The notes under the pieces were generated by a model. It did no database searches and was not told where the DNA came from. It saw nothing but the letters and a program-made list of their open reading frames with translations. The translations under genes were made by a program, and so were the position numbers. Of a stretch of 64,000 bases of DNA, positions 1-64,000 are shown piece by piece; the first letter of the stretch is position 1, and the number at the start of each line of letters is the position of its first letter. Source of the DNA: Escherichia phage vB_EcoM_UP17; sequence record LR746137; one strand, written 5' to 3'.

Positions 1-2
1 GT

Positions 3-416
3 TGGGAACCGTGGGGTTTTGCGGCTGATACTAAAATCGTTATTGCTAAATCTAACGATATTATCAACCCTTATTCAGGGACTGATGGCGACGTTTCACT
101 AGCTTTGAGTCGTAACCGTTTGGGAACACTCACAATGTCTTTGCAACGTACATCTCCAGCTAACGAAGTACTTGCAACATATGCACAAACAATGTATTCT
201 ACTCGTCAAGTAGCGTTCAGTGTTTATTTAGAAGACCCACGTGGCTATTACATTAGCACGATTGGATGGATTCAAAGTCAGCCTGAAGATACTATTGGCG
301 AAATGATTACAGAGAACCAATGGGTTATTGGTCTTAAAGATGCAAGCCTTCTGCGTAATGAAGTTGGTGTAGGTTTGAGCACCCTTAACTCAATCTCTGC
401 TCTGACAATTCAATAA
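3..416 (+). CDS. Structural protein, C-terminal fragment (tail tube/sheath-like by position); 5' end lies outside the window
   Basis: Reading frame is open from position 3 with no upstream stop; TTG at 105 is only the first in-window start. Sits immediately upstream of the chaperone pair and tape measure gene. Confidence 0.4.
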   Translation, partial: WEPWGFAADTKIVIAKSNDIINPYSGTDGDVSLALSRNRLGTLTMSLQRTSPANEVLATYAQTMYSTRQVAFSVYLEDPRGYYISTIGWIQSQPEDTIGEMITENQWVIGLKDASLLRNEVGVGLSTLNSISALTIQ

Positions 417-421
417 TAAAT

Positions 422-443
422 AAAGGGCAGAAATGCCCTTTTT
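422..443 (+). terminator. Rho-independent terminator-like hairpin
   Basis: Stem GGGCA (425-429) / TGCCC (434-438), loop GAAA, followed by TTTTT (439-443), directly after the stop at 416. Confidence 0.55.
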
Positions 444-461
444 ATCATTAGAGAGGAAAAT

Positions 462-944
462 ATGTCACAAGAACAAGATAACACAATTCAAAAATATGCT
501 CGACCAGAAGAAGTAGTTGAGATTCCGTTAGATGGAAACAGATCTGTTACTTTCCGTATTATGAAGTGGAGTCCATCTAAAGTGTTTGACAGGATTCCAG
601 AATTAGGTAGTGTTCTGGTTGTTCCTATGACTATGTATAGCACAGCAACAATGTCCGCAGACGAAGACCTTGAGTCACGTATTGCTATGGCACTGATCCA
701 ACTTTTTGCAGGTTTGGAAGAAAAGAATTTAACTGTCTTTTTGCGTAAAATTTTAGATGAGGTTTATACTCAAGACGGTTATAACGTTGCAGAAAATTTT
801 GATGAATTATTTATGGCTCACCCAGAACTAGTGTTAGATCTTACTGCTAAAGTTCTGGAGGTAAACTACGGCCCTTTTTTCAAACGAGGTTTCGGAAAAC
901 TGTTCACACAGCTTCAGGCGATGACGAGTTTAGCAGCAAATTAA
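462..944 (+). CDS. Tail assembly chaperone (lambda G-like), zero-frame product
   Basis: 160 aa acidic protein between the tube-like gene and the tape measure gene; contains a slippery heptamer near its 3' end. Confidence 0.5.
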   Translation: MSQEQDNTIQKYARPEEVVEIPLDGNRSVTFRIMKWSPSKVFDRIPELGSVLVVPMTMYSTATMSADEDLESRIAMALIQLFAGLEEKNLTVFLRKILDEVYTQDGYNVAENFDELFMAHPELVLDLTAKVLEVNYGPFFKRGFGKLFTQLQAMTSLAAN

Positions 945-1210
945 CACCTGCGATTGAACATGCTATCGACATAGCAACGAAAACCCTTACTTTGAAGTGG
1001 TATGAGGTTATTCTTTGCAAAGTCGTTAAAGATACCTCGGAAACACTGAAAACATTGGATAACTACGGTGTAGATTATCTTTTAAAACTATATGAGTATT
1101 TAACATACGAAGAGTATGTTGAAGCCATGTATGTTAAAGACACTTCAATAAAGAGAAAACATCAAAACCAGACAAATAAAATGTCAGATTTGTTTAAGAA
1201 ACTTGTTTAA
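462..1210 (+). CDS. Tail assembly chaperone frameshift fusion (G-T-like), predicted via -1 slip at 875-881
   Basis: Downstream ORF 992..1210 has only a TTG start but its frame is open back to 851; conserved chaperone/tape-measure synteny. Confidence 0.4.
875..881 (+). other. Candidate -1 programmed ribosomal frameshift site (T_TTT_TTC)
   Basis: Heptamer T TTT TTC is in X_XXY_YYZ register for frame 0 (codons 876-878, 879-881). The -1 frame is open from 851 to 1210, overlapping the end of the 462..944 ORF. Confidence 0.45.
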
Positions 1211-1230
1211 TCCAACACGAGGAACATACT

Positions 1231-3219
1231 TTGTTAGAAATTAACGCCTCCAAAATTAGTAACGTGGTTACGTTTAAGGTGGACAAGAACAGTCTCAAGG
1301 AAGCAAAAGATGCCGTGTTGAGTGTTCAGAAGTTTGCAAATAAAATGCAACCCACTATGAACATGACCAAGTTTAGACAACAAATGAAAGAGATTGAGCG
1401 TGAACTTAAGAAAGCTCAAACTCAAAGTCAAAAACCTATGCGAGCACCTACTCCCGCTGGAGCGGGTGCTCCTGTAGGAGGATCTGGTAGACCTAGAACT
1501 CCTAAAACCCCGCAAGGAAGAGAAGAAGAAAAAGCTCGTAAAGCTGCTGAACGCGAAGCTAAAGCAGCAGCACGTAGGGAAGATTTAGGTAATCTTCGTT
1601 TGCAGAACTTTAACTACAGAGCAAGAGCATTTAGTAAAGCCAGTCCAGGCGCTATGCAAGAAGCTAGGGACGTTATGGGTAAAGCTGTAGAGCAATACAA
1701 AAAGGGTGAAATAACTCTTCAACGTATGAACCAAGCTCTTGCTCACCAGTTAGATGCCTTACGCAGATCTCATCGTGAAAAGAATGCTGAAATAGAAGAC
1801 GAGGTTCGCGGTCGTCGCCGTATTCGTAGAGAGCTAGAAGCAGAAGCTAAAATGCGTATACGTATGCGAAATCGTGAACTTAGAGATATAGAACGCAACC
1901 GTAAGCGTGAATTAGCTCAACAAAAACGTGATCGTGATCGTCGATATGGACAATTAAAAGAAGGTGCGGCAGGTCTTAATCCACGCATGATTGCATCCTC
2001 TTTGATAGGTGCTGGGCTGTTTGCAGGTGGTTCTGTAGTTGGTAACACGTTGATGAATACTAATGAAAGAATTAAACTTGTAAGTCGTGGTGCTGAAAAC
2101 GTTCAGACAAACGCCAACGCTATTTTGGCAATGACAGCTTGGGGTGAACAGAACGGTGTGGACTCTGCAAATATTATTAAATCAATAGATAATATTAAAG
2201 ACGTTCGTGAACGTCTTGGTAATACAGTTTTAGCTGCAAAGTGGAATGAGAAAGAAGGGAAGTGGAAAGGCGGTGATAATGGCATAACTGACATTATGAA
2301 CTTGTTTGGATGGAATCCAGAACAGCTTAAACCTTTACAGAACGATCCTTTAGCTTTTATTCAGGCTACTGTTAATGAAGGTGAGCGTCGAGGTATGAAC
2401 TCTGCTCAAATCGGGCGACTTCTTGAAAACCTTGGTGATGACCTTATGCACTACCAACGTATGTTTAGTAAAAACGGCGAAGGGTATAATGAAGTATTGA
2501 AAATGCTTCAAAGAACAGGTGCAACATTAACTCAAGAACAAATAGATGCTTCTAAAGAGTTTACTCGTTTTGCTGCAACAGTTCAGCTTGTAGGTCAAGG
2601 TATGCAGAACCATTTCTTAGAGGGTTTTGTAAAAGCTTTACCTAAAGATGATTCTTGGTTGGATAACGTTAAAGTGCTAGATCAGTTCGCCAAAGATTTA
2701 GGTGAAGAACTTGGTAAAACAACAGTTCAACTTGGTGGTTTTGCTAAAGAATTAGGAGATGGTTTCGGATCTTTTACCAATTGGCTTAAAGAAACATTCC
2801 CAGATACCTTCGGAGACAACACAGATCCTAATAAATCTTTGGCACAAAAAGCATACGAGGCAACGCAAAGTGGAGACAGCAATCCTGTAGCAGATTGGTT
2901 GTACAATTTAACAGGTATTGATACACAAGATATTGGTCGTATGTGGAGAGGAGAACAAACAAGGACACGTGCTTTTGGATTTGGTAATCCTCTTGAAGAT
3001 TTACGTGAATCAGCCTATACACCTAACGTAAGTTTGGCTCGTAATCAACCTGTTGTTGAGAATACGGTAGCAATACCAAGTGATCTTATCAAAGTTACGA
3101 TCAGCCCTTCTTCCGAGTTTGGAAATATTCTTGATGCAAGAATTCAAAATAGCGGAAATAGTATTTTCCAACGTTTGTCTCTTTCAACTCTAAGTGGACA
3201 ATCTAACACTGGTGGTTAA
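1231..3219 (+). CDS. Tail tape measure protein
   Basis: 662 aa; long K/R/E-rich coiled-coil-like N-terminal third, Gly-rich hydrophobic segment (IASSLIGAGLFAGGSVVG); follows chaperone pair. TTG start with GAGGA RBS. Confidence 0.55.
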   Translation: MLEINASKISNVVTFKVDKNSLKEAKDAVLSVQKFANKMQPTMNMTKFRQQMKEIERELKKAQTQSQKPMRAPTPAGAGAPVGGSGRPRTPKTPQGREEEKARKAAEREAKAAARREDLGNLRLQNFNYRARAFSKASPGAMQEARDVMGKAVEQYKKGEITLQRMNQALAHQLDALRRSHREKNAEIEDEVRGRRRIRRELEAEAKMRIRMRNRELRDIERNRKRELAQQKRDRDRRYGQLKEGAAGLNPRMIASSLIGAGLFAGGSVVGNTLMNTNERIKLVSRGAENVQTNANAILAMTAWGEQNGVDSANIIKSIDNIKDVRERLGNTVLAAKWNEKEGKWKGGDNGITDIMNLFGWNPEQLKPLQNDPLAFIQATVNEGERRGMNSAQIGRLLENLGDDLMHYQRMFSKNGEGYNEVLKMLQRTGATLTQEQIDASKEFTRFAATVQLVGQGMQNHFLEGFVKALPKDDSWLDNVKVLDQFAKDLGEELGKTTVQLGGFAKELGDGFGSFTNWLKETFPDTFGDNTDPNKSLAQKAYEATQSGDSNPVADWLYNLTGIDTQDIGRMWRGEQTRTRAFGFGNPLEDLRESAYTPNVSLARNQPVVENTVAIPSDLIKVTISPSSEFGNILDARIQNSGNSIFQRLSLSTLSGQSNTGG

Positions 3220-3226
3220 TAAAATA

Positions 3227-3249
3227 CCTCGCTTCGGCGGGGTTTTTTC
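3227..3249 (+). terminator. Rho-independent terminator
   Basis: CCTCGC-TTCG-GCGGGG hairpin followed by TTTTTTCGTTT directly after the stop at 3219. Confidence 0.65.
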
Positions 3250-3256
3250 GTTTCCC

Positions 3257-3286
3257 TTGACACGAAGTTTCTATATGTGTTACAAT
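3257..3286 (+). promoter_or_regulatory. Sigma70-like promoter (TTGACA-N18-TACAAT)
   Basis: TTGACA at 3257-3262, 18-nt spacer, TACAAT at 3281-3286; about 60 nt upstream of the ATG at 3346. Confidence 0.45.
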
Positions 3287-3345
3287 AATCAATATGGGAA
3301 GATCTTGCATCTTCCTTTTGGCATTATCATTACTACGAGGTTATC

Positions 3346-4047
3346 ATGGCAGCAATGACTCCACAACAGTCGGTGAGAGCCGTCTATAAGGCAGAACAGG
3401 AAATCAACTCTACCGAGAATAAAAATACCTCGGCATCTACTGTAAAGGGTGATAATGGTTTCTGCATTTTAGCAAGTGTTTATAATAGTTCAAGTGATCA
3501 ATACATTCAAAACTTTAAAGCAATTACTTTCGATTCGGTCCCTGAAGTAGGTGTAACTCGTGAGGCAGATGTTACAAGTTTTCCAGTAGAATCAGGATCG
3601 GATGTAAGTGACCACGTTCAAATAAAAAACAACAGATTTAAACTTTCAGGTATAATTACCGAAACACCAATTCGGCTTATGCGGGATCAATTATACAGTG
3701 CAGGTGTAAATGGGGCAAGGATTTCTCAAGCAATAGAATATCTAGATCAAATATTTGAGTCAAGACAACCAATAGTTCTTTTGACAGAACACAGGACTTT
3801 TGAAAATGTTATTCTCAAAGGCTACTCTTATGATTATAAATCTGAATTTGCTATGCAATTTGATTTAGAGTTTGAACAAATCCGTCTCGTTTCTAAGGCC
3901 ACTACTAATGCTATTGCTGTAAAAACAGCACCAAATAAATCGACTGGTGGTGATGTGAAAGGTCAAGTTGCTTCGAATGGTCCTAAGTCAGATATTACAG
4001 TAAGAACTGCTGAAGCTACTAATACCCCAACAAACAACGGAGGTTAA
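3346..4047 (+). CDS. Hypothetical tail/baseplate protein
   Basis: 233 aa ORF in the position between tape measure and hub genes. Confidence 0.5.
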   Translation: MAAMTPQQSVRAVYKAEQEINSTENKNTSASTVKGDNGFCILASVYNSSSDQYIQNFKAITFDSVPEVGVTREADVTSFPVESGSDVSDHVQIKNNRFKLSGIITETPIRLMRDQLYSAGVNGARISQAIEYLDQIFESRQPIVLLTEHRTFENVILKGYSYDYKSEFAMQFDLEFEQIRLVSKATTNAIAVKTAPNKSTGGDVKGQVASNGPKSDITVRTAEATNTPTNNGG

Positions 4048-4049
4048 TA

Positions 4050-4463
4050 GTGACAACTTATTCTAAAACAACAAGGTCTACAAGTAATACAGGCTACAGT
4101 GCAGTTTATCTAGAGGACCATTCTACTTATTTTGCATGGTATCTGAAAACTGAAGAGTATCCTGATCAAACATATACAGTTACATTGGATGGAGTTGATT
4201 ATGACATTCGTTTAAGGTGGAACACTAGGGACGAGTCTTGGCAATGTCAGATTGGATTATCTGGAGATGATCCAAGTATAAGTTTCAAAGTTACAAATGG
4301 TTTAGATCTTCTTAAACCTTATAAATATCTTGAAAGTGTGCCAGATGGTCAATTGTATATAGTAGATACAGTTAAGATTAATGGTCGTCCTGGGTATACA
4401 ACTACAGGTCGAGATAAACGTTTTGTATTGGTTTATATTGATAACAAACCTAATCAGGCGTAA
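4050..4463 (+). CDS. Hypothetical tail/baseplate protein
   Basis: 137 aa ORF, tightly spaced after the previous gene. Confidence 0.5.
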   Translation: MTTYSKTTRSTSNTGYSAVYLEDHSTYFAWYLKTEEYPDQTYTVTLDGVDYDIRLRWNTRDESWQCQIGLSGDDPSISFKVTNGLDLLKPYKYLESVPDGQLYIVDTVKINGRPGYTTTGRDKRFVLVYIDNKPNQA

Positions 4464-4472
4464 GGAGATAAT

Positions 4473-5483
4473 ATGGCAGAAAGAGAGTATACAAAAGCTC
4501 CTGCCCCTAATTTAAACAGGGCATACAAATTATTAATTGGTTCTGCCACAAACACAATACAGAAGAGAACTAAGAACTCGGCATTTAAATCTACAGTAGA
4601 TTTGGATACCAAGTTAGGAACAACAGAAAAATCCTCTTCTAATTTGTATTTGTTGCAAGACCATCAAATAACCTTCAGTATTAAGAAAGATAATAACAAA
4701 GATCCTAACCAAGCAGAGATTGTAGTTTATAACCTTTCGGATGATACTGTTAACTATATAAACCGTGGTATCCGAAATAACTTGGCTGTTGCTTTAGCGG
4801 TAGGATACGAAGGTGAAGAGTTGGTTATGGTCTTCAAAGGAACTATCCAGTGGGTTAGTGATACTTTTGACTCGGTAGACAGGAAAACCACTTTACACTG
4901 TTTGGATGGCGGTATTAACATTGCAGAAGCAAGAACAAGCCGCAGTTATCCAAAAGGAACTAAAATCAAACGTGTTGTGACAGATTTGGTAAAGGATTTA
5001 GGAACTACAGAAGGTAATATACACGTAGATAATGATCAAACCTTATCCTCAGCAACAGCTATGTGTGGAAACACTTCACATTACCTAGAACATATTTGTA
5101 AAAGTATTGATCACAATGTGTCAATACAAGATGGATCTGTTTATGTCACTCCTCGTTCACAAATGTCTAGTGCACGTAGCGCCTACATTAGCCCTGAAAC
5201 TGGTCTGATAGGAAGTCCAGAACCATTCCACAACGATATAAAACCTACTAAAAAAGTTACCAAGTCATCTAAGAAGGCAAAGAAACCTACAGATGGTGTT
5301 AAATTCAAATGCCAAATGAATGGTGCAATATTACCAGAAAAAACAATCTGGTTAAAAAGCCGAGATTATGATGGTCCATTTAAAGTTGTTTCTGTTTCTC
5401 ACAATGGTGATAAAGAGGGTAAAGAGTGGGTTACTGAAGTGGAGTGTGTATCCGTGTCTGAAATAATGACTAAGGAGAAATAA
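4473..5483 (+). CDS. Baseplate hub-like protein (gpD/gp27-like by position)
   Basis: 336 aa ORF immediately upstream of the spike gene, stop/start overlap at 5483. Call is by synteny only. Confidence 0.4.
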   Translation: MAEREYTKAPAPNLNRAYKLLIGSATNTIQKRTKNSAFKSTVDLDTKLGTTEKSSSNLYLLQDHQITFSIKKDNNKDPNQAEIVVYNLSDDTVNYINRGIRNNLAVALAVGYEGEELVMVFKGTIQWVSDTFDSVDRKTTLHCLDGGINIAEARTSRSYPKGTKIKRVVTDLVKDLGTTEGNIHVDNDQTLSSATAMCGNTSHYLEHICKSIDHNVSIQDGSVYVTPRSQMSSARSAYISPETGLIGSPEPFHNDIKPTKKVTKSSKKAKKPTDGVKFKCQMNGAILPEKTIWLKSRDYDGPFKVVSVSHNGDKEGKEWVTEVECVSVSEIMTKEK

Positions 5484-6217
5484 TGGATGCATTAAATTTT
5501 GTCACAGCAATGCGTGGCTTAATGACAGAACAATTAGCAGAAGTCCATACAGCCCTGCCAGTCCGTGTGACTGGCGTTAATTATGGTGCTAAAACTGTCA
5601 CTTTAGAATCTATTGTTAAAAACACACGATCTAGTGAAGATGAAATAGATTACCCTACTTTTGAAGATGTTCCTTTTATGGTTAATGGAGGTGGGACAGG
5701 AAGAATCTCATTCCCTATTAAAGCTGGCGATTTAGGAACTGTTATATTTTCTGAAAGAGATCCTTCTAATGCACTGCAAACTAGTGGAGAAACCTCTTCA
5801 TCATCCACTTTTATGCAGCCTTGTGGATTATACCCTATTTGTTTTATTCCCAAAATAGCTACAGGAACAGATTCAACAGAAGCTGTAGATTCTGAAAAGG
5901 TAGTTATTTCTAATAACAAAAACACGTACGCTTCTTTCGACCCTACAGGTAATATTTCAATATGGAATAGTCAAGGGATGAAAATAGATATTACTACCTC
6001 CGGTATTACTATTACAGATGGCACAGGAACTTTGGATCTAAAAGGTGGTAATTTAACTTTCAAAGGCGGCGTGGCAGATATCAATGGTCTTAAAATAGAC
6101 CAGAACGGTTTGATGACAGATGGTAATGGCATCGGATTCCATACTCACACGCACACGGTTCGTAACATTCAGAGCGGTAACTCAAGTGCCGAGTCCTTAA
6201 AACCAACAGGAGCCTAA
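5483..6217 (+). CDS. Baseplate central spike (gpV/gp5-like)
   Basis: 244 aa; C-terminal Gly-rich repetitive beta-helix-like region (GITITDGTGTLDLKGGNLTFKGGVADINGLKIDQNGL) ending in a His-rich tip GIGFHTHTHT. Confidence 0.5.
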   Translation: MDALNFVTAMRGLMTEQLAEVHTALPVRVTGVNYGAKTVTLESIVKNTRSSEDEIDYPTFEDVPFMVNGGGTGRISFPIKAGDLGTVIFSERDPSNALQTSGETSSSSTFMQPCGLYPICFIPKIATGTDSTEAVDSEKVVISNNKNTYASFDPTGNISIWNSQGMKIDITTSGITITDGTGTLDLKGGNLTFKGGVADINGLKIDQNGLMTDGNGIGFHTHTHTVRNIQSGNSSAESLKPTGA

Positions 6218-6218
6218 C

Positions 6219-6842
6219 ATGGGAATCCCTTTTGACTTAAAACTTGGGCCAAACAACGACCTCATCATGGATGATGGGGATTTGGTCCTCACTACAACCA
6301 GAACAGAAATTGCAGCACAAACTCTTGGGATAACTCTGAACACGTATCGTGGGGAGTGGTTTTTAAATACTAACTTCGGTGTTCCTTACTTACAAGAGAT
6401 TATTGGTGTTGCTAGAAAGAAAGATATTGTAGACAGAATATTTTTAGCAGAGATTGCCAAAAACGTTTACATAGATACAATAAACAGTTATAAATCTGCT
6501 TATGATATGGATCAACGTTATTACTCAATGACAGTTATGGTCACAGTTGGAGCAGATACAGTAACATCTATATTCAATACTCAACCTTCTGAAGAGTTTA
6601 TTTACCCTGAAGCTGGTGAAGACAATGCAGCGATCATTTGTGAAGCTTACAGTATTGTTGAGAATTCGAATAGACTTTATCGCTTTATCAACTTTGTTGG
6701 TTTGCCACGTGATACCTACTCTACTTGGTGGAATGAATGGTCTACAGAGTCAGCAGGGGAAAGAATCATGGTTAACGAAAAAGGTGATGCATTAGCTACA
6801 AACAATAATTTCGGTATAACAGCTATGACAGGAGTAGAATAA
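6219..6842 (+). CDS. Baseplate wedge protein (gpW/gp25-like N-terminal domain)
   Basis: N-terminal ~100 aa resemble the gp25/GPW pattern (DL..GDLVL...IAAQTLGITLNTYRGEWF); longer than canonical W. Confidence 0.5.
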   Translation: MGIPFDLKLGPNNDLIMDDGDLVLTTTRTEIAAQTLGITLNTYRGEWFLNTNFGVPYLQEIIGVARKKDIVDRIFLAEIAKNVYIDTINSYKSAYDMDQRYYSMTVMVTVGADTVTSIFNTQPSEEFIYPEAGEDNAAIICEAYSIVENSNRLYRFINFVGLPRDTYSTWWNEWSTESAGERIMVNEKGDALATNNNFGITAMTGVE

Positions 6843-7315
6843 TGGCAGATTTAACTACGATCAAAGTTTCTGATCTTACACAAACAACCTCTGTATCTGA
6901 TACAGATTTCTTTGTAACAGATCAGGCTGGAATAACAAAGAAGACTTCTTTGAAAGTGCTGTTGAGTGGTGCAGGGGTAACTAGAAACCGTTTAAATGCA
7001 CGTGGAACAGTAACTAGCACCTTGGCATTAGATATTAGTTCAGCAGAATATTTTTCGGCAACTTTATCTTCTGCAACATGCACAATTAGTTTTACTAATA
7101 TTCCAGTAGCAACGAATGCAGTTTTAAACTTTACTTTAGCTTTGCGTCAAGGAAGTGGCGCAAATAAAGTCGTATGGCCTTCTTCTGTAAAATGGAGTTT
7201 TGGTCGTTCCCCAGTTTTGAGTTATCGTCAAGGTGCAACAGACACTTTTGAGTTTATCAGTTATGATAATGGTGCAACTTGGACAGGTAGCTTAGTTTTA
7301 GCAGGAGTTATTTAA
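6842..7315 (+). CDS. Hypothetical structural protein
   Basis: 157 aa, stop/start overlaps with both neighbours. Confidence 0.5.
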   Translation: MADLTTIKVSDLTQTTSVSDTDFFVTDQAGITKKTSLKVLLSGAGVTRNRLNARGTVTSTLALDISSAEYFSATLSSATCTISFTNIPVATNAVLNFTLALRQGSGANKVVWPSSVKWSFGRSPVLSYRQGATDTFEFISYDNGATWTGSLVLAGVI

Positions 7316-10191
7316 TGTCAAGAGTTAAGCACAATATTGACAACACGTTTCAGTTGATTGAAGGGTTGGTTCAGTTTTTGGAAAGAAATACTGGGCTTAC
7401 CATAGATCCTACGGTTCAGCATTACATTATCAACCCACAAAACGTATTGGCGAACAACAGACACTTTATTAACTGGACAGCGCAGGAAGGGCAACCAAAC
7501 GGTGACGCTACTACCGAAGGTCAATCTGTGCTTATCACTGGTTTTGCTTATGCATATTTGGCTACAGGGGATAAAAAATATCTTGAATCTGCCGAGAAGT
7601 ATTGGCAAGCCTATATAGATCACTTCTTCGGGGGCCAACCTATTCCTGATCCTCCGGCTAAGTATCGTCCCAACTGGATCATCAATGGTAAAGAACCACG
7701 TTTAGCACATTACCCTCTCACAGATGATGGGTATCCTACGCACGGTGGGTTCAAAGGTAGCATGATGACTTGGATTAACGGAAGGACTGTTATTCCTAAA
7801 GGTGCACCGCATTGGGGGGAATACTTAGATAAAGCTTGGTTTGCTTTCAATGGCAATCTTGGTTGGAACTCCGTTAACGCAACAGTTTATGCAACTAATC
7901 CAGATGGTTCAACCAACTGGAAAGAATATGGAGATCAGTGGGACGTTGAATGGATTATAGATCGTCTAGGACGTAAAGTTGATTGGGATGGTAACATTTT
8001 ATCTACAGGTCACAGCTTCGCAGAATATGGAACAGTGCAACTTAAAAATGCTTCTGTGAACGGTGATTATAAATTCAACTACGCTACATGCAACCCTGTA
8101 GAACACGGTGGATATCTGCTTAAGCGTAATGAGATGTGGCATAACCGTCCTGTAAACGTTCCGGTAGAGTTAGGTTATCAAGATAATGCTTCCGATGCTG
8201 AAACGTGGTGGTGTGATGCAAACTACTTGATGTATCAGATCACAGGAGAGAGAAAATACTGGCTTTGCTGGCAATCTTCTTTATTGTTGTGTCAAGACTA
8301 CTCAAACATCGATATGTTTGATAAATTCTTCCGTAGATCTACGACAGCAATAATTCCTTTTACAGATGGTATCTCGTATGATTACTCATACCCATCTACA
8401 GCAATACCTAAATATTCTCGTGACGAATTAGGATACACAGTAATTCGCCAAGATGTTTCAGCACAAACAACTCTAGAACAACAGGCAGTTTGGTTCAGAG
8501 TAGATCAGAATTCAAAACTGCGTATTGAGTTTCAAGGTGTAGATGATGCAGGGGAAGGTGTTCTTTTCCGTCCAGAGCTAGAATTAAGCAAAACTAAGAG
8601 TGAAACAGACACAGTGACATATCGTTGTGGCTTACCTCTTGGTGCAGCTAATATGACTAAGATGGATATACCTTTATCTAGTTTTATGCGCACCGAACCT
8701 CCTGGAGGTGGTGTATATATTATTGCTGAACCCAGAATTATTGTTGACTGGGGAAGCAATACTGTGATACAATATAAATATGCAACTGGTATTGCTGGGA
8801 CAAATAGTGATCAGATAGTTTCTGCTAATATGGATTCAGATGGTGGTTTTACTGTTGGGTTTTGGTTAACACCAACTAAAACAGCCAATTTAAAATCTAT
8901 TACATATCGTTCATACGCAGATGATTTTAACATCACTATTACGGATTCCGCAGGTTGGAGATGGTGGGCCATGTTAGAAAAAACAAATTCTGCATGGGTT
9001 ACTAAAGCTTTAAGTCCTGCTGATTTCAAATTAAGCACTTGGCAACCCAATCATAACGACACAGAGACAAAACCTTCGTCAATAAACCTGACTGCTGTTG
9101 ATCAGATCAGCATTGCATTGGATTCTGAACCTGCAAATGGCTTGACAGGGGCAATCGATTTTTATTGTGTTAACGATATCCCATCTTTGTATTCTTCAGC
9201 CGCTGGTGATGATTACACAATGTATTTCAGGGTTACAGTTTCATCTGAAAATCCTTATACAGCAAAACTTGGAGATTGTACAATACTGGACTATAAACTT
9301 GACAGTTTGAATTATACTCCAGGAATCATTCCATTTTCCAATATTAGTGATCCTAACACAGCATTATATGACGGTTGGCGTGGTATTCCTTACCCAGGTT
9401 ATCAATACCCATCCTTATATTGTTTTAAAGGGAGAGATATTGACTGGGTTCGTATGAACAACAGTATAGACTTTTTATATGATTCACAAATGTGGTTTTA
9501 TAATAAGTTTGCCCCTGTGATGCCTGGGCCAATGGCACAAGCTTATGTTTGGGATCGTTGGGATGCTCATAAATATGGAAACAAGAATGAGTTCACAATG
9601 TATCATTGGAACGATAAAGCTTGGGATGGTTATGAAGCACGAGCATTCTTCTGTGCGTGTCATACAGTATACGAACTGAAACAACGAGGAGCAGAAGTTC
9701 CTGAAAAACTTTTAACAGTTTGTAAAAACTGGATCAATTATCTGAAGTGGTTCCAAGATAACAACGAAGGAAGAACACCAACAATATTTTATCCCAACGG
9801 AGAAGTGGCTGCGCCTGTAGATGACTTTACAAGTCACATGTCTGCGCTCTTTATGGCGGGATGTGCTATAATGGGGATGGCTGGATATGATTCAGAAATT
9901 CCTAACATTAAAATAGTAGCAGATCGCTGTTTTGAACTTATTCAGGAAAATTATATTGTTCTTGGTCCTAATCACGTTATGAATGGTTGTTGGAGTGCTG
10001 CCCCTAGACCAGACAGTGATAACGGAGTCTTCTTTGGCTTCCACGCCGGAGAGTTGTTACGTGGTTTTGGGTTGTATGCCTTATACAAAAAACTTAATCC
10101 CCAAAATGCATTACCTGTTTTGGATTCGAGCAATATTCCTGCACTTACTGTTTTGACAATGGCAAACATTAGTGTGGACGTTACCGAGTAA
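7315..10191 (+). CDS. Large virion-associated protein (958 aa), function unknown
   Basis: Long ORF, Trp/Tyr-rich; located between baseplate W-like and J-like genes. Confidence 0.5.
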   Translation: MSRVKHNIDNTFQLIEGLVQFLERNTGLTIDPTVQHYIINPQNVLANNRHFINWTAQEGQPNGDATTEGQSVLITGFAYAYLATGDKKYLESAEKYWQAYIDHFFGGQPIPDPPAKYRPNWIINGKEPRLAHYPLTDDGYPTHGGFKGSMMTWINGRTVIPKGAPHWGEYLDKAWFAFNGNLGWNSVNATVYATNPDGSTNWKEYGDQWDVEWIIDRLGRKVDWDGNILSTGHSFAEYGTVQLKNASVNGDYKFNYATCNPVEHGGYLLKRNEMWHNRPVNVPVELGYQDNASDAETWWCDANYLMYQITGERKYWLCWQSSLLLCQDYSNIDMFDKFFRRSTTAIIPFTDGISYDYSYPSTAIPKYSRDELGYTVIRQDVSAQTTLEQQAVWFRVDQNSKLRIEFQGVDDAGEGVLFRPELELSKTKSETDTVTYRCGLPLGAANMTKMDIPLSSFMRTEPPGGGVYIIAEPRIIVDWGSNTVIQYKYATGIAGTNSDQIVSANMDSDGGFTVGFWLTPTKTANLKSITYRSYADDFNITITDSAGWRWWAMLEKTNSAWVTKALSPADFKLSTWQPNHNDTETKPSSINLTAVDQISIALDSEPANGLTGAIDFYCVNDIPSLYSSAAGDDYTMYFRVTVSSENPYTAKLGDCTILDYKLDSLNYTPGIIPFSNISDPNTALYDGWRGIPYPGYQYPSLYCFKGRDIDWVRMNNSIDFLYDSQMWFYNKFAPVMPGPMAQAYVWDRWDAHKYGNKNEFTMYHWNDKAWDGYEARAFFCACHTVYELKQRGAEVPEKLLTVCKNWINYLKWFQDNNEGRTPTIFYPNGEVAAPVDDFTSHMSALFMAGCAIMGMAGYDSEIPNIKIVADRCFELIQENYIVLGPNHVMNGCWSAAPRPDSDNGVFFGFHAGELLRGFGLYALYKKLNPQNALPVLDSSNIPALTVLTMANISVDVTE

Positions 10192-10199
10192 GGGGTAAA

Positions 10200-12353
10200 A
10201 TGAAACAAGCTATATTTACTGTCACGCGAGACAAGAGAGTAAATGCGAGTTCATTTAACTACACGACTGTTGATGGAACAGCAGTCGCTGGTAGAGATTA
10301 TATTGCAAAATCGGGAACACTTGTGTTCCCTGATGATGCTGATTCTGCTACCATTGTGGTTGAAGTATTTGAACGACCAAAGAACTCAATAGATCTTAAC
10401 TTCTCCCTCCAAGTTTCAGGGATTAGTCAAAATAATATGATGGTTGAAACAACCATCAATTGTATTATAACTACTATCCAAGAAAATACCACTCCAATAA
10501 CTTGGACTACAAAAGACGTTAAAATGTTCTCTCCTATGTATTGGACAATAGATTCTCAAGCAACGGAAAGTTGTTCTATTGTATCTCATGGAGACTCTTT
10601 TACTGCAAGATTTGTAAACAGAACAACAGCAGGTTTGGCAGGGGTTATCTGGAGCACAGTTGACAAATATGACCATAAAGGTGTTGGGTATTTACCCCAC
10701 ACAGATTTAAGTTCAGAGAAACTTTGGTTTAAAATGGAAATTAGTCAAAACATGCCAGGTTTTAAAGAAGAACCTTTGGTGCCGACTTTGACTGTAACTC
10801 TCCTGGATAAAAGTGTTCATTATGTCAGTTTAGGATTCTACGCTTCAGATATTTCAGAAGATGGTAAAACAGCTACAATCAAGTTAGATTTTGGTAATAT
10901 CTTTTCTGGCCCTAATAATGATATTCCTTTGGATATGAGTGCTGTAGATAATATTTTCTTCTCTTTGATTACAGCAAGGTATGAAGAAATAGAAGAGGTT
11001 GTACCTATTGACAGTCAAGAGGCTTGGTTTACTTTCACTCTTCTTGAACCTACTTCTGGTTACAGTATGATGAAAGTCAGCAACCTTGTCCAGCCTGAAC
11101 ATGATATTCGCATGTGCACATCTTATGATGATATGTATAACCTGACTCCAGAGAGAGTTATTTATAATACATATGCACTAGGTTATCGTGGAATGATTAA
11201 CCATTACAACGGAATGTCTCACTATTATGAGTTCTCATGGAACGGAACATCTTGGGCTTTAAATAGATCTGTTTTCCTGAATCCGGCTACAGAAGCTTGG
11301 CTTAACAGTTTCCATTCTATAGCTAATGAAAATGGCTACACAATAATGAACTCTTTGAGTTTTGAGTTGATGAGCACAGTTTGTCCTGTAGAATGGGTTC
11401 AACATGATTGGAACGATGCTCTTGCAGCAACAGGTTATGAGCCGCCTAGTTATGTGTTATCTCCAACTATTGACGAAGGTATGGAATATTTGCAAAATGT
11501 TATTAATAAAATAGCATCTATTTCGCAAGCTAATAATATTCCAGTTGTCATTCAAATTGGTGAGCCTTGGTGGTGGTATAATACAGCAAGTAAAATGCCT
11601 TGCATATATGATTACACTACCAAACTGGCATTCAACACAGAAACAGGTTTATTTGCACAAGATGCAGGAACAATAGATAATTATAAAACAGGAACGCCGT
11701 TTGACGAATACTATGCATTTTTGTCTCGTAAACTAGGATTAAGAGTTACAAAGTTTGCAACAGATACTAGAGCAACTTACCCAGGAGCCAAGGTAACATT
11801 GCTTCCGTTCTTGCCATCAATTATCGGCAACGGTTTGATGGAGAAAGTTAACTTCCCGTCTGATTACTACATTCCTGAAGCTTTTGATTTTTATTGTTCA
11901 GAGTGTTACGACTGGCTTCTGGAAGGTAAAATGATGAAAGCATTCGATGCAATTACCATACCACATGAAAAATTAGGTTTTGAATATTCTGATATTCACT
12001 ATCTTTCGGGTTTTGTTCCAGATGCTACTCTTGCACCTTTGTATGGCTTCGATCCTGAATCAAACTACCGCACGTATCTTTGGAAAATGATTATAGGTAA
12101 TATAGTGTTGAACGCCAATAAGTTCAATGGGCTTACACAATATATATGGGCCTATCCTCAAATAATGCATGATTCCATCACGGTAGTTAATTCTCAATCC
12201 CAAGTTTTCTATATGGGTAATGTGCCTTTGAATTGTTATTTGCAAGATATCACTCTTAAACAGGTAAATGTTGAGATTGCCACTATAAGTGGAATTACAT
12301 TAGCCACTAAATCTGGAGAAGATTTAGTAACAACACAAAAATTTTATATATAG
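10200..12353 (+). CDS. Virion protein with N-terminal Calx-beta-like domain
   Basis: N-terminus DGTAVAGRDYIAKSGTLVFPDDADSATIVVEVFER resembles the Calx-beta motif; 717 aa. Confidence 0.45.
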   Translation: MKQAIFTVTRDKRVNASSFNYTTVDGTAVAGRDYIAKSGTLVFPDDADSATIVVEVFERPKNSIDLNFSLQVSGISQNNMMVETTINCIITTIQENTTPITWTTKDVKMFSPMYWTIDSQATESCSIVSHGDSFTARFVNRTTAGLAGVIWSTVDKYDHKGVGYLPHTDLSSEKLWFKMEISQNMPGFKEEPLVPTLTVTLLDKSVHYVSLGFYASDISEDGKTATIKLDFGNIFSGPNNDIPLDMSAVDNIFFSLITARYEEIEEVVPIDSQEAWFTFTLLEPTSGYSMMKVSNLVQPEHDIRMCTSYDDMYNLTPERVIYNTYALGYRGMINHYNGMSHYYEFSWNGTSWALNRSVFLNPATEAWLNSFHSIANENGYTIMNSLSFELMSTVCPVEWVQHDWNDALAATGYEPPSYVLSPTIDEGMEYLQNVINKIASISQANNIPVVIQIGEPWWWYNTASKMPCIYDYTTKLAFNTETGLFAQDAGTIDNYKTGTPFDEYYAFLSRKLGLRVTKFATDTRATYPGAKVTLLPFLPSIIGNGLMEKVNFPSDYYIPEAFDFYCSECYDWLLEGKMMKAFDAITIPHEKLGFEYSDIHYLSGFVPDATLAPLYGFDPESNYRTYLWKMIIGNIVLNANKFNGLTQYIWAYPQIMHDSITVVNSQSQVFYMGNVPLNCYLQDITLKQVNVEIATISGITLATKSGEDLVTTQKFYI

Positions 12354-12361
12354 GAGTAAAA

Positions 12362-14428
12362 ATGTCAACTACAATTACTAATTTACCCGAAACATCAAAA
12401 GTTAATGGTTCTGATTACCTGGTTTTAGATCAACCTGATAAGACTGTTAAAAGCACAGTTTCCAACTTTCTTACTGATACTGGGGTGGTTTTAGCCACCC
12501 AGTTGAAAGATACAAATGGAGCAGATTTAATACAATCCTCAAATGGTAATACTGTTCAGGAAGAGTTGAATAACAATCTTCTTAATGATCGTGAACAGTG
12601 GCGGCGTAGTCTTGCCGAGGCTGGGTTAACTCTTGTTGATGGTAGTTTTGAAGAAGGGGCTACAGTGGGCAGTGTAACTGATGCTGTTTGGCACATTGCT
12701 GGTGGACAGTGTTATACATGGGACGGTGCTCTCCCTAAAACTGTTCCTGCTGACTCAACCCCTGAATCATCTGGTGGGGTTGGTGGCAGGAAGTGGGTTA
12801 GTGTTGGTGATGCGTCTTTAAAGACCATGCTTTATGGGTGGCAGGGCTATTCATTCATTGACGGTGGCAACTTATCATTATACAAAAAGAAAGGTATCTT
12901 TGGTGATTCAGGAGCAATTCAAGATAAATACGAAGTAATTAAATATTCTGATGGGTTCTGGTATAAATATAACAACTCATTGCCATTCTCTTATGGTTCA
13001 GCCCCTGATTCCACTTGGACTAACGTAGGTAAGCTGAATGGTTTTGACGAGAATACCCCAGAGAATTTCGGGGCGGTTGTAAATAACAGTACGTATGACT
13101 GCCTGGATGCCATCAACAAGGCAATGGCGACTGGATTTTTACGACTCACTGCTGGTGCTACTTATTTTGTTAGCGATGAAGTTGTTATCCCATCGAATTT
13201 AGTGATGGAAACAAACGGCGCAACCATTAAAGCGATGAGTGGATATTCATGGGGCGGAAAGGCTGTAGTTCGAGCCAGCAAAAAACCAGTAGGAACATCC
13301 CCGGATCTTTCATTGCCTGAACAACAAGTTCGTGGAATTAGGCACATTGGTACATTAAATATTGATGCTAACAATGTTGCGCCTTACGGTTTTTATGGTT
13401 TTGGTGTAGTTGCAGAATCTACCACAGACATTATATATGCTTATAATGCCACAGAAGTTGGAATTGTACTTCTTGGGAGTTGGTATCATAAAGTAAATCA
13501 ATATATGGCAATTGATTGTGCACGAGGTGTATCTTTGGCACATGGTTTCTCCGGTGAAACCGGAGACGTAAACGTTAATGGTGTTGAATTTGGTGTCGTC
13601 GCTGCGTATAACACATCAAAATCTTTGTCCTATGGGTATGATCCGTATTCATCATCTTTAACCCCACAGCTCATAGGTGCCGGTGTCACTCTCGGACAAG
13701 GATTGGCATCAAGAATAGGAACATTAATAGCTGAAACCACAGCAGGCGCTGGTTTAGCTACTGTTAACGCCGTTAGTTGGTCTGTTGGTTCTATGTACTT
13801 CGGAAAATGCAGTGAAGCGCTTGAAGATAGTGCAGAGCCTGATATTGCGATATTATCAACTACAGGAAATGTTGAGGACCACGTATTTGACGTCGGTAAT
13901 ATCCATTTTGGCATAGGGACTGGTATACTGCAAAGAGCAACGGCAAGTGAGTTTCTCAACATCCAATCCATATACCGTATAGACAATAAAAAAACATGGC
14001 ATAGTTCTTCAAAAGCGTCTTCAAGTTTTGTAAATTTCGTAAACTATTACGTTCTCAATCCTTATGATTACGTTAAACCTGCCCAACTGACTACTGACGT
14101 TGGCAAAGAGGTTGTCAGTTCATCGTCAATGCTTAACTTTAAGGATTTTTCAAATACACCAAGTATACCTTTTGTATACACTGGAGGTGAGATAGCGATT
14201 CACGTTTCCATCTCTTCCGGTAGTGTAGTATCTACTGAATTCCAGGTGACTTCTGATTCAGGAATAGAATACATCACATGCACTGGCTCGCCTTTTCAGT
14301 TTAACCTTACGCAGCCGAGGACGGTAGGTAATACCTATACCGTGACGCTAGCAACTGCGCAATCGGCAGCTTCCGGTCAAGGGGCGATACATATACTGAA
14401 ACAAAAACCAAGCCAATGGCTTAGGTAA
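12362..14428 (+). CDS. Tail fiber/spike-like protein
   Basis: 688 aa, Gly/Ser/Thr-rich; position within the tail module. Confidence 0.45.
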   Translation: MSTTITNLPETSKVNGSDYLVLDQPDKTVKSTVSNFLTDTGVVLATQLKDTNGADLIQSSNGNTVQEELNNNLLNDREQWRRSLAEAGLTLVDGSFEEGATVGSVTDAVWHIAGGQCYTWDGALPKTVPADSTPESSGGVGGRKWVSVGDASLKTMLYGWQGYSFIDGGNLSLYKKKGIFGDSGAIQDKYEVIKYSDGFWYKYNNSLPFSYGSAPDSTWTNVGKLNGFDENTPENFGAVVNNSTYDCLDAINKAMATGFLRLTAGATYFVSDEVVIPSNLVMETNGATIKAMSGYSWGGKAVVRASKKPVGTSPDLSLPEQQVRGIRHIGTLNIDANNVAPYGFYGFGVVAESTTDIIYAYNATEVGIVLLGSWYHKVNQYMAIDCARGVSLAHGFSGETGDVNVNGVEFGVVAAYNTSKSLSYGYDPYSSSLTPQLIGAGVTLGQGLASRIGTLIAETTAGAGLATVNAVSWSVGSMYFGKCSEALEDSAEPDIAILSTTGNVEDHVFDVGNIHFGIGTGILQRATASEFLNIQSIYRIDNKKTWHSSSKASSSFVNFVNYYVLNPYDYVKPAQLTTDVGKEVVSSSSMLNFKDFSNTPSIPFVYTGGEIAIHVSISSGSVVSTEFQVTSDSGIEYITCTGSPFQFNLTQPRTVGNTYTVTLATAQSAASGQGAIHILKQKPSQWLR

Positions 14429-14435
14429 AACAAAA

Positions 14436-14451
14436 CCCCGCTTCGGCGGGG
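14436..14451. terminator. GC-rich hairpin (CCCCGC-TTCG-GCGGGG), weak terminator
   Basis: Perfect stem 8 nt after the stop at 14428, but the downstream tract on + is A-rich; the same core as the 3227 hairpin. Confidence 0.35.
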
Positions 14452-14661
14452 AAATTATAAAGGTACGATCAGGGACTTCATTACGATTCACACAAACTAT
14501 GTCCTGCAAGCGCATGTCATCGCCATGTGATAAAATGATGAAAACATATCGTAGCAGGGTTAATCTTGTCTTTAGTTACTATCGTACTAACTCAAAGTGT
14601 TGTCACTACCACTGCAAGCCCCTCCAAAGAGGGGCTTACTTAGAAAAACAAAGAGGTTGTT

Positions 14662-14811
14662 ATGAATGAAATGTTCTCCCAAGGCGGTATTGCCCCAGGT
14701 ATTACTGCCATTAGTTTTAGTGCTGCTGTACTTGTGCATTCAGCGGGTTCTGTAGACCTTGGGGAATTAACTGTATCTCGTGATTTAAAAAGTAATGAGA
14801 ACGCACTATGA
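14662..14811 (+). CDS. Small hydrophobic protein (49 aa)
   Basis: ATG at 14662 preceded by AAGAGG (14651-14656); hydrophobic core GGIAPGITAISFSAAVLVHSAG; stop overlaps next ATG (ATGA). Below the ORF-track length cutoff. Confidence 0.35.
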   Translation: MNEMFSQGGIAPGITAISFSAAVLVHSAGSVDLGELTVSRDLKSNENAL

Positions 14812-15050
14812 GAAAGTTTTTAATCGGAATGTTTTGTACTTATCCAAACAACAAAATCAGTTCTACTAAAGTGTGGAACGCACTGGGAATGCTAACCATG
14901 ACAGGCATGTTTATCTTTTTAGGAATAGAAAAAGAAATTCCTGAATGGATGGGTTGGGCTTTTGTTTTCATGATAACTCCTTCTCGCCTCATGAAAAATC
15001 TTATTGATTTACGCTGGGGCAGATCACAATCTACCAAAGAGGATGACTAA
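14808..15050 (+). CDS. Small membrane protein (two predicted TM segments)
   Basis: 80 aa with hydrophobic stretches MLTMTGMFIFLGI and WMGWAFVFMI; translationally coupled to the previous and next genes. Confidence 0.5.
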   Translation: MRKFLIGMFCTYPNNKISSTKVWNALGMLTMTGMFIFLGIEKEIPEWMGWAFVFMITPSRLMKNLIDLRWGRSQSTKEDD

Positions 15051-16537
15051 TGGACGAATATGGTTTGACAGATGCGGGATTTGTAATCCCGACTTTTGAC
15101 GATGTTTTAAACAATTATATGACAGCAGTAAAAAACACATTTGGTGCAGATGCAGCCACTTCGGAAGATACTGTGATCGGACAACTGTTTAGAATAATTG
15201 CATACACAGATTACACATTGTGGGAAGGTATGCAAGGTGTTTATAATACTCAAACACTGGATGGTGCAGAAGGTATTTATCTTGACGAAATCTTTTCTAA
15301 ACGCGGTTTCTATCGAGCAGGGGCAGCAGCAAGTACAGGTTATGCCTATGTTAAGAGTAATAACAAAGCAGCTTGGACTTATGAGCTAGGCACGGATATT
15401 TACTTCAACTCTGACAGTGATATGAACTACTATGTTAGCACACCAACTATGTTGAATGCTAAGATTGCAGCTTATCAAATCTCTCGTGCTAATGCAACTG
15501 CTACAGGTGTTCCAAATATTACTTTTTATGCACAAAGTGCGGTGGATGGAGGACTAAACAGTAAAACACTTGCACCTGGTTCTTCTACATTTATAACAGA
15601 TCTTGAAACTTTTATCAAGGCAAATTTAACAGAAGCTGATCGTAGTCTTGTATTTTCTGATTCAGGTAACTTATCAATTGGTTTTACTTCTTTAACCAGT
15701 GATACTCCAGTGGGACTAGTAACTCCTATCAAATTTTATGCCAGTGTTCCAGTTGGAACCAAATGGAGTGAAATTCCAGTAGTTGCAGCAGAGAAAGGAT
15801 ACAATCCTGTTGGTGTGGAGTCTATTACAGGGATATCTTCTACCTTTACAGGTTATCTTGACAGTGGTAACTTTTATTCATTTTCTCCTGGTCGGGATGT
15901 TGAGACAGACGCAGAATTCCGCTCTCGTTTCAATGACAACGTTGATGAAGCTAACGCAGGGACACGAGCAGCTATTGTGAAAGCTCTGCTACTTACAGAT
16001 GGTGTTACTAAGGTGAAGATTTATGATAACCCTACATTACATGATCAAGAACATGCTCCAGCTATGACTTTCCAGACTATAGTTTATGGTGGCAGTGCAG
16101 AAGAAATTGCAAATGTTATCTATAAAACCAAACCAATCAACACTTTGACGCACGGAACAACTAACATAACAGTTACAACAGAAGATGGAGGACAAGAAAT
16201 TATTCGCTTCTCTCCTGGTGCTTCTGCTATGTATTCCGTAAAACTTGTTTATCAAACTGTCAACGGAACAACTTTAAGTGGAACAGAAAAACAAAACATC
16301 GTAGAAGCTTTACAAAACCTGCAAGCTTACTTTGAGTTAGGTTCTTCAGTAACGAACGATCAAATCAAAGGTGTTATTTATGCAGCACTTGCTTTTGGAC
16401 GCTTGACTTCTCTTCGTGTTTATGTTAAACTTAATACTGAGGATGACAGTAAATACACAGAGAATAATATAGTTCCTGCTTATAATGTTGTCCCTTCTTT
16501 TGACCTTGATAACATTTCTTACGAGTATGGAGTGTAA
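15050..16537 (+). CDS. Baseplate J-like protein (gpJ/gp47/gp6 family)
   Basis: 495 aa; size and N-terminal region consistent with Baseplate_J; followed by an I-like gene and a fiber gene. Confidence 0.5.
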   Translation: MDEYGLTDAGFVIPTFDDVLNNYMTAVKNTFGADAATSEDTVIGQLFRIIAYTDYTLWEGMQGVYNTQTLDGAEGIYLDEIFSKRGFYRAGAAASTGYAYVKSNNKAAWTYELGTDIYFNSDSDMNYYVSTPTMLNAKIAAYQISRANATATGVPNITFYAQSAVDGGLNSKTLAPGSSTFITDLETFIKANLTEADRSLVFSDSGNLSIGFTSLTSDTPVGLVTPIKFYASVPVGTKWSEIPVVAAEKGYNPVGVESITGISSTFTGYLDSGNFYSFSPGRDVETDAEFRSRFNDNVDEANAGTRAAIVKALLLTDGVTKVKIYDNPTLHDQEHAPAMTFQTIVYGGSAEEIANVIYKTKPINTLTHGTTNITVTTEDGGQEIIRFSPGASAMYSVKLVYQTVNGTTLSGTEKQNIVEALQNLQAYFELGSSVTNDQIKGVIYAALAFGRLTSLRVYVKLNTEDDSKYTENNIVPAYNVVPSFDLDNISYEYGV

Positions 16538-16539
16538 AA

Positions 16540-17169
16540 ATGGCAGTGAGTGTTGACCATGTAACAACTTGGGCCAGTATCAATGAAGATGTTAAAAACC
16601 TTCTGATTGAAGATTTTAAATCTTCTCCTAACATTGTCAAGCTCCTCTACATCGTATCCAGTGAAAAGCAAAAGATAGATCAGGCAATGATCTATCTTGC
16701 TAAACACCGCTTGATCTCCACAGCCACAGGCAAATACCTAGATATCTTAGGAGAAGAAATGGGGATCGAACGTAATGGCTCTGATGATGAAGAGTATAGA
16801 ACAATATTAAAAATCAGGGCTTACCGCGTAGCCTCATCGGGGACTCGTGGTGACATAATTGATATCTTCGCCCGTTTCACAGGAACAGAGCGTGAAACGC
16901 TTAATACTTACGTAGGTTTGAATAAAACCTTTGATGTGTTTTTCTACAACCTGTGTCTTCAATCTGATCAAGCTTTAGAGCAGTTGCTAAGTGTTTTCCC
17001 TATTATTAGTAGCTACCGTCTTGGAGCAAAAGCAGGATCAGCTTTTGGTTTTAGTTCTTATTATGCTACCAAACCGCCTCATGGTATTGGTGGTTTAGGT
17101 TCCCTGTACATGGAATCTACTGGGGATGAAACAGGACGCATGTGTACGCTTCTCAAGCAAATAGATTAA
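16540..17169 (+). CDS. Baseplate protein (gpI-like by position)
   Basis: 209 aa immediately after the J-like gene. Confidence 0.4.
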   Translation: MAVSVDHVTTWASINEDVKNLLIEDFKSSPNIVKLLYIVSSEKQKIDQAMIYLAKHRLISTATGKYLDILGEEMGIERNGSDDEEYRTILKIRAYRVASSGTRGDIIDIFARFTGTERETLNTYVGLNKTFDVFFYNLCLQSDQALEQLLSVFPIISSYRLGAKAGSAFGFSSYYATKPPHGIGGLGSLYMESTGDETGRMCTLLKQID

Positions 17170-17178
17170 GGAGTTTAA

Positions 17179-18240
17179 ATGGCGAAGCCAATATATTATC
17201 CTGACTGGGCTACACAAACTGTAACGCTCCCAGGAACTTTAAACACAAACAAAATTAGACCTAAAGAAACCATCCGCACAGTTGGTATGGATTATGGTCA
17301 AATCATGACTTGCGAAGAAATGAACTGGATTCTTAATAATATCGGTTTATGGATTCGCTATTTGGTGGATGATTTTCTTCCAACTTTACCTAATACCTAC
17401 TTGCCTTTAGTGGGAACTAAGATTACAATGGCAGGTGATGCTACTGGTGAGGCCACTTGGAACGGTAACAAAGAAGTTACTTTATCTATCCAAGTTCAAG
17501 ATAACAGTCATAATCACTTGTCAGCAAACATTACAGATGCTACTAGTTCAACAGTAACACCAAACGTGTTGGTAAAACGTGATGCGGGTGGTGCTATTTA
17601 TGGTGGCGATGTTTATGTTAACGGTACTTCCACAACAGATCCTGCAACACTGTTCTTCAAAAACTTTGCAGGACAAACAAATGGTGAGATTTCTGCCGAG
17701 TATCAAAGCGGAGGTCAGCTTTACATCTATCGTAGAAATCCTAGCACAGGTAGTGTATCGGCAGGTGTTCGTTTATATGATGCAGGTTATGTTCTAATAG
17801 ATAATCCAAGATCGAACAGTGGACAAGATACTTCTAACGGAAATGCTTTAGTTCGTTTAGATTATCTGAACTCTCGTTTGACTTCCCTTCAGAACACATT
17901 GCAGACGAATATTAACACTGTTCAAAACAACTTGAATAATGTTAACAACAACCTCTCTTCTCGTATAAACAATGTAGAAAGTAATCATCAAAGCCAGATT
18001 ACAAATAACTACAACTATGCTAACGGAACCTTTGTAAGAGATATTCGTTATACTAGCCAAGGTGTGTATTATCCACCAGGGAACGAGGTTTCTTGGACTT
18101 ATATCTGTTCTTCTGGTTATGTTCTTTCTGGTATTATCGTACAGGAAACAGGACGTAGCTCTGCGGATAACATCGGTGGGGTTTACTTCAAACGCCTCCA
18201 GCGCAACGTTAACGGAAACTGGTACGATATTGGAGGCTAA
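17179..18240 (+). CDS. Tail fiber protein
   Basis: 353 aa, Asn/Thr/Ser-rich with coiled-coil-like NTLQTNINTVQNNLNNVNNNLSSRINNVESN; followed by a chaperone-like gene. Confidence 0.5.
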   Translation: MAKPIYYPDWATQTVTLPGTLNTNKIRPKETIRTVGMDYGQIMTCEEMNWILNNIGLWIRYLVDDFLPTLPNTYLPLVGTKITMAGDATGEATWNGNKEVTLSIQVQDNSHNHLSANITDATSSTVTPNVLVKRDAGGAIYGGDVYVNGTSTTDPATLFFKNFAGQTNGEISAEYQSGGQLYIYRRNPSTGSVSAGVRLYDAGYVLIDNPRSNSGQDTSNGNALVRLDYLNSRLTSLQNTLQTNINTVQNNLNNVNNNLSSRINNVESNHQSQITNNYNYANGTFVRDIRYTSQGVYYPPGNEVSWTYICSSGYVLSGIIVQETGRSSADNIGGVYFKRLQRNVNGNWYDIGG

Positions 18241-18786
18241 ATGATATTTACAAACTTTAAAAAATATATTCCTGAAGACCCTGAACTAAAAGAATTGGTA
18301 GAAGCAGAGAACATTCTTTTTCTTCGTTGCGATCAAGGTTACGATTGGTATGATTTACGTAGCACAGAATTCAATAACGATAAAATGAAAGTCGTTTTTG
18401 ATGATCAAAATCGTATTGTGTTTTGGAATACTGATCCTACACTACTTTGCCCTGAAGATCTTTCTATAGCACAAGTAGACTTTAATATAGATACTTTTGA
18501 GGATATTAGGAACAAGGTTCTGGATTTAGAAACCTTAACTCTTAAGGATAAAGAGTATTCCTGTGAAGAGTTGATGACACAAGCTAGTGCAAAAATTCGC
18601 TCTTTACAAGAAACAGCGGTAGCACTTATAACACCTTTACAGTATGCTAAAGATTTAGAAATGGCTACTGAAGACGAATTAGCTTATCTTAAAAATCTTC
18701 AAGTTTATGTAGTTAAACTAAATCGTGTTCCGCTTCAAAAAGACTATCCTTACGCTATAGATTGGCCTACATTACCGACAGAATAA
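18241..18786 (+). CDS. Tail fiber assembly chaperone (Tfa-like)
   Basis: 181 aa acidic protein directly downstream of the fiber gene; C-terminal ...YPYAIDWPTLP. Confidence 0.45.
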   Translation: MIFTNFKKYIPEDPELKELVEAENILFLRCDQGYDWYDLRSTEFNNDKMKVVFDDQNRIVFWNTDPTLLCPEDLSIAQVDFNIDTFEDIRNKVLDLETLTLKDKEYSCEELMTQASAKIRSLQETAVALITPLQYAKDLEMATEDELAYLKNLQVYVVKLNRVPLQKDYPYAIDWPTLPTE

Positions 18787-18795
18787 GGGATCACT

Positions 18796-19131
18796 ATGGA
18801 ATTTCAAGAAGCATGGGGACTTGCAAAGGATGCAATAATCCCTTTAATCGGAGTCATCTGGTTCTTTTTCAAACAAAAAATGGATAAATTCGGCTCTGAT
18901 CTTGAGGAAATGGAGGAGAAAAGTCGAGAGCTAGAGAAGAAGTTGGTCTTTGTTGAATCAACTTATGCAACTAAAGCCGAACTTACCCAGATGCTAAATC
19001 AAATTAACTCTACATTAATGGCAAATAATAACACTCTTGAGCAAAAAATTGAAAAGATTATGGACCTCAAGAATGCGACTATCCAAATGATGCTAGATGA
19101 CATAGTTAAACGTACACAGAATAAGGGGTAA
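18796..19131 (+). CDS. Small membrane-anchored coiled-coil protein
   Basis: 111 aa; N-terminal hydrophobic segment IIPLIGVIWFFF then charged helical region. Confidence 0.45.
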   Translation: MEFQEAWGLAKDAIIPLIGVIWFFFKQKMDKFGSDLEEMEEKSRELEKKLVFVESTYATKAELTQMLNQINSTLMANNNTLEQKIEKIMDLKNATIQMMLDDIVKRTQNKG

Positions 19132-19134
19132 TTA

Positions 19135-22100
19135 ATGGCAACATTCCCAACGTATCCAGCAACGTCTCTTGAACAGGGCGTAGATCTGGTTATTTTCTCG
19201 TCCAATCAACTTCATGATGTTATTAATGGAAGTGCGACAGAAAGTATTGAGACAGAATCAGGGTTGATACCAACCCTGAGAAAAGCCCTTGTTGATAACT
19301 TTTTCTTTAAAAGCCCATTGGATTGGGCGCAAGGCACAAATGAAACGGTTTTTAACCAACTACGTTATTTTCAGAATGGGGTATTGAGCGGTTATTATTA
19401 TGCTCCTAATGCTACATTGGTAAACCCAATCCCTATGCAAGGTACTCCAGTAGGAGATAACAACTGGGTATTGTGGGGATTGAAGACAGAACAATTGGCA
19501 ACAGAAGTCACACCTTGGGTATATTCTGGTGCAACTGGTTATGAAACAGTAATCAGTCCTCCTTACATCTTTGATAGTGCTATTGTTACGATCAATGGTG
19601 TTATTCAGGTTCTGGGGGAAGCTTTCCGTATAGAAGATAGTAAGATCATCTTATCTGAACCTTTGGGACACGATCCTGCAACAGGACTGCCAAACAAGCT
19701 TTTCGCTTATATTGGTAAAATCGTAGCTTCAGCAGATACAGATCCTAATCTAGAGAACCGTCTTGTTAGTTTAGAAACAAAAACGGAAGAACTAACAGAA
19801 AGCATGGATAAAGTCCCTCTGCAAACTATTGCTCGTAAATATGGTTTGTTAGATGGTGAGGTGGCTTACGCAACAGCAGGTCAATCGTTAACAGGGATTA
19901 AAGCTCTGTATGATCCGGTAGCACAGTCTTCCTACACATTACCTCCTAACATCACAGGAACTTTAACATCTTTGTCTGTTTCTGGAGTAATGACTTATTC
20001 TGGAGGGTCTGTAGATCTTTCTGCACTAGCTGTTGAACGTGGACAGTTTGTCCATTTGCCTACAAGCTTTGGTAATAATGTAACTCTGACAGCTAAAAAT
20101 CAGACGATTGGACGTGGTGCTGGTCGTTATCGTTGGGCTGGAAGTTTACCAAAAAGTATTTTGGCCTCTGACACATTAGAGACAAGCGGTGGATTAGGTC
20201 CAAACGCATGGGTTCTAACTAATACGGAAGGACTGTTAACCCCTCGTGGTGGAACATACAACGATTTATTCGATGTTGTCTACTTGTCAGAATTTGCTAA
20301 CAATACAACTACCTATACCACACCAGAAGCAGCTTTCCAGGCGGCACTGTTAGCAGCAAAAGCTTCGAAAAGTAAGATTCTCGATGCTTACGGTTGCGAT
20401 ATGACTTTCACGACAAGCTCTTTTGATATTCAAGGTATCACTTTGCGTGGTGGTGTGTTCCGTGGTCAACGCGACTATCGTGTGCAGAATGCTACAGTAG
20501 AAGGCACAACTTTCCGTAACTCTCGTGTTATGTATTGGGGTGGTGCTGTGCGCATGTTCGATTGTTTGTGGGACGGTGCTCCTCGCGCAGGTCAAGTTGG
20601 TAGCTTGGTATTCCAAGGCAACCCAATATCAGGTACTTTTGAAATTGATAATTGTACTTTTAAAAACGGGTTATATGGCATCCTTCAACAAGGGACAGGA
20701 GAACCAGTAACACGCGGTGTCTTCCGTAACCTTACCTTCATGGACATGCAAGGTGATGCGATAGAACTGAACGTCATCAATAAACATTATGATGATGGTT
20801 GTGTGATTGAGAATATTTACCTGTCTAATATCGATGGGACTAACGCTCCTATTCCTCTGTCCAACTGGGGTATCGGTATCGGTGTAGCTGGTAAAGGACC
20901 ATATGGTTACGGAATCCCTGATGATCAATATTGCAAGAATATTACAATTCGTAACGTTTTTGCAAAACGTTGCCGTCAGATTGTCCACGTAGAAGTTGGT
21001 CGTAATATTTCTATCGAAAACATTCATGGCGATCCAGATCAAACCGTATCTGTTGGGACAGGTTTGGCAACTGGCGCAGTTGTAATGTATGGAAGTAAAG
21101 ATTTTACGATTGACGGTGTTTATGGAGAGCCTAAAACAGACGGTAGCACACTTGCAAGTAATATCCGTATGATTTATTTGGAGTGGGGAACTAACGCAGT
21201 TCTGGACGAAGAGGGTAATCCGGTAGTTCCGGCACAGGGTAGACCTTCAAACCCATGCTTTAACTATTCTGTTCGTAACATTCACACCAAAACTGGGCGT
21301 GTTTTTGCGGGAGTTTCCGCTGGGCCAGGTTATGAAAACAGAGTTAGCTTTGAAAATATTCGTTGCGCTGCATTGCAGTTGTTCGGTATAGCTTCTTGGC
21401 TTTCAATGTCTAACATCACCTGTAATATCTTCGATTGTGTTGGTCAACCTGAATCTGGTCCAGGGACATTTTATGATGGATTCTTCCGTAGAGAAAAATC
21501 TGTTCTTGAAATGGTTAACGTAAACTGTTACCCAGATGGCAAGACGATGGTTACTGGTCGTCCACAGTGGAGCCGTTGCCGTTACTCGGATATTCATCGT
21601 GTCAACTGTAATGTTGAAGCTAATATGTATACCAATATCGCAGGTGGTATTGGAGCTATTGTAGGGACAACGGGCAAAGTTTATTACTTAGAGCCTAATC
21701 CTAGTCGAAACATTGATGGAATGCATTTCCCAACAGGGAAAGAGTTTGACAAAGGTGATATGATAGTCAAGGCGGATAATACGTTCTTCCTTGTAACAAC
21801 AAGTGGGGCATATATTCCAGATATCCCAGCTTTCGGTATTCGAGCTACACAAGCAGGAGATACCTTCCTGACACAGAACTTGACTCCTAACGGGACAGCA
21901 ACAAATGCTTCTTGGTTGTATCATTACCCTCTGTCAGCAGGGACACGTATCCGTATTCCTGGTGCTGGCGTAGGTGGAGCAGATTTGGACACAGTTATTA
22001 CTCGTGCACCTTATCAAGATAATGATACGTGGACTAACCCAGTTAAAATAGACATTGCAGATCCAATTGTAACGCCTACAAGTGCTGGAGTTAGAATTAA

Positions 22101-22188
22101 AACCATACCTAATGATTCCAGTAATGTTTCTGTAGGTAATACTGCGGTTATTCGCCCAACGCCAGTAGTAGATGTGCCAACAACCTAA
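19135..22188 (+). CDS. Tailspike with beta-helix (pectate-lyase-like) central domain
   Basis: 1017 aa; central region with repetitive Asn/Gly/Val-rich beta-helix-like rungs. Confidence 0.5.
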   Translation: MATFPTYPATSLEQGVDLVIFSSNQLHDVINGSATESIETESGLIPTLRKALVDNFFFKSPLDWAQGTNETVFNQLRYFQNGVLSGYYYAPNATLVNPIPMQGTPVGDNNWVLWGLKTEQLATEVTPWVYSGATGYETVISPPYIFDSAIVTINGVIQVLGEAFRIEDSKIILSEPLGHDPATGLPNKLFAYIGKIVASADTDPNLENRLVSLETKTEELTESMDKVPLQTIARKYGLLDGEVAYATAGQSLTGIKALYDPVAQSSYTLPPNITGTLTSLSVSGVMTYSGGSVDLSALAVERGQFVHLPTSFGNNVTLTAKNQTIGRGAGRYRWAGSLPKSILASDTLETSGGLGPNAWVLTNTEGLLTPRGGTYNDLFDVVYLSEFANNTTTYTTPEAAFQAALLAAKASKSKILDAYGCDMTFTTSSFDIQGITLRGGVFRGQRDYRVQNATVEGTTFRNSRVMYWGGAVRMFDCLWDGAPRAGQVGSLVFQGNPISGTFEIDNCTFKNGLYGILQQGTGEPVTRGVFRNLTFMDMQGDAIELNVINKHYDDGCVIENIYLSNIDGTNAPIPLSNWGIGIGVAGKGPYGYGIPDDQYCKNITIRNVFAKRCRQIVHVEVGRNISIENIHGDPDQTVSVGTGLATGAVVMYGSKDFTIDGVYGEPKTDGSTLASNIRMIYLEWGTNAVLDEEGNPVVPAQGRPSNPCFNYSVRNIHTKTGRVFAGVSAGPGYENRVSFENIRCAALQLFGIASWLSMSNITCNIFDCVGQPESGPGTFYDGFFRREKSVLEMVNVNCYPDGKTMVTGRPQWSRCRYSDIHRVNCNVEANMYTNIAGGIGAIVGTTGKVYYLEPNPSRNIDGMHFPTGKEFDKGDMIVKADNTFFLVTTSGAYIPDIPAFGIRATQAGDTFLTQNLTPNGTATNASWLYHYPLSAGTRIRIPGAGVGGADLDTVITRAPYQDNDTWTNPVKIDIADPIVTPTSAGVRIKTIPNDSSNVSVGNTAVIRPTPVVDVPTT

Positions 22189-22194
22189 TGGAAT

Positions 22195-22213
22195 AGAGGG
22201 GGAATCCCCCTCT
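22195..22213 (+). terminator. Terminator-like hairpin
   Basis: AGAGGGGG-AAT-CCCCCTCT followed by TCTTCTTCC, just after the stop at 22188. Confidence 0.45.
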
Positions 22214-22249
22214 TCTTCCAATAGAATGGTCTAATGATAGGAGAGATAA

Positions 22250-24274
22250 ATGAATTTAACAAGACCTAATAGTGCGATAGCCGATCTGGTAGAAGCTACT
22301 TATCGAAAACGTCGCAGCTTTGAGGCAGGTTTTACATTACGTAATTCCCGTGAAGTTTTGCTGTTAGCAGCAGAAGGGAATTATTACCAATGGAAAGGAA
22401 CTTTTCCTAAAGTAGTTCCAGCAAACTCTACGCCAGCCACCACAGGTGGTATTTCTTCCCTTGCATGGCAAAGTGTTGGGACCGCTGATGATATAGCAAT
22501 TATCAATGCCAAGTTTACGGCAATGCAGCAACAAATTGATGATCTGTCGGAAACAATACCTGAAGCTGGTAAATCGGCTTATCAGATCGCACTTGATAAT
22601 GGTTTTGTTGGAACAGAAGCACAATGGCTTGCCTCTTTGAAAGGGGATACTGGTGCTCAACTTAATATTAAAGGATCGTTAGCAAGCACTAGTGAACTAC
22701 CATCCACAGGTAACGTTGCAGGGGATGGTTATATCGTAGGTGATGTAATCTACGCTTGGGATGGTTCTGTTTGGAAACTTATTTCTTCTCTTGGGCCAGA
22801 AGGTAAATCAGCTTACGAGGTATGGTTGGCAGATGGTAATACAGGATCTGTTTATGATTTTCTTACCTCTATAAAAGGTGATAAAGGTGATGTTGGTCCT
22901 ACAGGGCCACAGGGAGCACCTGGTGTTAACGCCAACGGTTTTGATTATCGTGGGGATTTGCCTTCTACAAGTAACTTACCACAACCTAACTCTGAAAACG
23001 TAAGCCAAGCTTATTCTATCAATGGTAATCTTTATGTCTCTAACGGGACAGCTTGGGTCAACATGGGTAATATTGTTGGTCCTCAAGGTCCACAAGGTGA
23101 GGCAGGTAAAGACGGTCTTGATGGAACAGATGGAGATGAAGGGAAATCTGCATATCAAAGTTGGCTGGATGCTGGTAATGAAGGGACAGAAGTGGATTTT
23201 ATTGCCTCACTTAAAGGTCCAAAAGGAGACAAGGGTGATCAAGGAGAGCGAGGTCCACAAGGTGAACTAGGTCCACAAGGACCAGTGGGTGCAACAGGAT
23301 CAGGCTTAGAGATTATCGGGGTTCTGAACAGTGAAGCTGAACTTCCTCCTACTGGAGAAGTAGGTGATGCATATAAAATTAATAATGATTTGTATGTTTG
23401 GGTTCAAGATGCTACGGAATGGATGAATGTTGGCAGTCTTGGAGGAACATCAATTACAGCTAAAGGTCATGTTCCGAACAGTGAAGCTCTCCCTGTTTAT
23501 AATAACTATGGCGATGCCTACTTAACTGAAGACACCAGTAATCTTTACATCTATACCTACGATCAAGACACCAATTCCGCATCTTTTGTTGACATGGGAA
23601 GTATTAAAGGCGACAAAGGTGAAAAAGGGGATAAAGGGGATAAGGGTGATCCTGGAACAAATGGAACCAACGGTACTGATGGGACCAACGGTAAGGACGG
23701 CGCACAGTGGTTTGTAGCAACAACTAATCCAGTCGCAGGAGACGGTGTTATCAATGATTACGCCTTCAATACTACCACTGGAGCAGTGTTTAAGAAAACA
23801 GATTCTTCTACGTGGACACTTATAGGAACTCTTCCTAGTATACCAGAAGCCCCTCAAGACGGCTTGACGTATGGTCGTTCTGATGGAAACTGGATCGAAA
23901 TATCAGGATCAGATCCTACAGAAGCTATAACACCAACTAGAGTTACAGCAGGTTTCATGGAACTTGAAACAACTACTGCCAACTCTGGAGCATCTTGGAC
24001 TCCTTCTGGAACTTCCAATATGTATGTTGTTACAGTAACTGATGCTCTGACAGTTGGAGCATGGCCTGGTGTCACTGGCTCTACAAAACCTAAAGCGTTT
24101 TCAGCAATGATTTATTTGATTCAAGATACAACGGGACACACGGTTACACTAGATGCGTCTTATGGAGCACTAAATGATACAGAAATAGCAACTACTGCTA
24201 ACGCAGTAACAATTTTGCAATTAACGTATCCTGGTGTGGGTGATATCGTGGACATGGTTGTTGTAACACGATAA
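22250..24274 (+). CDS. Tail fiber with collagen-like G-X-Y segments and repeated fiber modules
   Basis: Three G-X-Y runs (GPQGPQGEAGKDGLDGTDGDEG; KGPKGDKGDQGERGPQGELGPQGPVGATG; GDKGEKGDKGDKGDPGTNGTNGTDGTNGKDG) and three copies of GKSAYQ...W(L/D)...LKG modules. Confidence 0.65.
   Translation: MNLTRPNSAIADLVEATYRKRRSFEAGFTLRNSREVLLLAAEGNYYQWKGTFPKVVPANSTPATTGGISSLAWQSVGTADDIAIINAKFTAMQQQIDDLSETIPEAGKSAYQIALDNGFVGTEAQWLASLKGDTGAQLNIKGSLASTSELPSTGNVAGDGYIVGDVIYAWDGSVWKLISSLGPEGKSAYEVWLADGNTGSVYDFLTSIKGDKGDVGPTGPQGAPGVNANGFDYRGDLPSTSNLPQPNSENVSQAYSINGNLYVSNGTAWVNMGNIVGPQGPQGEAGKDGLDGTDGDEGKSAYQSWLDAGNEGTEVDFIASLKGPKGDKGDQGERGPQGELGPQGPVGATGSGLEIIGVLNSEAELPPTGEVGDAYKINNDLYVWVQDATEWMNVGSLGGTSITAKGHVPNSEALPVYNNYGDAYLTEDTSNLYIYTYDQDTNSASFVDMGSIKGDKGEKGDKGDKGDPGTNGTNGTDGTNGKDGAQWFVATTNPVAGDGVINDYAFNTTTGAVFKKTDSSTWTLIGTLPSIPEAPQDGLTYGRSDGNWIEISGSDPTEAITPTRVTAGFMELETTTANSGASWTPSGTSNMYVVTVTDALTVGAWPGVTGSTKPKAFSAMIYLIQDTTGHTVTLDASYGALNDTEIATTANAVTILQLTYPGVGDIVDMVVVTR
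23078..23299 (+). repeat. Collagen-like G-X-Y triplet repeats (two runs interrupted by a GKSAYQ module)
   Basis: Gly at every third codon from 23078 (GPQGPQGEAGKDG...). Confidence 0.7.
23609..23701 (+). repeat. Collagen-like G-X-Y triplet repeat run
   Basis: GDKGEKGDKGDKGDPGTNGTNGTDGTNGKDG encoded from 23609. Confidence 0.7.
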
Positions 24275-24277
24275 CAG

Positions 24278-24302
24278 AAGCCCCGAAAGGGGCTTTCTTT
24301 TT
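24278..24302 (+). terminator. Rho-independent terminator
   Basis: AAGCCCC-GAAA-GGGGCTT hairpin followed by TCTTTTT, just after the stop at 24274. Confidence 0.65.
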
Positions 24303-24315
24303 ATGGAGGGTTTAA

Positions 24316-26991
24316 ATGTTTCCAATTCCAATATTTACTATTATGACCAGCACTGGTGTCGTTCCTCTGCCAGCAGGTATTGTTAAAAAAGTAATCACTT
24401 TAGATTACCCAGATAATGCTGGTAATTCTAACAGCAGTTTAGCAATTTTGCTTAATGATGGTAGATTGTTTACTCAAGGCGCAAACCTTTTTGGTGAGAT
24501 TGCAGATGGAACTCGTAGTGCACGATTCAATAATTTCCACTTAGCTTCTACTGTAGTAGCGGATGTGTTTACCGCAGATCGTTGTTTTGTTATTAAAACT
24601 AACAGTGGGGGATGGCAATATTCAGGATTGACAGCAGGATTGGTAGGATCTATAGCAGCAGGTGGTACGGACGCATGTGTAACTACTTGGACCAGCTTTC
24701 CATCTGTAATAACAGGGACTATCTCTTTAGCCAATCTTAAAGAGGTTAAGGGAGGATATAACAACACTCTCTGGTTAATGAATAGTGGTGTTCTTTACGG
24801 ATCTGGTCAAAACACAGTAGGCAGTTTAGGTGCAAGTACTACTAACGAAGTTTCTACTCCTCGTCAGATAACAAGTGCAGCAGTTGCTTTTGATGCAGGT
24901 TACAACCAATGCTCTTATGTCAACAATGTGGGAACCTTGCGTGTTTGTGGAGCTAGTAAAGGTTTAGCAGGTAATAATAACACAACAACAGCTTTTGTCA
25001 ATGCCAAGATATCCGCTACTGAAACAGTGTATGTCAAAGATTACATCAATACAGTTTCCCAGACAATAGTTGTAGGAGATACCTCCGGTGGCACGGGTGC
25101 AGTAAACTACTTATATGTTAGATCTAATACAGAAACAACCTACACTAAACTGGATACCTTTGCAGCAGGTTTCTCAACATGGAAATTTCCACCAAGCCGC
25201 CACTCTTTTTTCGTTGGGATCAATAATTCCTTGTGGGCTATTGGTAAGAACTACACTGCAAACTTAGGTTTGGGGTATGATTCTGCGAGCGGAGATCCAC
25301 TTCAAGTGGGAAAACCAGTTAAACCTGAAGGAGTGGGTTCCTGGGATATAAACAAGCTCACAAGCGTTCATACGCTGAATATGGATGTTACTAACCAATT
25401 AGGTTATCAAGGAACCTTTTTCGTTTATAATGGAGATATGTATTATTCCGGTATTTGGAAAGATGGAAAAGCCTCGTATCTGTTCAATAGTGGTCTAAAC
25501 TATAATAAATTCACACCAATAGCAAGCTCCGTGATTACGGGTGATATTCTGGCAACTGGCTTAACTACGGATTCTTTAGGAATTTGTATTGTAGGTGGAA
25601 CTAAACAGTTGACACATTCTGTTAGCCCAGAAGGAGGTAAACTTTTCAATATTAAATATACTTCTTCTGCCCCTGCAAACATGACAATATCGTCTACTGG
25701 TTTAATGACTTTCCATGCAGAAGGTGGTTTTGATGCAGGTATGACAGCCTTAAACGCTGAAGGAACAACTTTATCAGATACCTCTGGAGGATATGCTTCA
25801 ACATTGAGTGTTTACACCCCTAGCTTATCTGCGATGGATGTAGGAACAACACAAACAATGGTAGCAGAAATAACGCCAACAGGAGCAGCAAGCTTACCTG
25901 GCATGGTTGTTGAGTATTTCTCTAATGACCCTACGGTAGCAACAGTTGACCCCGTTACAGGCGTTATTACAGCGGTTGCTGATGGAGGTTGTCGTATCGG
26001 TTGTAGAGCAACTTATCAAGGTGTGGTAACTGCCGAAGATAGTTCTTATCTCACAGTGAATGCTGTGGTGATTGTGATGGATTATGATTTGACGCAAGAA
26101 ACTATTCCGGCGGATGTAAAGGTCAACAGGAGTAACCGTTATGCCAGGGCTTCTGGAGATATCCTTGTACCTACAGAGAGTTCTGCTCCCGTAGCACCTT
26201 TAGAATATGTTGGTACAACTCCACAAGGTAGACGTGTTGTAGCAGCCAACCGTACACATATCTTTATCAACAATAACTTGACAACAGCTTCCCCGTGGTT
26301 GAAGACGAACTTGACAGTCACAGCATCAACAATCAACTCTCCGGTTGGAACTACGGCTAACACTTACAAGTTAACACCTTCTACAACTTCAGGACAACAT
26401 ATTTTATCAGCAGTGAATACAGCTTCTGATATTACAGCAGGTAAGCACTGGGCGGCATCCGTATTCTTGAAGCCAGATGGGATCACTAAAGTGAAACTCA
26501 AATTGACTTCAGGAGATGAGATTAACGAAGGGACTTATGATCTTGTAGCTGGAACATTTACAGGTGCAGATGCAAACATAATCGATATGGGGAATGGTTG
26601 GTATCGTGTAATTCTACACAAAGTGACAGTTGCCAAACAAGCATCTATAACCTATGAGATTATAGCTTTGAATGCAAGTGGATCAGACACTTTCGCAGGA
26701 GATGGTACGGCAGGTCTTATTGCTTGGGTTCCACAGCTTGAGATGGGGGATATGACAAATCCAGTTTGGGCGGGGACACCATTTGTTTGTTCTTATGCAC
26801 GAGACACTACCAGTGCTGTTACCTTCACTATTCCTAAGAATGGACATACTGGCGTGGACATTTACCACACTGATGGTACTGTGCAACGAGAGGTCTTCAC
26901 TGGTACAGCTACAACTTGGATGTTGACGTTCACCGCCGCAAGTGCGGATTGGGGATCGAAGTTCATTACAGGTTTGAAATATTACGACTAA
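24316..26991 (+). CDS. Tail fiber/adhesin with Ig-like (Big_2-type) domain
   Basis: 891 aa, Thr/Ser/Gly-rich; Big_2-like segment ...VAEITPTGAASLPGMVVEYFSNDPTVATVDPVTGVITAVADGG...; last gene of the + strand block. Confidence 0.5.
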   Translation: MFPIPIFTIMTSTGVVPLPAGIVKKVITLDYPDNAGNSNSSLAILLNDGRLFTQGANLFGEIADGTRSARFNNFHLASTVVADVFTADRCFVIKTNSGGWQYSGLTAGLVGSIAAGGTDACVTTWTSFPSVITGTISLANLKEVKGGYNNTLWLMNSGVLYGSGQNTVGSLGASTTNEVSTPRQITSAAVAFDAGYNQCSYVNNVGTLRVCGASKGLAGNNNTTTAFVNAKISATETVYVKDYINTVSQTIVVGDTSGGTGAVNYLYVRSNTETTYTKLDTFAAGFSTWKFPPSRHSFFVGINNSLWAIGKNYTANLGLGYDSASGDPLQVGKPVKPEGVGSWDINKLTSVHTLNMDVTNQLGYQGTFFVYNGDMYYSGIWKDGKASYLFNSGLNYNKFTPIASSVITGDILATGLTTDSLGICIVGGTKQLTHSVSPEGGKLFNIKYTSSAPANMTISSTGLMTFHAEGGFDAGMTALNAEGTTLSDTSGGYASTLSVYTPSLSAMDVGTTQTMVAEITPTGAASLPGMVVEYFSNDPTVATVDPVTGVITAVADGGCRIGCRATYQGVVTAEDSSYLTVNAVVIVMDYDLTQETIPADVKVNRSNRYARASGDILVPTESSAPVAPLEYVGTTPQGRRVVAANRTHIFINNNLTTASPWLKTNLTVTASTINSPVGTTANTYKLTPSTTSGQHILSAVNTASDITAGKHWAASVFLKPDGITKVKLKLTSGDEINEGTYDLVAGTFTGADANIIDMGNGWYRVILHKVTVAKQASITYEIIALNASGSDTFAGDGTAGLIAWVPQLEMGDMTNPVWAGTPFVCSYARDTTSAVTFTIPKNGHTGVDIYHTDGTVQREVFTGTATTWMLTFTAASADWGSKFITGLKYYD

Positions 26992-26998
26992 TAAAAAA

Positions 26999-27018
26999 GG
27001 GAACCCGCAAAGGTTCCC
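26999..27018. terminator. Bidirectional rho-independent terminator between convergent blocks
   Basis: GGGAACC-CGCAAA-GGTTCCC hairpin flanked by an A-run upstream (26992-26998) and T-run downstream (27019-27027). Confidence 0.7.
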
Positions 27019-27054
27019 TTTTCTTTTATAAAAACTCTTTATAAATCAATAAGA

Positions 27055-27942
27055 TTAGAATGGGATATCATCGTCGAAGTCCATTGGAGGTTCTTCTTGA
27101 TTGCTTGGAGTTGGTTCTGGTTGTGGTTCAGGTTTCTTCTCTTCTTTCTTCTCTTCTTTCTTAGGTTGTTCTGCGGAACCACGAATGGCAGCAGCAACTT
27201 TATCAGACAGAGCCAGAACTTTACGAGCAGAGTCAATCAGATCTTCTACAGATACAGTCTTAATGGTATGGTCTTTACAAGCATTGAGAATAGCGTGACC
27301 AACAGATGCCCCAAGATCATAATCATTAATATCAACGCCACGAGATTCAGCAATTTCAGATTTCAGCGTGACAGTTGCAGATTGAACAACCCCAGCGATA
27401 TCGAAAGCATCGCCTTTAACACCATTACGAATCAGTTCCAGTGCACCATTTACTGCGTGACCAGTTTCCAGACCTACAGTATCACGTTTTTTATAGGACT
27501 GCTTAGGAGCAGCATCGTTGGAACCTTTATTGCCAGAAGATTTGTTAGACTTCTGAACACCATCGGTAGACAATACTGTAATACGAGATTTTTTAGTATT
27601 GTAGTAAGTCTTACCGCCTTTATTATCAACGCGATCAATATCAATACTTACTTCTACACCTTTTTCAATAGTGATCCAATTATCACCTTCTTTGACTTGC
27701 AGGTTTTCATAACCTTCTTTCAGTTCAATGTCACCAAGAGAAATCCAAACACCTTTCTCATCTGGTTTAGCACCTTTCTCTTTCAGAACAAGAGAAGCTC
27801 GGTGAGTTGAAACAATCGTTTTCCCTTCCCAATGAAAAGTTTTAGGTTCAGCGAATTTATCCAGTTTAACGTAGTCTACGATACCAGTTGCATAAGTTAC
27901 GGTTTTGCCTTTACGATCAGTTTCAGTATTAATTACGGACAT
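27055..27942 (-). CDS. ssb: Single-stranded DNA-binding protein with E. coli SSB-like acidic C-terminal tip
   Basis: 295 aa; KKEEKKEEKK/Pro-rich linker, then C-terminus ...SNQEEPPMDFDDDIPF, which closely matches the E. coli SSB tip as I recall it. Confidence 0.65.
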   Translation of the reverse strand: MSVINTETDRKGKTVTYATGIVDYVKLDKFAEPKTFHWEGKTIVSTHRASLVLKEKGAKPDEKGVWISLGDIELKEGYENLQVKEGDNWITIEKGVEVSIDIDRVDNKGGKTYYNTKKSRITVLSTDGVQKSNKSSGNKGSNDAAPKQSYKKRDTVGLETGHAVNGALELIRNGVKGDAFDIAGVVQSATVTLKSEIAESRGVDINDYDLGASVGHAILNACKDHTIKTVSVEDLIDSARKVLALSDKVAAAIRGSAEQPKKEEKKEEKKPEPQPEPTPSNQEEPPMDFDDDIPF

Positions 27943-27958
27943 TATTATCTCCTCTACA

Positions 27959-28351
27959 TTACATTAATTTTGCACAGAAAGAGCGGAGTCTTTCCATATC
28001 ATCTTGCTCTAACAGGTATTTACCTTTACCTATTCCAACTCCAATTTCACCATTAGGAAAATGAACTATTTGCACTGGGAAACCTCCGAGTTTAATTGTG
28101 GCAGCTTTGCCTTCTTCGTCTATAACGTTTCGGATTGTATCTTGCAGTGAAATGAATTCTTTGTTTGTAACAGTGGTTTCAATTATTTCAGATGTTTCGA
28201 CACGAGCAGTTAGCTTCTTGTTTCCACCTTGAATAACCAAAATTTGAAAATAAAAAGAGTTGTCAAGACCTACAACATTTTTCTCAACTAGTGTCAAACT
28301 GGTATAGTTTCCATAAACAGTTTCAACAGCTATCTTAGAACGTTCAGTCAT
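27959..28351 (-). CDS. Hypothetical protein
   Basis: 130 aa ORF in operon context. Confidence 0.5.
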   Translation of the reverse strand: MTERSKIAVETVYGNYTSLTLVEKNVVGLDNSFYFQILVIQGGNKKLTARVETSEIIETTVTNKEFISLQDTIRNVIDEEGKAATIKLGGFPVQIVHFPNGEIGVGIGKGKYLLEQDDMERLRSFCAKLM

Positions 28352-28396
28352 TGAATGCTATCCTATCATAAAATGTTTAATATTGTCAAGCTTTAA

Positions 28397-28990
28397 TTAC
28401 CAAGGAATATCATCTTCTTCCAATCTGGTATCTACTTGAGGTGGACGTGGAACCTTAACCTCTTTCACAAAACGAAGATATGGGAAACGTGTAGCAATTT
28501 TAATAACATGTTTGGCATCTTCTCTAACATCTTTGTGCAAGAAGCAGATCCCTGTTTCCAAGGTTGTTTCAAAATCTTTAGAATAATAACAGTCCTTCCC
28601 ATCAAATGCAGCCTGGCAGATGGAAAGATCAAACTCATTTAGAAAGGTTGTCATTACATTTGGGTCCATGATCATAAGGTTGCAAAGCTGACCGTCACGT
28701 TCAAACTCAAAAACGTGTTTAAGACCAGTGCCACCTTCATAACTATCAGAAGCCTCTTTGTTTCCTAGTTTACGAATATTGGTTCCCATTAAAGCAGATG
28801 CAATTAATCCTTGTATTTGTTCTTCAGTCCGATGTGCAGGAAGGGATGTATAGAAATCCAGATCACGTCCAGCAATATCAAGAATACGCCAATCACGAAC
28901 AGCACCGCCAGCCAAGACAGAATTAGGATCAGCGATCTTTAATACGGTAAGAATTTCTTTGGCAATATTGATTTGTTTTGATTTAGTCAT
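28397..28990 (-). CDS. Pol-beta superfamily nucleotidyltransferase (CCA/poly(A)-polymerase-like head) with SSB-tip-like C-terminus
   Basis: GGAVRD ... DLDFY (G[GS]-x-D-x-D nucleotidyltransferase signature); C-terminus ...RLEEDDIPW resembles the SSB tip. Confidence 0.5.
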   Translation of the reverse strand: MTKSKQINIAKEILTVLKIADPNSVLAGGAVRDWRILDIAGRDLDFYTSLPAHRTEEQIQGLIASALMGTNIRKLGNKEASDSYEGGTGLKHVFEFERDGQLCNLMIMDPNVMTTFLNEFDLSICQAAFDGKDCYYSKDFETTLETGICFLHKDVREDAKHVIKIATRFPYLRFVKEVKVPRPPQVDTRLEEDDIPW

Positions 28991-29201
28991 TGATACGCTC
29001 CACAGTTACTTTTACAACATCGTCCATATTAATCTCATCCCCCAAGACCTCAATAACACCTTCCTCATAAAGTCGAGCACATTCTTCCCACACTTCAGCT
29101 TCCGTCATTCCACCTGCAATCTTATTTGCAAGACCTTTAATAACATCTTCATTTTGTTCATCAACAAGAATTGAAACATTAAAGCTCACTAATTTACGCA
29201 T
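28983..29201 (-). CDS. Hypothetical small acidic protein
   Basis: 72 aa; overlaps the downstream gene start by 8 nt. Confidence 0.45.
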   Translation of the reverse strand: MRKLVSFNVSILVDEQNEDVIKGLANKIAGGMTEAEVWEECARLYEEGVIEVLGDEINMDDVVKVTVERIND

Positions 29202-29211
29202 TGTTTTCTCC

Positions 29212-29364
29212 TTATACTTCTAAACGGAAAGTTTCTTTAGATACAAAATCGTATCCACCTTTTTCAAGCCAGTCATTATAAACCTCATCGGCTTGAGACT
29301 CTATCATAAAATACCGAGTGGTAATTTCGTCTCCGACAATACGCACAATTTTATAGCAAATCAT
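29212..29364 (-). CDS. Hypothetical small protein (50 aa)
   Basis: ATG (plus CAT 29362-29364) to TAA (29212-29214), translated by hand as MICYKIVRIVGDEITTRYFMIESQADEVYNDWLEKGGYDFVSKETFRLEV; fills an otherwise empty gap. Confidence 0.3.
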   Translation of the reverse strand: MICYKIVRIVGDEITTRYFMIESQADEVYNDWLEKGGYDFVSKETFRLEV

Positions 29365-29378
29365 GATACCATTTCCCA

Positions 29379-29591
29379 TTAATCTTCCTCCAGATCAATT
29401 TCATTATAACAATGTATGCAGAAACCATCATTGTGCATATGTTGTTCATAAGACATATCTTTACCACAAGACCAACAACGGATATCCCCATCGTCCCATT
29501 CACGTTCTTCTTCGCCTTCAAATTCATCTGGTAGGTAAGGCATACCAAAGTAGTCTAAATCGTAACTCATATCTTCTCCTACCGAGTCCAC
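29379..29591 (-). CDS. Small acidic zinc-ribbon-like protein
   Basis: 70 aa; CWSCG ... CIHC Cys pairs, very acidic termini. Confidence 0.45.
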   Translation of the reverse strand: MDSVGEDMSYDLDYFGMPYLPDEFEGEEEREWDDGDIRCWSCGKDMSYEQHMHNDGFCIHCYNEIDLEED

Positions 29592-30157
29592 TCCTTACGT
29601 TGTTCAATATGTTCGAGCATATCGTTATACAATGTTTTAAGATGTGGAACAACTCTTTGATCTTCTGTTTCAAAAAACTTTGTAAGCTGTTCTGCTTTAG
29701 CTTTCAACCAACAAAGATGTGCTTGGAGTTCCGTATCGAAACGACCGAGTGTTATGATACGTCCTCCGATTTTAATATGGGCCTTATACTTCTTACGATC
29801 CTTCTCATAATTACATCCTACCATTTGACCTGACTTTTTTCTGTAGGCTAAAAACTTATTAAGATTTCCAGAAATCATTAAGCAAGTATCAGGGGAGTAG
29901 ACTCCCCCTCCCATAAGATCCTTATCAAGTTCCGAGTTTTCCCAGTCGTCCCAAGTTTCCAACCAAGAGTAGAAGTTGGAAAACAGCTTCCACTCTTCAC
30001 AAACCGTCACTCCATGGTAAACGACATCTCTTGCCTGTTGGCAAGATGAATAACACCTTCCCAACATTGCCATCCATTTCATATAAGCAGGGTGCATAAC
30101 CCCTTCAGGAGATCTTGCAGTAATGCTCCCATCAAAAACACCGTGACCATAAACCAT
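29579..30157 (-). CDS. AP2-domain DNA-binding protein (homing-endonuclease-associated type)
   Basis: C-terminal YKAHIKIGGRIITLGRFDTELQAHLCWLKAKAEQ resembles the AP2 fold; directly downstream of the polymerase gene. Confidence 0.4.
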   Translation of the reverse strand: MVYGHGVFDGSITARSPEGVMHPAYMKWMAMLGRCYSSCQQARDVVYHGVTVCEEWKLFSNFYSWLETWDDWENSELDKDLMGGGVYSPDTCLMISGNLNKFLAYRKKSGQMVGCNYEKDRKKYKAHIKIGGRIITLGRFDTELQAHLCWLKAKAEQLTKFFETEDQRVVPHLKTLYNDMLEHIEQRKEWTR

Positions 30158-30186
30158 AAAAACTCCTTAATAAGTAATAGGTTAGA

Positions 30187-32784
30187 CTAATGGCAACTCG
30201 CCCAGGAATTACCCACATCATATCCAGCAGTAAGCTGAACATTAAGATTGTAAAATTCTCCAGCCTTAGTAACAGCTAAGGCAGCAAGTTCACCTGCCCG
30301 ACTATAGGCTGTAAACCATCCACCTTTGGGAGATTCATGAATGTTAGCCCAAATTTGTCCCGTCTCTTTTTCCTTATTATGCTTCCATTCTTCAACTTTA
30401 GCAAGGCATTCTTTATCAATTTTCTTTTGTTCTTCAGGATCGTCTACTTTCTTCCAACCTAATGATTCAGGTGAAAACCATTTGAATTCTACAAGGTTAC
30501 GAGAAACTTCAAGCTGGGCTTCATCGTGATATGCAATCATTTGTTGCACGAAGTCTTTATTCTTCCAGTCATCTTTAAAGAAGTCAACACTTAGCCCTTC
30601 TTCTTCGATCATGTCATCATAAATAACCATTGCACGTTTAGCACAGATAACCCCACCACTTTGGAACAGAGAGTTAAGAATCGCGTGAGCAGAACGAGTA
30701 GGAACCTTACGACCGTCAATACCCAAAACATATTGTTTACCAGTCTTAACCCAAAAATCGTTTAAACGTTCTTTAAGACGCGCCAATGGGAATGCAGCTT
30801 CCCAGAAAGCATCGAACACCAATTGACCTGTAAACTTGTCGCTACCAATTGTTTTAGCAACCTTGTCGGCTTGTGCACCATAGGTAATACCATACTTAAC
30901 AGATTTAGCAGGACTACGTTCAAATTTACGTCCAATAGTTTCAGTGATACGTTTTGCCATCATTGTGTGAACATCGTTAGGTTTCTCTAACAACAGAGCG
31001 TTACAATATTCGTGTGGCTCCGGCTCGTACCGCCAACAGTAGTGTGATTCAATTTTTGCTTCCAAAGAGTCGAAGTCGTAGCCGATCTGGAAGTATTTAG
31101 GAACCTCTACACCAAACAAGTTACGCATCTCCCACCCAAACAAAGATGTGACACGAGGAATATTAGCTACAGATCTATGCTTCATACGAGAGGTTGCAGC
31201 ATCACATGTAGCGGCTGGGGTAGGAATACGCCCATCCGCCCTTACTGCGGCTAAGAAACCTTTATCGTATTCTTGATCTTCTTCATCTTCTTCCCAATCA
31301 GCACCGCCACCTAAAATAGAGTTCCTACGATGCTTATACGTTAAGTATTCTACAATCTGTGTAGCATAAGGGAATTTCTCACCTAAAGCTTGCAGGTTAG
31401 GACAGATTTCTTTTTCCTGACCTTTGGTAAAACATGGGTTAGTCAATACTTTAAGACCGCGACCTTTACCTTTTGCTATACGCTCTTGAATCTTCCTTTC
31501 CAGGGTTTCCGGTGTGCACTCCAGATGATCACAACGATCCTGACAAAAATTAGAAGATAGGGTTTGCTCAACGTAAGCTCGAATACCTTTCTGAAGTTCT
31601 TCCTCGCTCTTTTTAATCTTGGTGCCAGATTTAAGAGTCAAGTCTTTATCTTTATATTCAGACGGTACCCAACCTAATCCTACAAGCCAGTTTTTAATAT
31701 GGGTTGTATCGTTCAATGTTGCAGGAATGTTAGGATCACATAGAGGCTCATCTGCTGCAACTGGCAGTTTCCACTCTTTCCCCAACATAACTAACCACCA
31801 ATCGCCATCCCTCTCTTCCAAATGACCATCATGTTTCTTAGCAAAATTGATCATATGGTTAGTTGGCTCTAAGTTCTTTTTAATTTGCAACTTAGGTGGA
31901 ATAAAAGCCTTAAGATAACCTTTTGTTGCTGGTTTAGGTGGCAAAATAGGCTCAACAAGTAAACGAAGACGCTCCATTTCTGCATCCAAAAAAGCAAGGT
32001 TCTCTTCTGCTTGTTTCATGTTAAAAGCAAACCCACGGTGTTCCTGGCGTGTAATAATGTCTGCTACACGTTGTTCAAGTTCAAATGGACCTTCCCATTT
32101 ATCATAATCACCCCATTCTTCCATAAGGTAATTATATACGCTCGTATTGGCTTTGTTGTCATAGATACAGTAATAAAGCATATCCGCAGCAAAAGTCTTA
32201 AATCGATCTTCTTCTGGAATCTCTTTACGGAAATCTATTTTTACATCACCACCTGCTTTTCGAGAAAGTGCTGCCAAGCTATGTCCTGATTTGCCCTCAA
32301 TCTTTCGATCTGGGTTTAACACTTTACTCAAAATCAAGGAGTCAATAAGTTTTACCTTATTTTTGCCCCACGTATTATATTTAACACTGTAATCTAATCC
32401 ATAAAACAGTTTTGTAGCCAACCAGTCGTAGTTGATACCGTTGTGAGCCACAGCCATTTCAACCAGATATTCAGGCTTGTCTTTAAAATAACCTTCATGA
32501 TTAATAAAATCTGGGAAATCTTTTAGTTGAAAATGTGTGTAATCTTGCGCCACATACTCTTTAAGAACATATGTGTATTTACCATCTGACTCTTCATAAG
32601 GACGCCCATCAAAGATGTATTTAGGGCCATCGTGGAAAGCTACTATTTCTCCTGTTTCATGGTTCTCTAAGACAATACAGTGCATTTGAAATGTGTCTTT
32701 GAGACGATAAGGACTAGCTAAATAATCAATAGTGTCATTATTCAACAATCCGTTTGCTTCAATATCCCATGTAAACTTACTCAC
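30187..32784 (-). CDS. DNA polymerase, family A (T7-like), with 3'-5' exonuclease domain
   Basis: 865 aa; Exo I-like DIEANGL at the N-terminus; motif A-like GYDFDSLEAKI; motif B RSPAKSVKYGITYG; motif C AYHDEAQLE. Confidence 0.85.
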   Translation of the reverse strand: MSKFTWDIEANGLLNNDTIDYLASPYRLKDTFQMHCIVLENHETGEIVAFHDGPKYIFDGRPYEESDGKYTYVLKEYVAQDYTHFQLKDFPDFINHEGYFKDKPEYLVEMAVAHNGINYDWLATKLFYGLDYSVKYNTWGKNKVKLIDSLILSKVLNPDRKIEGKSGHSLAALSRKAGGDVKIDFRKEIPEEDRFKTFAADMLYYCIYDNKANTSVYNYLMEEWGDYDKWEGPFELEQRVADIITRQEHRGFAFNMKQAEENLAFLDAEMERLRLLVEPILPPKPATKGYLKAFIPPKLQIKKNLEPTNHMINFAKKHDGHLEERDGDWWLVMLGKEWKLPVAADEPLCDPNIPATLNDTTHIKNWLVGLGWVPSEYKDKDLTLKSGTKIKKSEEELQKGIRAYVEQTLSSNFCQDRCDHLECTPETLERKIQERIAKGKGRGLKVLTNPCFTKGQEKEICPNLQALGEKFPYATQIVEYLTYKHRRNSILGGGADWEEDEEDQEYDKGFLAAVRADGRIPTPAATCDAATSRMKHRSVANIPRVTSLFGWEMRNLFGVEVPKYFQIGYDFDSLEAKIESHYCWRYEPEPHEYCNALLLEKPNDVHTMMAKRITETIGRKFERSPAKSVKYGITYGAQADKVAKTIGSDKFTGQLVFDAFWEAAFPLARLKERLNDFWVKTGKQYVLGIDGRKVPTRSAHAILNSLFQSGGVICAKRAMVIYDDMIEEEGLSVDFFKDDWKNKDFVQQMIAYHDEAQLEVSRNLVEFKWFSPESLGWKKVDDPEEQKKIDKECLAKVEEWKHNKEKETGQIWANIHESPKGGWFTAYSRAGELAALAVTKAGEFYNLNVQLTAGYDVGNSWASCH

Positions 32785-33578
32785 TATTCCTCCTTTCTAA
32801 TGTTCTCCAGAACCCACTGAAGTTCTTTTAAACTTAAACTTCTTACTCCCGCAGTTTTACTAGCTTCAGCTTTAAGTAACGGGTAAGCCTCAATGATACG
32901 CGTTTTAAGATCAGAAGTCAAGGCTTTTAAAAAATAGGTAGATGCTTCAGATAAAGAATCTTCTTCTGATAACACTTTACCTGCACTTGCCCCCGCTCTC
33001 CTAACGGCTATATCGTAGTCTTTACTGTTACCTAATACGAATAGTCGATTCTCTCCTAAAACAACGGGAGAACGCTTCTCGTTGCGTTTAATCCATATCT
33101 GGAATACACAAGGAACATCCCAAGGTTCTCCATGAAGAATAAAAGACCCTTTTGGACATTCTTCTTCGTAAAGAAGATGCATATGGGGATTTAGTTTGTG
33201 TGCAAAAAAGATTTTTTGAAATGTGCGAGGCAAGATAAAACAAATACCACCTTCGTTATCCAGCATTTCAGCACAATGGTTAAAGAACTTAATGGCAAGA
33301 CTAGCATTTTTTCCAAATGGAGGATTACCGACAAAAGCAGTTACACTACCAACAGACTCAACAGATTGAGCTAAAAAATCTGCCTCAATACAATCTTCAA
33401 ACTTAGGGTCAATATCAAAAGAAGTTATGTTTTTAAAACAAGAAGAGAAAGCTCCTTCTCCCGCAGATGGTTCTACGTAGTTAGCTTCCTCTCCAAAAAT
33501 TTCTTTGATCTTATCACATAAGAACCCCGCATAAGCGGGGTTAGTGTAATATTGATCAAGTGTGTTCAACTTGCTCAA
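32784..33578 (-). CDS. DNA methyltransferase (N6-adenine or N4-cytosine class)
   Basis: Motif I-like EPSAGEGAF and motif IV NPPF (D/N/S-PP-Y/F class); 264 aa. Confidence 0.65.
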   Translation of the reverse strand: MSKLNTLDQYYTNPAYAGFLCDKIKEIFGEEANYVEPSAGEGAFSSCFKNITSFDIDPKFEDCIEADFLAQSVESVGSVTAFVGNPPFGKNASLAIKFFNHCAEMLDNEGGICFILPRTFQKIFFAHKLNPHMHLLYEEECPKGSFILHGEPWDVPCVFQIWIKRNEKRSPVVLGENRLFVLGNSKDYDIAVRRAGASAGKVLSEEDSLSEASTYFLKALTSDLKTRIIEAYPLLKAEASKTAGVRSLSLKELQWVLENIRKEE

Positions 33579-33587
33579 TAGTCCTCC

Positions 33588-34019
33588 TTAGTTGTTAGCG
33601 AACTCAATAGTGAGGTCAACTTTACCATCGTCAGAAATAACCATGTTTTTGGTATTTTTAAAGATGATATCTACTTTACCTTCACTTACACGACAGAATG
33701 CAACACCATCTGCAACTTTATCAATATAATATTTGTAAGAAAGAATACCCACTTTACTACGACCAGCACCTTTTGTGAAAGAAGGGCTTACATCGAAACG
33801 GAAACCTTTAGAAGAAACAACACGGTAAGAACGTCCAGTTGGAAGATGTTCAATAACAGAGACATTGTTCTCAACAACTTTTACAGCAAACTCTTCAGGA
33901 TGATCCTCAACAATCATATGTGGGATGGCAAATGCCAACGCTTGTTTGTGTTTAATAACACCAGCACCCAGAGCACCAGCAGCTTTAACTTTTGCATTCA
34001 GATTGATTGTCATACGCAT
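33588..34019 (-). CDS. Hypothetical protein
   Basis: 143 aa ORF. Confidence 0.5.
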   Translation of the reverse strand: MRMTINLNAKVKAAGALGAGVIKHKQALAFAIPHMIVEDHPEEFAVKVVENNVSVIEHLPTGRSYRVVSSKGFRFDVSPSFTKGAGRSKVGILSYKYYIDKVADGVAFCRVSEGKVDIIFKNTKNMVISDDGKVDLTIEFANN

Positions 34020-34089
34020 TTTTACTTCTCCTCTTGTTTGGTTGATGAGACAAGTATAAGTCCCTTCCGTAAAGTTGTCAACAGGTATT

Positions 34090-34113
34090 TTTAATAAAAG
34101 GGCCGAAGCCCTT
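34090..34113 (-). terminator. Rho-independent terminator (minus strand)
   Basis: GGGC-TTCG-GCCC hairpin followed on the minus strand by UUUUAUUAAAAAU; overlaps the stop of the primase-helicase gene. Confidence 0.5.
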
Positions 34114-35890
34114 AATAGTTGCTATCCGTAGGCAAATTAGCAGGATTGTTGAAATACTGCTCTTTGTCATGCAGAGTTGCAGTTCTAATGTCATAGTAAA
34201 ACTGCCCTGCCGGACCAGTTTCCGAGAACTCACGGTTTTTTAGGATAAAGCAATGAGTCGTATTGCGTTCTACAGGGTCTTCAGCGGCTTTATCTCGTTC
34301 CAGAGCCAAGGTAATACCAGCACCTTTAGCCAAGAAACTACTACCCATTGCATCGTCCTCTGTTAAGTGTTCATTGCCACCATTAGCCGATTTCTTAACG
34401 TGTGAGATGACGATAATAGTTATAGCATACTCTTTCATGATGCGCTTCAACCATGTTGCTAACTCTTCCTGGGCTTGAACATCCATACCAGAAAGCAAAT
34501 CAGAATAAGGGTCGATAACAAGAATTGTTACTCCAAAATAGATGATCATCTCCAAAACTTTTTCTTTGATAGACTCCACATCTGCTCCACGATCATCACA
34601 CACATAAAAACGTGGTGATCCATCTTCTCTTTCGTAAAAATCTAGGATTTTTTCTTTATTCTCTTCCAAGATTTGAAATTTCTCTTCCGGTGTTTTCCTG
34701 TGTAGAGGAATATGCAGGAACGAGGACAACAGGTTACGAGAATATTTCTTATAAGTTGCTTCCAAGGACAGAATACCTAGGGTATGTTCTGGGTGCGCAA
34801 CAATAATATGTTTGGTGATCTCGTTCACCATCAAAGTTTTACCGATACTGGTCTTTGCCAGGATAACTGTAATCTCTTCCTCTACTAAACCACCACCCAG
34901 CATGTTTGCAGCTACACGCATAAAAGGAGGCAAGGTAATCATCTTGGATTCCAAGCATTCTAATGCGGCTTCATACAAGACATTAGAAGCATAAACACCT
35001 GCTGGGGTGTATAGACGAGCACTCCAAAAAGCTTTTACGAAATCTTTTGCACGACCTTCTTCCAGATACTGATTGGCATCCTTAAGATCCATCTGCATAC
35101 GGTAGACTTTGTTACGAGGCAGCACCTTAACAATATTTTCAAATGCCTCATTACCTGCTTTGTCATTATCCATGCAAACAATAATCTTCTTAAATTTTTC
35201 AAAGAAAGGGTATTGTGCCTGAACTTGTTTATACATACTGGTTTCACCAGTTGTGCCACTAACTACTGCTGGGAGTTCATATTTGTTGTCCAAGTTTTCA
35301 GACAGCATTTGATAAGCTGCCAGAGCATCGTGTTCACCACCTGTAATTACCACAGTGTGAGAACGGTCTGCAAAACGAATTTGTCCAAAAAGATCTACAT
35401 CTTTACCTACTTGACCAATAGGTTTACTGAAATCTTTAGGATGAATACGACGCTTAAAACCAACCAATTCTTTACCGATGGTAGTTGGATATAAACAACT
35501 TTCTACTACCATCTGGTCCCCTTCCTGACGGTATTCATAACGAACACCATAGAAAGATGAAACTTTTTCTTTAATGCCTCGATAACCACGTGGGTTGGTT
35601 GATGTTTCTTGAACAATTTTACGATGAATCTGTTTATTAAATTCCGAACCCACAATCTCCTCCTCTTCTTCTAAAACTTCACCATTTTCTCGTAACCATT
35701 CTACGCTAGGAATAGTGTATTCACACGCAAAGCACTTAGCACCTTTATGCTCTCCATTAGAATCTAATCCATAAACCATCAGGTTATTACGAGAGCGATC
35801 CTTGCCATTTTTCATGCAGCGCGGACAACCTGTATGCCCTTCCTTGCTAAGATCAACATCAAATCCATATTTAGTTATAATGTGCGACAC
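34112..35890 (-). CDS. Primase-helicase (T7 gp4-like): zinc-binding primase, TOPRIM, DnaB-like helicase
   Basis: N-terminal CPRC ... CFAC zinc ribbon; TOPRIM ITGGEHDALA / VCMDNDKAG; Walker A AKTSIGKT; Walker B-like ILVIDPYSDL. Confidence 0.8.
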   Translation of the reverse strand: MSHIITKYGFDVDLSKEGHTGCPRCMKNGKDRSRNNLMVYGLDSNGEHKGAKCFACEYTIPSVEWLRENGEVLEEEEEIVGSEFNKQIHRKIVQETSTNPRGYRGIKEKVSSFYGVRYEYRQEGDQMVVESCLYPTTIGKELVGFKRRIHPKDFSKPIGQVGKDVDLFGQIRFADRSHTVVITGGEHDALAAYQMLSENLDNKYELPAVVSGTTGETSMYKQVQAQYPFFEKFKKIIVCMDNDKAGNEAFENIVKVLPRNKVYRMQMDLKDANQYLEEGRAKDFVKAFWSARLYTPAGVYASNVLYEAALECLESKMITLPPFMRVAANMLGGGLVEEEITVILAKTSIGKTLMVNEITKHIIVAHPEHTLGILSLEATYKKYSRNLLSSFLHIPLHRKTPEEKFQILEENKEKILDFYEREDGSPRFYVCDDRGADVESIKEKVLEMIIYFGVTILVIDPYSDLLSGMDVQAQEELATWLKRIMKEYAITIIVISHVKKSANGGNEHLTEDDAMGSSFLAKGAGITLALERDKAAEDPVERNTTHCFILKNREFSETGPAGQFYYDIRTATLHDKEQYFNNPANLPTDSNY

Positions 35891-35902
35891 TTTGTTCTCC
35901 TG

Positions 35903-36181
35903 TTAAAATGGTTCGTTAGTCTCCATCATATATTCTGCTTCTAGTTCTTCCATGTGCTTTCTAAATTGGAAAGCAATTTCTGCTACAGTTACATTTAAAT
36001 CTTTTTCAAAAACTTCTGTAGAGCCTTCGTAAAAACGAATACCGTCAATTAAAAGCCCTCCGTGGTAATCCCAATCACTTTCACGAGAAAGCGGGTTAGG
36101 CTCTTCATAATAGTAATCCACCTCCACGACTAAGGCTTTCCCGTTACGAGTGGTGTATTCAAAATCAAAAGTGTTAATCAT
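35903..36181 (-). CDS. Hypothetical protein
   Basis: 92 aa ORF; stop/start overlap with the downstream gene. Confidence 0.5.
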   Translation of the reverse strand: MINTFDFEYTTRNGKALVVEVDYYYEEPNPLSRESDWDYHGGLLIDGIRFYEGSTEVFEKDLNVTVAEIAFQFRKHMEELEAEYMMETNEPF

Positions 36182-37125
36182 TATAGCTCCTCAAATAAAA
36201 GTCTACGACGCTCATTCAACACATCAATGTGATAATGAGTCCTGACATACTTAGCTAATGCTAATCCTTTCTCCATGCAAACATCGGGAGCACTTAATAA
36301 GTATTCCGTAATATCTTTCCACTCGGAAGGTGTTTCAGCAAAGAATAGCAGATCTTTAAACTCTTGTGTATGATAATTCTCACGAGGAGAACAGATCAAA
36401 GGTAAACCCTTAGCACCTGCCTCAAGAATTTTAAGATTGCTTTTTGCATTGTTAAACACGTTATCAATCAATGGCGCAAGACTGATTTGATGACCATCGT
36501 AAGATTCCATGTAGTTGGCATATGGTCTTACACCTTCATAAACACAAGTTGGTGCTACATTTTCTCTGATCACAGACCATTCACGACTACTTAAAACTTC
36601 AGAATCCCTACGAAAACCACATATTGTAAGATCTTTACCAAAATCGGGCAAGATAGCCAAATCTTGTTTATGTGTTTCACTTCCAGCCCAGACTAATGGA
36701 GTTTTGGAGTAGCGATCACGGGTCAACACAAATTGGCCTTCATCGTAAGGAAGTCCATTAGGGATTATGTGCACATTATCATTGTATTGTGAAAGTTCAA
36801 CTTGCAAAGCAGGTGTCGTAGTTGTAACAAGATCGCTGTGCTCTAAAAACCATTTTAAATGTTCACGAATACCTGATTCAAAAATACCTTCTAACATGTG
36901 TCCTTTTGGAATAACTAAAGAGTCATCCAAATCCATAACCATTTTAAAGCCTAGGTTTTTAAGGGCTAAAAAGCCCTCTTTACCTTTTGTTGGCACCCCG
37001 TTAAAAACGAAAACGTTGTGTTTAGGTTGTGAAGAGAACTGCCTTGAGTAAGGCAGCACTACCCTATGGAAATCGCAGACACTATAATTGATTCCGTTAC
37101 GATTGTCAAGAATTATTTGTCCCAT
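36181..37125 (-). CDS. Glycosyltransferase (GT-B-like), paralog 1
   Basis: 314 aa; clearly paralogous to the adjacent 315 aa protein (NNAKSNLKILEAGAKGLPLICS vs NNCKSNLKILEAGAKGIPIVCS; shared WAG..H..DL and NALP(F/Y)D.GQF blocks). Confidence 0.5.
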   Translation of the reverse strand: MGQIILDNRNGINYSVCDFHRVVLPYSRQFSSQPKHNVFVFNGVPTKGKEGFLALKNLGFKMVMDLDDSLVIPKGHMLEGIFESGIREHLKWFLEHSDLVTTTTPALQVELSQYNDNVHIIPNGLPYDEGQFVLTRDRYSKTPLVWAGSETHKQDLAILPDFGKDLTICGFRRDSEVLSSREWSVIRENVAPTCVYEGVRPYANYMESYDGHQISLAPLIDNVFNNAKSNLKILEAGAKGLPLICSPRENYHTQEFKDLLFFAETPSEWKDITEYLLSAPDVCMEKGLALAKYVRTHYHIDVLNERRRLLFEEL

Positions 37126-37132
37126 ACTTCAC

Positions 37133-38080
37133 CTACAAACTTTCAATAACCTGGCGTCGCAACTCGTTTGCATCTGCCAGATTATAATGTGTTCGAACAT
37201 GTTCAGCCAAGAACAAGCCACGATCTTCCCGATAGTTTGGATTGCGAAGAAGCTTAACAATTTCGTAATGCCATTCTGCTTTATTCTCTGCGTAAGCAAC
37301 AGCGCGAGCATCTACAGGGTTAAAATAAGGTAATACCTTAGAACAAACAATTGGAATACCTTTTGCTCCAGCTTCCAGGATTTTGAGATTACTTTTACAA
37401 TTATTAAAATCATTATCTACCAAAGGAGCTATAGCAATAGCATGACTTTCGTAAACACTCATGTAATTATCTAAATCTTTTACAGCGGCTTTATATTTGG
37501 CATTTGGTAAATTTCTGCGAATCTTAATCCACTCTTGTCCTGTGATGCTTTGTGATGCTTCATATCCCGCAATAGTAAGAAGTTCATCATCGAAAGTATT
37601 AGAGACTAGTCGTAAGTCTGGTTCGTGACTAGCACCGCCAGCCCATACAACAGGGGTACCGGATGAACGATCATTTGACAAAGTGAATTGTCCACTATCA
37701 AAAGGAAGTGCATTTCGGATCACAACAACATTCCTATTTAAGTGACGGATCTTATATGCCAAATATTCCGTGGTTACAATAACCACATCCGCAAGCTTAA
37801 CCATAGCTACAATAGCATGAGTGTTTGACTCGTATAGACTTGCTAAATAATGTTCTGGATTGAGTTGGTAGAAATCATCTAAATCTACAACAATCTTAAC
37901 ACCTTGACGTTTCAAAGATAAAACGTATTCTGCACCTTTAGAGTGGATACGGTTAAACACAACAACATCTTTCTTAGGTTGAATATTATTGTTGTTAAAG
38001 GGCATAACAATACGATGATAGTCACAACCGCTATGAGGTTTTGCATCAATTTTTAGTTTAGACCATTTTTTATTTGACAT
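37133..38080 (-). CDS. Glycosyltransferase (GT-B-like), paralog 2
   Basis: 315 aa tandem paralog of 36181..37125; contains a 10-bp tandem direct repeat at 37541-37560. Confidence 0.5.
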   Translation of the reverse strand: MSNKKWSKLKIDAKPHSGCDYHRIVMPFNNNNIQPKKDVVVFNRIHSKGAEYVLSLKRQGVKIVVDLDDFYQLNPEHYLASLYESNTHAIVAMVKLADVVIVTTEYLAYKIRHLNRNVVVIRNALPFDSGQFTLSNDRSSGTPVVWAGGASHEPDLRLVSNTFDDELLTIAGYEASQSITGQEWIKIRRNLPNAKYKAAVKDLDNYMSVYESHAIAIAPLVDNDFNNCKSNLKILEAGAKGIPIVCSKVLPYFNPVDARAVAYAENKAEWHYEIVKLLRNPNYREDRGLFLAEHVRTHYNLADANELRRQVIESL

Positions 38081-38753
38081 GTGCTAGTGCCTCCTCATAG
38101 GAAATTCGGATTTTCCCATTTTTAATATCCTCTAAAGATGCTTTATATTCTTCCCAGTTAATCCCAATAGCAGCTTCTTTCTCTTCTTTTGTCAGATTAG
38201 CAAAAGGCATAGGATTGTTTCCAAAAACATCGTCTGGGTGGATATAAGCCATGATACGAAGTGGACAAGGTGTTGCCTGAATACCATGATTCAAACCAGC
38301 AGCTTGCAAACGGTGTCCCCATTCAGCATCTTCAAAACCATAACCGTGAGTGTAAGGACGGAAATAACCCATCTTCTCAACAACGGCACGAGAATACATT
38401 GCAAATTGACACATTGCAAGTTCCCAGAGAATAACTTCTCCTTTGCTTCCAACAACTTTATCTTTGAAATACTCCGGCATACCAAAGAAATCCCATCCTC
38501 CAGAGACAGCTTGATCTACAAAGTATGTTTCCCATCCCTCCATGACTGGGTAGCAATCGTCGTCAAAAATAAACCAATAATCATAACCTTCTTCATAAAA
38601 CTGGTGCATAAGTTCATTCCTGGCATAAGCTACACCTTTACGATCTGGATCGTTGAATACTCGAAAATCTGCACGTGGATCTGTTACAAGGTAGTCTTTA
38701 AGTGGACGGACACCTACAGTGATAACACCCACTCCGATTTTAATATTTTCCAT
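38070..38753 (-). CDS. Glycosyltransferase, GT-A fold (DxD type)
   Basis: N-terminal IGVGVITVGVRP; DDD (FIFDDDCY) motif and YGFEDAEW block typical of GT2-like enzymes. Confidence 0.45.
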   Translation of the reverse strand: MENIKIGVGVITVGVRPLKDYLVTDPRADFRVFNDPDRKGVAYARNELMHQFYEEGYDYWFIFDDDCYPVMEGWETYFVDQAVSGGWDFFGMPEYFKDKVVGSKGEVILWELAMCQFAMYSRAVVEKMGYFRPYTHGYGFEDAEWGHRLQAAGLNHGIQATPCPLRIMAYIHPDDVFGNNPMPFANLTKEEKEAAIGINWEEYKASLEDIKNGKIRISYEEALAHVK

Positions 38754-38761
38754 TTTCTCTC

Positions 38762-39325
38762 CTAAATAGTTTTACTGTGATCATGACAGTGTAATAAATG
38801 ATGTATAGACCGTTGAGGATTTGTTTGACCTAATCTGTAAATGTGAAACAGATACATTCCCCGCATCAATCCTAACCTCTTTCCTTTTTCATGTAAAGTG
38901 CGAGAGAAAATTAAGTCGAATTGGATAGATTTTTCTTCGAAAGGAATTTCATTCCACAATGATTTTCTAAAAAGCAAAAAGAAACCTGCCAGAGGTGTTC
39001 CGAAAGGAACTTCTTCAACATTTACTTTATGATATTCTCTTGCAATCTTAGCATATTCTATATGGTTTAGAATATCGGGATCATCGTTAATTTGGTTAGA
39101 GAAAAGCTGATAACCACTACCTAACCTGTTACAAGTTGCACCTATTACATCAAAAGGCGGGTTTGACATAACAAGCTCTTCAAGCAAAGATGGTTGATCA
39201 GGTAGGAGGAACATCGTATCGGTATCTCTTAAACACACCCAACTATCATCTGGAAGAACGGCAATGGCTTCATTGATAGCCTTGCCGATATTTCCTGTCA
39301 GATAGGGAGTAATATAATAAATCAT
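38762..39325 (-). CDS. Possible second GT-A-like glycosyltransferase
   Basis: 187 aa; DxD-like CLRDTDTMF motif; adjacent to three other glycosyltransferases. Confidence 0.35.
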   Translation of the reverse strand: MIYYITPYLTGNIGKAINEAIAVLPDDSWVCLRDTDTMFLLPDQPSLLEELVMSNPPFDVIGATCNRLGSGYQLFSNQINDDPDILNHIEYAKIAREYHKVNVEEVPFGTPLAGFFLLFRKSLWNEIPFEEKSIQFDLIFSRTLHEKGKRLGLMRGMYLFHIYRLGQTNPQRSIHHLLHCHDHSKTI

Positions 39326-39341
39326 TCTCCCCTCCGTTATA

Positions 39342-39533
39342 TTAACTGTCGGCTACAATCCCACGTTTAATCATTTCCTGTTGGATCTGGATCACACGAT
39401 CTCGTGCTTCCATGTATTCTTTAAAAGATTCTTGGAGATGATCACGAGCTACATCCCGTAGTTTAATCAGTTTGTCGTTTGTCACTTCTTGAAGAGAGAT
39501 CTCGCCAGTTTCATTGGTCCCAAGCGTTTTCAT
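39342..39533 (-). CDS. Hypothetical small protein
   Basis: 63 aa ORF. Confidence 0.4.
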   Translation of the reverse strand: MKTLGTNETGEISLQEVTNDKLIKLRDVARDHLQESFKEYMEARDRVIQIQQEMIKRGIVADS

Positions 39534-39741
39534 TTACAACCTCCTTAATAGCTACTGCACAGTTCTTACAAATACATTGACCTTTGTTCTTAGAAATTTC
39601 AATGTAAGGTTCATTTTCGTTTTCTCCGCGTCGTGAGTCGTATATTACTGTATTGAAGCAGACAACGCAAATGTTTTTAATAACGACATATTTTTGCACT
39701 TTTTGTTTAGTGCGAAAATTGACTTCAATGACTTCTCCCAT
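39511..39741 (-). CDS. Small zinc-ribbon-like protein (start revised to internal ATG)
   Basis: CVVCF ... CICKNC Cys pairs; internal ATG at 39741 has a GGGGAG RBS and overlaps the upstream stop (TGATG), preferred over the track start at 39789. Confidence 0.4.
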   Translation of the reverse strand: MGEVIEVNFRTKQKVQKYVVIKNICVVCFNTVIYDSRRGENENEPYIEISKNKGQCICKNCAVAIKEVVNENAWDQ

Positions 39742-40025
39742 CAGTGAATCTCCCCTAAAATGTTGTTTTGAGACATTACTGCGGAGCATTCTACAGCATC
39801 ATGAGTCCTTGCAAAACGCTCCCACAACACAGCATCTACTTTAAGGACCATACAAGGATAAATACTGTCGTTAATCATGTCAATGCTATATTTATCTACA
39901 TCCTTTTCATCTTCCATAAACAGAGTAGCATATGCTTCCAAATGTTTACGGGTGTAGTATACATCCTCTTCGGTAAGACCAACAACCAGGTAACTTGCTA
40001 CAACAACAGTATTATCTTCTTGCAT
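39741..40025 (-). CDS. Hypothetical protein (start revised to internal ATG)
   Basis: ATG at 40025 is preceded by GGGGAG and lies 2 nt after the upstream stop; the track start at 40088 would overlap the upstream gene by 62 nt. Confidence 0.4.
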   Translation of the reverse strand: MQEDNTVVVASYLVVGLTEEDVYYTRKHLEAYATLFMEDEKDVDKYSIDMINDSIYPCMVLKVDAVLWERFARTHDAVECSAVMSQNNILGEIH

Positions 40026-40026
40026 T

Positions 40027-40548
40027 TTAACTCCCCTTTGGTAGATAGAAACCATGCACTTTATCTCGATAAACAAGACGCATATCACGTTCCCAGTGTG
40101 TCCTTATATTCCGTTTCTTGAAGTATAGCGCACCTTTAGTAACATCTAAAACAGATCGCAATTCAGGAAAATGTTTCTCTAAATAAAGTAAACGCTCCGC
40201 TATTGCTTTTGCTTCCTGCCACTTATCTTTCTCTGTTACGTTAAAAGTTTTCGCATATGAGAATTGCCCTTTCTGGAACAAGACTCCTCTGACTGTGTTA
40301 GGGAAATAAGCATCATTTCTTCTGTTGATCACTACATTCCCAACGGCATTCATTCCTTTTTTACCCAGACCGCGACCTTCTGCGTAAATTGCACAAGCTA
40401 ATAGAATTTTATCATTATATTGCTTTGTACATTTGTGAACTACTTTAGCGGTTTTTACGTTTGCAGCTTCGGCTTTCGCCATAACAGGTGTAAATGTAAA
40501 AGCAGTTAAGGATAGTAACGCAACTGTTACAAAGTTTTTTATCAGCAA
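40027..40548 (-). CDS. Secreted cell-wall hydrolase, SleB/CwlJ-like
   Basis: Predicted signal peptide MLIKNFVTVALLSLTAFTFTPVMA; LACAIYAEGRGLG...NAVGNVVINR resembles the SleB/Hydrolase_2 core. Confidence 0.55.
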   Translation of the reverse strand: MLIKNFVTVALLSLTAFTFTPVMAKAEAANVKTAKVVHKCTKQYNDKILLACAIYAEGRGLGKKGMNAVGNVVINRRNDAYFPNTVRGVLFQKGQFSYAKTFNVTEKDKWQEAKAIAERLLYLEKHFPELRSVLDVTKGALYFKKRNIRTHWERDMRLVYRDKVHGFYLPKGS

Positions 40549-40609
40549 ATTTTGCCTCCTTTTTAAGTTAACGAACTTCTAGTATAACACGATAGAGGCT
40601 TTATTGCAA

Positions 40610-40630
40610 GAGGGGGATTTCTCCCCCCTC
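40610..40630 (-). terminator. GC-rich hairpin between the TerD-like gene and the hydrolase gene
   Basis: GAGGGGG / CCCCCTC stem with 7-nt loop; only a moderate U-tract on the minus strand. Confidence 0.4.
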
Positions 40631-40648
40631 AAAATCATTTGTTAATTA

Positions 40649-41251
40649 TTATGGACATTCATACCATTCTTTTTTACCACCGAAGGCCATCACCACATCG
40701 CAAATATCCAGACCAGCTTTACCTACACCATATGCTTTCAGCTTCCATTCCCCATCTTCACGAACCAGCGAAGCCACGTGGCAGATTGTGTTGCCAGCTA
40801 CTTCAGGAGCCAGGAAGTCAAAATCCAGAATTTCCACATTGCGCTCGGAGTCGAAGATTTTAAGCATACCTTCAGAAGCATGACCAAAACGTTTCAGACC
40901 TGTATCATCATCAATGGTCAGAACAAAGGCAATCTCTTGTGCATCAGGAGAGATTTTAGCCAGAGTAATATCAATCTGCTCCATGCTGCCAGTTCCATCA
41001 CGAACATCGTCACCAGCGAAGGTAGAACGTTCAGGATCAAACTTGTTAGCATAGCAAACCAGATGACGTGCAGACAGCATTTCAGGATTGCCAGCGGCAT
41101 TATGACGACAAACCAGTGCACTTACATCCAGATCCAGTTTAGAATCAGATTTCCAAGAGAATTCCAGGCGCAGTTCTTTCAGAGCCGGAGCAACTTTCTT
41201 CAGGGAAATTTTTTCGCTAGAACCTTTTTTCAGGGAAATTTTATCAGTCAT
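40649..41251 (-). CDS. TerD-domain protein
   Basis: 200 aa; N-terminal MTDKISLKKGSSEKISLKK; core LDLDVSALV ... GDDVRDGTGSMEQIDITLAKI ... IAFVLTIDD typical of the TerD/CABP fold. Confidence 0.75.
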   Translation of the reverse strand: MTDKISLKKGSSEKISLKKVAPALKELRLEFSWKSDSKLDLDVSALVCRHNAAGNPEMLSARHLVCYANKFDPERSTFAGDDVRDGTGSMEQIDITLAKISPDAQEIAFVLTIDDDTGLKRFGHASEGMLKIFDSERNVEILDFDFLAPEVAGNTICHVASLVREDGEWKLKAYGVGKAGLDICDVVMAFGGKKEWYECP

Positions 41252-41266
41252 CTTTTGTCTCCTCTA

Positions 41267-41536
41267 TTATTTAAGTGTAATACCAGTTACAGTCAATTCT
41301 ACTTCCAAAAGCTTAGATGTGTTTTGGATTGATACTAATTGTGCATGATGGTTTAGTTCTACAGCAGAATAATCATTTTCCCCATCATCTACTTTTAAAT
41401 AAACAATGATTTCACTAAGGTCTAAACCATTTTCGTCAAATGCATTTTCATAGACGAAAGTATCTCCTACATCCAAATCTTTAATGGTAAGGCATCGTTT
41501 ATTTACTTTTTGCTCATCAATTTCGAAGTTTAACAC
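41267..41536 (-). CDS. Small protein, paralog B of a duplicated pair
   Basis: 89 aa; shares (D/K)DLDVG(D/A)TF and V(E/D)L(T/E)VT(G/N)ITLK blocks with 42558..42836. Confidence 0.5.
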   Translation of the reverse strand: MLNFEIDEQKVNKRCLTIKDLDVGDTFVYENAFDENGLDLSEIIVYLKVDDGENDYSAVELNHHAQLVSIQNTSKLLEVELTVTGITLK

Positions 41537-41765
41537 TTCTTCCTCCTAATGTTATCTCCGGTTTGTATATACGAAGAATTATAGCATTTTCATTTTCTTT
41601 GTCAACCCATTCTTCATAATCGGGCCATACATGAATCTCTACTCTACTTACAATATCTTCCATTCGCACAGTCCCAATGAAATACTCTTTGAGACTGCGC
41701 ATAATGAAAGCTTCTCTCTCGCGCCAATAATTTTCTACGACTTGAGAGGCAAGCTCGTCGATCAT
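41517..41765 (-). CDS. Hypothetical protein
   Basis: 82 aa ORF, translationally coupled. Confidence 0.45.
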   Translation of the reverse strand: MIDELASQVVENYWREREAFIMRSLKEYFIGTVRMEDIVSRVEIHVWPDYEEWVDKENENAIILRIYKPEITLGGRSVKLRN

Positions 41766-42556
41766 TTTTTAGCACCTACTTTAACAACCCACTCTCCGAA
41801 CTCTTCAGATAAGAGTTTGTCATAAAGCTCTGAATCTGTCAAGTCTAAATCTTTAATGCCAATAAAACCAACATTATCATAAGCATTTGCCAGTTCTTTC
41901 AGGAAGCCAAACTTCTCATTACCAACGCCAACCATGAACCAATAAATAGGTTTATTCTTATTCTCTTCAATAAGACGACGAACAGCACTAGGATCACCAT
42001 TCTCACCATCCGTTTGGAAGAATACAACACCAGGGGTAACGTCAGCACCTGGTTCAGATACAGCTACAACCTTTTCACGCTCTACAGATACTGTTTCAGT
42101 TTTACCAAGCAGACGATTAAAGAAGCCTTTCTTTGGAGCCTCCTCTTGTACCACTTGTTTAGTGGTAATATATTTGGTAACAGTGCCAAAATACTCGTCG
42201 TAGATATCTGCCATTACAGGGGCGTAGTTTGTTCCACCTCCGATACGAACATTACGCATACATTTACCAACATAATCATCGTAAACGTCTGCTGTTGCTG
42301 GGGTAAGCTCTTGAGAACTCGTATTGAAGGCCCACATATCAATTTGTTCATTATCGTCGAACAGCATACCAAAAGGAAGCAGTTTACCTACAAAATCACT
42401 CACTACCCCACTAGAATATAGACCATGCATACTACCAGAAATATCTAGAGCACATGCTACACGAAGAACAATCTTACCTTCATTCAGGTTCTTATTCTTT
42501 TTCAGAGAGAAAGCAAGGTTTTCTTGACGTTTTTTCAGGCTGATTTTCTCGGACAT
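41762..42556 (-). CDS. vWA-domain protein (TerY-like)
   Basis: MIDAS motif DISGSM; GGTNYAPV; VVFFQTDGENGD; N-terminus MSEKISLKK resembles the start of the TerD-like protein. Confidence 0.6.
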   Translation of the reverse strand: MSEKISLKKRQENLAFSLKKNKNLNEGKIVLRVACALDISGSMHGLYSSGVVSDFVGKLLPFGMLFDDNEQIDMWAFNTSSQELTPATADVYDDYVGKCMRNVRIGGGTNYAPVMADIYDEYFGTVTKYITTKQVVQEEAPKKGFFNRLLGKTETVSVEREKVVAVSEPGADVTPGVVFFQTDGENGDPSAVRRLIEENKNKPIYWFMVGVGNEKFGFLKELANAYDNVGFIGIKDLDLTDSELYDKLLSEEFGEWVVKVGAKK

Positions 42557-42557
42557 A

Positions 42558-42836
42558 TTATTTCTCCTTCTTAAGTGTAATATTGGTAACTTCTAAATCT
42601 ACTTCCACCATATTTGTATCTGGTGGGATGCAATGAGTATAGCCTCGTTGTGCTAGTGATCCATTAATACAGATCGCACTGTTTGTGGAATTTTTAATGA
42701 ACACCAAGTTACGGTAGGTATCCAACCCTGCGTCTTCATAGGCATCATAATACATGAATGTGGCCCCTACGTCAAGATCTTCGAAAGCAATAGGTAAATC
42801 CTGACCTTTTTCTTCTTGAATATTGAATCTAAACAC
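42558..42836 (-). CDS. Small protein, paralog A (start revised to GTG with AGGAGG RBS)
   Basis: GTG at 42836 is preceded by GAGGAG and aligns with the N-terminus of paralog B; the track ATG at 42902 would overlap the upstream gene by 74 nt. Confidence 0.45.
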   Translation of the reverse strand: MFRFNIQEEKGQDLPIAFEDLDVGATFMYYDAYEDAGLDTYRNLVFIKNSTNSAICINGSLAQRGYTHCIPPDTNMVEVDLEVTNITLKKEK

Positions 42837-43392
42837 GCATACCTCCTCTACCAATTTTGAAGCCCAAATCGTAAGCTTCCTTAGTGATCTTTTGTAACTC
42901 ACTTATAGGAAGTGTTACAAGAGGATCATCTTCTTCAATTTCCATCTTGTCATCTTCTGTTTCAATGAGAGTATTATGCACTTTGTGATAAGGGTTGTCA
43001 ACACGTTTAAACTTATTCTTTTCTGTGCTGAAAAAACAATCTGGATCTTCTTCACCATCACCCCAACCTTGATTAGGATCTCCGTCAGATTGTTCTGTAG
43101 GGATTTCACCTGTAAAGTACTCTTCCAGCACCATAGCAATACCGTCCCTTGGATTTGAGGAATGCATTAAATCACAAACCTTACCCCAATCCATAGCCCA
43201 TTCGAACCGTTCACGAACGCCATTTTCATCCTCTTTTCCAGAGAAAACACAACCATAACTATCATAGTTGCCATACATCTCTTCAATAACAACACCGTCT
43301 TTCAAAAGAAAGAGGTAGCAAGGTGATCCGTCGAAAGAAGTAGAAAGGGCAGCTTTGCCCGATTCTTTGCACAAAAAACTAAAACAACCCAT
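42829..43392 (-). CDS. Hypothetical acidic protein
   Basis: 187 aa ORF. Confidence 0.5.
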   Translation of the reverse strand: MGCFSFLCKESGKAALSTSFDGSPCYLFLLKDGVVIEEMYGNYDSYGCVFSGKEDENGVRERFEWAMDWGKVCDLMHSSNPRDGIAMVLEEYFTGEIPTEQSDGDPNQGWGDGEEDPDCFFSTEKNKFKRVDNPYHKVHNTLIETEDDKMEIEEDDPLVTLPISELQKITKEAYDLGFKIGRGGMRV

Positions 43393-43589
43393 TACAAACC
43401 CTCCTTCAGATTATCAAGAGCTACAGTGGTTTCACAAAATTCTCCATAAGCTTTATGATGTTCCAGAAAAGCTTCGGGTCCACCCCAGTCATTATCTTGT
43501 GTATTCCAGCCATCAATAAAAGCATCTTCAATGATTGTGATCAGTTCCTGTCGAGTCAACGTAATGGTATCAGGCTTTGGATTATGCAT
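43392..43589 (-). CDS. Hypothetical small protein
   Basis: 65 aa ORF. Confidence 0.45.
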   Translation of the reverse strand: MHNPKPDTITLTRQELITIIEDAFIDGWNTQDNDWGGPEAFLEHHKAYGEFCETTVALDNLKEGL

Positions 43590-43755
43590 CTTCTTCCTCC
43601 TCTAAAATATGAAACCCATAGCTACAATAGTCCTGAAAGGTTTCGTGTGCAAGATCTTCTATATCCTCTTGAGACATATCATCTTCAATTTCGATATCCA
43701 CAACCTCATTGCATCCACACCAAGCAGTTTCAATATTCACCCGTAATATTTTCAT
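43582..43755 (-). CDS. Hypothetical small acidic protein (57 aa)
   Basis: ATG overlaps the upstream stop (TAATG) and its stop overlaps the downstream start; contains WCGC. Below track cutoff. Confidence 0.3.
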   Translation of the reverse strand: MKILRVNIETAWCGCNEVVDIEIEDDMSQEDIEDLAHETFQDYCSYGFHILEEEEDA

Positions 43756-43952
43756 TACTCCTCCTCCTCATTGAAGTCAATATCTGCAAGGAGTTGGAAT
43801 TTACGGAAGTTACGACAACCTTCATAAATATAACAATCACGACAAACTGCTAGAACACTTGGGGGATATATGCCTCCCATCGGTGCGAATCGTTTTTCGT
43901 CATCATAACGGACACCAATGTCTTCATCAATTATATAGATACGGATTCTCAT
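43755..43952 (-). CDS. Small Cys-containing protein
   Basis: 65 aa; CRDC ... C motif. Confidence 0.4.
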   Translation of the reverse strand: MRIRIYIIDEDIGVRYDDEKRFAPMGGIYPPSVLAVCRDCYIYEGCRNFRKFQLLADIDFNEEEE

Positions 43953-45061
43953 TTACCAAGCCCTCGTTTCACAGCAGCTACCATCCCGTCTTCCAGAGAT
44001 TGAACTTCATTAATATAATCAACACGAGCAGCACGGGCTTCCGTATTGATGCGGTTAGTTTCTTCCAACATCTTAACCAAGTTTTCCTGATCGTGACGCA
44101 GAGTTTCAATATCCAACACTTGACGGTTAGCCAGTGCTGCTGCTTCGATCTGATTCTGTGTAGCAAGATCGCTACCCAGTTTAATTGCCAGGTTAAATTC
44201 ATCAAGAACGTTATTCTGCGTCTCTGCTGCTTTCATTTGACGTAAGCTCTCGATATACATTGAGAAGTTAGCAGAGTAAGCAGGAATAACATTATTTACT
44301 ATGTTACGCGCAGATCGCATTAAGCTTGCAGAAACTTTTTGCATACCTTGTACACGCGGTCCCATTTGGACACACAGTAGGCGCAATGCCTTTAAATCTG
44401 CAATACGAATCTCCAGAAGATCCAAAGTGTCTCGGATCACTTGTCGCTGTTCTACTGCATCTTCTGGAAGAGCAGCCAAAGCTTGTTCTTCTTTTTCATA
44501 GGTTGCTGTTAGAAGCTGCATATCTCGGTTCAAACTTGCAGCATATTGTCCAATAGCTTGATGCAGTTTTTCAAGATATACCAAGGAATCTTCTTCTTTG
44601 CGAATATCCATTTGAAGGTTCTTTACCAACTCTTCAATACGGTTATTAACATTATCAAACTCCCCAAACAGGTCTTCTTTCATACCCATAACTTTTTTAA
44701 TGAGTTTAGTAATACCTTTGCTTTGTTTAATAGAGTTTGGATCAAGTTGTTTTGCCTGTTTAATCAAAGCTGTGAGTCGTTCACTCATCTGATCGCCTTG
44801 ATTACTACGTTGATGTTTTAATACCTCGGCATTCAAGGAACGCAAGGTTGTTCCTGCCTCTGCCCCAATCTCTTCGATCTCTTGTCGGGTCATAGAAGGC
44901 AAAACTGGAACGTCTTGTGGTGCCGCTGGTGCATAAACAGGACTGGCATCTAACACGCTTGGAGCGAATACAGATTTACTTGCATCTGTTGTTGCAGCAA
45001 ATACGCTCATTTCAGGCTTCTTCTGACCACCAGTAGCTGCTTTTAAAAATGGACTTGTCAT
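43949..45061 (-). CDS. TelA/KlaA-like (toxic anion resistance family) protein, tentative
   Basis: 370 aa, largely helical/coiled-coil composition; size and placement inside a cluster with TerD, TerC and vWA genes. Call is by gestalt, not a specific motif. Confidence 0.4.
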   Translation of the reverse strand: MTSPFLKAATGGQKKPEMSVFAATTDASKSVFAPSVLDASPVYAPAAPQDVPVLPSMTRQEIEEIGAEAGTTLRSLNAEVLKHQRSNQGDQMSERLTALIKQAKQLDPNSIKQSKGITKLIKKVMGMKEDLFGEFDNVNNRIEELVKNLQMDIRKEEDSLVYLEKLHQAIGQYAASLNRDMQLLTATYEKEEQALAALPEDAVEQRQVIRDTLDLLEIRIADLKALRLLCVQMGPRVQGMQKVSASLMRSARNIVNNVIPAYSANFSMYIESLRQMKAAETQNNVLDEFNLAIKLGSDLATQNQIEAAALANRQVLDIETLRHDQENLVKMLEETNRINTEARAARVDYINEVQSLEDGMVAAVKRGLGK

Positions 45062-45648
45062 TCTTCATTCTCCTCTTCTGCATCTCTTATATATGGTGAA
45101 ACACCGTACTCTTTAGCTACTTTAACCCAATCGTCCCATTTATACAACCATAATTTTCCTTCGGTCCCTTCTTTATCTGATTTCAACCACATATTCGGTT
45201 GCTTACCTGGGTACATGCGATTAGGTTTACGATTATAACCTCTAACACATCTTGTCGCAAACCTATCTACCAGAACAAGAACATATTTATATTCGTGGTT
45301 CAACGGCTCTTTGGAAGTGGCTTTAGGATTAGCCCCTAATTCTGCTGCCAGTTTTTGCCAATGAGCACCGTGCCTACTAAACTTACCCATACAACCATCA
45401 ATAGCATGAGCAATTTCGTGCTTCATTGTATCCACGATCATATCTCTTGTGGAGTTCTTATGCAAGTGCCAATTTACAACAACAATTTTATCTCGGTAGT
45501 TGCACCAACCGAAAGAGTTATTCACTTTGTTTCTAACACAAGCTTTATATCCTGCTTCACGTAACATGTTGTAGTAAACAGGAAAATCTTCTTTTATTTC
45601 CTGCATCACTTCCCACCACAAGAGTTGCAAGTCTCTCTCGGTATGCAT
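45058..45648 (-). CDS. Zinc metallopeptidase-like protein (HExxH, SprT-like)
   Basis: HEIAH motif in MKHEIAHAIDG; 196 aa; acidic C-terminal tail. Confidence 0.45.
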   Translation of the reverse strand: MHTERDLQLLWWEVMQEIKEDFPVYYNMLREAGYKACVRNKVNNSFGWCNYRDKIVVVNWHLHKNSTRDMIVDTMKHEIAHAIDGCMGKFSRHGAHWQKLAAELGANPKATSKEPLNHEYKYVLVLVDRFATRCVRGYNRKPNRMYPGKQPNMWLKSDKEGTEGKLWLYKWDDWVKVAKEYGVSPYIRDAEEENEE

Positions 45649-45651
45649 AAC

Positions 45652-46245
45652 TTACACCTTAAAAGCGAAATGCGTGGTCGTGGCTTCAAAATCAGGGCCA
45701 GATAAACTTGCACTGAAATCTGAAATATTTGTAATTAAAAAGCTTTTATGCATACCTAACACAGCCACGCTTTCAATATCTTCTACTAACATTTCAATCA
45801 TGTTAGAAACATGGCTGAACGTAGAGTTTTGTTTTTTGATGGTGTAGAAAGAAAGATTCCCACCTGCTATATAAGATACCTCTTCAAAATCTTTAATCGT
45901 ATATTGTGTGCCATCAGTAAAGAAAATGGTAGCTTTATTAGTAGCACGTTTCTTGTTTTTTGGTCCTTTTTTACGTTTACTGCGAGTAGGCAAACCGTTT
46001 GGAAATACCGTAGCTACAAATTCTTCAGGAGAAACCTCCTTACCGAAATCATAACCGTAAGAAACAGCGTCTATAAACTCGTCGTCTTCATTTTTAAAAT
46101 AATGAAAATAGGGCCAATTTGAGAGATTATCAAGCATCTTATGCTCATCCACAGCAGAGAACGTATCCCTCAAAGCCCGTGTGATTTGCAAAGCATTAGG
46201 CAAACTTTTAACACCTGTAATGGAAGTACGAATAGAAATTGTCAT
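45652..46245 (-). CDS. Hypothetical protein
   Basis: 197 aa ORF. Confidence 0.5.
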   Translation of the reverse strand: MTISIRTSITGVKSLPNALQITRALRDTFSAVDEHKMLDNLSNWPYFHYFKNEDDEFIDAVSYGYDFGKEVSPEEFVATVFPNGLPTRSKRKKGPKNKKRATNKATIFFTDGTQYTIKDFEEVSYIAGGNLSFYTIKKQNSTFSHVSNMIEMLVEDIESVAVLGMHKSFLITNISDFSASLSGPDFEATTTHFAFKV

Positions 46246-46259
46246 TGTTTTTCTCCTTA

Positions 46260-46697
46260 TTAACGTCGCTTGCTACGAGATGAACTCTTTTTACTTAAAG
46301 GGCTATTGTAAGATTTACGAGTTGTATAGCTACTATTTGTTTTAAAAGTTTGTCTCGGCTTTTCATAAGTTTTTATCTCTTGTTTAGGCTTACTATAAAA
46401 ATTAGTTTTCGGTTTAGGTGTATTATAATGCTTATTAATAATCGTTCTGTTATCGTTATAATCCCCACTGCTACGATTACTACCGCCACTCATCATATGC
46501 CCTAACAACATACCTGTAGCAAACTCACCAACACCGCTACTACTAGAACCGCCACCATTGTTGATAATAGTTGTATCTCCGTCAGATCCTTGTTGAGCGT
46601 ATTGTTGAGGAGGTTGTTGGTATTGTGCAGGATTTGTTTCATCCTCGCAAGCTGTTAAAAAGATACAACCAATTAAAATCAGGGCTAGTTTTTTCAT
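46260..46697 (-). CDS. Lipoprotein (start revised to internal ATG)
   Basis: MKKLALILIGCIFLTAC signal peptide with lipobox; GAGG RBS upstream of the ATG at 46697; Gly/Ser-rich mature region. Confidence 0.5.
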   Translation of the reverse strand: MKKLALILIGCIFLTACEDETNPAQYQQPPQQYAQQGSDGDTTIINNGGGSSSSGVGEFATGMLLGHMMSGGSNRSSGDYNDNRTIINKHYNTPKPKTNFYSKPKQEIKTYEKPRQTFKTNSSYTTRKSYNSPLSKKSSSRSKRR

Positions 46698-46884
46698 ATT
46701 TGCTTTCCTCGTTTTGGCTATTAATACATCTGTGTTTGAAATCTCCAGAGAAGCAATAAAGTTGCTCTCCATCTCGGTATAAACTCACTTTACTGCCGTT
46801 GATTACGCTTGTCAATACAAAAATTACAACAAACAACCCTATTGCAAAACAAATATTTTCAAACACAATCAACAAGTATTTCAT
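46639..46884 (-). CDS. Small membrane protein
   Basis: 81 aa; hydrophobic N-terminus LLIVFENICFAIGLFVVIFVLT; ATG overlaps the upstream stop (ATGA); its 3' end overlaps the lipoprotein start by about 59 nt. Confidence 0.4.
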   Translation of the reverse strand: MKYLLIVFENICFAIGLFVVIFVLTSVINGSKVSLYRDGEQLYCFSGDFKHRCINSQNEESKYEKTSPDFNWLYLFNSLRG

Positions 46885-47231
46885 TTTAAAAATACCTCAT
46901 CATCAGTTTCATTATCCCAGAAGAACAAATCCCAACCATTAGGATCATTCCACTTGGCTGCTGGAGAAGTCCAGAGTTGTTCGATATCAATATTCAAAAC
47001 TTCACCGTTTCGTTTTGAAACAGCTTTAGTTAATTCCCAACGAGATACAGGTTCTACCTCTCCTGAACCACTTCCACAACAAGCTACTACGTTAGGAGGA
47101 AGGTTAATTGGATCTTTGGTCACAATCATAACGCTTACCCCAGGGTAAACTTTTGAAAGATAATCTGAAACGTAATCCACATCACCACATAAGTCCCAAA
47201 CAAGTTCTTGAATTTCATCAAAATTGCTCAT
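46881..47231 (-). CDS. Hypothetical acidic protein
   Basis: 116 aa ORF. Confidence 0.5.
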   Translation of the reverse strand: MSNFDEIQELVWDLCGDVDYVSDYLSKVYPGVSVMIVTKDPINLPPNVVACCGSGSGEVEPVSRWELTKAVSKRNGEVLNIDIEQLWTSPAAKWNDPNGWDLFFWDNETDDEVFLK

Positions 47232-47240
47232 AAGTCTCTC

Positions 47241-47266
47241 CTATAAAATAGCCTCCCGAAGGAGGC
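47241..47266 (-). terminator. Rho-independent terminator (minus strand) after the TerC-like gene
   Basis: GCCTCC-CGAA-GGAGGC hairpin (47251-47266) followed on the minus strand by UAUUUUAUAGG. Confidence 0.5.
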
Positions 47267-47273
47267 TCATCTA

Positions 47274-48248
47274 TTAAACAGCAGCTTCTTCTTTTTCAGG
47301 GAAGATAAAGCTTGCAATAACACCAAGAGCTAATGTGCCTAGAACAATCATCAAACTTACGTTAGGGGAAATATCATGCGGGAGGAATGACCACTTGGCA
47401 TGAAGTGTTTCACCGAACGGGTGATACATAAGTTTAGCACCAACAAACACCAGAACCACAGCAACAGCTTTCTCTAAGTGAACCAAATATTTCACAGCAA
47501 CACTTAACACAAAGAAAAGTGCACGTAAACCAAGAACAGCCATCAGCATTGCAGAATAAACTAGCAGAGGTTCTTGTGTCACACCGATCACAGCCGGAAC
47601 TGAATCAAAAGAGAAGACAATATCTGTAAGCTCAATAACAAACACACAAAGAAGAGCAGGAGTTGCATATTTAATACCATTCTTAATGGTAATGAACTTT
47701 TCACCATCCAGCGCATTGTGCACAGGCAGAACTTTACCTACTAAACGAACAGCCCAATGCTTAGAGTAATCAATATCCTCTTCTTCGTCACCACCTTTGA
47801 TGATAGCCACGGCAGACCAAGCTACAATCAAACCGAACAACACTTGGACCGACCAATGAAGGTTAAACAAAGCGGTCCCTGCTGCAACAAAAATACCTCG
47901 GAAGACAATGGCTCCTGCAATCCCCCAAAGTAGAATTTTATGTTGGAGATGTGTGCTCTTAATTCCAAAGCTTGCAAAAATTGCCATGAACACCATCAGG
48001 TTATCTACAGAAAGACTCTTTTCCAACACATAACCACTTAGGAAAAGCGCGGCAAACTCTTTACCATGTTCTACCCAAATGAATGCGTAATATCCTAAAG
48101 CTAAAGCAATCCAAAAAACAGACCAAAGCAAAGCAGATTTAATTCCAATTTCTTTATTCTCTTTATGACCAAAGAAATCGATACCAATAGACAATGCCAA
48201 AATACTAATTAAAACAACTACATCAATAATTGGGAAACCGAGTTGCAT
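47274..48248 (-). CDS. TerC-family integral membrane protein
   Basis: 324 aa, multiple hydrophobic helices; EKSLSVDNLMVFMAIF matches the TerC/Alx signature. Confidence 0.7.
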   Translation of the reverse strand: MQLGFPIIDVVVLISILALSIGIDFFGHKENKEIGIKSALLWSVFWIALALGYYAFIWVEHGKEFAALFLSGYVLEKSLSVDNLMVFMAIFASFGIKSTHLQHKILLWGIAGAIVFRGIFVAAGTALFNLHWSVQVLFGLIVAWSAVAIIKGGDEEEDIDYSKHWAVRLVGKVLPVHNALDGEKFITIKNGIKYATPALLCVFVIELTDIVFSFDSVPAVIGVTQEPLLVYSAMLMAVLGLRALFFVLSVAVKYLVHLEKAVAVVLVFVGAKLMYHPFGETLHAKWSFLPHDISPNVSLMIVLGTLALGVIASFIFPEKEEAAV

Positions 48249-48327
48249 TCTTTTCTCCTCTCTTTGCGGGGAACTATTCCCCGCTTCATGTGATATATCT
48301 TACTCTTTTTAAGAATTATGTCAACAC

Positions 48328-48555
48328 TTATTTTGTTGAATGAGAGGAAAAGATTCCTCGTAATACCGCCAGAATAAACGAAACACAAACCACGGTCCAG
48401 AAGGTTACTGGGACAGTGATATCTGCATGACCCATAACTTCAGCAACATAGTTGTAAGCCAGCAACAGTAACCAAGCTGGAATCAAACTAAGCATAAAAG
48501 CAATAACAAAAAAGCTTACCACTGCAACAATACCTGCAAAAACACCCATACTCAT
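48328..48555 (-). CDS. Small membrane protein (two TM helices)
   Basis: 75 aa, almost entirely hydrophobic. Confidence 0.5.
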   Translation of the reverse strand: MSMGVFAGIVAVVSFFVIAFMLSLIPAWLLLLAYNYVAEVMGHADITVPVTFWTVVCVSFILAVLRGIFSSHSTK

Positions 48556-48561
48556 CTCCTC

Positions 48562-49035
48562 TTAAAGTTTATAAATAGTCACATCGTGACCTGTTTTTAC
48601 TAAAGTTTCTTCAATCATCACTTGGATGATAGCCCAATTGCCTCCAGCATATCCAGCGCCAATCATAGGTAAGCCGATCTTACATTTTTGGTCACGGAGA
48701 AGCAAATCATTAGCCATAGCTATTAGTGCATCGTAAAGTGCATCATAGTCCAACTGACGACCTTTAGCATTGTATCCGTAACGGTATTGCCCGTATAGAT
48801 TATATACCAAAGGGTCTGATTGTTCGTCTGGCACCCCTAAACTAAAACAACCTAGTTTACTTTGATCACCAGCCATTGTGTCTAAGTCTGCTGCATATGC
48901 GTAAGGAAATGCTTGTTTGATTTGTGGGGCAATACCTGCCCCCATATTACACATACAGTTGCAACAATGAGCAATAACAGTTACTTCACCTGCTTTAGCG
49001 GCATCAATAAGATTACCTGTTTTCATTTTAAGCAT
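48562..49035 (-). CDS. Macro-domain protein (ADP-ribose binding/processing)
   Basis: VIAHCCNCMCNMGAGIA and IGAGYAGG resemble the macro-domain VNAAN...GGGV and G-rich phosphate-binding loops; 157 aa. Confidence 0.55.
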   Translation of the reverse strand: MLKMKTGNLIDAAKAGEVTVIAHCCNCMCNMGAGIAPQIKQAFPYAYAADLDTMAGDQSKLGCFSLGVPDEQSDPLVYNLYGQYRYGYNAKGRQLDYDALYDALIAMANDLLLRDQKCKIGLPMIGAGYAGGNWAIIQVMIEETLVKTGHDVTIYKL

Positions 49036-49047
49036 TTTAGCTCCTTA

Positions 49048-49875
49048 TTACAGAATGTGTTGTTTTGTGTAACGATCCAAGAATTCAAAGTTTTCAGCAT
49101 ACTTTGAAATTCGGTTGTAACCTTCTCCCAAACATCCGAAGAAAAGTTGCTCTACATAGTAGTGTGGCAATTGGCTAAGAATGATTTTGAAGTCTTCGTG
49201 ATTTTGGCCCATAAGATACTTAATAGGACGAACAAGGCACTGTGCATCACGTTCTTCATTAATCATTTTAACAAACGCTTCTGGTGTATTAATGTAGTTA
49301 AAATTCAGTTTAGCTTCGGTATCTGCTTGATTACCTTCATATTTTGCAAAATACAAGAAGTAAACATCATTTTTAACTTGATTTTCATCAAGGATCTCAA
49401 TCAGTTTGTCTTCATGCGTTCCAGTGATATTTACATCATCAATGAATACAAGCTTCTTATCACCCCAGAATTCTTTGTTGCAGTAGAATGTATCCCCATC
49501 AATAAGTTTCTTACGACTAGCTTTATCCAAGAAACCATAATCGTTGATATAGCTAACTTTACGATGAATAATGTCCAGTTCTGCTGAACGACCTTGATCA
49601 TATTGTGATTGCAACATGTTAAAGTAATTAATAAAATGATCTGTCATCATTGTTGCAGCATTATGCACATGGTTGTAAGGAGAAGGAATGATAACAAATT
49701 GTTCCCCAATATGTTTCATTGCCACTTGAGCAAAAAACTGAAGTGCCAATTCTTTACCCATACGACGCGCGGCTTGGTTACTACCAAATTTCAATTTTGA
49801 ATAATCTTGGATATCAAAAGTAGCAGTTTCCAGGTCATCAAATTTATTTGCAAAAATTTGAGTTTGATTACGCAT
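49048..49875 (-). CDS. Phosphoribosyltransferase (PRTase-type) protein
   Basis: KKLVFIDDVNITGTHED matches the PRPP-binding hhhhDDhxxTGxT signature; 275 aa. Confidence 0.55.
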   Translation of the reverse strand: MRNQTQIFANKFDDLETATFDIQDYSKLKFGSNQAARRMGKELALQFFAQVAMKHIGEQFVIIPSPYNHVHNAATMMTDHFINYFNMLQSQYDQGRSAELDIIHRKVSYINDYGFLDKASRKKLIDGDTFYCNKEFWGDKKLVFIDDVNITGTHEDKLIEILDENQVKNDVYFLYFAKYEGNQADTEAKLNFNYINTPEAFVKMINEERDAQCLVRPIKYLMGQNHEDFKIILSQLPHYYVEQLFFGCLGEGYNRISKYAENFEFLDRYTKQHIL

Positions 49876-50524
49876 TTACAATTTCTCCTCTTTTAAGTTT
49901 CTCTAGTAAGTCATTAGGGTTCTTAATATGACAGAAGTTAAATCCTAAGTCAACACATTTTCCATCATATTCTTCACTATCGCCTACGTGCAATACTTCG
50001 TGCCCTAACAGAGGGATCGGAGAATACGTGAGCGTGCGAGCAAAGAATCGCGGATCTGGTTTACAAAGTAAAGCTTCATCCGAGAAATGGGTGAACTCAA
50101 AACAATTCCAACTATCAAACTTACAAGCACGACGCAGGATATCCCCTGATATGAAGTTGGTATTGCTCTTAATACTCAAATCATAACGTCCCGAAAGATA
50201 CAGCAAGTACATCGGCAGATCCACGGCTACGTGTGGTGGAAACTTAAGGAACCACTGTTCACACTCGAAACGAAGCTTTGCAGACTTCCAAGGTGTTATC
50301 CCAAGTTCAGAACCAAGTCTTTCCCAGGCGTATGCTGCACACTCGGCTTTGCCTTGAAGTGCTGCATTATCCAGTTCCTTTTTGATCTTCTTATAAGCTG
50401 CTCTTGCTTCCACTTCCGTAATATCTCCATATTTTGCGATAGTCCAGGCTCGCATGTCTGCGTAATTGGAGTTTGCTGTGATCAGTGTGTTCCATACATC
50501 AAAAGAGATATGTTTAATAGTCAT
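49868..50524 (-). CDS. HAD-superfamily hydrolase/phosphatase
   Basis: Motif I-like ISFDVWNTLI (DxYGTL-type variant), KPDP motif, HVGDSEEYD motif IV. Confidence 0.55.
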   Translation of the reverse strand: MTIKHISFDVWNTLITANSNYADMRAWTIAKYGDITEVEARAAYKKIKKELDNAALQGKAECAAYAWERLGSELGITPWKSAKLRFECEQWFLKFPPHVAVDLPMYLLYLSGRYDLSIKSNTNFISGDILRRACKFDSWNCFEFTHFSDEALLCKPDPRFFARTLTYSPIPLLGHEVLHVGDSEEYDGKCVDLGFNFCHIKNPNDLLEKLKRGEIVNA

Positions 50525-50525
50525 A

Positions 50526-51131
50526 TTAAGCCCACCATGCGTCTAAGTTAAGATTACTGTCCACTACCACTTGTTCTATGTGGTAGCCTTTTATCTGTAT
50601 CCCACTGTTCAAGAGCATATCATACGCTTCATTGAAACGCAACTTATCTTCTGCGGAATATAAGCGAGCATTATAAAATCGGTAATCAACTTCTTCAGCA
50701 TTAGAAGAAATACGGAAGAAGTTTGTTTCTACTTCGGGATCACTTGCTGAAGTCTTAATGTGAACTTCTCCGTAATTTTCTTTACTTAGATCCATGAAAA
50801 GAACACAGGCAACATGTTTAAACATTCGTTCCAGTTTGTAACGAACAACATTGAAACCTGCATTCTCAAGTTTTTCTACACACTGCAACATTAAAGTAGT
50901 GTCGAGATCGCTTTGATACTTTGTTAACATACGATCACGTTGAGACTTTGTATCCCGATGTAAATCAATTGTTGTGCATTTGGCACCAATAATCTTAGCT
51001 GCTTTCATCAACTCTTCAGAACTAACGTTAGATAAAGTAAGATGAAAATGGGCTTTCCACACTTTTTTAGCAGGGACACCAAAAGATTTATCCCCACTAT
51101 TCGGCATGTTGACTACTACACTATGTTGCAT
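50526..51131 (-). CDS. Hypothetical protein
   Basis: 201 aa ORF between the HAD gene and the nrd genes. Confidence 0.5.
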   Translation of the reverse strand: MQHSVVVNMPNSGDKSFGVPAKKVWKAHFHLTLSNVSSEELMKAAKIIGAKCTTIDLHRDTKSQRDRMLTKYQSDLDTTLMLQCVEKLENAGFNVVRYKLERMFKHVACVLFMDLSKENYGEVHIKTSASDPEVETNFFRISSNAEEVDYRFYNARLYSAEDKLRFNEAYDMLLNSGIQIKGYHIEQVVVDSNLNLDAWWA

Positions 51132-51146
51132 TACTTATCTCCTCAC

Positions 51147-51371
51147 TTAAAATGGAAGTCTTTGAAGTTCATCTCCTCCGATATCAAGTAATTTAGCAAC
51201 ATCTCGATCAGAAAGCAACTCTTTTCTTTGTAAAATATCCACAAGGGTTGCAAGAATGTCCTTAACGTCCCGATCACTGTTCTTCAAAAGTTCTCCTGCC
51301 GTCCCTACTCTATCTCCTACAGCAAAATATGTAACCATGAAACCTCCTAAGTTAATCTGATTGCCAACCAC
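51147..51371 (-). CDS. Hypothetical small protein
   Basis: 74 aa ORF. Confidence 0.45.
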   Translation of the reverse strand: MVGNQINLGGFMVTYFAVGDRVGTAGELLKNSDRDVKDILATLVDILQRKELLSDRDVAKLLDIGGDELQRLPF

Positions 51372-51822
51372 TTGCCGTTTTGGTCCATAATCTTTGATTA
51401 TCTGACCCTCTGAAAGGTTTTGTAGTTGGATTGTTTATTTCATACTTTCCGTCTACAATAATGTCAACAAGATTTTTAATATACAAAGGCACTTCCTCAA
51501 AAGTATATCCTGTATACACCATTATATCTTTGCTTGACCCATAAACGTCTCTAACCTTTTCTATAAGGTTTTTAACATTGTAAATATTCTGCGGATCTAA
51601 TGGCTCCCCTCCTAAAATTGTTAAACCTTTTACAAACGGTCTTGACAAATCTTTTAAAACTTGCTCTACATTTTCGTGAGTGAACGGTTTCCCATAAGAA
51701 TAAGACCAGGCTTTTTGGTTAAAACAGCCACGACAACCGTGGCTACAACCACTAACCCAGAGGGAGCACCTAACTCCCTCACCATTAATAAGATCTACAG
51801 GTTCATATCCTGCAAAATTCAA
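51352..51822 (-). CDS. nrdG: Anaerobic ribonucleotide reductase activating protein (radical SAM)
   Basis: CSHGCRGC radical-SAM cysteine cluster; 156 aa; 4-nt overlap with the upstream NrdD gene. Confidence 0.75.
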   Translation of the reverse strand: MNFAGYEPVDLINGEGVRCSLWVSGCSHGCRGCFNQKAWSYSYGKPFTHENVEQVLKDLSRPFVKGLTILGGEPLDPQNIYNVKNLIEKVRDVYGSSKDIMVYTGYTFEEVPLYIKNLVDIIVDGKYEINNPTTKPFRGSDNQRLWTKTASGWQSD

Positions 51823-53633
51823 AGATGTTTCTCCCTTTGCAAAACTTCCTGCATTTTACCTTTGTTGTAAGGCCGTGAATTAGGGGCAGAAAGATACCCT
51901 GATACACGTCTAACTACAGAAATAGTTTCTTCTTCATGGTTGCCACAATCAGGACACTCAAACCCTTTAGCCGTTGCCTTAAATTCTCCATGAAAACCAC
52001 ACTTAAAGCATTGATCCACGGGCTGATTAATACCAAAATAGTGAATATGTTCATAAGCGTAGTCTACTAAAGTCTCCAAAGCTTCTAAGTTATTCTTTAA
52101 GTTTGGTGTTTCGACATAACTTATGTTACCACCATTACTAATCTGTGCAAAACCTGCTTCATAATCCCATTTTTCAAAAGGATTTGTTACCAACCACACA
52201 GGTTGATGAAAAGAGTTAGTAAGATAGTCTCTTTCTACCAAACCTGGGTATTTTTCATTTAAAGCTGTTGCAAACTTATAGCACAAAGATTCTGCTGGAG
52301 TTCCATAGAGACTAAACGCCAGCTTAGATCGTTCTTTAAACACAGCACACACATCTTTCATATGTTGCAGAATGCTTTTACCAAGTTCCTTTTTATCTTT
52401 TTCTTCTGGATAAAGGATTTCCAAAGCTTCGGCAAGACCTACATAACCAATACTAATAGAAGCATAACCACCTTCAAACAAAACACCAATTTCATCATTG
52501 GCATTTAAACGCGCTAAAGCCCCTTCCATGAAAAGAATAGGGTTTTCAGATGCTTTGGTATGTCTGATACGGTTTACACGTAGCATGTGAGCATCGTAGG
52601 CTATCTCCATATGTTTATTAAGAAGATCGGTGAAAGATTCTCCTTTACTTCTCGCTTCCGCAGCGATCAGAGGTAAGTTGATAGAAACTACTCCAAGGTT
52701 GAATCGTCCATCGTATTTTTCTCCTTGTTCGGTGGCATAGTACGACAAAAAGGAACGACAACCCATACTCGTAACAGTACCATCTGCTGATCCCGTAACT
52801 TCTTTGTTCAAAGGAACAGAAATAAAATCTGGATAAATACGATCAGCACAACATGCCAAAGCTTGTTGCTTAAGGTCATAGTTAGGATCACTAGGTTTCA
52901 TGTTAACACCTTCTTGTAAAAAGAAAATAACTTTAGGGAATACAGGCGTTACATGATCTTTGCCTAGACCGTTACTATGCACTTTAAGATAGTTAGCTGT
53001 AATCATTCTGCCAAAAACAGAGGTATCCAGACCCATACTGATTGTAATAAAAGGAGATTGTCCATTAACACTCATTAAAGTATTAACCTGATACAAGAGA
53101 GTTTGCATAGCATCATATACATCTTGTTCGGTCATTTCTAGGGCTTCTTTCCTTGCATAACAACCGTAGCGACGTTTGGTTATCTCCATGTTTTTAAGGA
53201 AACTAGCTTCAACATAAGGACTAAGACCTTTATCAATGTGCGCACACGTCTGACCTCCATACTGACTGGAGGCAACAGCTTGGATAATTTGAGTTAGCAC
53301 TGTGGTAGCTACCCCAATAGATTTTGGTTTTTCTATCTGTGCGGCTCCGATCTTAAAACCATTCTCTAACATATCTTGATAATTAACAAGACAACAGTTT
53401 GTAAGAGGAGAGAGTAGATAATCCAAGTCGTGAATATGTCCAAAACCTTCTGTATGCCACTCTGACAAGTTTTTTGGCAGTATCTGTGTCATTGCCATAT
53501 GTTTGCTTAAAATCCCCGCCAAGAGATCCCTATGCGTGTTAACGAGGTGGGAAGGTTTGTTTGCATTCTCTCTAGTGTATGTTTCTGAAGTGCGATCTAA
53601 AAAAGAAAAAACATCTTGGTACAAATCTTTCAT
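51819..53633 (-). CDS. nrdD: Anaerobic ribonucleoside-triphosphate reductase
   Basis: 604 aa; C-terminal zinc ribbon CFKCG ... CPDCG and glycyl-radical motif RVSGYLS. Confidence 0.8.
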   Translation of the reverse strand: MKDLYQDVFSFLDRTSETYTRENANKPSHLVNTHRDLLAGILSKHMAMTQILPKNLSEWHTEGFGHIHDLDYLLSPLTNCCLVNYQDMLENGFKIGAAQIEKPKSIGVATTVLTQIIQAVASSQYGGQTCAHIDKGLSPYVEASFLKNMEITKRRYGCYARKEALEMTEQDVYDAMQTLLYQVNTLMSVNGQSPFITISMGLDTSVFGRMITANYLKVHSNGLGKDHVTPVFPKVIFFLQEGVNMKPSDPNYDLKQQALACCADRIYPDFISVPLNKEVTGSADGTVTSMGCRSFLSYYATEQGEKYDGRFNLGVVSINLPLIAAEARSKGESFTDLLNKHMEIAYDAHMLRVNRIRHTKASENPILFMEGALARLNANDEIGVLFEGGYASISIGYVGLAEALEILYPEEKDKKELGKSILQHMKDVCAVFKERSKLAFSLYGTPAESLCYKFATALNEKYPGLVERDYLTNSFHQPVWLVTNPFEKWDYEAGFAQISNGGNISYVETPNLKNNLEALETLVDYAYEHIHYFGINQPVDQCFKCGFHGEFKATAKGFECPDCGNHEEETISVVRRVSGYLSAPNSRPYNKGKMQEVLQREKHL

Positions 53634-53704
53634 TATTAATCCTTATTTTGTGAGTAGAACTATTATTCTACCTCTTCCAACCGAAAAAAGCTTTGAGGAA
53701 AATC

Positions 53705-53731
53705 AAAAAAGGCGCAAAGTGCGCCTTTAAG
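53705..53731 (-). terminator. Rho-independent terminator (minus strand)
   Basis: GGCGC-AAAGT-GCGCC hairpin followed on the minus strand by UUUUUUGAUUUU, just after the stop at 53734. Confidence 0.6.
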
Positions 53732-53733
53732 TT

Positions 53734-55080
53734 TTATCGTTTGGAGAGGAATTGTCTTCCCATGATCTTACCGTTCTTTACAGCGGTCCCATCGTGTCCA
53801 TTATAATCCCAAGTTCCATCAATGTTACGCAAGAAGCTATCACGAACAGTGTAGGCTTTACCGTTCTCTACTTTACTTTCTTCCACAATGATTGCCATAA
53901 CAAGCTTATTTTCAATTTCGGTAGTAACCGATTCTTTAATACCTTCTGTAACTTCACGATCATATTGGATATAAACTCGCTCCTCGGTCACTTGCACGTC
54001 TACCACATTTTTAAATGTGTATGTCTGCTGTGTAGTGTAAAGGACACGAACAACACTCTTCTTACCTACTGGCGGCTTCTGACGACGCTTGCGGTAACGT
54101 GGAGACGGGTTAAGTTCAATATAACCTACAATATCTGATCCATCTCCAGAGTGGCTCCAATAAAACGTCTCTGCCAAACCTTTTCCTTGGTCCCCATTTC
54201 GAAAAAGAACATTAACAGGACCATCACAAGGGCGTCTACCTCCAATGTGGGCTTGGTATTTTGCTGTTCTTGGGAGAACAAAATATTCTTCAATCTGCCA
54301 TTCACTATCGTATTTCTCCCATTCAAAGTGGTTGGCTTTGCATACTTCTAAAACACCATTTTTGTAACGGACTTGAACAAAGTCCTCACAAGGTTGAATA
54401 CCTGTATTAGGAATATAGGTAGGCTCTGTGTCTTCTGGTTCAAAAGTCTCTTTTTGTTGTTCCACATCTTCCACTTTTCTTACATGCTTAGTATAAAACA
54501 TATCTTTAAACTCCTGTGCTTCAACCTCAACTGCAAATTCATGTTCTCTGATAGCCGGAGGCACAAGGCTTCCACACTCAAGATGTAGAGCATCCAGACC
54601 TGCCATTTTATCGTAAAAGATAACTTTTCGATACTTCTTACCGTCTTCTGGAATAGCAGGGTCTACTCGTTTAAGACGGGAAGCATCGCTTTTAGTCCAA
54701 AAACTCTTCCCTGTCGTATTATTGAAAGTAGTAATCATTTCTCCAATTTCTTCTTCAGAAAGGTTACTAGTGTCTGTGTAAACATCTTCAATTTTTAGCA
54801 TTTTAGTTTTCTTAAGAATTAAATCTAGCATTGCATCTCCTGTAAAACGTAGCTCATTATCTCCTACTGTCGGCTCTCCAGAAAATTCATTGGTCCCGAC
54901 TGTGTGACAGACGTATGGAAAATTTGTGCAACCGTGTAAAAGAGCATATTGTCCTGTAAGTTGAGGATCTGTCTCTTTAGTCCAACCATATGCAATTTCA
55001 ATAGCTTTGCAAAGCCTATCGAACAAGCCCCGATTGTTTGCCGCTGTTACCAAATCTTGCTTATGTGTATATACATTCAT
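53734..55080 (-). CDS. Hypothetical protein with RNase III-like signature near the N-terminus
   Basis: 448 aa; NELRFTGDAMLDLIL resembles the RNase III ERLEFLGDA motif; remainder unassigned. Confidence 0.45.
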   Translation of the reverse strand: MNVYTHKQDLVTAANNRGLFDRLCKAIEIAYGWTKETDPQLTGQYALLHGCTNFPYVCHTVGTNEFSGEPTVGDNELRFTGDAMLDLILKKTKMLKIEDVYTDTSNLSEEEIGEMITTFNNTTGKSFWTKSDASRLKRVDPAIPEDGKKYRKVIFYDKMAGLDALHLECGSLVPPAIREHEFAVEVEAQEFKDMFYTKHVRKVEDVEQQKETFEPEDTEPTYIPNTGIQPCEDFVQVRYKNGVLEVCKANHFEWEKYDSEWQIEEYFVLPRTAKYQAHIGGRRPCDGPVNVLFRNGDQGKGLAETFYWSHSGDGSDIVGYIELNPSPRYRKRRQKPPVGKKSVVRVLYTTQQTYTFKNVVDVQVTEERVYIQYDREVTEGIKESVTTEIENKLVMAIIVEESKVENGKAYTVRDSFLRNIDGTWDYNGHDGTAVKNGKIMGRQFLSKR

Positions 55081-55631
55081 AATAACCCTCCTCGTTTTAT
55101 TGCAATAGATGCCCTAGGCTCTGCGATACCAGTGGCGTATAAATACGGATGACCTTGTGGAGAAGTTCTCATCCCAAACGAACCTAATTCTAACCCATAC
55201 ATATCTTCCACGTCAAGACCAATATCTGTCTCTATGATTTGAGTTTGAACTTTGTAATACGTCCAAAAGAAATAGCGCATAGTTTCGGCATATTCTTTGA
55301 TGGATGCTCCTGGATAAAACTCAATAATCTCTAACTTCAAGAAAATGTTAAAATGAACATCATCTAACTCTTCCTCTGTTCGGTAGCAAGGTGTTAGAGC
55401 CATGTAAGGATGGTCTGTTGAAAATTCAAACCCATCCTTCTCCATCTGGAGGAAAGATTGTTCCGCACTTGCGACATAATATTTACCATTAGGATGCCCC
55501 AAGGGGCGATCCTCTTTACCTTCTGGTAATGTGTATGCAAGGATATCCGCATCTACAAGATAAGGGACTTCCAACATCTCTGCAAATCGCCCGTAGTAAT
55601 CAATAGCTTGAGCAATAACAGCTACGTTCAT
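55077..55631 (-). CDS. Hypothetical protein
   Basis: 184 aa ORF. Confidence 0.5.
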   Translation of the reverse strand: MNVAVIAQAIDYYGRFAEMLEVPYLVDADILAYTLPEGKEDRPLGHPNGKYYVASAEQSFLQMEKDGFEFSTDHPYMALTPCYRTEEELDDVHFNIFLKLEIIEFYPGASIKEYAETMRYFFWTYYKVQTQIIETDIGLDVEDMYGLELGSFGMRTSPQGHPYLYATGIAEPRASIAIKRGGLL

Positions 55632-55879
55632 GATCTTCCTCCTGTGCGGAAAGCGCGTTTAGTAATGTTGGACATAATGATCAAATCTTGTAAAGTCATG
55701 TCTGGGAACTGTTGTTCTAAAACTCCTTCGACAGCACCTACAATATCTGATAATTCCACAAGTTGCATTATTTTGCAATCCTGTTCAACAGCATCAAAAA
55801 GTTCTTCTACTTCCTCTTTAATCTTTTCTATGCTGCCATAAGGTTGTTTCTTAATGTCTGTTATGTGATACCCTGCCAT
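55628..55879 (-). CDS. Small acidic helical protein
   Basis: 83 aa, Glu-rich. Confidence 0.45.
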   Translation of the reverse strand: MAGYHITDIKKQPYGSIEKIKEEVEELFDAVEQDCKIMQLVELSDIVGAVEGVLEQQFPDMTLQDLIIMSNITKRAFRTGGRS

Positions 55880-57472
55880 TTAACGATCCTCTCTGATTTG
55901 ATTAATCTTACGAGCAAGGGCAGCTATAAGCTTATCTTCTTCGGATACAGGAGCCGTGCTCTTACCTAAACGATGCATGTCTAAAATCTCTTGAACAGTC
56001 CGGTTCCATTGAAGACATTTAATACAACGGGTATGTGCAACATACAGAAGATTTCGTTCTGATTCTTCAAGACCTACCCACTCACCCTTCTTATCATAGT
56101 TGGAAGGGAAGTCATTTGCAACAATAACCTGATCCCACTCCAAACCTTTTGATTTGTGGGCTGTAGTTAAAGTAACTTTAGCCGTTGGAGAGTTACGGTG
56201 CATACGTAAAGTGTATGCAATGTTATTAGCTTTACCAGAAACAACAATGTTTAAAAGTCGTTTTGCATCAGGATCTGATTCTGCACACTCTACAAACTCT
56301 TCCCAAGAAGTGTAAGGTAGAACTGTCTCATGTTTAACTTTGTCCAAATCACCTCTACGTAAAGCATTAACACTGTCAACCATAGAAATGAAATCTTTGG
56401 TATCTACGTTAATAATAATCTCTTCTCCGTTAGCGATTCGGTCCATAGCTTCGAGCAACAAAGTCAAATTCTTACGGAAAATAATGGTATAAGGTTTACT
56501 ATAATCTACCACATCAGAATGAAAACTTCCAGTGACAGTATCATAACCTTTGCCTACCAACGGATGCTTCAGAGGTGAGCGATCAGAAAGGATCGCATTA
56601 GCAATATCCGCAACTTTAGGACCGAAACGGAAACAAGCTGTCAGAGGCAACTCAATACCATATGTAGCCGTTTGTTTCATCATATTCTGACTTCCACGGA
56701 ACTGATAAATACTCTGAAATTCATCACCCACAACAACAATACGTTTAGCAGATTTAGCATTTCGAAGAATAGACAGAAATGCAGGGTTAACATCCTGGAA
56801 TTCATCTCCGAAAATAATATCATACCCTAAATCTTCTTTACTTAACTCAAAGAGTTTCACATAAGTGTCATGAGTCATAATGGTTTCTGATTTAGGATCA
56901 ATGCGCTCACGCCAAAGTTGCTTCGCATATTTAACAACTTCGTTAATAAGTTTTTGTTCGTTGATGTTTTTACGTTTAAGATCTGACATGTGCACTTTAG
57001 GAAAATGTTTATGTCCAATATGTTCATCGTCAGAAAACTCATATTTAGCTAAAGTTTGTTTTACCATTAACCCGATCATCGCACGAGTCAGTAGCACTTT
57101 ACCATTTTTATCAATCAAGTTCTGAATTTTGAATTTCTTGGCAATCTCACTGCCAGTTCCAGCTACGTTAACATATTGCCCTTCTGGTCGAGACAATTTG
57201 TGTCGAAGGTTTTGTGGAAGACGCTGGTAACAAATCGAATGTAGTGTTCGGCACATAACGTTAGGAGGCATTTTACGTCGAGCTTCCTCTGCCATACTTT
57301 TGTTAAATGCCAAGTATAGAATACTATCGTTTGTGCCATTAGCCAACATATACAGTGTTGACGTTTTACCTGATCCAGATTTAGCTTGAATTGTAACGAA
57401 ACGATTTTCTTTATACCCGCTTTCAATAGCATATTGTTCATCGGTAGGTGTAAAACTCAATTGTGTAGACAC
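55880..57472 (-). CDS. Superfamily 1 DNA helicase (UvrD/PcrA-like)
   Basis: Walker A IQAKSGSGKT; C-terminal TTAHKSKGLEWDQVIV resembles UvrD motif VI; 530 aa. Confidence 0.7.
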   Translation of the reverse strand: MSTQLSFTPTDEQYAIESGYKENRFVTIQAKSGSGKTSTLYMLANGTNDSILYLAFNKSMAEEARRKMPPNVMCRTLHSICYQRLPQNLRHKLSRPEGQYVNVAGTGSEIAKKFKIQNLIDKNGKVLLTRAMIGLMVKQTLAKYEFSDDEHIGHKHFPKVHMSDLKRKNINEQKLINEVVKYAKQLWRERIDPKSETIMTHDTYVKLFELSKEDLGYDIIFGDEFQDVNPAFLSILRNAKSAKRIVVVGDEFQSIYQFRGSQNMMKQTATYGIELPLTACFRFGPKVADIANAILSDRSPLKHPLVGKGYDTVTGSFHSDVVDYSKPYTIIFRKNLTLLLEAMDRIANGEEIIINVDTKDFISMVDSVNALRRGDLDKVKHETVLPYTSWEEFVECAESDPDAKRLLNIVVSGKANNIAYTLRMHRNSPTAKVTLTTAHKSKGLEWDQVIVANDFPSNYDKKGEWVGLEESERNLLYVAHTRCIKCLQWNRTVQEILDMHRLGKSTAPVSEEDKLIAALARKINQIREDR

Positions 57473-57486
57473 GTATTTCTCCTCTC

Positions 57487-58002
57487 TTAATAAAAACTCT
57501 TGACAATCCTCATCATTTCCTTAGCTCTGCTGGCGTAAGGTTCTTTTAGATTAGGTGGCAAATGTGCATTAATGTATCCCATTTGTTTTTCCCATGTCCA
57601 TTTATCTTTAAATCTTGGCATGGTGTCTCCTGCTAAACTGTTTTCTTTTCGTGTTTGAATAATCCAATTACATGGAAAATGCACACCACCTTTACGGAAG
57701 GGAATATAATGTCCCAATGTGAATGCCTTATTGTTCTTTAAACGTCCAGCTAAATTAAGATTAACAATAAGACTACGAAACACGTAGTATTGATAAAGAT
57801 TGTCAACAGTATATACAGAGTAGTATGCTCTAAGTGCATTATCTCTACTAAGATTACCAACATCCAAACTGCACCAGTTTAAATTACTTGGATCGTAGTT
57901 GTGATTATCAATCCATTCTTCTCTTTCCTCAAATTCTGCATTAACAGCAGATTGCCCTGCTGTAGATACAAAAAGAGAATTTGCATCAAAGAACATACTC
58001 AC
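57487..58002 (-). CDS. Hypothetical protein
   Basis: 171 aa ORF. Confidence 0.5.
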   Translation of the reverse strand: MSMFFDANSLFVSTAGQSAVNAEFEEREEWIDNHNYDPSNLNWCSLDVGNLSRDNALRAYYSVYTVDNLYQYYVFRSLIVNLNLAGRLKNNKAFTLGHYIPFRKGGVHFPCNWIIQTRKENSLAGDTMPRFKDKWTWEKQMGYINAHLPPNLKEPYASRAKEMMRIVKSFY

Positions 58003-58009
58003 TCCCCCT

Positions 58010-58363
58010 TTAGTTTACATCATTTAGAGCATTACCAATCTTTAAGATAATAACATCGTTAAGAGCTTCTTCTCCATTAAGGCCAGAGAAAGCAGGAGTA
58101 ACGAAAGTTACCATATAATAATGGTCTTCTTGTAGGATTGCGATAACGCCGTCTAGTTTAACATCTCCTGTGAAACGAAAAACTTTCAACTTTTGTTCTA
58201 AAGGAAGATCTCCTTCAACATTTAAAACCATATCTCCGACACCAAACTTTTCTGCCCCGATGTAGATGTAAGCTTGGTCCTCTTTTTTATGATAATACAA
58301 TGTTGCTTGTTTGTCTTGTAGTGTTGTGATACCAAACACATCTACATCAATAATATTTTTCAA
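58010..58363 (-). CDS. Hypothetical protein (start revised to TTG with GGAGGAG RBS)
   Basis: TTG at 58363 overlaps the upstream stop (TTGA) and follows GGGAGGAG; the track ATG at 58420 would overlap the upstream gene by 61 nt. Confidence 0.4.
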   Translation of the reverse strand: MKNIIDVDVFGITTLQDKQATLYYHKKEDQAYIYIGAEKFGVGDMVLNVEGDLPLEQKLKVFRFTGDVKLDGVIAILQEDHYYMVTFVTPAFSGLNGEEALNDVIILKIGNALNDVN

Positions 58364-58728
58364 AAATTCTCCTCCCAAATCCAATAATTGTCTACATAAG
58401 TAGGATGCCTTTTGTCCCACTCTTTTCTAGCCCAAGCCACGGCTGCTACCAATACATCTCCATGACAAGGTTGAGGGGAGCAGAAGCAAACTAAATCTTT
58501 CCCTTCTAACTCTAATAAATCTTCAAGAGTGATCTTACCACAACGAATTTGCTCCCACAACCACTCTTTATACCTTTGTATGGTTGATCCTCGTGGTTCA
58601 TCATCTTTTAACTTAAAAGGGTTTGCAAACTTAGAGGCTTTTAGTCCCATGTGTGGCATTGCTCTACCAATATAAACAGCACCTTCTGGAATTGTTTTGC
58701 CTAAATGGTAAAAGTTTAATACCTTCAT
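58360..58728 (-). CDS. DUF4326-like protein
   Basis: LVCFCSPQPCHGDVL resembles the C(W/F)C.P..CH.D signature; 122 aa. Confidence 0.4.
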   Translation of the reverse strand: MKVLNFYHLGKTIPEGAVYIGRAMPHMGLKASKFANPFKLKDDEPRGSTIQRYKEWLWEQIRCGKITLEDLLELEGKDLVCFCSPQPCHGDVLVAAVAWARKEWDKRHPTYVDNYWIWEENF

Positions 58729-58729
58729 A

Positions 58730-59092
58730 TTAACCTAAACACATACGTGCGATCAGACCCTGGATGAGTTTATCTGCTTCTTCACGATCATAGTCGGTAT
58801 CTTCTATACCACCATCTTCGTCACGATAAACTTTACCTTCCAAGTAGCCAGCATCGATCAAACCAATAATCAAATCGAACTGCCAGCAAGAGTTACCGAA
58901 AGGGCGTTTTCCACTGAAACTATCTTCTTCTTCCCAAAGTGTAGAGAGCAGTCGTCTGAAATATTCACGCACAGTAACAGTTCCAAGATCATCGTCTTCA
59001 AAAACAACATCTAAAGCATCTGGTTCAGCTTTCTCTACAACAGGCACATAACGTTGACCATTAATAACAACATCTACAATCGTTTCTCTCAT
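58730..59092 (-). CDS. Hypothetical acidic protein
   Basis: 120 aa ORF. Confidence 0.5.
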   Translation of the reverse strand: MRETIVDVVINGQRYVPVVEKAEPDALDVVFEDDDLGTVTVREYFRRLLSTLWEEEDSFSGKRPFGNSCWQFDLIIGLIDAGYLEGKVYRDEDGGIEDTDYDREEADKLIQGLIARMCLG

Positions 59093-59451
59093 TTTTCCTC
59101 CTTCTTGTATTCTAAGAACATGTCAACTTCATAAGCTGTCCGTTCATCAAATTTACTAGGATCTACTAAAATAAAAAGTTGTTTGTTTATATCTTGAAAC
59201 TCTTTTACTACAATGTAAAGGTGTTTCTTACACGAGAAGCCTGTTGCTTGATAAGCATCACCCCAATCATCCACACCTTTTAATGTTTCTACATACTTAC
59301 ATTTTATTTTATCTTTACCGTCTTGGTAAAGTGCTTCACCTCCGAACCATGTGAAGAATTTAGTGCGATCTGCCCCAACCTTAAAGCCGTCACGAGCAAA
59401 AACACCAGTAGAGGCTAATAACAGCAAGGCAAACAGCACTTTTCTCATCAC
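59089..59451 (-). CDS. Secreted/periplasmic protein with signal peptide
   Basis: N-terminal MMRKVLFALLLLASTGVFA signal-peptide-like sequence. Confidence 0.5.
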   Translation of the reverse strand: MMRKVLFALLLLASTGVFARDGFKVGADRTKFFTWFGGEALYQDGKDKIKCKYVETLKGVDDWGDAYQATGFSCKKHLYIVVKEFQDINKQLFILVDPSKFDERTAYEVDMFLEYKKEEK

Positions 59452-59756
59452 ATCTCCTCGTCGGACTTCAAGGCTTTAGAGAATACCACATTAAACATTT
59501 CACCGCAACCATTATTAACGTAATACATGATATAATTATCATCTTCGTCTACAGGCGCACGGTACTCAAGTTCATAACTGTATAGGTTAGAATTACTTGT
59601 GCAACCTTGTGGATACCAAAAATAAAGTTCATCACCGGATTCTACCCATTTAAGACCCGTCCGATCTTCAAACACCAATGTAGAAGGATTTTCTGAATCT
59701 TTCACAGCTTCTTCGTAATACTGATGAACCGTAACTGCTAATGATAATGTACTCAT
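59448..59756 (-). CDS. Hypothetical protein
   Basis: 102 aa ORF. Confidence 0.5.
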   Translation of the reverse strand: MSTLSLAVTVHQYYEEAVKDSENPSTLVFEDRTGLKWVESGDELYFWYPQGCTSNSNLYSYELEYRAPVDEDDNYIMYYVNNGCGEMFNVVFSKALKSDEEM

Positions 59757-59926
59757 ATAACCTCCTCATAGCCTTTGCAGACAACTAAACGCCAAGTCTT
59801 TTTATAGTGCTCTCGGATCTCAAGAGCAGCGTGATAAGATGGAATGTGTTGTGCTAAAAGCATCCATTCACAGTCCACACCCATACGTCCGTAAAGTGCA
59901 TACTTGATTACTTTGTTTTTAGTCAC
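59753..59926 (-). CDS. Hypothetical small protein (57 aa, GTG start)
   Basis: GTG preceded by AGGAG at 7-nt spacing; stop overlaps the downstream ATG; translated by hand, absent from the ORF track. Confidence 0.3.
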   Translation of the reverse strand: MTKNKVIKYALYGRMGVDCEWMLLAQHIPSYHAALEIREHYKKTWRLVVCKGYEEVI

Positions 59927-59945
59927 AACACTTCTCCTTAGTTAA

Positions 59946-60143
59946 TTAAACTTTTTCCCAAGTACCAAAAGCACAGGAAGGATAGATCCCAACTTGAGGG
60001 TTTCCGTTATCATCTTTGAAAGTAAAACTGTTGTTGTCTTTATCAAGAACTGTAGAATAAATCTTACCAACAGTAACGCAGTTGGAAGCTTGACCTAGTT
60101 CGGTAAGGGTAAGACATTTCATTTTCTGTTTCTTTGTAGCCAT
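59946..60143 (-). CDS. Hypothetical small protein
   Basis: 65 aa; AAGGAG RBS; a sigma70-like promoter lies directly upstream. Confidence 0.45.
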   Translation of the reverse strand: MATKKQKMKCLTLTELGQASNCVTVGKIYSTVLDKDNNSFTFKDDNGNPQVGIYPSCAFGTWEKV

Positions 60144-60173
60144 TTATAAAATCTCCTTAGTAAGTGAATCTTT

Positions 60174-60203
60174 ATTCTACACAAAGAACTCTGCACATGT
60201 CAA
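60174..60203 (-). promoter_or_regulatory. Sigma70-like promoter on minus strand (TTGACA-N18-TAGAAT)
   Basis: Minus-strand TTGACA (plus 60198-60203), 18-nt spacer, TAGAAT (plus 60174-60179), about 30 nt upstream of the ATG at 60143. Confidence 0.45.
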
Positions 60204-60225
60204 GTAACTCTTTGTCAGATTAGTC

Positions 60226-60495
60226 TTAATGATTGGTGATGTTGATGACAATCTTAGTTTCAACCTTAGCCCAACAGGAGTCTGCTTCATTAAAACGACT
60301 ATTCACAATATATTCTCCTGCACGAGAACCTGTTAAGCACACTGCACCTGTATCTGTAGCCAAATAGTATTCCCGTTCTTGTTCATCTACTTCTGCAATG
60401 TAATAGTAGAAAACAGACATAGGTTCAATTTCAGCTAAACGGTATAACTTTGGAACAGGGGATTTCTCGATAAACTCAACAGAAGTTTTACTCAT
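60226..60495 (-). CDS. Hypothetical protein
   Basis: 89 aa ORF; 4-nt overlap with the upstream gene. Confidence 0.5.
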   Translation of the reverse strand: MSKTSVEFIEKSPVPKLYRLAEIEPMSVFYYYIAEVDEQEREYYLATDTGAVCLTGSRAGEYIVNSRFNEADSCWAKVETKIVINITNH

Positions 60496-60728
60496 TTGTT
60501 TTCTCCTAGATCTAAACTAATTAAGAAGTCACGAAGGATGATCATTTGTTCTGTAGACAATGATAATACACCTTCTCCATAAATATCACCAGACCATTCA
60601 GCAGTTAGATCTAGTGTACCAGTACCAGGAAACCAATCAATAGTGATCTGATTACCATTAGAGTCAGGTAGTATTTCACTGACTAACATAACACACTCTC
60701 CTATTATTGTTCTTGATCTTACGATCAT
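60492..60728 (-). CDS. Hypothetical protein
   Basis: 78 aa ORF. Confidence 0.5.
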   Translation of the reverse strand: MIVRSRTIIGECVMLVSEILPDSNGNQITIDWFPGTGTLDLTAEWSGDIYGEGVLSLSTEQMIILRDFLISLDLGENK

Positions 60729-60858
60729 CTACCGATAAGAACAAGTACTTAAATCTCTGTTCTTCGAACATCTAACGATAGAGATTAATCTATTACATAA
60801 TCTATACTCGCTATCGCTCGACCCTTCGGGGTTAGGGTAGCATATTTTTTGAAAAAAG

Positions 60859-61215
60859 TCAACACTTATTTTTGGTAAGTAGATAAATCAATTGTTCACC
60901 TGCTTCTGGTGCATATAGTGCTTTAGTATCGAAGTCAAAGAAGTGAGTGACCCCTGTTACTTTGGATGCCTGAATAGATAATCGTGCAAGCTTAAGCAGA
61001 TTATCCATTTCCGCAATCTTTGCACGAAACACCGCACGTGTAGCGTCAAAAGCTGCATGTGGCATGTATTTACGATTTAGACTACTACGTTTAAATTTAC
61101 GATAATCTGCAATGATCCTGTTACGTTCTTTGTTCAAGTGCTTTACCAGTGCAGTATATACATGTGGTTCTTTGTTAGCCATTGTTAATCTCCTCTTCAT
61201 ATGTTGGTAGTGCAT
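60859..61215 (-). CDS. Hypothetical basic protein (start uncertain)
   Basis: 118 aa from the track ATG; an internal Met 11 codons in is an alternative start. Confidence 0.45.
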   Translation of the reverse strand: MHYQHMKRRLTMANKEPHVYTALVKHLNKERNRIIADYRKFKRSSLNRKYMPHAAFDATRAVFRAKIAEMDNLLKLARLSIQASKVTGVTHFFDFDTKALYAPEAGEQLIYLLTKNKC

Positions 61216-61387
61216 GGTATGCGATCACAGGTGCCAAGTCAAAATAAAAATGACCATTGATAACAGCTATCGTGCCATTGCGTGTTTTGTTAACTTCACA
61301 GAATCCCTTCTTGCCATTTGCCATGATTACAAGCCACTCTCCGATAGGAACATCCTCGGTACCAGATACTTTAATCCATCCACTCAC
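61175..61387 (-). CDS. Hypothetical small protein
   Basis: 70 aa ORF. Confidence 0.45.
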   Translation of the reverse strand: MSGWIKVSGTEDVPIGEWLVIMANGKKGFCEVNKTRNGTIAVINGHFYFDLAPVIAYHALPTYEEEINNG

Positions 61388-61644
61388 TTTACCTCCCCTT
61401 TGTAATCGGACACTATACCAGGTCTTACTTTTGCCTTAAGATGTTTCAACTCTGCCATAGGAGTTGCCACTTGTATAAGGTTAATAATTTCAACCTCGTA
61501 GATAGTATACTCATAACCCGCATACTTCCCGATGGAATGCAGGTACTTGATAGCATGTTCAGGTGAATCTGCTTCAACATACCCCAAATCTTTTGTAGTG
61601 CGGCCTTCACAGTCGCCTTCTGTAGTTACGTGATAAAGTGTCAT
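61384..61644 (-). CDS. Hypothetical protein
   Basis: 86 aa ORF; ATGA overlaps on both sides. Confidence 0.5.
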   Translation of the reverse strand: MTLYHVTTEGDCEGRTTKDLGYVEADSPEHAIKYLHSIGKYAGYEYTIYEVEIINLIQVATPMAELKHLKAKVRPGIVSDYKGEVK

Positions 61645-61790
61645 AAAACCTCCTCATAGTAAGGTAAAGCCTTGATCAGTTGTTCTGAAGTGCCATTTTG
61701 CACCCACGTAACACCCTTGTCAAGAGAAACATACCCTTTCTTATTGATAAATTTACGGAGACAACCAGTGAACTTGTTTTTGTAGATCAT
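61641..61790 (-). CDS. Hypothetical small protein (49 aa)
   Basis: ATG overlaps the upstream stop (ATGA) and its stop overlaps the next ATG; translated by hand, below track cutoff. Confidence 0.3.
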   Translation of the reverse strand: MIYKNKFTGCLRKFINKKGYVSLDKGVTWVQNGTSEQLIKALPYYEEVL

Positions 61791-62221
61791 TTCTTCTTTC
61801 CTTTCTTTAATTTGTTGTGACCTTTACCCTTATAAAGCTTGTGATTACGAGCAGACGGGTTATTTTGGTTCTCCAGTCGGCTAACAGGTGTATTCCAAAG
61901 GTTTCCTGCTACAAAAGATGCTGCCACAAGTTCTTCCAGGTATACAAAATCCAAAGCAGGTATCTTTGTTCCCCTCATCTCGCGTTCTACATTAGACAAC
62001 ACTCCTTCTTCCTTACTGTCTTCTTTTTCAATTACAGACCAACCCTCTTCCTGCCAAGCTTCCCCTCTGAACCAAGTTTCCATGTTACAACCTTGTTCGT
62101 CGAGAATAACACCATCTCGCATCTCAAACCATTCACCACCGCAAAAATAGCTGTGTTCAACACGCCTACCTTCCTTCATTGCTTCTTTAGCTTCGGTCCA
62201 AGTCAGTTTGATGTTTTGCAT
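61787..62221 (-). CDS. Hypothetical protein with Lys-rich C-terminal tail
   Basis: 144 aa; first gene of the minus-strand block next to the divergent region; C-terminus KGKGHNKLKKGKKK. Confidence 0.5.
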   Translation of the reverse strand: MQNIKLTWTEAKEAMKEGRRVEHSYFCGGEWFEMRDGVILDEQGCNMETWFRGEAWQEEGWSVIEKEDSKEEGVLSNVEREMRGTKIPALDFVYLEELVAASFVAGNLWNTPVSRLENQNNPSARNHKLYKGKGHNKLKKGKKK

Positions 62222-62282
62222 TTATTTTCTCCTCTCGTTTTGTATGAGTTGATCTTAACAGGACTAAAAAGCATGTCAATAC

Positions 62283-62310
62283 TTGATCTGAAATTATTTT
62301 CAGGTATCAT
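62283..62310 (+). promoter_or_regulatory. Candidate sigma70-like promoter in divergent intergenic region
   Basis: TTGATC (62283-62288), 16-17-nt spacer, TATCAT (62305-62310); an upstream TTGATCT copy at 62249-62255. Confidence 0.3.
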
Positions 62311-62335
62311 ATATGAATATTAACAAGAGAGGTAG

Positions 62336-62629
62336 ATGATGAACATTACTTTAGCAACTAAGAATATTTCTGAAACAATTAACGGTTTTGGTGTTATTGT
62401 AGCCTTGCACGGTAACAACGAGAAATGGTTGGCTTCTTTTGAAGAGGATCGTCAACACAACATCATTTTAGACGCTCCTATAAAAGTTATGCATATCCTT
62501 GGTGAAAACAAAGTGCTCACTTCCTCCCGTTCAAAGGAACAAATTACAAACGAACTAGTAAAACTGCTTGACAATGTTCTTAATATGTTTGATAATGCCC
62601 CCATCGACACAAAACGTGTCTTAATGTGA
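62336..62629 (+). CDS. Hypothetical protein
   Basis: 97 aa; AGAGAGG RBS upstream. Confidence 0.5.
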   Translation: MMNITLATKNISETINGFGVIVALHGNNEKWLASFEEDRQHNIILDAPIKVMHILGENKVLTSSRSKEQITNELVKLLDNVLNMFDNAPIDTKRVLM

Positions 62630-62641
62630 GAGGAGAACCAA

Positions 62642-62929
62642 ATGTATTATTCACAAAATGAAGTAGCAAACATTAAACTGGCAGTGGGCGATCTTATTGT
62701 GTCACCTAACTACTATTGGGATAACACAGATTTGGTTGAAGTAGTAACCCATGTTGGAGTTGAAGGTATTGTGCTCTACACACTAGGTGGAGGTGTTGTT
62801 GGGGAAATGGAACGTTATACGACAACGAAGAAACTGGTAAGCTCTTATCACATGTTTTTACACCAAGGTTCGGAAGAGTATACAGCTTTCTTGTTGAAAT
62901 TAGATGCAGATCGGGAGAAGGCACGATGA
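62642..62929 (+). CDS. Hypothetical protein
   Basis: 95 aa ORF. Confidence 0.5.
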   Translation: MYYSQNEVANIKLAVGDLIVSPNYYWDNTDLVEVVTHVGVEGIVLYTLGGGVVGEMERYTTTKKLVSSYHMFLHQGSEEYTAFLLKLDADREKAR

Positions 62930-63282
62930 AAATTGTACACGATGAAATTCAAATAGAAGAAAGTGACCTGATGGATTTGGATGCAGCTTTGGGGAAGGTA
63001 ATCTATGCAGGAATTAAAGCCTTCCGTGAGAAGGCAAACAATAGCACGTTTGTCATGATCCCCACTAAACTGATGCGTGTTTTGTATCCAAATAGAAGTG
63101 CGCCGTATACAGATGAAGAAGAGGATACAGGTAGAAGAGAGTGGTTAAATATTTTAGAAAAGATGGAGAATGCTTTTATTGATAGCGGTAATCCAGAAAT
63201 CGTGTATGCTGAAGATCAAAGGAAGGCACGGTTAGAGGGCCGTCTTTTATTCGCTAGTTATTTTGATAATCTTTGGAGCTAA
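62926..63282 (+). CDS. Hypothetical protein
   Basis: 118 aa; 4-nt overlap with the upstream gene. Confidence 0.5.
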   Translation: MKIVHDEIQIEESDLMDLDAALGKVIYAGIKAFREKANNSTFVMIPTKLMRVLYPNRSAPYTDEEEDTGRREWLNILEKMENAFIDSGNPEIVYAEDQRKARLEGRLLFASYFDNLWS

Positions 63283-63461
63283 ATATGTCTGAATTCTTCA
63301 CAATGGCTTTCTTAGGGATCTATCTGATTATTAGTGCTGTTGGCTTAATCATGTCTCTAATAGAGGAAATGGGAATTAAGTGGAATTGTGCATTCGGTAT
63401 AGCTCTTATGCTCACTCCAGTTTGGATTTACATTTGCAAATCGGTTGAACTAATTGGTTAA
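63273..63461 (+). CDS. Small membrane protein
   Basis: 62 aa, two hydrophobic segments (FFTMAFLGIYLIISAVGLIM; AFGIALMLTPVWIYI). Confidence 0.45.
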   Translation: MELNMSEFFTMAFLGIYLIISAVGLIMSLIEEMGIKWNCAFGIALMLTPVWIYICKSVELIG

Positions 63462-63810
63462 TGGAGGTAATATGTTTAGTAAAGAAATGAGAGAGGTAAT
63501 CGCTACTCTGGTAGTTGATCATGGTGTTGAAGTTGAGCGTCACGTTTGGAAAGATGAGCCTCCTTTCTTTGATTTGGCATCACGGGCTAAAAGTCACATG
63601 TATCTCCTTGAAGATGATAAGGATTTTATTCTGCGTATGCGTTATGATCGAGAGTTTAGAATTCCTCTTGACACAGATCCTGGTGATGTAGTATTGTGGT
63701 TGGCAGAGCATTTCGCATTTAACGCTCTACATGGAAGAAGTTTTGGTAATGAACGTTGGGATACCATTTGTCGTAAACATAATATTGAACCAGAATACGG
63801 GAGTATGTAA
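63454..63810 (+). CDS. Hypothetical protein
   Basis: 118 aa ORF. Confidence 0.5.
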   Translation: MVNGGNMFSKEMREVIATLVVDHGVEVERHVWKDEPPFFDLASRAKSHMYLLEDDKDFILRMRYDREFRIPLDTDPGDVVLWLAEHFAFNALHGRSFGNERWDTICRKHNIEPEYGSM

Positions 63811-64000
63811 TGTTAAGCGTTAAGCCTAAGATGATCAGTGAAGACCAGAAAGATTTCATTTACAAGTGTGGACGAATCTGGAGAGAGTATACCAAGGGTA
63901 ACGAGGTCGTGGTGGTTACTGAACACCAGATTGAAATCTCTGATCTTTTCGGTGATTATTTGCAAGTGATCAAATTAGGCATTGACAGAGGTTTGGTGCA
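63810..64000 (+). CDS. Hypothetical protein, 3'-truncated at the window edge
   Basis: ATG at 63810 overlaps the upstream TAA; frame stays open to the end of the window (MLSVKPKMISEDQKDF...). Confidence 0.4.
   Translation, partial: MLSVKPKMISEDQKDFIYKCGRIWREYTKGNEVVVVTEHQIEISDLFGDYLQVIKLGIDRGLV

Follow-up and report, generated by a model that had tools for sequence, protein, structure and literature searches.

A phi92-type host-recognition gene block, probably a lateral receptor-binding module, between the W-like and J-like baseplate genes of Escherichia phage vB_EcoM_UP17

In Certrevirus PBES 02 and the P2-like prophage L004, no other genes come between the baseplate genes V, W, J and I; this is not so in the 64,000-nucleotide stretch of Escherichia phage vB_EcoM_UP17 DNA analysed here (sequence record LR746137; "the window"). 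Which genes separate W from J in this phage, and what might they contribute to adsorption? A sequence-only reading had placed about 7 kb between them, encoding three large virion proteins and two small membrane proteins, and had suggested that these add adhesins or enzymes to a multivalent adsorption apparatus. The window is from a Phapecoctavirus, among the relatives of phAPEC8 and phi92; a literature search found no publication on phage UP17 itself. We conclude that positions 6842 to 15049 are very probably the form that the phi92 gp140-gp144 lateral receptor-binding module takes in Phapecoctavirus, set between the W-like and J-like genes (Table 1).

Table 1. Features of the W-to-J interval and its surroundings (window coordinates)
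Feature	Position	Strand	Remarks
W/gp25-like sheath initiator, 207 aa, left boundary	6219-6842	+	phi92 gp139 orthologue, 74% identical
p157, small fibre-like protein, proposed adapter for p958	6842-7315	+	gp140 orthologue, 84% identical; PHROG 9017 'tail fiber protein'
p958, predicted (alpha/alpha)6-barrel glycosidase-like protein, beta-rich insertions	7315-10191	+	gp141 orthologue
p717, Calx-beta + NCTSP_N + TIM barrel, putative NGR-binding fibre	10200-12353	+	gp142 orthologue
p688, conserved 5' tailspike part: anchor (aa 1-54) + Tail_spike_N (aa 93-150)	12362-12819	+	
p688, exchanged 3' tailspike part, putative beta-helix receptor-binding/depolymerase module	12820-14428	+	from ~residue 154
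GC-rich hairpin, 3' edge of exchangeable cassette	14436-14451		sequence alignment
49-aa remnant of orphan tailspike N-terminal anchor-domain gene	14662-14811	+	102 aa in relatives
p80, small membrane protein, 80 aa	14808-15050	+	gp144 orthologue, 77% identical; PHROG 1322 'membrane protein' (2e-26)
J/gp6-like baseplate wedge protein, right boundary	15050-16537	+	gp145 orthologue, 80% identical; PHROG 6
I-position wedge partner	16540-17169	+	gp146 orthologue, 87% identical
GpS-like short fibre	17179-18240		
Colanidase	19135-22188		
gp151-like fibre	22250-24274		

Both flanks of the block are baseplate genes. The product of the left one matched PHROG 4233 (2e-79) and PHROG 120, 'baseplate wedge subunit' (6e-20), with no match to Pfam GPW_gp25, and cryo-EM identified its phi92 counterpart gp139 as the sheath initiator (PMC13450770). 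W had been correctly named as the left neighbour; the W-like gene ends at 6842 and is distinct from the ORF ending at 7315. W and J are indeed separated, by 8.2 kb rather than about 7 kb, and the interval includes the gp140-like gene p157. The J-like assignment at 15050 held, with PF04865 Baseplate_J scoring 33.2 bits (cut-off, 21.1) beside the PHROG and phi92 matches; gp145 is modelled in the phi92 wedge, forming a heterotrimeric wedge with gp146 (PMC13450770). The gp146-like product in the I position matched PHROG 4056, 'baseplate protein' (7e-81), and PF11041 DUF2612. Certrevirus PBES 02 lacks the block and has its W-like gene directly beside the J-like one, which bears out its description as an insertion into V-W-J-I.

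The three large ORFs lie where the sequence-only reading had put them (958, 717 and 688 aa, the last at 12362-14428). Each starts with ATG just downstream of a GGAG-type ribosome-binding site, and their homologues are strong (E = 0 for PHROGs 2871 and 6040; in database searches p958 had 306 and p688 had 413), which together exclude chance ORFs. Reciprocal BLASTP and the annotated phi92 locus matched phi92 gp135-gp152 gene for gene, most pairs being 70 to 87% identical; gp148 and gp151/gp152 were lower, and gp150 was matched only in part. Gene order is conserved from the tape measure gene through gp152, and window and phi92 share the order hub, spike, gp139, gp140, gp141, gp142, spike slot, gp144, gp145, gp146, so that by sequence and synteny the three genes are one-to-one counterparts of gp141, gp142 and gp143. 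Between its spike and gp144-like genes the window carries two features that phi92 lacks, the 49-aa remnant gene and a conserved non-coding segment of about 230 bp; it also differs in an additional 891-aa tail protein downstream (24316-26991). In a published survey this protein is TfpM1 (890 or 891 aa), which is missing from justusliebigviruses. Identity to Phapecoctavirus TSP7_1 was 98.2% at the nucleotide level across 7315-14428.

The block is thus already known as the host-recognition genes of this group of E. coli phages, described since 2012, when Schwarzer et al. reportedly introduced the phi92 'multivalent adsorption apparatus'. Phi92 gp141, gp142, gp143, gp150 and gp151 are listed as tail fibres or tailspikes of that apparatus (PMC5380687, PMC10269720). 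The earlier suggestion of extra adhesins or enzymes agrees with this literature, with the predicted folds of p958 and p688 and with the N4 sheath domains of p717. The 2026 phi92 cryo-EM study contains no model and no mention of gp141 or gp142, places gp143 at the tip of fibre I by inference only and leaves the fibre II density without an assigned protein (PMC13450770). The rV5 and W70 proteomics papers gave no verifiable coverage of direct orthologues of p958 or p717.

We next consider the proteins in gene order. The C-terminal domain of p157 (about residues 55 to 155) immediately precedes a gp141-like gene in about 70 of 80 IMG/VR viral loci, and the pairing extends to siphovirus and podovirus contigs. 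As a pair, the gp140-like and gp141-like genes are portable, occurring in contigs of myoviruses, siphoviruses and podoviruses, and no Pfam family covers them. From gene adjacency and fusions, we infer a docking order in which p157 would be a small adapter, its conserved C-terminal domain holding p958, given the near-obligate adjacency of the two genes. The N-terminal motif of p157 resembles that of p688.

The second protein, p958, has the same length as phi92 gp141 and is 83% identical to it over 958/958 aa. Structure prediction, a check proposed with the sequence-only reading, returned a glycosidase-like fold for p958 and a CBA120-type beta-helix tailspike fold for p688. In p958 the predicted fold is a six-hairpin barrel, of which 326 residues aligned at 2.9 Å to a GH8-annotated enzyme; two beta-rich segments, about 170 and 310 residues long, break up the barrel. 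Sequence identity to (alpha/alpha)6-barrel glycoside hydrolases (GH8, GH76, GH88, GH105) is only 8 to 14%. Pfam and NCBIfam searches of p958 matched no glycoside hydrolase family, its sequence found nothing in the PDB, and a 42-sequence profile gave just GH76 at E = 0.21 (the NCBIfam search of eight proteins as a whole yielded nothing useful). Because no such family is matched by sequence, the barrel could be catalytically dead. Across the 42 homologues (43 to 83% identity), D64, D172, D294, E296, W298, D336, D750, E913 and several Trp/Tyr residues are invariant, an acidic and aromatic pattern that sugar-binding or catalytic clefts typically show, and a review table labels gp141 a glycosidase (PMC5380687). 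We propose that p958 is a large peripheral protein built around a glycosidase-like barrel, with the fold predicted and both the activity and the substrate inferred.

Natural fusions point to a position for p958. A gp141-like sequence is joined to Tail_P2_I inside the V-W-J-I cassette of a P2-like prophage (P0088), to NCTSP_N and a TIM barrel in an SU10/N4-like podovirus contig (P0106) and to fibre repeats in a third protein (P0093). Since these fusion partners are P2 gpI, a gp142-like protein and distal fibre repeats, p958 may be the proximal platform of a branched fibre. We offer more tentatively, as a reading somewhat short of even chances, that the gp140-like and gp141-like genes together encode a portable appendage made of an adapter and an (alpha/alpha)6 glycanase. 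It would sit between W and J or be fused to gpI in myoviruses, and would also occur in siphovirus-like prophages and in SU10/N4-like podoviruses, there fused to the NGR-binding module; together with gp142 it would be the phi92 'fibre II' plus 'fibre I' arm.

The third protein, p717, is 77% identical to phi92 gp142 over 717/719 aa. The Calx-beta-like N terminus noted earlier belongs to this protein (PF03160, residues 4 to 82; 42.4 bits against a cut-off of 27). It is followed by PF23844 (residues 107 to 292) and PF23845 (299 to 658; 4e-79), i.e., NCTSP_N at 59.7 bits and TIM-barrel_NCTSP at 266.5 bits (cut-off, 27), and the N4 sheath shares both domains. A PDB sequence search with p717 returned N4 proteins and Calx-beta domains only, with matches to N4 Gp64 (8e-30) and gp65 (1e-12), the two subunits of the sheath heterodimer (PDB 9LC0, 9YF4). 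Residues 101 to 164 and 270 to 344 of p717 align to gp65 residues 51 to 114 and 344 to 416, and residues 361 to 606 align to Gp64 residues 114 to 367. The short gp65-homologous domain contains GMSHY at residue 338, within an ...NLTPER...GMSHY... stretch common to gp65 and p717; GMSHY is an invariant motif linked to the N4 glycan receptor (NGR) (bioRxiv 10.64898/2026.04.02.716166). Unlike the N4 heterodimer, p717 is a single 717-aa chain from a myovirus with an extra Calx-beta domain, and it does not have the C-terminal domains D9-D10 through which gp65 binds the N4 tail plug.

The N4 sheath binds NfrA, whereas NGR binding has been proposed for its myoviral homologues, the gp142 family being the proposed NGR-binding fibre (PMC8594841, PMC8669472, bioRxiv 10.64898/2026.04.02.716166). 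Dependence on wecB/nfrB (NGR synthesis) was shown for Vequintavirinae and phi92-like phages (PMC8669472). The 2026 NGR predictions cover Vequintavirus, Justusliebigvirus and Enquatrovirus and do not name Phapecoctavirus (bioRxiv 10.64898/2026.04.02.716166), and a poly-GlcNAc deacetylase-like catalytic domain has been claimed from Phyre2 (PMC8594841). By analogy with phi92-like and rV5-like phages, and with the homology and the motif seen here, p717 is a putative NGR-binding fibre that would bind, and possibly modify, the NfrB/WecB-dependent receptor through its gp65/gp64-like domains.

The fourth protein, p688, matches the vB_EcoM_UP17 tail spike at every residue and is a mosaic. Its residues 1 to 54 are 94% identical to phi92 gp143 and residues 1 to 154 are 90% identical to the Ro121c4 tailspike, with PF18668 Tail_spike_N at residues 93 to 150 (63.9 bits against a cut-off of 25; 1.5e-17). 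DNA homology stops at 12513 against phi92 and at 12819 against Ro121c4. Phi92 gp143 is an endosialidase, whereas the receptor-binding part of p688 is an unrelated beta-helix module. Among 50,697 phage records, only TSP7_1 has this module at 99% identity or more, the next best being at 42%. The module is 79 to 93% identical to tailspikes of phages of about 40 to 45 kb and of P22-like Head_binding prophages, with more distant copies (about 40%) in T7-type tail fibres. In the AlphaFold model it is a right-handed parallel beta-helix (pLDDT > 90 over about residues 230 to 520). The best Foldseek matches were CBA120 TSP1-4, K2-2 TSP and Depo32 (E = 4e-13 to 1e-8 for TSP4, TSP3 and TSP1). The TSP1-4 spikes of CBA120 (Ackermannviridae) likewise carry Tail_spike_N followed by a parallel beta-helix, but there the platform is a TSP2/TSP4 XD-domain scaffold and here it would be gp140/gp141/gp142. 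The anchor-type domain of p688 is also present in p1017 and p674 and in the orphan 102-aa gene. We propose that p688 fills the exchangeable gp143 slot, its conserved first 50 to 150 residues docking to the complex, and that the target of the horizontally acquired module is a particular O- or K-polysaccharide, which it would bind and probably cleave.

Small features follow the spike. The hairpin at 14436-14451 is kept in Ro121c4 despite its different tailspike and is terminator-like on the minus strand only; an Rfam search of 14380-14860 found nothing near gathering scores. A promoter and terminator scan of 6000-17500 gave counts at chance level (35 against 33.7 and 8 against 7.7), and its convincing hairpins scored on the minus strand only. 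Compared with TSP7_1 and Ro121c4, the remnant gene has lost 159 bp in frame; the 102-aa version of relatives aligns with tailspike PHROGs 18484 and 11182 over about their first 90 residues, and with PHROG 7992 over residues 327 to 419. One of the two small membrane proteins announced earlier is p80, with a hydrophobic segment at about residues 22 to 40 and homologues that adjoin fibre genes in rV5-like and Certrevirus loci. The other, ORF 14499-14669, lacks a ribosome-binding site and a PHROG match, reaches a hydropathy of -0.29 at most and is unlikely to be a gene; the real second small gene is the remnant.

How the block arose and where its products act can be read in other ways. It might be a recent horizontal island in the P2-like baseplate operon of a single phage, as the adjacency of W and J in Certrevirus and the gp140/gp141-like pairs in unrelated prophages and podoviruses could suggest. 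We rejected this very improbable reading on composition and on conservation across genera: the GC content of the block (0.38 to 0.41) equals that of its flanks, and its order is shared by every Phapecoctavirus and Justusliebigvirus record that was inspected, and is modified in Vequintavirus and Seunavirus-like loci. As recent exchange is also confined to 12820-14476, acquisition of the block appears to be old and only the spike tip recent. Equally remote, if not a shade more so, is the idea that the three proteins are not part of the virion but, for example, assembly factors or depolymerases that are secreted or set free by lysis, for which the missing gp141 and gp142 in the 2026 phi92 atomic models could speak (PMC13450770). 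The genes lie on the same strand with tight spacing in the tail/baseplate late operon, however, and all PHROG matches of their products are in the tail category. Moreover, the N4 homologues of p717 are structural parts of the N4 virion, p688 carries Tail_spike_N together with a tailspike anchor, and one P2-like prophage encodes gpI covalently joined to a gp141-like module.

A more serious alternative, unlikely in our view but with appreciable weight, takes p958 as a purely structural scaffold, an inactive relic barrel serving as fibre hub, and leaves the block with two receptor-binding proteins. The lack of a CAZy-type family match fits this reading, as do the proximal position of the gp141 module in longer fibres, its fusion to gpI and its high conservation, whereas specificity determinants such as p688 vary. 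The invariant acidic and aromatic residues, the completeness of the barrel at its GH8-like alignment and the glycosidase label in the review table (PMC5380687) count against it.

In the lateral receptor-binding module that we favour, p157, p958, p717 and p688 would join the colanidase, the gp151-like fibre and the GpS-like short fibre in a multivalent adsorption apparatus. The gp141 family is widespread and has a predicted glycosidase-like barrel, yet it is without a curated family or a place in the phi92 virion maps. The third large gene, with breakpoints at 12819 and 14477, is a ready exchange slot for host-range engineering.

A DNA search with positions 7315 to 14428 returned 125 phage records. 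The best match was Phapecoctavirus TSP7_1 (accession no. MW175890), at 98.2% over all 7,114 bases; about 60 further Phapecoctavirus records (including phAPEC8, ukendt, Ro121c4YLVW, and ZCKP1) matched at 97 to 99% over the first 73 to 77% only. Over its full 688 aa, the third large protein has 100% identity to the Escherichia phage vB_EcoM_UP17 tail spike. The window phage therefore belongs to Stephanstirmvirinae, the subfamily that phi92 shares. In BLASTP against the annotated phi92 locus, the window proteins (p, followed by length in amino acids) formed a one-to-one series, tabulated here.

Features of the window and their phi92 counterparts
Feature	Position	Counterpart or source	Identity
p233	3346-4047 (+)	gp135	
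p137		gp136	
p336		gp137 (hub)	83%
p244		central spike	73%
p207 (W-like)	6219-6842	gp139	74%
p157	6842-7315	gp140	84%
p157 N-terminal motif	6842-6980 (residues 8-46)		
p958	7315-10191	gp141	83%, equal length
p717	10200-12353	gp142	77%
Calx-beta	p717 residues 4-82	Pfam	
NCTSP_N	p717 residues 107-292	Pfam	
TIM-barrel_NCTSP	p717 residues 299-658	Pfam	
p688	12362-14428		
p688 anchor	p688 residues 1-54	gp143 residues 1-54	94%
p688 N-terminal motif	12362-12490 (residues 4-42)		
Noncoding stretch	14429-14661		
GC hairpin	14436-14451		
GC hairpin	about 14617-14640		
49-aa gene	14662-14811 (+)		
p80	14808-15050	gp144	77%
p495 (J-like)	15050-16537	gp145	80%
p209 (I position)	16540-17169	gp146	87%
p353	17179-18240	gp147 (short fibre)	
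p181		gp148 (chaperone)	
p111		gp149	
p1017	19135-22188 (+)	gp150 (colanidase)	
p674	22250-24274	gp151	
891-aa tail protein	24316-26991 (+)	gp152 (part)	

The three large ORFs of the sequence-only reading were borne out at their exact positions, each with a GGAG-type ribosome-binding site and homologues in the hundreds. The J-like gene also stood (Baseplate_J above the Pfam cutoff; PHROG 6). The W/gp25-like gene is not the ORF ending at 7315 but p207, whose orthologue gp139 is the sheath initiator according to cryo-EM (PMC13450770), and p157 is therefore part of the insert. Of two suggested small membrane proteins, p80 is credible, but ORF 14499-14669 was rejected, having no ribosome-binding site, hydrophobicity, or family match. 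The idea of a multivalent adsorption apparatus is essentially the published reading of the phi92 orthologues, in which gp141, gp142, gp143, gp150, and gp151 are its fibres and spikes (PMC5380687; PMC10269720; PMC8594841). The block as such is already known, with nothing new in it. Upstream, p233 matches PHROGs labelled "tail fiber protein" and "endolysin," yet its orthologue gp135 is the tube initiator by cryo-EM (PMC13450770); these names are misleading.

Calling the W-J separation an insertion is sound relative to the core cassette. Certrevirus PBES 02 lacks the block: its order is hub, spike, W-like, J-like, I-like, fibre, and chaperone, and its cassette has no homologue of gp140, gp141, or gp142. 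In Septuagintavirus W70, genes of these PHROG families are numbered consecutively. An rV5-like phage has gp140-like, gp141-like, and two very large fibre genes before J, with the gp142-like gene after J-I rather than before J; in Seunavirus-like contigs, the insert comprises gp140-like, gp141-like, and one spike, and gp142 is absent. Because the GC content of the block equals that of its flanks and its gene order is fixed throughout Stephanstirmvirinae, its acquisition is judged old. Recent exchange is limited to the spike body.

This spike is p688. Homology of its gene to Ro121c4 DNA ends at 12819 and restarts at 14477; for phi92, the breakpoints are 12513 and 14826. These breakpoints indicate that p688 retained the lineage anchor and a Tail_spike_N domain (aa 93 to 150) and had its body exchanged. 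Among phage records, only TSP7_1 had the same body. In a large protein database, identity to the body was 79 to 93% for 661-aa tailspikes on 40- to 45-kb contigs, P22-type Head_binding tailspikes from E. coli prophages, and 815-aa proteins from E. coli and Salmonella, falling to about 40% for T7-tail-fibre fusions. Other Stephanstirmvirinae carry pectate-lyase, beta-helix, sialidase, GDPD, or NAGPA domains in this slot, which is sometimes empty or truncated (PMC10269720). Structure prediction, proposed as a check, yielded a beta-helix tailspike; the closest structures, CBA120 TSP4, TSP3, and TSP1, have the fold predicted for p688.

Downstream of p688, the 49-aa gene has a ribosome-binding site and overlaps the start of the p80 gene. 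It derives, by an in-frame deletion of 159 bp, from a gene that encodes 102 aa in TSP7_1 and Ro121c4. The 102-aa product is a tailspike N-terminal anchor domain on its own (PHROG 18484 positions 1 to 94; PHROG 7992 positions 327 to 419), with 42% identity to residues 230 to 300 of the colanidase p1017. The 49-aa gene, which has no counterpart in phi92, may be what is left of a second spike gene. The intervening noncoding stretch is mostly near-identical in phages whose spike bodies differ; its first ~50 bases align patchily with Ro121c4, one hairpin excepted. Its folding exceeds that of shuffles (z = -3.3), and Rfam gave no family match. It could serve in cassette exchange as the 3' homology arm, or it could contain a terminator and a promoter.

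The colanidase-like p1017 is itself 213 aa longer than gp150, with 75% identity in the N terminus (1 to 215) and only 33% in the catalytic part. It holds an inserted anchor and Tail_spike_N-like segment (about residues 229 to 369) and is a second mosaic spike. In the 891-aa tail protein, the N-terminal part is RCC1-like and the middle is Ig-like/gp152-like (PHROG 11922, 4219, 215); only the gp152 part, of 202 aa, exists in phi92, and the gene (TfpM1) is missing from Justusliebigvirus in a published survey. GC skew, positive over about the first 26 kb, is negative between 28 and 62 kb and positive again beyond; the sign changes (~27000 to 28000 and ~62000) are consistent with transcription-direction switches at structural module ends.

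The Calx-beta domain ascribed to one large protein was located in p717. Residues 51 to 114 and 344 to 416 of N4 gp65 and 114 to 367 of N4 Gp64, the subunit pair that makes up the non-contractile sheath of that phage (PMC13434306), align with p717. Residue 338 marks the motif GMSHY, reported to be perfectly conserved in the N4 glycan receptor (NGR)-specific domain common to N4 gp65 and phi92 gp142 (bioRxiv 10.64898/2026.04.02.716166); Phapecoctavirus is not among the genera with NGR predictions in that preprint. Vequintavirinae and phi92-like phages require wecB and nfrB but not the remaining ECA pathway (PMC8669472). By analogy with these relatives, NGR is the putative p717 receptor in a Phapecoctavirus.

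For p958, we found no family in Pfam or NCBIfam and no relative by sequence in PDB. The gp141-like family numbers 306 homologues, without a Pfam model. An AlphaFold model built from 42 homologues was confident (pLDDT 87; pTM 0.83), with helical hairpins at residues 4 to 104, 293 to 330, and 699 to 926 and beta-rich segments between them. Numerous invariant acidic and aromatic residues in the alignment of these homologues are compatible with a putative sugar-binding or catalytic cleft.

How p958 might attach is suggested by its relatives. Sequence for the p157 C-terminal domain immediately precedes the gp141-like gene in the podovirus contig, in enterobacterial siphovirus-like prophages, and in the rV5-like phage, as well as in about 70 of 80 IMG/VR loci. 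Among these loci, the pairing is not seen at contig ends or in five loci (L082 to L086) that lack the gp140-like domain and resemble the P2-like case. The near-obligate pair (loci L004, 8001-11294; L005, 6691-11364; L006, 8319-12823; L010 to L089) spans P2-like prophages, where gp141-like is instead fused to gpI, enterobacterial prophages of siphovirus-like type, SU10/N4-like podoviruses, and myoviruses of large size. One homologue (P0088) fuses Tail_P2_I to gp141-like and occupies the I slot in a P2-like cassette of textbook order, after Phage_base_V, GPW_gp25, and Baseplate_J. Another (P0106), whose contig also carries capsid and adaptor genes of SU10 type, joins gp141-like to NCTSP_N and the TIM barrel, GMSHY included; the Calx-beta domain of p717 is absent exactly in this covalent fusion. 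In P0093 and similar proteins, gp141-like continues into fibre repeats and then a glycine-rich domain. The N-terminal motif common to p157 and p688 (local alignment score of 61, versus 30 ± 6 for shuffles; reached by 1 of 500) suggests a docking peptide of common type. Judging from the fusions and gene adjacency in relatives, p157 would be the adapter and p958 the proximal platform, on which p717 would dock.

Follow-up and report, generated by a model that had tools for sequence, protein, structure and literature searches.

Bacterial genome maintenance relies on SSB tips as its central recruitment signal; these tips are also a drug target and serve as a constraint when recombineering systems are chosen. 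The locus analyzed here raises the question of why a phage nucleotidyltransferase (NTase) should end in a motif resembling such a tip, close to an SSB-like protein that ends in one as well. The window, i.e., the whole 64,000-nucleotide stretch of Escherichia phage vB_EcoM_UP17 (LR746137) that was analyzed, represents the replication module of a Phapecoctavirus (phAPEC8-like, 99.3% identity); the phAPEC8 genome is approximately 148 kb. A single gene separates the NTase from the SSB-like gene, and the gene order DNA polymerase, NTase, ~130-aa gene and SSB-like gene was found in two genera and one metagenomic contig. The polymerase ORF is called DNA polymerase in ESCO37, VEcB, and FKP3, and PF00476 is faint or weak on its orthologues. 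The phAPEC8 annotation places a terminator at the same position as the hairpin that we read in the window sequence. The features of the locus are as follows.

30187–32784, minus strand: family A DNA polymerase heading the NTase/SSB-like gene block (ORF list and annotation in relatives)
28397–28990, minus strand: NTase, 197 aa, stand-alone and minimal, class II (CCA/PAP head)-like and Gad2-related
28856–28909, minus strand: catalytic motif A of the NTase, GGAVRDW…DLD, residues 28–45, aligning to motif A of CCA-adding enzymes
28421–28462, minus strand: variable, disordered linker of the NTase, residues 177–190 (pLDDT and orthologue alignment)
28400–28420, minus strand: SSB-tip-like C-terminal motif EEDDIPW of the NTase, followed by TAA at 28397–28399
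27959–28351, minus strand: 130-aa gene (phrog_16560), a candidate partner; the order NTase, ~130 aa, SSB is kept in VEcB, FKP3, and metagenomic contig L009
27055–27942, minus strand: SSB-like gene, 295 aa
27568–27942, minus strand: N-terminal beta (OB-fold) domain of the SSB-like protein, residues 1–125 (structure model)
27184–27477, minus strand: four-helix domain of the SSB-like protein, residues 156–253 (structure model)
27058–27090, minus strand: SSB tip PPMDFDDDIPF, the same 11 residues as at the end of E. coli SSB (aligned with 1eqq and 7f2n)
26993–27018, minus strand: intrinsic terminator, GGGAACC-TTTGC-GGTTCCC and a T run, ending the replication operon directly after the SSB-like gene

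The preliminary description, made from the sequence, had reported an SSB gene with a host-like tip. The tip is exact: the SSB-like protein ends in …PSNQEEPPMDFDDDIPF and the reference E. coli SSB (PDB 1eqq) in …APSNEPPMDFDDDIPF, the last 11/11 residues being the same, and TAA at 27055–27057 directly follows IPF, with the terminator hairpin next. The name “SSB” needs correcting, as the protein has no canonical SSB match in sequence. PF00436, the bacterial-type SSB family, gave no match to this protein; NF006533 (PRK09010) scored 23.2 bits where 260 is required and aligned with tail residues 254–295 only; and a PDB profile search matched E. coli SSB over the last ~23 residues only. The sequence thus resembles known SSBs through the tail alone, and the N-terminal OB fold is present only at the level of the modeled structure. 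The model shows an OB-fold domain, a linker, a four-helix domain (helices 156–172, 179–201, 208–223, and 232–253; pLDDT above 90), a disordered Pro/Glu/Lys-rich tail (pLDDT below 50 at residues 259–285), and the tip. The sole structural match of the four-helix domain was a designed helical repeat, which is uninformative. In 16 of the 120 listed homologues of this SSB family, the IPF tip is internal and followed by a conserved 15–16-aa extension (IPF-APIGLQY…), which complicates a simple “host-tip hijack” reading; a terminal Trp occurs in none of the 120.

The C-terminus of the NTase reads …RLEEDDIPW. Both tails consist of an acidic run, then [IL]-P, and then an aromatic last residue (EEDDIPW-TAA in the NTase, DFDDDIPF-TAA in the SSB-like gene), and both fit the SSB-Ct layout of a conserved tip on a disordered, poorly conserved linker. 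Residues 178–197 of the NTase are predicted to be disordered (pLDDT below 50 in the model). The linker has no invariant column, and the distance from the RFVxxx motif to the C-terminus is 16–23 residues in orthologues. DDIPW is retained in orthologues at 58–96% identity, and the linker varies in both sequence and length; the mean majority fraction among NTase orthologues reaches 0.95 in the last four residues, compared with 0.79 in the core and 0.57 in the linker. The same end is present in 10 orthologues and in about 64 near-identical phage genomes. Judged from these alignments, the tail appears to be under selection as a docking motif of a few residues, its conservation far exceeding that of the linker. 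In the sister genus Justusliebigvirus, the NTase orthologue at the same position ends in …NNEEFKI or …WDDDKI, without IPW, indicating that the core role of the NTase does not require the tip. A tip-like end was present in 13 of the 258 NTase family members examined.

We defined a tip-like end as [DE][DE]x(0-2)[ILVMF]P[FWY] and scanned the whole phAPEC8 genome (the window and L002–L004), which holds 1849 stop-to-stop ORFs with a length of 35 codons or more. Only the NTase and the SSB-like gene carry such an end, and no further carrier was found among the 1849 ORFs. From amino-acid composition, about 0.004 tip-like ends are expected per 270 proteins (1.5e-4 for DDIP[FW]); two against about 0.004 excludes a chance origin of the tails. 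A mis-called stop or frameshift, which the preliminary description had named as a possible explanation, was also rejected, since the stop is real and lies directly after the motif in the window and in all orthologues; EEDDIPW is therefore a genuine, conserved SSB-tip-like end. There was also no evidence that the 3' end of ssb had recently been duplicated onto the NTase gene; the likeness in DNA is no more than the common amino acids entail. The end of NrdB, …DDEELDF, is the well-known R2 tail, and that of a 74-aa ORF, …DELQRLPF, is insufficiently acidic; neither was counted. The phage primase-helicase has no tip-like tail in the ORF-end scan.

Viral contigs contained at least 120 matches to DDIPW-TAA, compared with 11 for the same-composition control DDPIW-TAA. 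Among the 120 matches listed, 114 lie at the end of ORFs that encode 60 aa or more, and these ORFs form 26 clusters, i.e., at least 26 protein families in viral contigs. PHROG scans of ten cluster representatives identified several SSB families, one DNA helicase, one dNMP kinase, and one CobS-like ATPase. One viral contig (L109) encodes a canonical bacterial-type SSB ending in …FEDMDDDIPW, indicating that IPW occurs naturally as a form of the SSB tip. No member of the NTase family or of the phAPEC8-type SSB family was present among the 114 listed ORFs, and a literature search for DDIPW, PIGLQY, and DDIPFAP returned nothing relevant. The wide occurrence of DDIPW tails on other phage enzymes goes beyond the preliminary description, as does the remote Gad2 homology of the NTase.

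The body of the NTase had been described as pol-beta-type (GGAVRD…DLD), and its motif holds; its ORF lies at the stated coordinates, on the minus strand, as does that of the SSB-like gene. GGAVRD occupies residues 28–33 and DLD residues 43–45; G28, G29, W34, D43, and D45 are invariant among 100 family members, and A27, A30, R32, and D33 are at least 92% conserved. The catalytic residues, whose absence on alignment the preliminary description had named as a refutation, are thus present, and the protein is, as predicted from sequence, a pol-beta-superfamily NTase with an intact catalytic site. It matches phrog_10174 and phrog_1614 and belongs to a family of ~190-aa stand-alone phage proteins with 1053 representatives, which is remotely related to the heads of class II CCA/poly(A) polymerases and to the NTase domain of Gad2. 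The AF2 model is only moderate (pLDDT 68). Its top PDB folds are the class II CCA-adding enzymes 3h39 and 5hc9 and the A-adding enzyme 1vfg; in Foldseek, TMq is about 0.5 and TMt 0.23–0.32, the NTase covering about half of the 415–445-aa CCA-adding enzymes. A direct search of the NTase sequence against the PDB gave noise only.

In hhalign, the NTase family profile matched Gad2 of phage SPbetaL7 with a probability of 92.8% (E 4e-7, residues 12–152), and the alignment covers the N-terminal NTase domain and ends at Gad2 residue 139. A precomputed PF26128 “Gad2” match is present on 43 of 120 NTase family members, and BLASTP of the phage NTase against Gad2 gave an E value of 0.001 over 79 residues in a single-pair comparison. 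The homology of the phage NTase to the Gad2 NTase domain is remote but significant at the profile level. Gad2 of SPbetaL7 is experimentally verified as an anti-defense protein and is predicted to be an NTase; it is necessary for the anti-Gabija activity of that phage, and a Brevibacillus prophage homologue is sufficient for it. Our literature search found no newer reports on the Gad2 mechanism. Both are phage-borne NTases with conserved GGA…DxD and FDF[ST][IV]C motifs. In contrast, Gad2 has 400 aa, including a large C-terminal region (~260 aa) that is missing from the phage NTase, reads GGAITS where the NTase family has GGA[PV]RDW, and carries no SSB-like tail.

The tails can be compared with three known systems. 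The phage SSB-like protein shares its final 11-mer with E. coli SSB-Ct (…MDFDDDIPF), and the NTase tail resembles it in the acidic run, the Ile-Pro, the aromatic last residue whose carboxylate is free, and the disordered linker before it. However, the last residue of the NTase is Trp and the rest of the protein is an enzyme rather than an OB-fold ssDNA binder, and the body of the SSB-like protein has no sequence similarity to bacterial SSB and bears an extra four-helix domain. In phage T7, the polymerase has basic patches for which two acidic C-tails compete, that of the helicase-primase gp4 and that of the SSB gp2.5, and the C-terminal Phe of gp2.5 is required for the polymerase interaction. 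As with the NTase and the SSB-like protein, a non-SSB replication enzyme and an SSB carry similar acidic C-tails there, and the phAPEC8-like phage also has a replisome of the family A polymerase and primase-helicase type. By analogy with T7, the family A DNA polymerase is a candidate docking hub. The analogy is incomplete because the phage primase-helicase lacks such a tail; furthermore, T7 has tails of a type other than DDIPF, and the tail here, a putative docking motif, is on an NTase. In phage HK620, the SSB's six final residues (NDYPPF) recruit the phage Sak4 protein to SSB-coated ssDNA, indicating that SSB-type tips are read by phage proteins. In that case the SSB bears the tip and the enzyme reads it, whereas in the phAPEC8-like phage the tip is on the enzyme.

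The DDIPW tail on the NTase suggests docking onto the replication machinery. The explanation that we favor, on balance, is that the tail is an SSB-Ct-class docking motif which most likely tethers the catalytic module to sites that read SSB tails. The motif is not due to chance and is conserved far better than its linker, the catalytic residues are intact, the setting is a conserved replication module, and viral contigs encode SSBs and further enzymes of DNA metabolism with this tail. The acidic residues, Ile-Pro, and the aromatic residue with its free carboxylate, held at the end of a flexible linker, would dock a minimal class II-type NTase related to Gad2 onto the T7-like phage replisome (family A polymerase and primase-helicase), onto host SSB-partner proteins, or onto both. 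The NTase would then act at replication forks or on SSB-coated ssDNA intermediates, beside the phage SSB-like protein; its substrate may be a nucleic-acid 3' end or a nucleotide. We infer both the binding of the tail to an SSB-tip pocket or basic patch and the identity of the partner, and the tail fits docking to host SSB partners or to phage replisome proteins equally well. As Trp replaces Phe at the end, the pocket could differ from that of an SSB-tip reader.

Other explanations concern the purpose of the enzyme or that of the tail. The current GenBank annotation of the NTase is of the tRNA 3'-end (CCA) type, and a role in CCA repair or RNA tailing, with a tail that is incidental or otherwise used, would agree with the motif A (GGxVRD…DxD) that it shares with class II CCA-adding enzymes and PcnB, with its top PDB folds, and with the 11 tRNA genes of phAPEC8. 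We consider it very improbable. CCA is already encoded in 11/11 of these tRNA genes, and the matches to PF01743 (13.8 bits against 23; E < 0.01 in only 16 of 100 family members) and TIGR02692 (12.4 against 438.8) are far under the cut-offs. The NTase, with 197 aa instead of about 400, lacks the neck, body, and tail domains for tRNA, and motif A alone aligns in the profile comparison with the CCA-adding enzymes 6ibp and 7otr (residues 6–46). Ribose and base are selected in class II CCA-adding enzymes and PcnB by two further motifs, B (RRD) and D (EDxxR). In a by-eye, moderately secure alignment to these motifs, the NTase consensus near residues 120–130 is F-x-x-S-I-C with no RRD, and motif D is not conserved across the family, positions 156–157 being variable and 161 His or Tyr instead of Arg. 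The tail is constrained more strongly than the core and is therefore not incidental. The earlier suggestion of a minimal CCA-adding enzyme is thus abandoned; the half-sized NTase forms a large family of its own, and the proposed HMM classification places it with neither the CCA-adding/PcnB enzymes, nor CD-NTases, nor MNT. The CD-NTase and MNT/HEPN-MNT classes were rejected as the NTase has no PADLOC match, and PADLOC-DB at E values up to 0.1 returned no family for any of the three proteins (NTase, 130-aa protein, SSB-like protein). A Gad2-like anti-defense protein is a more serious candidate, although we still regard it as rather unlikely. The NTase would be delivered by its tail to a host system acting on ssDNA or DNA ends, for example one that pairs a Gabija-type OLD nuclease with a helicase resembling UvrD, and would neutralize it. 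The profile match to the Gad2 NTase domain, the PF26128 matches in the family, and the anti-Gabija role of Gad2 argue for this role; the remoteness of the homology, the absence of the C-terminal part of Gad2, and Pfam Gad2 marks that are faint or weak where graded argue against it, as does a locus that is a conserved replication operon and not a variable anti-defense locus. Such a role is compatible with the docking that we favor and overlaps with it in part; the purpose of the enzyme differs.

The tail itself may serve other ends. As a competitor or decoy, it would fill the SSB-tip pockets of ExoI, RecQ, RecJ, PriA, chi, and others, thereby blocking host repair and nucleases. It resembles the host tip, the orthologue ends NDFEDDIPW and EDFQDDIPW are even closer to the host 9-mer MDFDDDIPF, and where an extension masks the SSB tip, the NTase is the sole protein with a free one. 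A pure decoy, however, would not need strictly conserved catalytic residues, host-identical tips are already supplied by the phage SSB-like protein, and tails of this kind on helicases and kinases are more simply explained by recruitment; we regard the decoy as improbable. A decoy for the phage-SSB-sensing defenses Retron-Eco8 and DARNA is also unlikely, since both are activated without the SSB C-tail. The least probable of the explanations weighed here is autoinhibition, in which the tail would fold into the nucleic-acid cleft of the NTase until displaced by a partner or ssDNA. SSB-type acidic tails are described as binding their own DNA-binding sites (T7 gp2.5 and E. coli SSB), and the flexible linker is long enough for the tail to reach the active site. 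Nevertheless, the conserved feature is the IP-aromatic-COOH signature, beyond acidity, and the tail is undocked in the AF2 model.

A broader version of the docking explanation can be offered only tentatively, and we consider it possible but doubtful. DDIPF/DDIPW-COOH would be a portable label on unrelated phage enzymes, with the SSB hub as the organizer of a replication factory, and in the phAPEC8-like phage it would bring a Gad2-like counter-defense NTase to SSB-coated ssDNA. The carriers of the label so far are the Gad2-related NTase in the phAPEC8-like phage and helicases, dNMP kinases, and AAA ATPases elsewhere.

If the tail binds nothing, the finding is a curious conserved C-terminus on an annotated NTase. 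If non-SSB enzymes do carry the SSB signal, phage proteins that work at the replication fork could be predicted from sequence. The tail would also provide a handle, by deletion of five residues or mutation of W197, on about 1000 phage NTase clusters, and possibly an insight into how the anti-Gabija protein Gad2 works. Furthermore, phage replisomes would be assembled in part by competition of tails for shared sites, as in T7, far more widely.

The region 27000-29300 matched Escherichia phage phAPEC8 at 99.3% identity, and at least 80% of it was covered in 67 phage records; the matching phages belong to Phapecoctavirus (Stephanstirmvirinae). In related records, the gene for the 295-aa SSB-like protein is annotated as “single-stranded DNA-binding protein” and that for the 197-aa nucleotidyltransferase (NTase) as “putative tRNA nucleotidyl transferase / poly(A) polymerase”. 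Both belong to a minus-strand block in which three small ORFs lie between the HNH-like ORF and the NTase gene:

30187-32784, minus strand, family A DNA polymerase, first gene of the block
29579-30157, minus strand, HNH-like ORF (192 aa), after the polymerase gene and before the small ORFs
28397-28990, minus strand, NTase, a pol-beta-superfamily enzyme
27959-28351, minus strand, 130-aa gene (phrog_16560), between the NTase and SSB-like genes
27055-27942, minus strand, SSB-like gene, last gene of the block, followed by a terminator hairpin

The two ORFs and their C-termini, …EEDDIPW in the NTase and …PPMDFDDDIPF in the SSB-like protein, were as given in the preliminary description. Both stop codons are genuine, and a mis-called stop does not explain the tips. 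E. coli SSB ends in the same 11 residues as the SSB-like protein. All stop-to-stop ORFs with 35 codons or more, 1849 in the window and the remaining phAPEC8 genome together, were screened for a C-terminal end made up of two acidic residues and, no more than two positions further on, [ILVMF]-P-[FWY]. Only the SSB-like protein and the NTase had such an end in the whole genome, where about 0.004 are expected from the phage amino-acid composition. Thus, the occurrence of two tip-bearing ORFs is confirmed and is not due to chance. The sole other acidic-aromatic C-terminus in the phAPEC8 genome was …SDDEELDF of NrdB, the ribonucleotide reductase small subunit (L002, 41244-42329, outside the window). 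This end corresponds to the R1-binding tail of R2 and so provided a helpful control for the scan.

The tail of the NTase was compared with those of ten orthologues of 58-96% identity. The mean majority fraction was 0.95 for the last four residues, DIPW, and 0.79 for the catalytic core, while the linker before the tip reached 0.57 with no invariant column; 16-23 residues separate the RFVxxx motif from the C-terminus. Some orthologues, ending in NDFEDDIPW or EDFQDDIPW, come closer still to the host 9-mer MDFDDDIPF. A conserved tip on a variable linker is what is typically seen when a flexible tether carries a short linear docking motif. The terminal aromatic residue was Trp in all compared NTases and Phe in all listed SSB-family homologues. 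The tip is not universal: it was present in 13 of 258 NTase-family members examined, in three separate sub-lineages, and the nearest relatives of these, which lack IPW, often have acidic-aromatic tails. At the same syntenic position, the orthologues of the sister genus Justusliebigvirus end in …LDSFNNEEFKI (L007, 4974-5567) and …LDDAWDDDKI (L008, 4989-5648). These tails combine acidic residues with an aromatic one, without the IP-aromatic end, and may represent a different docking motif. By evolutionary criteria, the NTase tail is functional.

The body of the SSB-like protein matched no SSB family, and Pfam returned nothing relevant. The alignments to NCBIfam PRK09010 and two SSB PHROGs were limited to the last ~40 residues, and a profile of 70 homologues matched SSBs of the PDB over the tail only. 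The name “SSB-like” is therefore reasonable but inferred. Nearly all of the 120 homologues listed end in D[FD]DDIPF, despite identity down to ~30% and differing body architectures, which marks the IPF tip as the most constrained part of the sequence.

In 16 of the 120 homologues listed, the IPF tip is not terminal and is followed by a conserved extension of 15-16 aa, …DDDIPF-APIGLQYGRNFLHCF and variants (L006, 4001-4933; L007, 6026-6973; L011, 2078-2584). The extension is absent from the window SSB-like protein itself; it was found by tblastn in 183 phage records, among them lambdoid phage HK75, whose canonical SSB ends in …DDDIPFAPVTLPFPRHAIHAI. Between the related phages L006 and VEcB, 6 of its 48 nt differ, all synonymously; therefore, selection acts on the peptide itself. 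With the extension in place, the free carboxylate of the IPF tip should be masked. Our literature search found no description of this extension. The SSB-like protein of L006 is 99% identical to that of the window, and a 164-aa HNH endonuclease gene (4905-5399) lies exactly at the ssb 3' end, between ssb and the tail-fibre gene, its start overlapping the extension. The equivalent position in the window holds only a terminator, and in VEcB a terminator and a methyltransferase gene, instead of the HNH gene, come after the same extension.

The order polymerase, (HNH), NTase, ~130-aa phrog_16560 gene and SSB-like gene is common to Phapecoctavirus, Justusliebigvirus and the metagenomic contig L009, whose NTase is only 32% identical yet ends in NFPDDIPW. 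P0241, another DIPW-ended family member, is encoded in a nucleotide-metabolism cluster, where its gene and the end of a DNA ligase gene overlap. Therefore, the NTase keeps company with genes of DNA replication and repair. In the two genera and the contig, the gene for the 130-aa protein is invariably placed between those for the NTase and the SSB-like protein. Family and fold searches gave the 130-aa protein no detectable assignment, and it is an evident candidate for a partner of one of the two tails. The matches of the 192-aa ORF are confined to the C-terminal part of HNH endonuclease PHROGs (phrog_953, positions 198-399 of 420). It is missing at the same position in the related phage ESCO37 and present in L006 and VEcB, and probably represents a mobile homing-endonuclease gene, either whole or as a remnant.

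The NTase is a pol-beta-superfamily enzyme, as had been proposed, with a class II motif A (GGAVRDW…DLD). An exhaustive profile search (E up to 1e-3) yielded 1053 cluster representatives, most of them stand-alone proteins of 175-220 aa. Across 100 representatives, G28, G29, W34, D43 and D45 were invariant, and R32, D33, Y84 and K164 were at least 92% conserved. The AF2 model was moderate (pLDDT 68; core mostly 70-94, tail below 50), and its best PDB matches were class II CCA-adding and A-adding enzymes, with a query-normalised TM-score of ~0.5 and half of the target covered. Only motif A could be aligned to CCA-adding enzymes and PcnB, at scores far under the family thresholds. Precomputed Pfam marks on the family pointed to PF26128, “Gad2”. 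Aligned with the published sequence of Gad2 (400 aa, phage SPbetaL7), the family profile matched the N-terminal NTase domain at a probability of 92.8% (E 4e-7). Gad2 is a verified anti-Gabija protein; its C-terminal 260 residues have no counterpart in the phage NTase. The link is one of remote homology, not of shared function.

E. coli SSB is reported to recruit partners via its DDDIPF tip. Phage HK620 SSB brings Sak4 to SSB-coated ssDNA through its last six residues. In T7, the helicase-primase and the SSB have acidic C-tails that compete for shared basic patches on the family A polymerase, and the SSB, gp2.5, requires its terminal Phe to interact with the polymerase; the replisome of the window phage likewise has a family A polymerase and a primase-helicase. 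The simplest interpretation is that DDIPW serves to dock the NTase at a site where SSB tips are read too, which would place the enzyme at forks or ssDNA intermediates. A counter-defence role like that of Gad2 is a credible alternative that docking would accommodate. It is less likely that the tail purely competes for host SSB partners or is autoinhibitory. CCA repair is also less likely: the suggestion of a minimal CCA-adding enzyme fails, because body and tail domains are lacking, the residues of motifs B and D, taken as those that select ribose and base, are not conserved, and CCA is already encoded in all 11 phAPEC8 tRNA genes. Assignment to the CD-NTases or MNTs was likewise negative. A tail acting as a decoy for SSB-sensing defence systems is unlikely, since neither Retron-Eco8 nor DARNA requires the tail of the SSB.

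A scan of IMG/VR for D-D-I-P-W-TAA gave at least 120 matches, and the single control, of the same composition with Ile and Pro swapped (D-D-P-I-W-TAA), gave 11 in the whole of IMG/VR. In the sample of 120 matches listed, 114 ended an ORF of at least 60 aa, in at least 26 clusters. One cluster representative (L109) is a canonical bacterial-type SSB sequence ending in …FEDMDDDIPW. PHROG scans of ten others revealed three SSB families; therefore, IPW is a natural SSB tip. The same scans identified a 601-aa DNA helicase (L042), a dNMP kinase (L044) and a CobS/MoxR-like ATPase (L117), besides several families of unknown function. On L010, the contig of P0241, a phrog_107 exonuclease (413-1486) ends in …DDSDALDDFDDF, a further replication or repair enzyme with an acidic, Phe-ended tail. 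Thus, SSB-type tips on non-SSB enzymes of DNA metabolism are not rare among phages; we found no description of them in the searchable literature. Judged from these sequences, an SSB-Ct-type docking peptide on a minimal Gad2-related NTase appears as a variation on a known class of tip, and there are signs that phage enzymes use the DDIPW label broadly.

Follow-up and report, generated by a model that had tools for sequence, protein, structure and literature searches.

A conserved cluster of four soluble glycosyltransferases in phAPEC8-like coliphages and its possible role in virion glycosylation

Four consecutive glycosyltransferase (GT) genes inside the replication block of a coliphage raise the question of which molecule their products glycosylate. 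The window analysed here, a stretch of 64,000 nucleotides, belongs to a Phapecoctavirus (phAPEC8-like coliphage) with 99% identity to published genomes. The preliminary description of this DNA had proposed four consecutive GTs at 36181-39325, and the open reading frames (ORFs) match this interval exactly on the minus strand. In the direction of transcription, the gene order is GT187, GT227, GT-B, GT-B, orf92, primase-helicase, orf143, methyltransferase and PolA. GT187 (38762..39325, minus strand, 187 aa) opens the cassette and is followed on the same strand by GT227 (38070..38753, 227 aa), GT-B paralog 2 (37133..38080, 315 aa, pI 8.5) and GT-B paralog 1 (36181..37125, 314 aa, pI 5.7). The small acidic protein orf92 (35903..36181, minus strand, pI 4.2) comes next, with the primase-helicase downstream of the GT block (34112-35890, minus strand) and the DNA polymerase PolA at the end of the order (30187-32784, minus strand). 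The island had been placed between primase-helicase and polymerase, which is wrong: it lies upstream of the primase-helicase, and only the methyltransferase sits in that interval. Each of the four GT ORFs is preceded by a Shine-Dalgarno-like sequence, with minimal gaps or overlaps between them, and they are real genes forming one tight, co-oriented block. The scan for promoters and terminators inside the cluster returned nothing above shuffled controls, lending weak support to co-transcription. The block is located among replication and nucleotide-metabolism genes, away from structural genes, and adjoins a Ter-type module (TerC, TelA, TerD, vWA, ComF-like PRTase, HAD and Macro). The arrangement had been called atypical, which is relative: it is a constant feature of more than 120 published genomes in Stephanstirmvirinae. 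The group is a known one among E. coli phages, and the four enzymes are already annotated there as GTs, all four genes bearing the RefSeq name 'glycosyltransferase'.

The division of the products into two GT-B paralogs and two GT-A-like enzymes holds according to paralogy, motifs, PHROG and Pfam matches and structural models, with zero NCBIfam matches for the four GTs and the methyltransferase. The 314-aa protein, which carries the motif KSNLKILEAGAKG, and the 315-aa protein share 41% identity (E 9e-78) and are tandem GT-B paralogs of the GT4-like type. The former scored marginally, right at the Pfam cut-off for Glyco_trans_1_2 (25.2 bits versus 25); the latter stayed below it (20.4 versus 25) and below that for Glyco_trans_1_4 (22.8 versus 27), matched phrog_7162 at 3.1e-149 and contains every invariant column of the GT-B family alignment. 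One GT-B protein was modelled (pLDDT 94) as a pair of Rossmann-like domains separated by a cleft, and its best structural neighbours include WlaC/PglH, PglA, PimA, WbnH and WaaG. The GT-B profile found weak GT4 matches among PDB sequences (TreT 6e-4, PglA 0.02). GT4 enzymes, which have the GT-B fold, are retaining. Compared with bacterial GT4 enzymes (PglH/WlaC, PglA, BshA, PimA, WaaG), the phage GT-Bs are shorter (about 314 versus 360-400 aa), share merely 10-15% sequence identity with them and lack the conserved second glutamate of the EX7E motif; as read from the alignment consensus, K228, K232 and E235 are conserved and that glutamate is not.

The two remaining proteins both present the DXD acidic motif for metal and nucleotide-sugar binding. 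GT227 has the invariant residues F-D64-D65-D66 and Y138-G-x-E141-D142, and matched phrog_2456 (1.2e-78) and phrog_1579 (5.9e-13); its Pfam matches (TAGT, Glyco_transf_7C and GT2) were all sub-threshold. Aligned by hhalign with Mycobacterium phage Taj gp107, it reached 99.2% probability (E 1.8e-19, 195 columns), and by these sequence features we classify it as a predicted GT-A-like glycosyltransferase. GT187, modelled as a single Rossmann-like GT-A fold (pLDDT 92) with invariant D34-x-D36 (DxD) and H161, is predicted from the model to be a minimal GT-A-fold glycosyltransferase. Single-sequence and profile searches of the PDB gave nothing useful for either protein. Their two profiles showed no relationship in hhalign, so the GT-A proteins are not paralogs. 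None of the four GTs contains a transmembrane helix (highest 19-residue Kyte-Doolittle mean 0.76-1.65); all are soluble proteins of glycosyltransferase fold.

The cluster is syntenic throughout Stephanstirmvirinae, and the four GTs occur in identical order in Phapecoctavirus, Justusliebigvirus (including phi92 gp163-166) and metagenomic relatives (~50% amino-acid identity). Small temperate phages carry a GT187-GT227-GT-B cassette too, there next to genes for lysis, packaging and the head. In a Serratia prophage, lysis genes are followed by GT187-like, GT227-like and GT-B genes, HNH and terminase, and lambdoid contigs have GT227-like and GT-B genes immediately before lysozyme and terminase. A 46-kb phage shows TerL, GT-B and GT227-like genes, then portal, cement and capsid, while Pseudomonas prophages show an Ig-like Big_2 protein, GT227-like, GT-B, metallopeptidase, TerS, TerL and portal. 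In Cellulophaga Helsingorvirus, the order is portal, head morphogenesis, methyltransferase, a GT with a GT187 domain, protease and capsid. GT187-GT227-GT-B is thereby shown to be a mobile three-family unit shared by lytic myoviruses and temperate phages. Bacterial genomes searched with the GT227 profile yielded six loci, all prophage-like and none in polysaccharide loci; two were inspected closely, a third consists of near-identical phage DNA, and the remainder were assigned by similarity. The GT-B family was likewise met only in phage or prophage-like contexts, unlike bacterial GT4 enzymes, the bacterial scan having used the GT227 profile. Distant lone GT-B relatives on viral contigs neighbour hexapeptide acyltransferases, GT2 proteins, SAM methyltransferases and terminase/portal genes, a neighbourhood that reads as a putative glycan-tailoring toolkit. 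Packaging-adjacent genes may also be DNA-modifying, as with Mom, and a Mom-family protein occurred once among these neighbours.

The preliminary description had suggested T4-like sugar hypermodification of the phage DNA. In the wider form of this reading, which is also a published conjecture, the GTs would move rhamnose or other sugars onto a modified base and so evade nucleases. The GT genes do lie in a replication block near primase-helicase and PolA, and rhamnosylation of hydroxymethylated nucleotides was proposed by Olsen et al. 2020 (PMC7552041) and repeated later (PMC10844046). GT227 is weakly similar to TAGT and, locally, to the PHROG of the T-even beta-glucosyl-HMC alpha-glucosyltransferase (7.6e-6), and its R...DDD...ED pattern resembles motifs described for phage DNA GT-A enzymes (bioRxiv 10.1101/2023.12.21.572611). 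However, the TAGT match, at 19.5 bits, fell short of the 27.5-bit cut-off and spanned residues 32-68 only, and none of the four GTs matched the Pfam families of T4 BGT or AGT. T4 AGT and BGT do appear among the structural matches of the GT-B model but rank below many ordinary GT4 enzymes, and the GT-B, as modelled, appears no closer to the T4 DNA glucosyltransferases than to ordinary GT4. Three of the four GT proteins are acidic, a further point against a DNA acceptor.

The known DNA GTs (T4 alpha and beta, the T-even arabinosyltransferases of HY126 and RB69, and TAGT) have no 5hmC-, 5hmU- or 5hoC-making partner in this phage, and they use UDP-glucose or UDP-arabinose, whereas the nucleotide sugar implied here is dTDP-rhamnose. 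That no hydroxymethylase was recognised in the window is borne out by a Pfam scan of its 21 unassigned ORFs of at least 140 aa, which revealed no ThyA homolog, TET/JBP/5mYOX, 2OG oxygenase or C5-methyltransferase either. The search for hydroxymethylase or other base-modifying genes was extended beyond the window to the remainder of phAPEC8, a near-identical genome. There, 34 mostly 'hypothetical' ORFs with a length of at least about 135 aa contained no Pfam-recognisable base hydroxylase, hydroxymethylase or C5-methyltransferase, although smaller or strongly divergent enzymes might escape such scans; the only phAPEC8 thymidylate synthase is ThyX-type and annotated as similar to rV5 and PVP-SE1 proteins. 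Temperate phages of ~40 kb that carry the cassette had no base-modification genes within its 10-kb flanks. In addition, Justusliebigvirus Bas60-62 carry an orthologous four-GT cluster and are reported to be exceptionally susceptible to restriction-modification systems, despite their dTDP-sugar machinery (PMC8594841). The Stephanstirmvirinae literature, as searched, contained no data from restriction digests, nucleoside analysis or glycoproteomics. With no base hydroxylase found in these scans and GT-carrying sister phages reported as sensitive to restriction-modification, T4-like hypermodification is not supported, DNA glycosylation as such seems improbable, and the popular idea of rhamnosylated DNA is poorly supported. 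A narrower version appears more doubtful still: together with the rml operon of the phage, the GT cluster would place sparse or sequence-specific rhamnosyl groups on DNA via an unrecognised base-activating enzyme. Such groups would not block classical type I-III restriction and would therefore have escaped notice, but they could counter other defences. Rhamnosylated DNA would be without precedent, and the chemistry behind it a new way of glycosylating DNA. The earlier caution over the substrate, and the mention of a glycan other than DNA as the alternative, were appropriate.

A DNA methyltransferase nearby had been counted in favour of hypermodification. The 264-aa ORF (32784..33578, minus strand) does contain NPPF and xPxxGxGxF motifs and matched phrog_799 'DNA methyltransferase' (1.1e-10), with Pfam Eco57I merely sub-threshold; its RefSeq name is putative N6-adenine MTase, and it is probably an amino-type (N6-adenine or N4-cytosine) DNA methyltransferase. 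Nevertheless, an amino-type enzyme makes no hydroxyl handle, and the gene is absent from the corresponding position in Justusliebigvirus BME3, which retains all four GTs. We therefore judge it to be genomic context and not part of the GT module.

The sugar supply offers another clue to the function of the cluster. RmlA-D are encoded by phAPEC8 and by TSP7_1, the closest relative, and the phage rmlABCD (dTDP-rhamnose) operon, which lies outside the window, co-occurs with the GT cluster in the large lytic lineage; rml genes are also present in Bas60-62 (on the basis of JohannJBalmer). Phage RmlC was found under Escherichia (105), Klebsiella (8), Campylobacter-labelled (5), Phapecoctavirus (3) and Justusliebigvirus (3) names, and outside actinophages this distribution mirrors those of GT227, GT187 and GT-B. 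From these sequence comparisons, we tentatively favour the possibility that the four GTs glycosylate one or more structural proteins of their own virion, as putative acceptors, with a rhamnose-containing glycan. The module, consisting of two GT-A enzymes and a duplicated GT4-like GT-B, would serve conserved glycan assembly during lytic growth, and its product may be a short glycan that contains rhamnose and is attached to an acceptor other than DNA, most likely structural proteins of the virion, so that the particle would wear a glycan coat made by the phage. At least one GT would use dTDP-rhamnose; the enzymes could act sequentially, one initiating on the acceptor and the others extending, and the duplicated GT-B might add two different or successive sugars. 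Points against this reading are the retaining mechanism of GT4 enzymes, the location of the block among replication rather than structural genes, and the DNA-modifying role that packaging-adjacent genes can have.

The only other phage homologs of GT227 are about 360 mycobacteriophage GTs. Virion-glycosylation loci of mycobacteriophages, as outlined in PMC11256854 and PMC12363180 (citing Freeman et al. 2023, PMID 37329881), include Che8 gp108-110 and Taj gp107/gp109 in cluster F1 and Myrna in cluster C. Che8 gp110 is described as essential for capsid glycosylation in PMC12363180 (citing Freeman 2023). Its Taj counterpart, gp109, shares 85% identity with it, and Taj gp107 is located two genes further upstream. 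The cluster resembles these loci in comprising several soluble phage-encoded GTs in a non-structural gene block, in the full-length homology of GT227 to the N-terminal GT-A half of Taj gp107, and in the methyltransferases that related small-phage cassettes also include. It differs in its Gram-negative host, in having a GT4-like GT-B as the constant component and in its dedicated dTDP-rhamnose pathway. An equivalence of GT227 with Che8 gp108 was rejected, as the two do not match and the homolog is of the Taj gp107 type; GT187 matched none of Che8 gp109, Che8 gp110 and Taj gp109. Since no homolog of Che8 gp108, gp109 or gp110 was detectable, the mycobacteriophage link consists of one variable partner enzyme plus synteny, and shared GT-A domain homology does not fix the acceptor. 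Chlorovirus PBCV-1, whose A064R and partners glycosylate its own capsid without host machinery, likewise combines several transferases of GT-A type with genes for making a nucleotide sugar (rhamnose); with this eukaryotic giant virus the analogy is one of logic only.

The same sugar supply would fit O-antigen or ECA-type chemistry, and the GTs could instead remodel host-envelope glycans, acting from the cytoplasmic side on intermediates that are lipid-linked or belong to the LPS core (such as Und-PP-GlcNAc or the core oligosaccharide) and altering or depleting receptor glycans. Superinfection exclusion, less loss of progeny on debris, or sequestration of Und-P that aids lysis would be the benefit. 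Among the best structural neighbours of the GT-B are enzymes that act on undecaprenyl-PP-linked and lipid acceptors, entry of these phages depends on surface glycans and LPS core (PMC8594841, PMC11990801), and such a role was speculated on in the ZCKP1 paper (PMC6141743). However, the absence of transmembrane segments speaks against it, and we saw neither a flippase or polymerase nor an initiating phosphoglycosyltransferase in the neighbourhood. Gtr-type O-antigen cassettes comprise a GtrA flippase, a membrane-anchored GtrB and a polytopic GtrC, none of which occurs in the GT neighbourhood, and in temperate phages the present cassette occupies the late region by lysis and packaging genes, not the attachment site as seroconversion genes do. 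Bacterial polysaccharide loci gave no homologs with the GT227 profile, and replacement of outer-membrane glycans would probably be slow for one lytic cycle. On balance, envelope remodelling is rather unlikely. A further conceivable product is a soluble glycoside or some other small metabolite, for instance a disaccharide or a compound resembling a glycosylated nucleoside, perhaps made together with the adjacent Ter-type module. The probability of this is low: the cassette lacks Ter/PRTase genes in temperate and small phages, four transferases exceed the needs of a simple disaccharide, and no sugar-phosphate phosphatase is coupled specifically to the GT genes.

A virion rhamnose glycan, if true, would be the first described among phages of Gram-negative bacteria, for which we know of no previous description of virion glycosylation. 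Mycobacteriophage virion glycans have been shown to affect antibody recognition, clearance and stability, and a virion glycan here would bear on the same properties in Phapecoctavirus and Justusliebigvirus, two genera with very wide host ranges whose phages are entering therapeutic and biocontrol cocktails. The weak case for rhamnosylated DNA redirects experiments, and the GT187-GT227-GT-B cassette, often located by head and packaging genes, offers deletion and mass-spectrometry work a defined target. In one assembly, both GT-B genes are fused into a single chimera, indicating that the full complexity of the cassette is not needed in the laboratory.

The small protein orf92, which matched phrog_4240, is an uncertain member of the GT module. 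It is missing from the temperate-phage GT cassettes; in the large lytic relatives, it always lies between the GT-B gene(s) and the primase-helicase. Homologs of 88-89 aa, with 35-43% identity and an SDWDY-GG motif, occupy the same position in three of these loci.

The four glycosyltransferase (GT) genes form a genuine, previously annotated island. At positions 35900-39600 the sequence matches about 64 published Phapecoctavirus genomes, among them phAPEC8, TSP7_1, tuntematon and ESCO13, with 98-99% identity, and the colinear counterpart of the window lies at approximately 73.6-138.2 kb of phAPEC8. The four ORFs are gp071-gp074 in RefSeq phAPEC8, each already labelled 'glycosyltransferase', so that the island itself is no new find. 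On the minus strand they run head to tail as GT187 (38762-39325, 187 aa) and GT227 (38070-38753, 227 aa), both GT-A-like, followed by GT-B paralog 2 (37133-38080, 315 aa) and GT-B paralog 1 (36181-37125, 314 aa), with a ribosome-binding site before every one and minimal gaps or overlaps. The coordinates, ribosome-binding sites and PHROG matches confirm the preliminary description of four consecutive GT ORFs at 36181-39325, and the tandem GT-B paralogy was also correctly recognized (41% identity, E 9e-78). GT227 carries an invariant F-DDD plus YGxED motif, with several GT-A matches in Pfam, all sub-threshold, and strong glycosyltransferase matches in PHROG; no relationship between GT187 and GT227 was detected in profile comparison. 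All four proteins are soluble and three are acidic. In the direction of transcription, the gene order is GT187, GT227, GT-B, GT-B, the small orf92, primase-helicase, orf143, methyltransferase and PolA. The island therefore precedes the primase-helicase gene, rather than lying between primase-helicase and DNA polymerase as had been reported.

The most economical reading is that the cluster would constitute a soluble, multi-enzyme glycan-assembly module, which could be fed by phage-made dTDP-rhamnose and would act on a non-DNA acceptor. The same four genes and flanks were found in Justusliebigvirus (including phi92 gp163-166 and the BASEL phages PaulScherrer, EmilieFrey and JohannJBalmer) and in Klebsiella phages. 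They are also kept in metagenomic relatives whose proteins share just about 50% identity, where the order is TelA, vWA, TerD, cell-wall hydrolase, small ORFs, GT187, GT227, GT-B, GT-B, an 89-aa ORF, primase-helicase and PolA. RmlB, RmlA, RmlC and RmlD are encoded by phAPEC8 outside the window (Pfam-confirmed), and TSP7_1, the closest relative, likewise has rml genes. In 50,697 phage records, RmlC hits have a taxon profile that agrees closely with that of the three GT families when mycobacteriophages are set aside; we infer that phage-made dTDP-L-rhamnose is the donor for at least one of the GTs.

One Justusliebigvirus alia assembly (L020, OZ035770.1) lacks about 0.93 kb relative to L009 8094-9025. 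In-frame recombination at equivalent positions (codons ~122-140) of the tandem GT-Bs produced this deletion and merged them into one chimeric gene, which shows that the duplication is not strictly needed. Several records named 'Campylobacter phage' (e.g. MG065650 and MG065689) and 'Acinetobacter phage vB_AbaM_ABPW7' are 98-99% identical to Phapecoctavirus/Justusliebigvirus across the GT cluster; their non-Escherichia host labels probably reflect wrong assignment or contamination by coliphages.

By analogy with T4, the preliminary description had read the island as a system for sugar hypermodification of phage DNA, and its genomic position and a weak TAGT-like motif in GT227 still lend this some support. 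Known DNA glycosylation requires a base hydroxyl, derived from a ThyA homolog or from a C5-methyltransferase plus TET. Among the window's ORFs of 140 aa or more, Pfam scans of the 21 that had no other assignment revealed neither, in agreement with the earlier statement that no obvious base-hydroxymethylating enzyme was recognised in the window. The search for a hydroxymethylase in the rest of the genome, covering 34 mostly 'hypothetical' phAPEC8 ORFs of about 135 aa or more outside the window, likewise returned no ThyA homolog or C5-methyltransferase/TET, and the sole annotated thymidylate synthase of phAPEC8 is ThyX-type (annotated as similar to rV5 and PVP-SE1 proteins). The methyltransferase at 32784-33578, previously taken as support, does not serve as such: its NPPF and xPxxGxGxF motifs mark it as a probable amino-methyltransferase, and Justusliebigvirus BME3 lacks the gene at the corresponding site. 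Among structural neighbours of the modelled GT-B, T4 AGT (17th), T4 BGT (32nd) and the HY126 DNA arabinosyltransferase (40th) all rank behind ordinary GT4 enzymes, and the TAGT match of GT227 is sub-threshold and local. Small temperate phages carry the cassette too, with no base-modifying genes seen within 10 kb. The idea of DNA glycosylation had already been published (Olsen 2020, PMC7552041; echoed in PMC10844046). The BASEL phages Bas60-62 carry the orthologous cluster, yet were reported as exceptionally sensitive to restriction-modification 'despite a putative dTDP glycosylation machinery' (Maffei et al., PMC8594841). The DNA-modification reading is improbable and the least supported among the serious options.

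Among candidate acceptors for the proposed rhamnose-fed module, structural proteins of the virion come first, with a probability somewhat short of even. The constant element across related loci is GT-B, paired with GT227, GT187 or both. In the 80 best IMG/VR loci, one or both GT-A partners adjoined GT-B in 16, and the other 64 had a more distant lone GT-B (30-34% identity). Neighbours of this lone clade were enriched in hexapeptide acyltransferases, GT2, SAM methyltransferases, VRR-NUC and terminase/portal genes; no ThyA or TET family was among the 25 neighbour families listed, of 52. A Serratia prophage contains the full trio, ordered as in the window, between lysis genes and HNH plus terminase genes; lambdoid contigs have GT227 and GT-B directly upstream of lysozyme and terminase, and in a 46-kb phage the two are flanked by TerL on one side and by portal, cement and capsid genes on the other. 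In Pseudomonas prophages, the order is Ig-like Big_2 protein, GT227-like, GT-B, metallopeptidase, TerS, TerL and portal. In Cellulophaga Helsingorviruses, the GT187 domain is fused into a 407-aa GT, encoded between head-morphogenesis and protease/capsid genes and adjoining a PF13578 methyltransferase. In the prophage of Pseudomonas sp. App30 (L015), a Ser/Thr-rich Big_2 Ig-like protein is encoded at 9328-9954, directly upstream of the GT227-like gene, its GT-B partner and the packaging genes; it is a candidate for the glycan-accepting protein or for a decoration protein.

Beyond enterobacterial phages, the only phage homologs of GT227 at E<1e-3 were about 360 mycobacteriophage GTs from clusters F1 and C. 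The GT227 profile aligned with Taj gp107 over 195 columns at 99.2% probability, and two genes further downstream Taj gp109 shares 85% identity with Che8 gp110, described in PMC12363180 as essential for capsid glycosylation (see also PMC11256854). Equating GT227 with Che8 gp108 proved wrong, the partner GTs at the Che8 and Taj loci differ, and no GT187 counterpart was detectable at either locus. The tie to mycobacteriophage virion glycosylation thus consists of synteny and a single homologous partner enzyme, and is suggestive rather than decisive.

Remodelling of lipid-linked or LPS glycans is an unlikely alternative, although less so than DNA modification. The GT227 profile hit only six loci in 185,579 species genomes, one of which (L014) is near-identical phage DNA, and none had a polysaccharide-locus context (L015 and L018 in detail, the others by similarity).

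Directly upstream of the cluster lies a phage-borne Ter-type module (40649-51131, minus strand), comprising TerD (40649-41251), vWA-TerF-like (41762-42556), TelA (43949-45061), SprT-like (45058-45648), TerC (47274-48248), Macro domain (48562-49035), ComF-like PRTase_3 (49048-49875) and HAD hydrolase (49868-50524) genes. Relatives at about 50% identity keep TelA, vWA-TerF and TerD and, in one locus, also TerC. A soluble glycoside, possibly tied to this adjacent Ter/PRTase module, is as doubtful a product as glycosylated DNA; the rest of the probability falls to targets of other kinds, for instance RNA or proteins of the host. Phages of this group are in therapeutic use.

Compared with phAPEC8, the window has an insertion of about 0.6 kb directly downstream of PolA with a 192-aa ORF (29579-30157, minus strand), where phAPEC8 has about 28 bp between the flanking homologous blocks. 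The ORF matched no Pfam or NCBIfam family and could be a gene of mobile or homing type. Segments 12513-14825 and 54102-55089 had no megablast match to phAPEC8, with flanks 94-99% identical; the former belongs to the tail-fibre/tailspike region (ORF 12362-14428), where a receptor-binding module has probably been exchanged, and the latter falls inside a 448-aa ORF (53734-55080). The 'DNA methyltransferase' annotation of phAPEC8 gp117 was rejected, Pfam giving an XkdF-type prohead protease instead. ADP-ribose/NAD-related proteins comprise SIR2 and NADAR domains in phAPEC8 outside the window (L003 and L004) and the Macro domain at 48562-49035, a set that points to possible roles in counter-defence or NAD metabolism.
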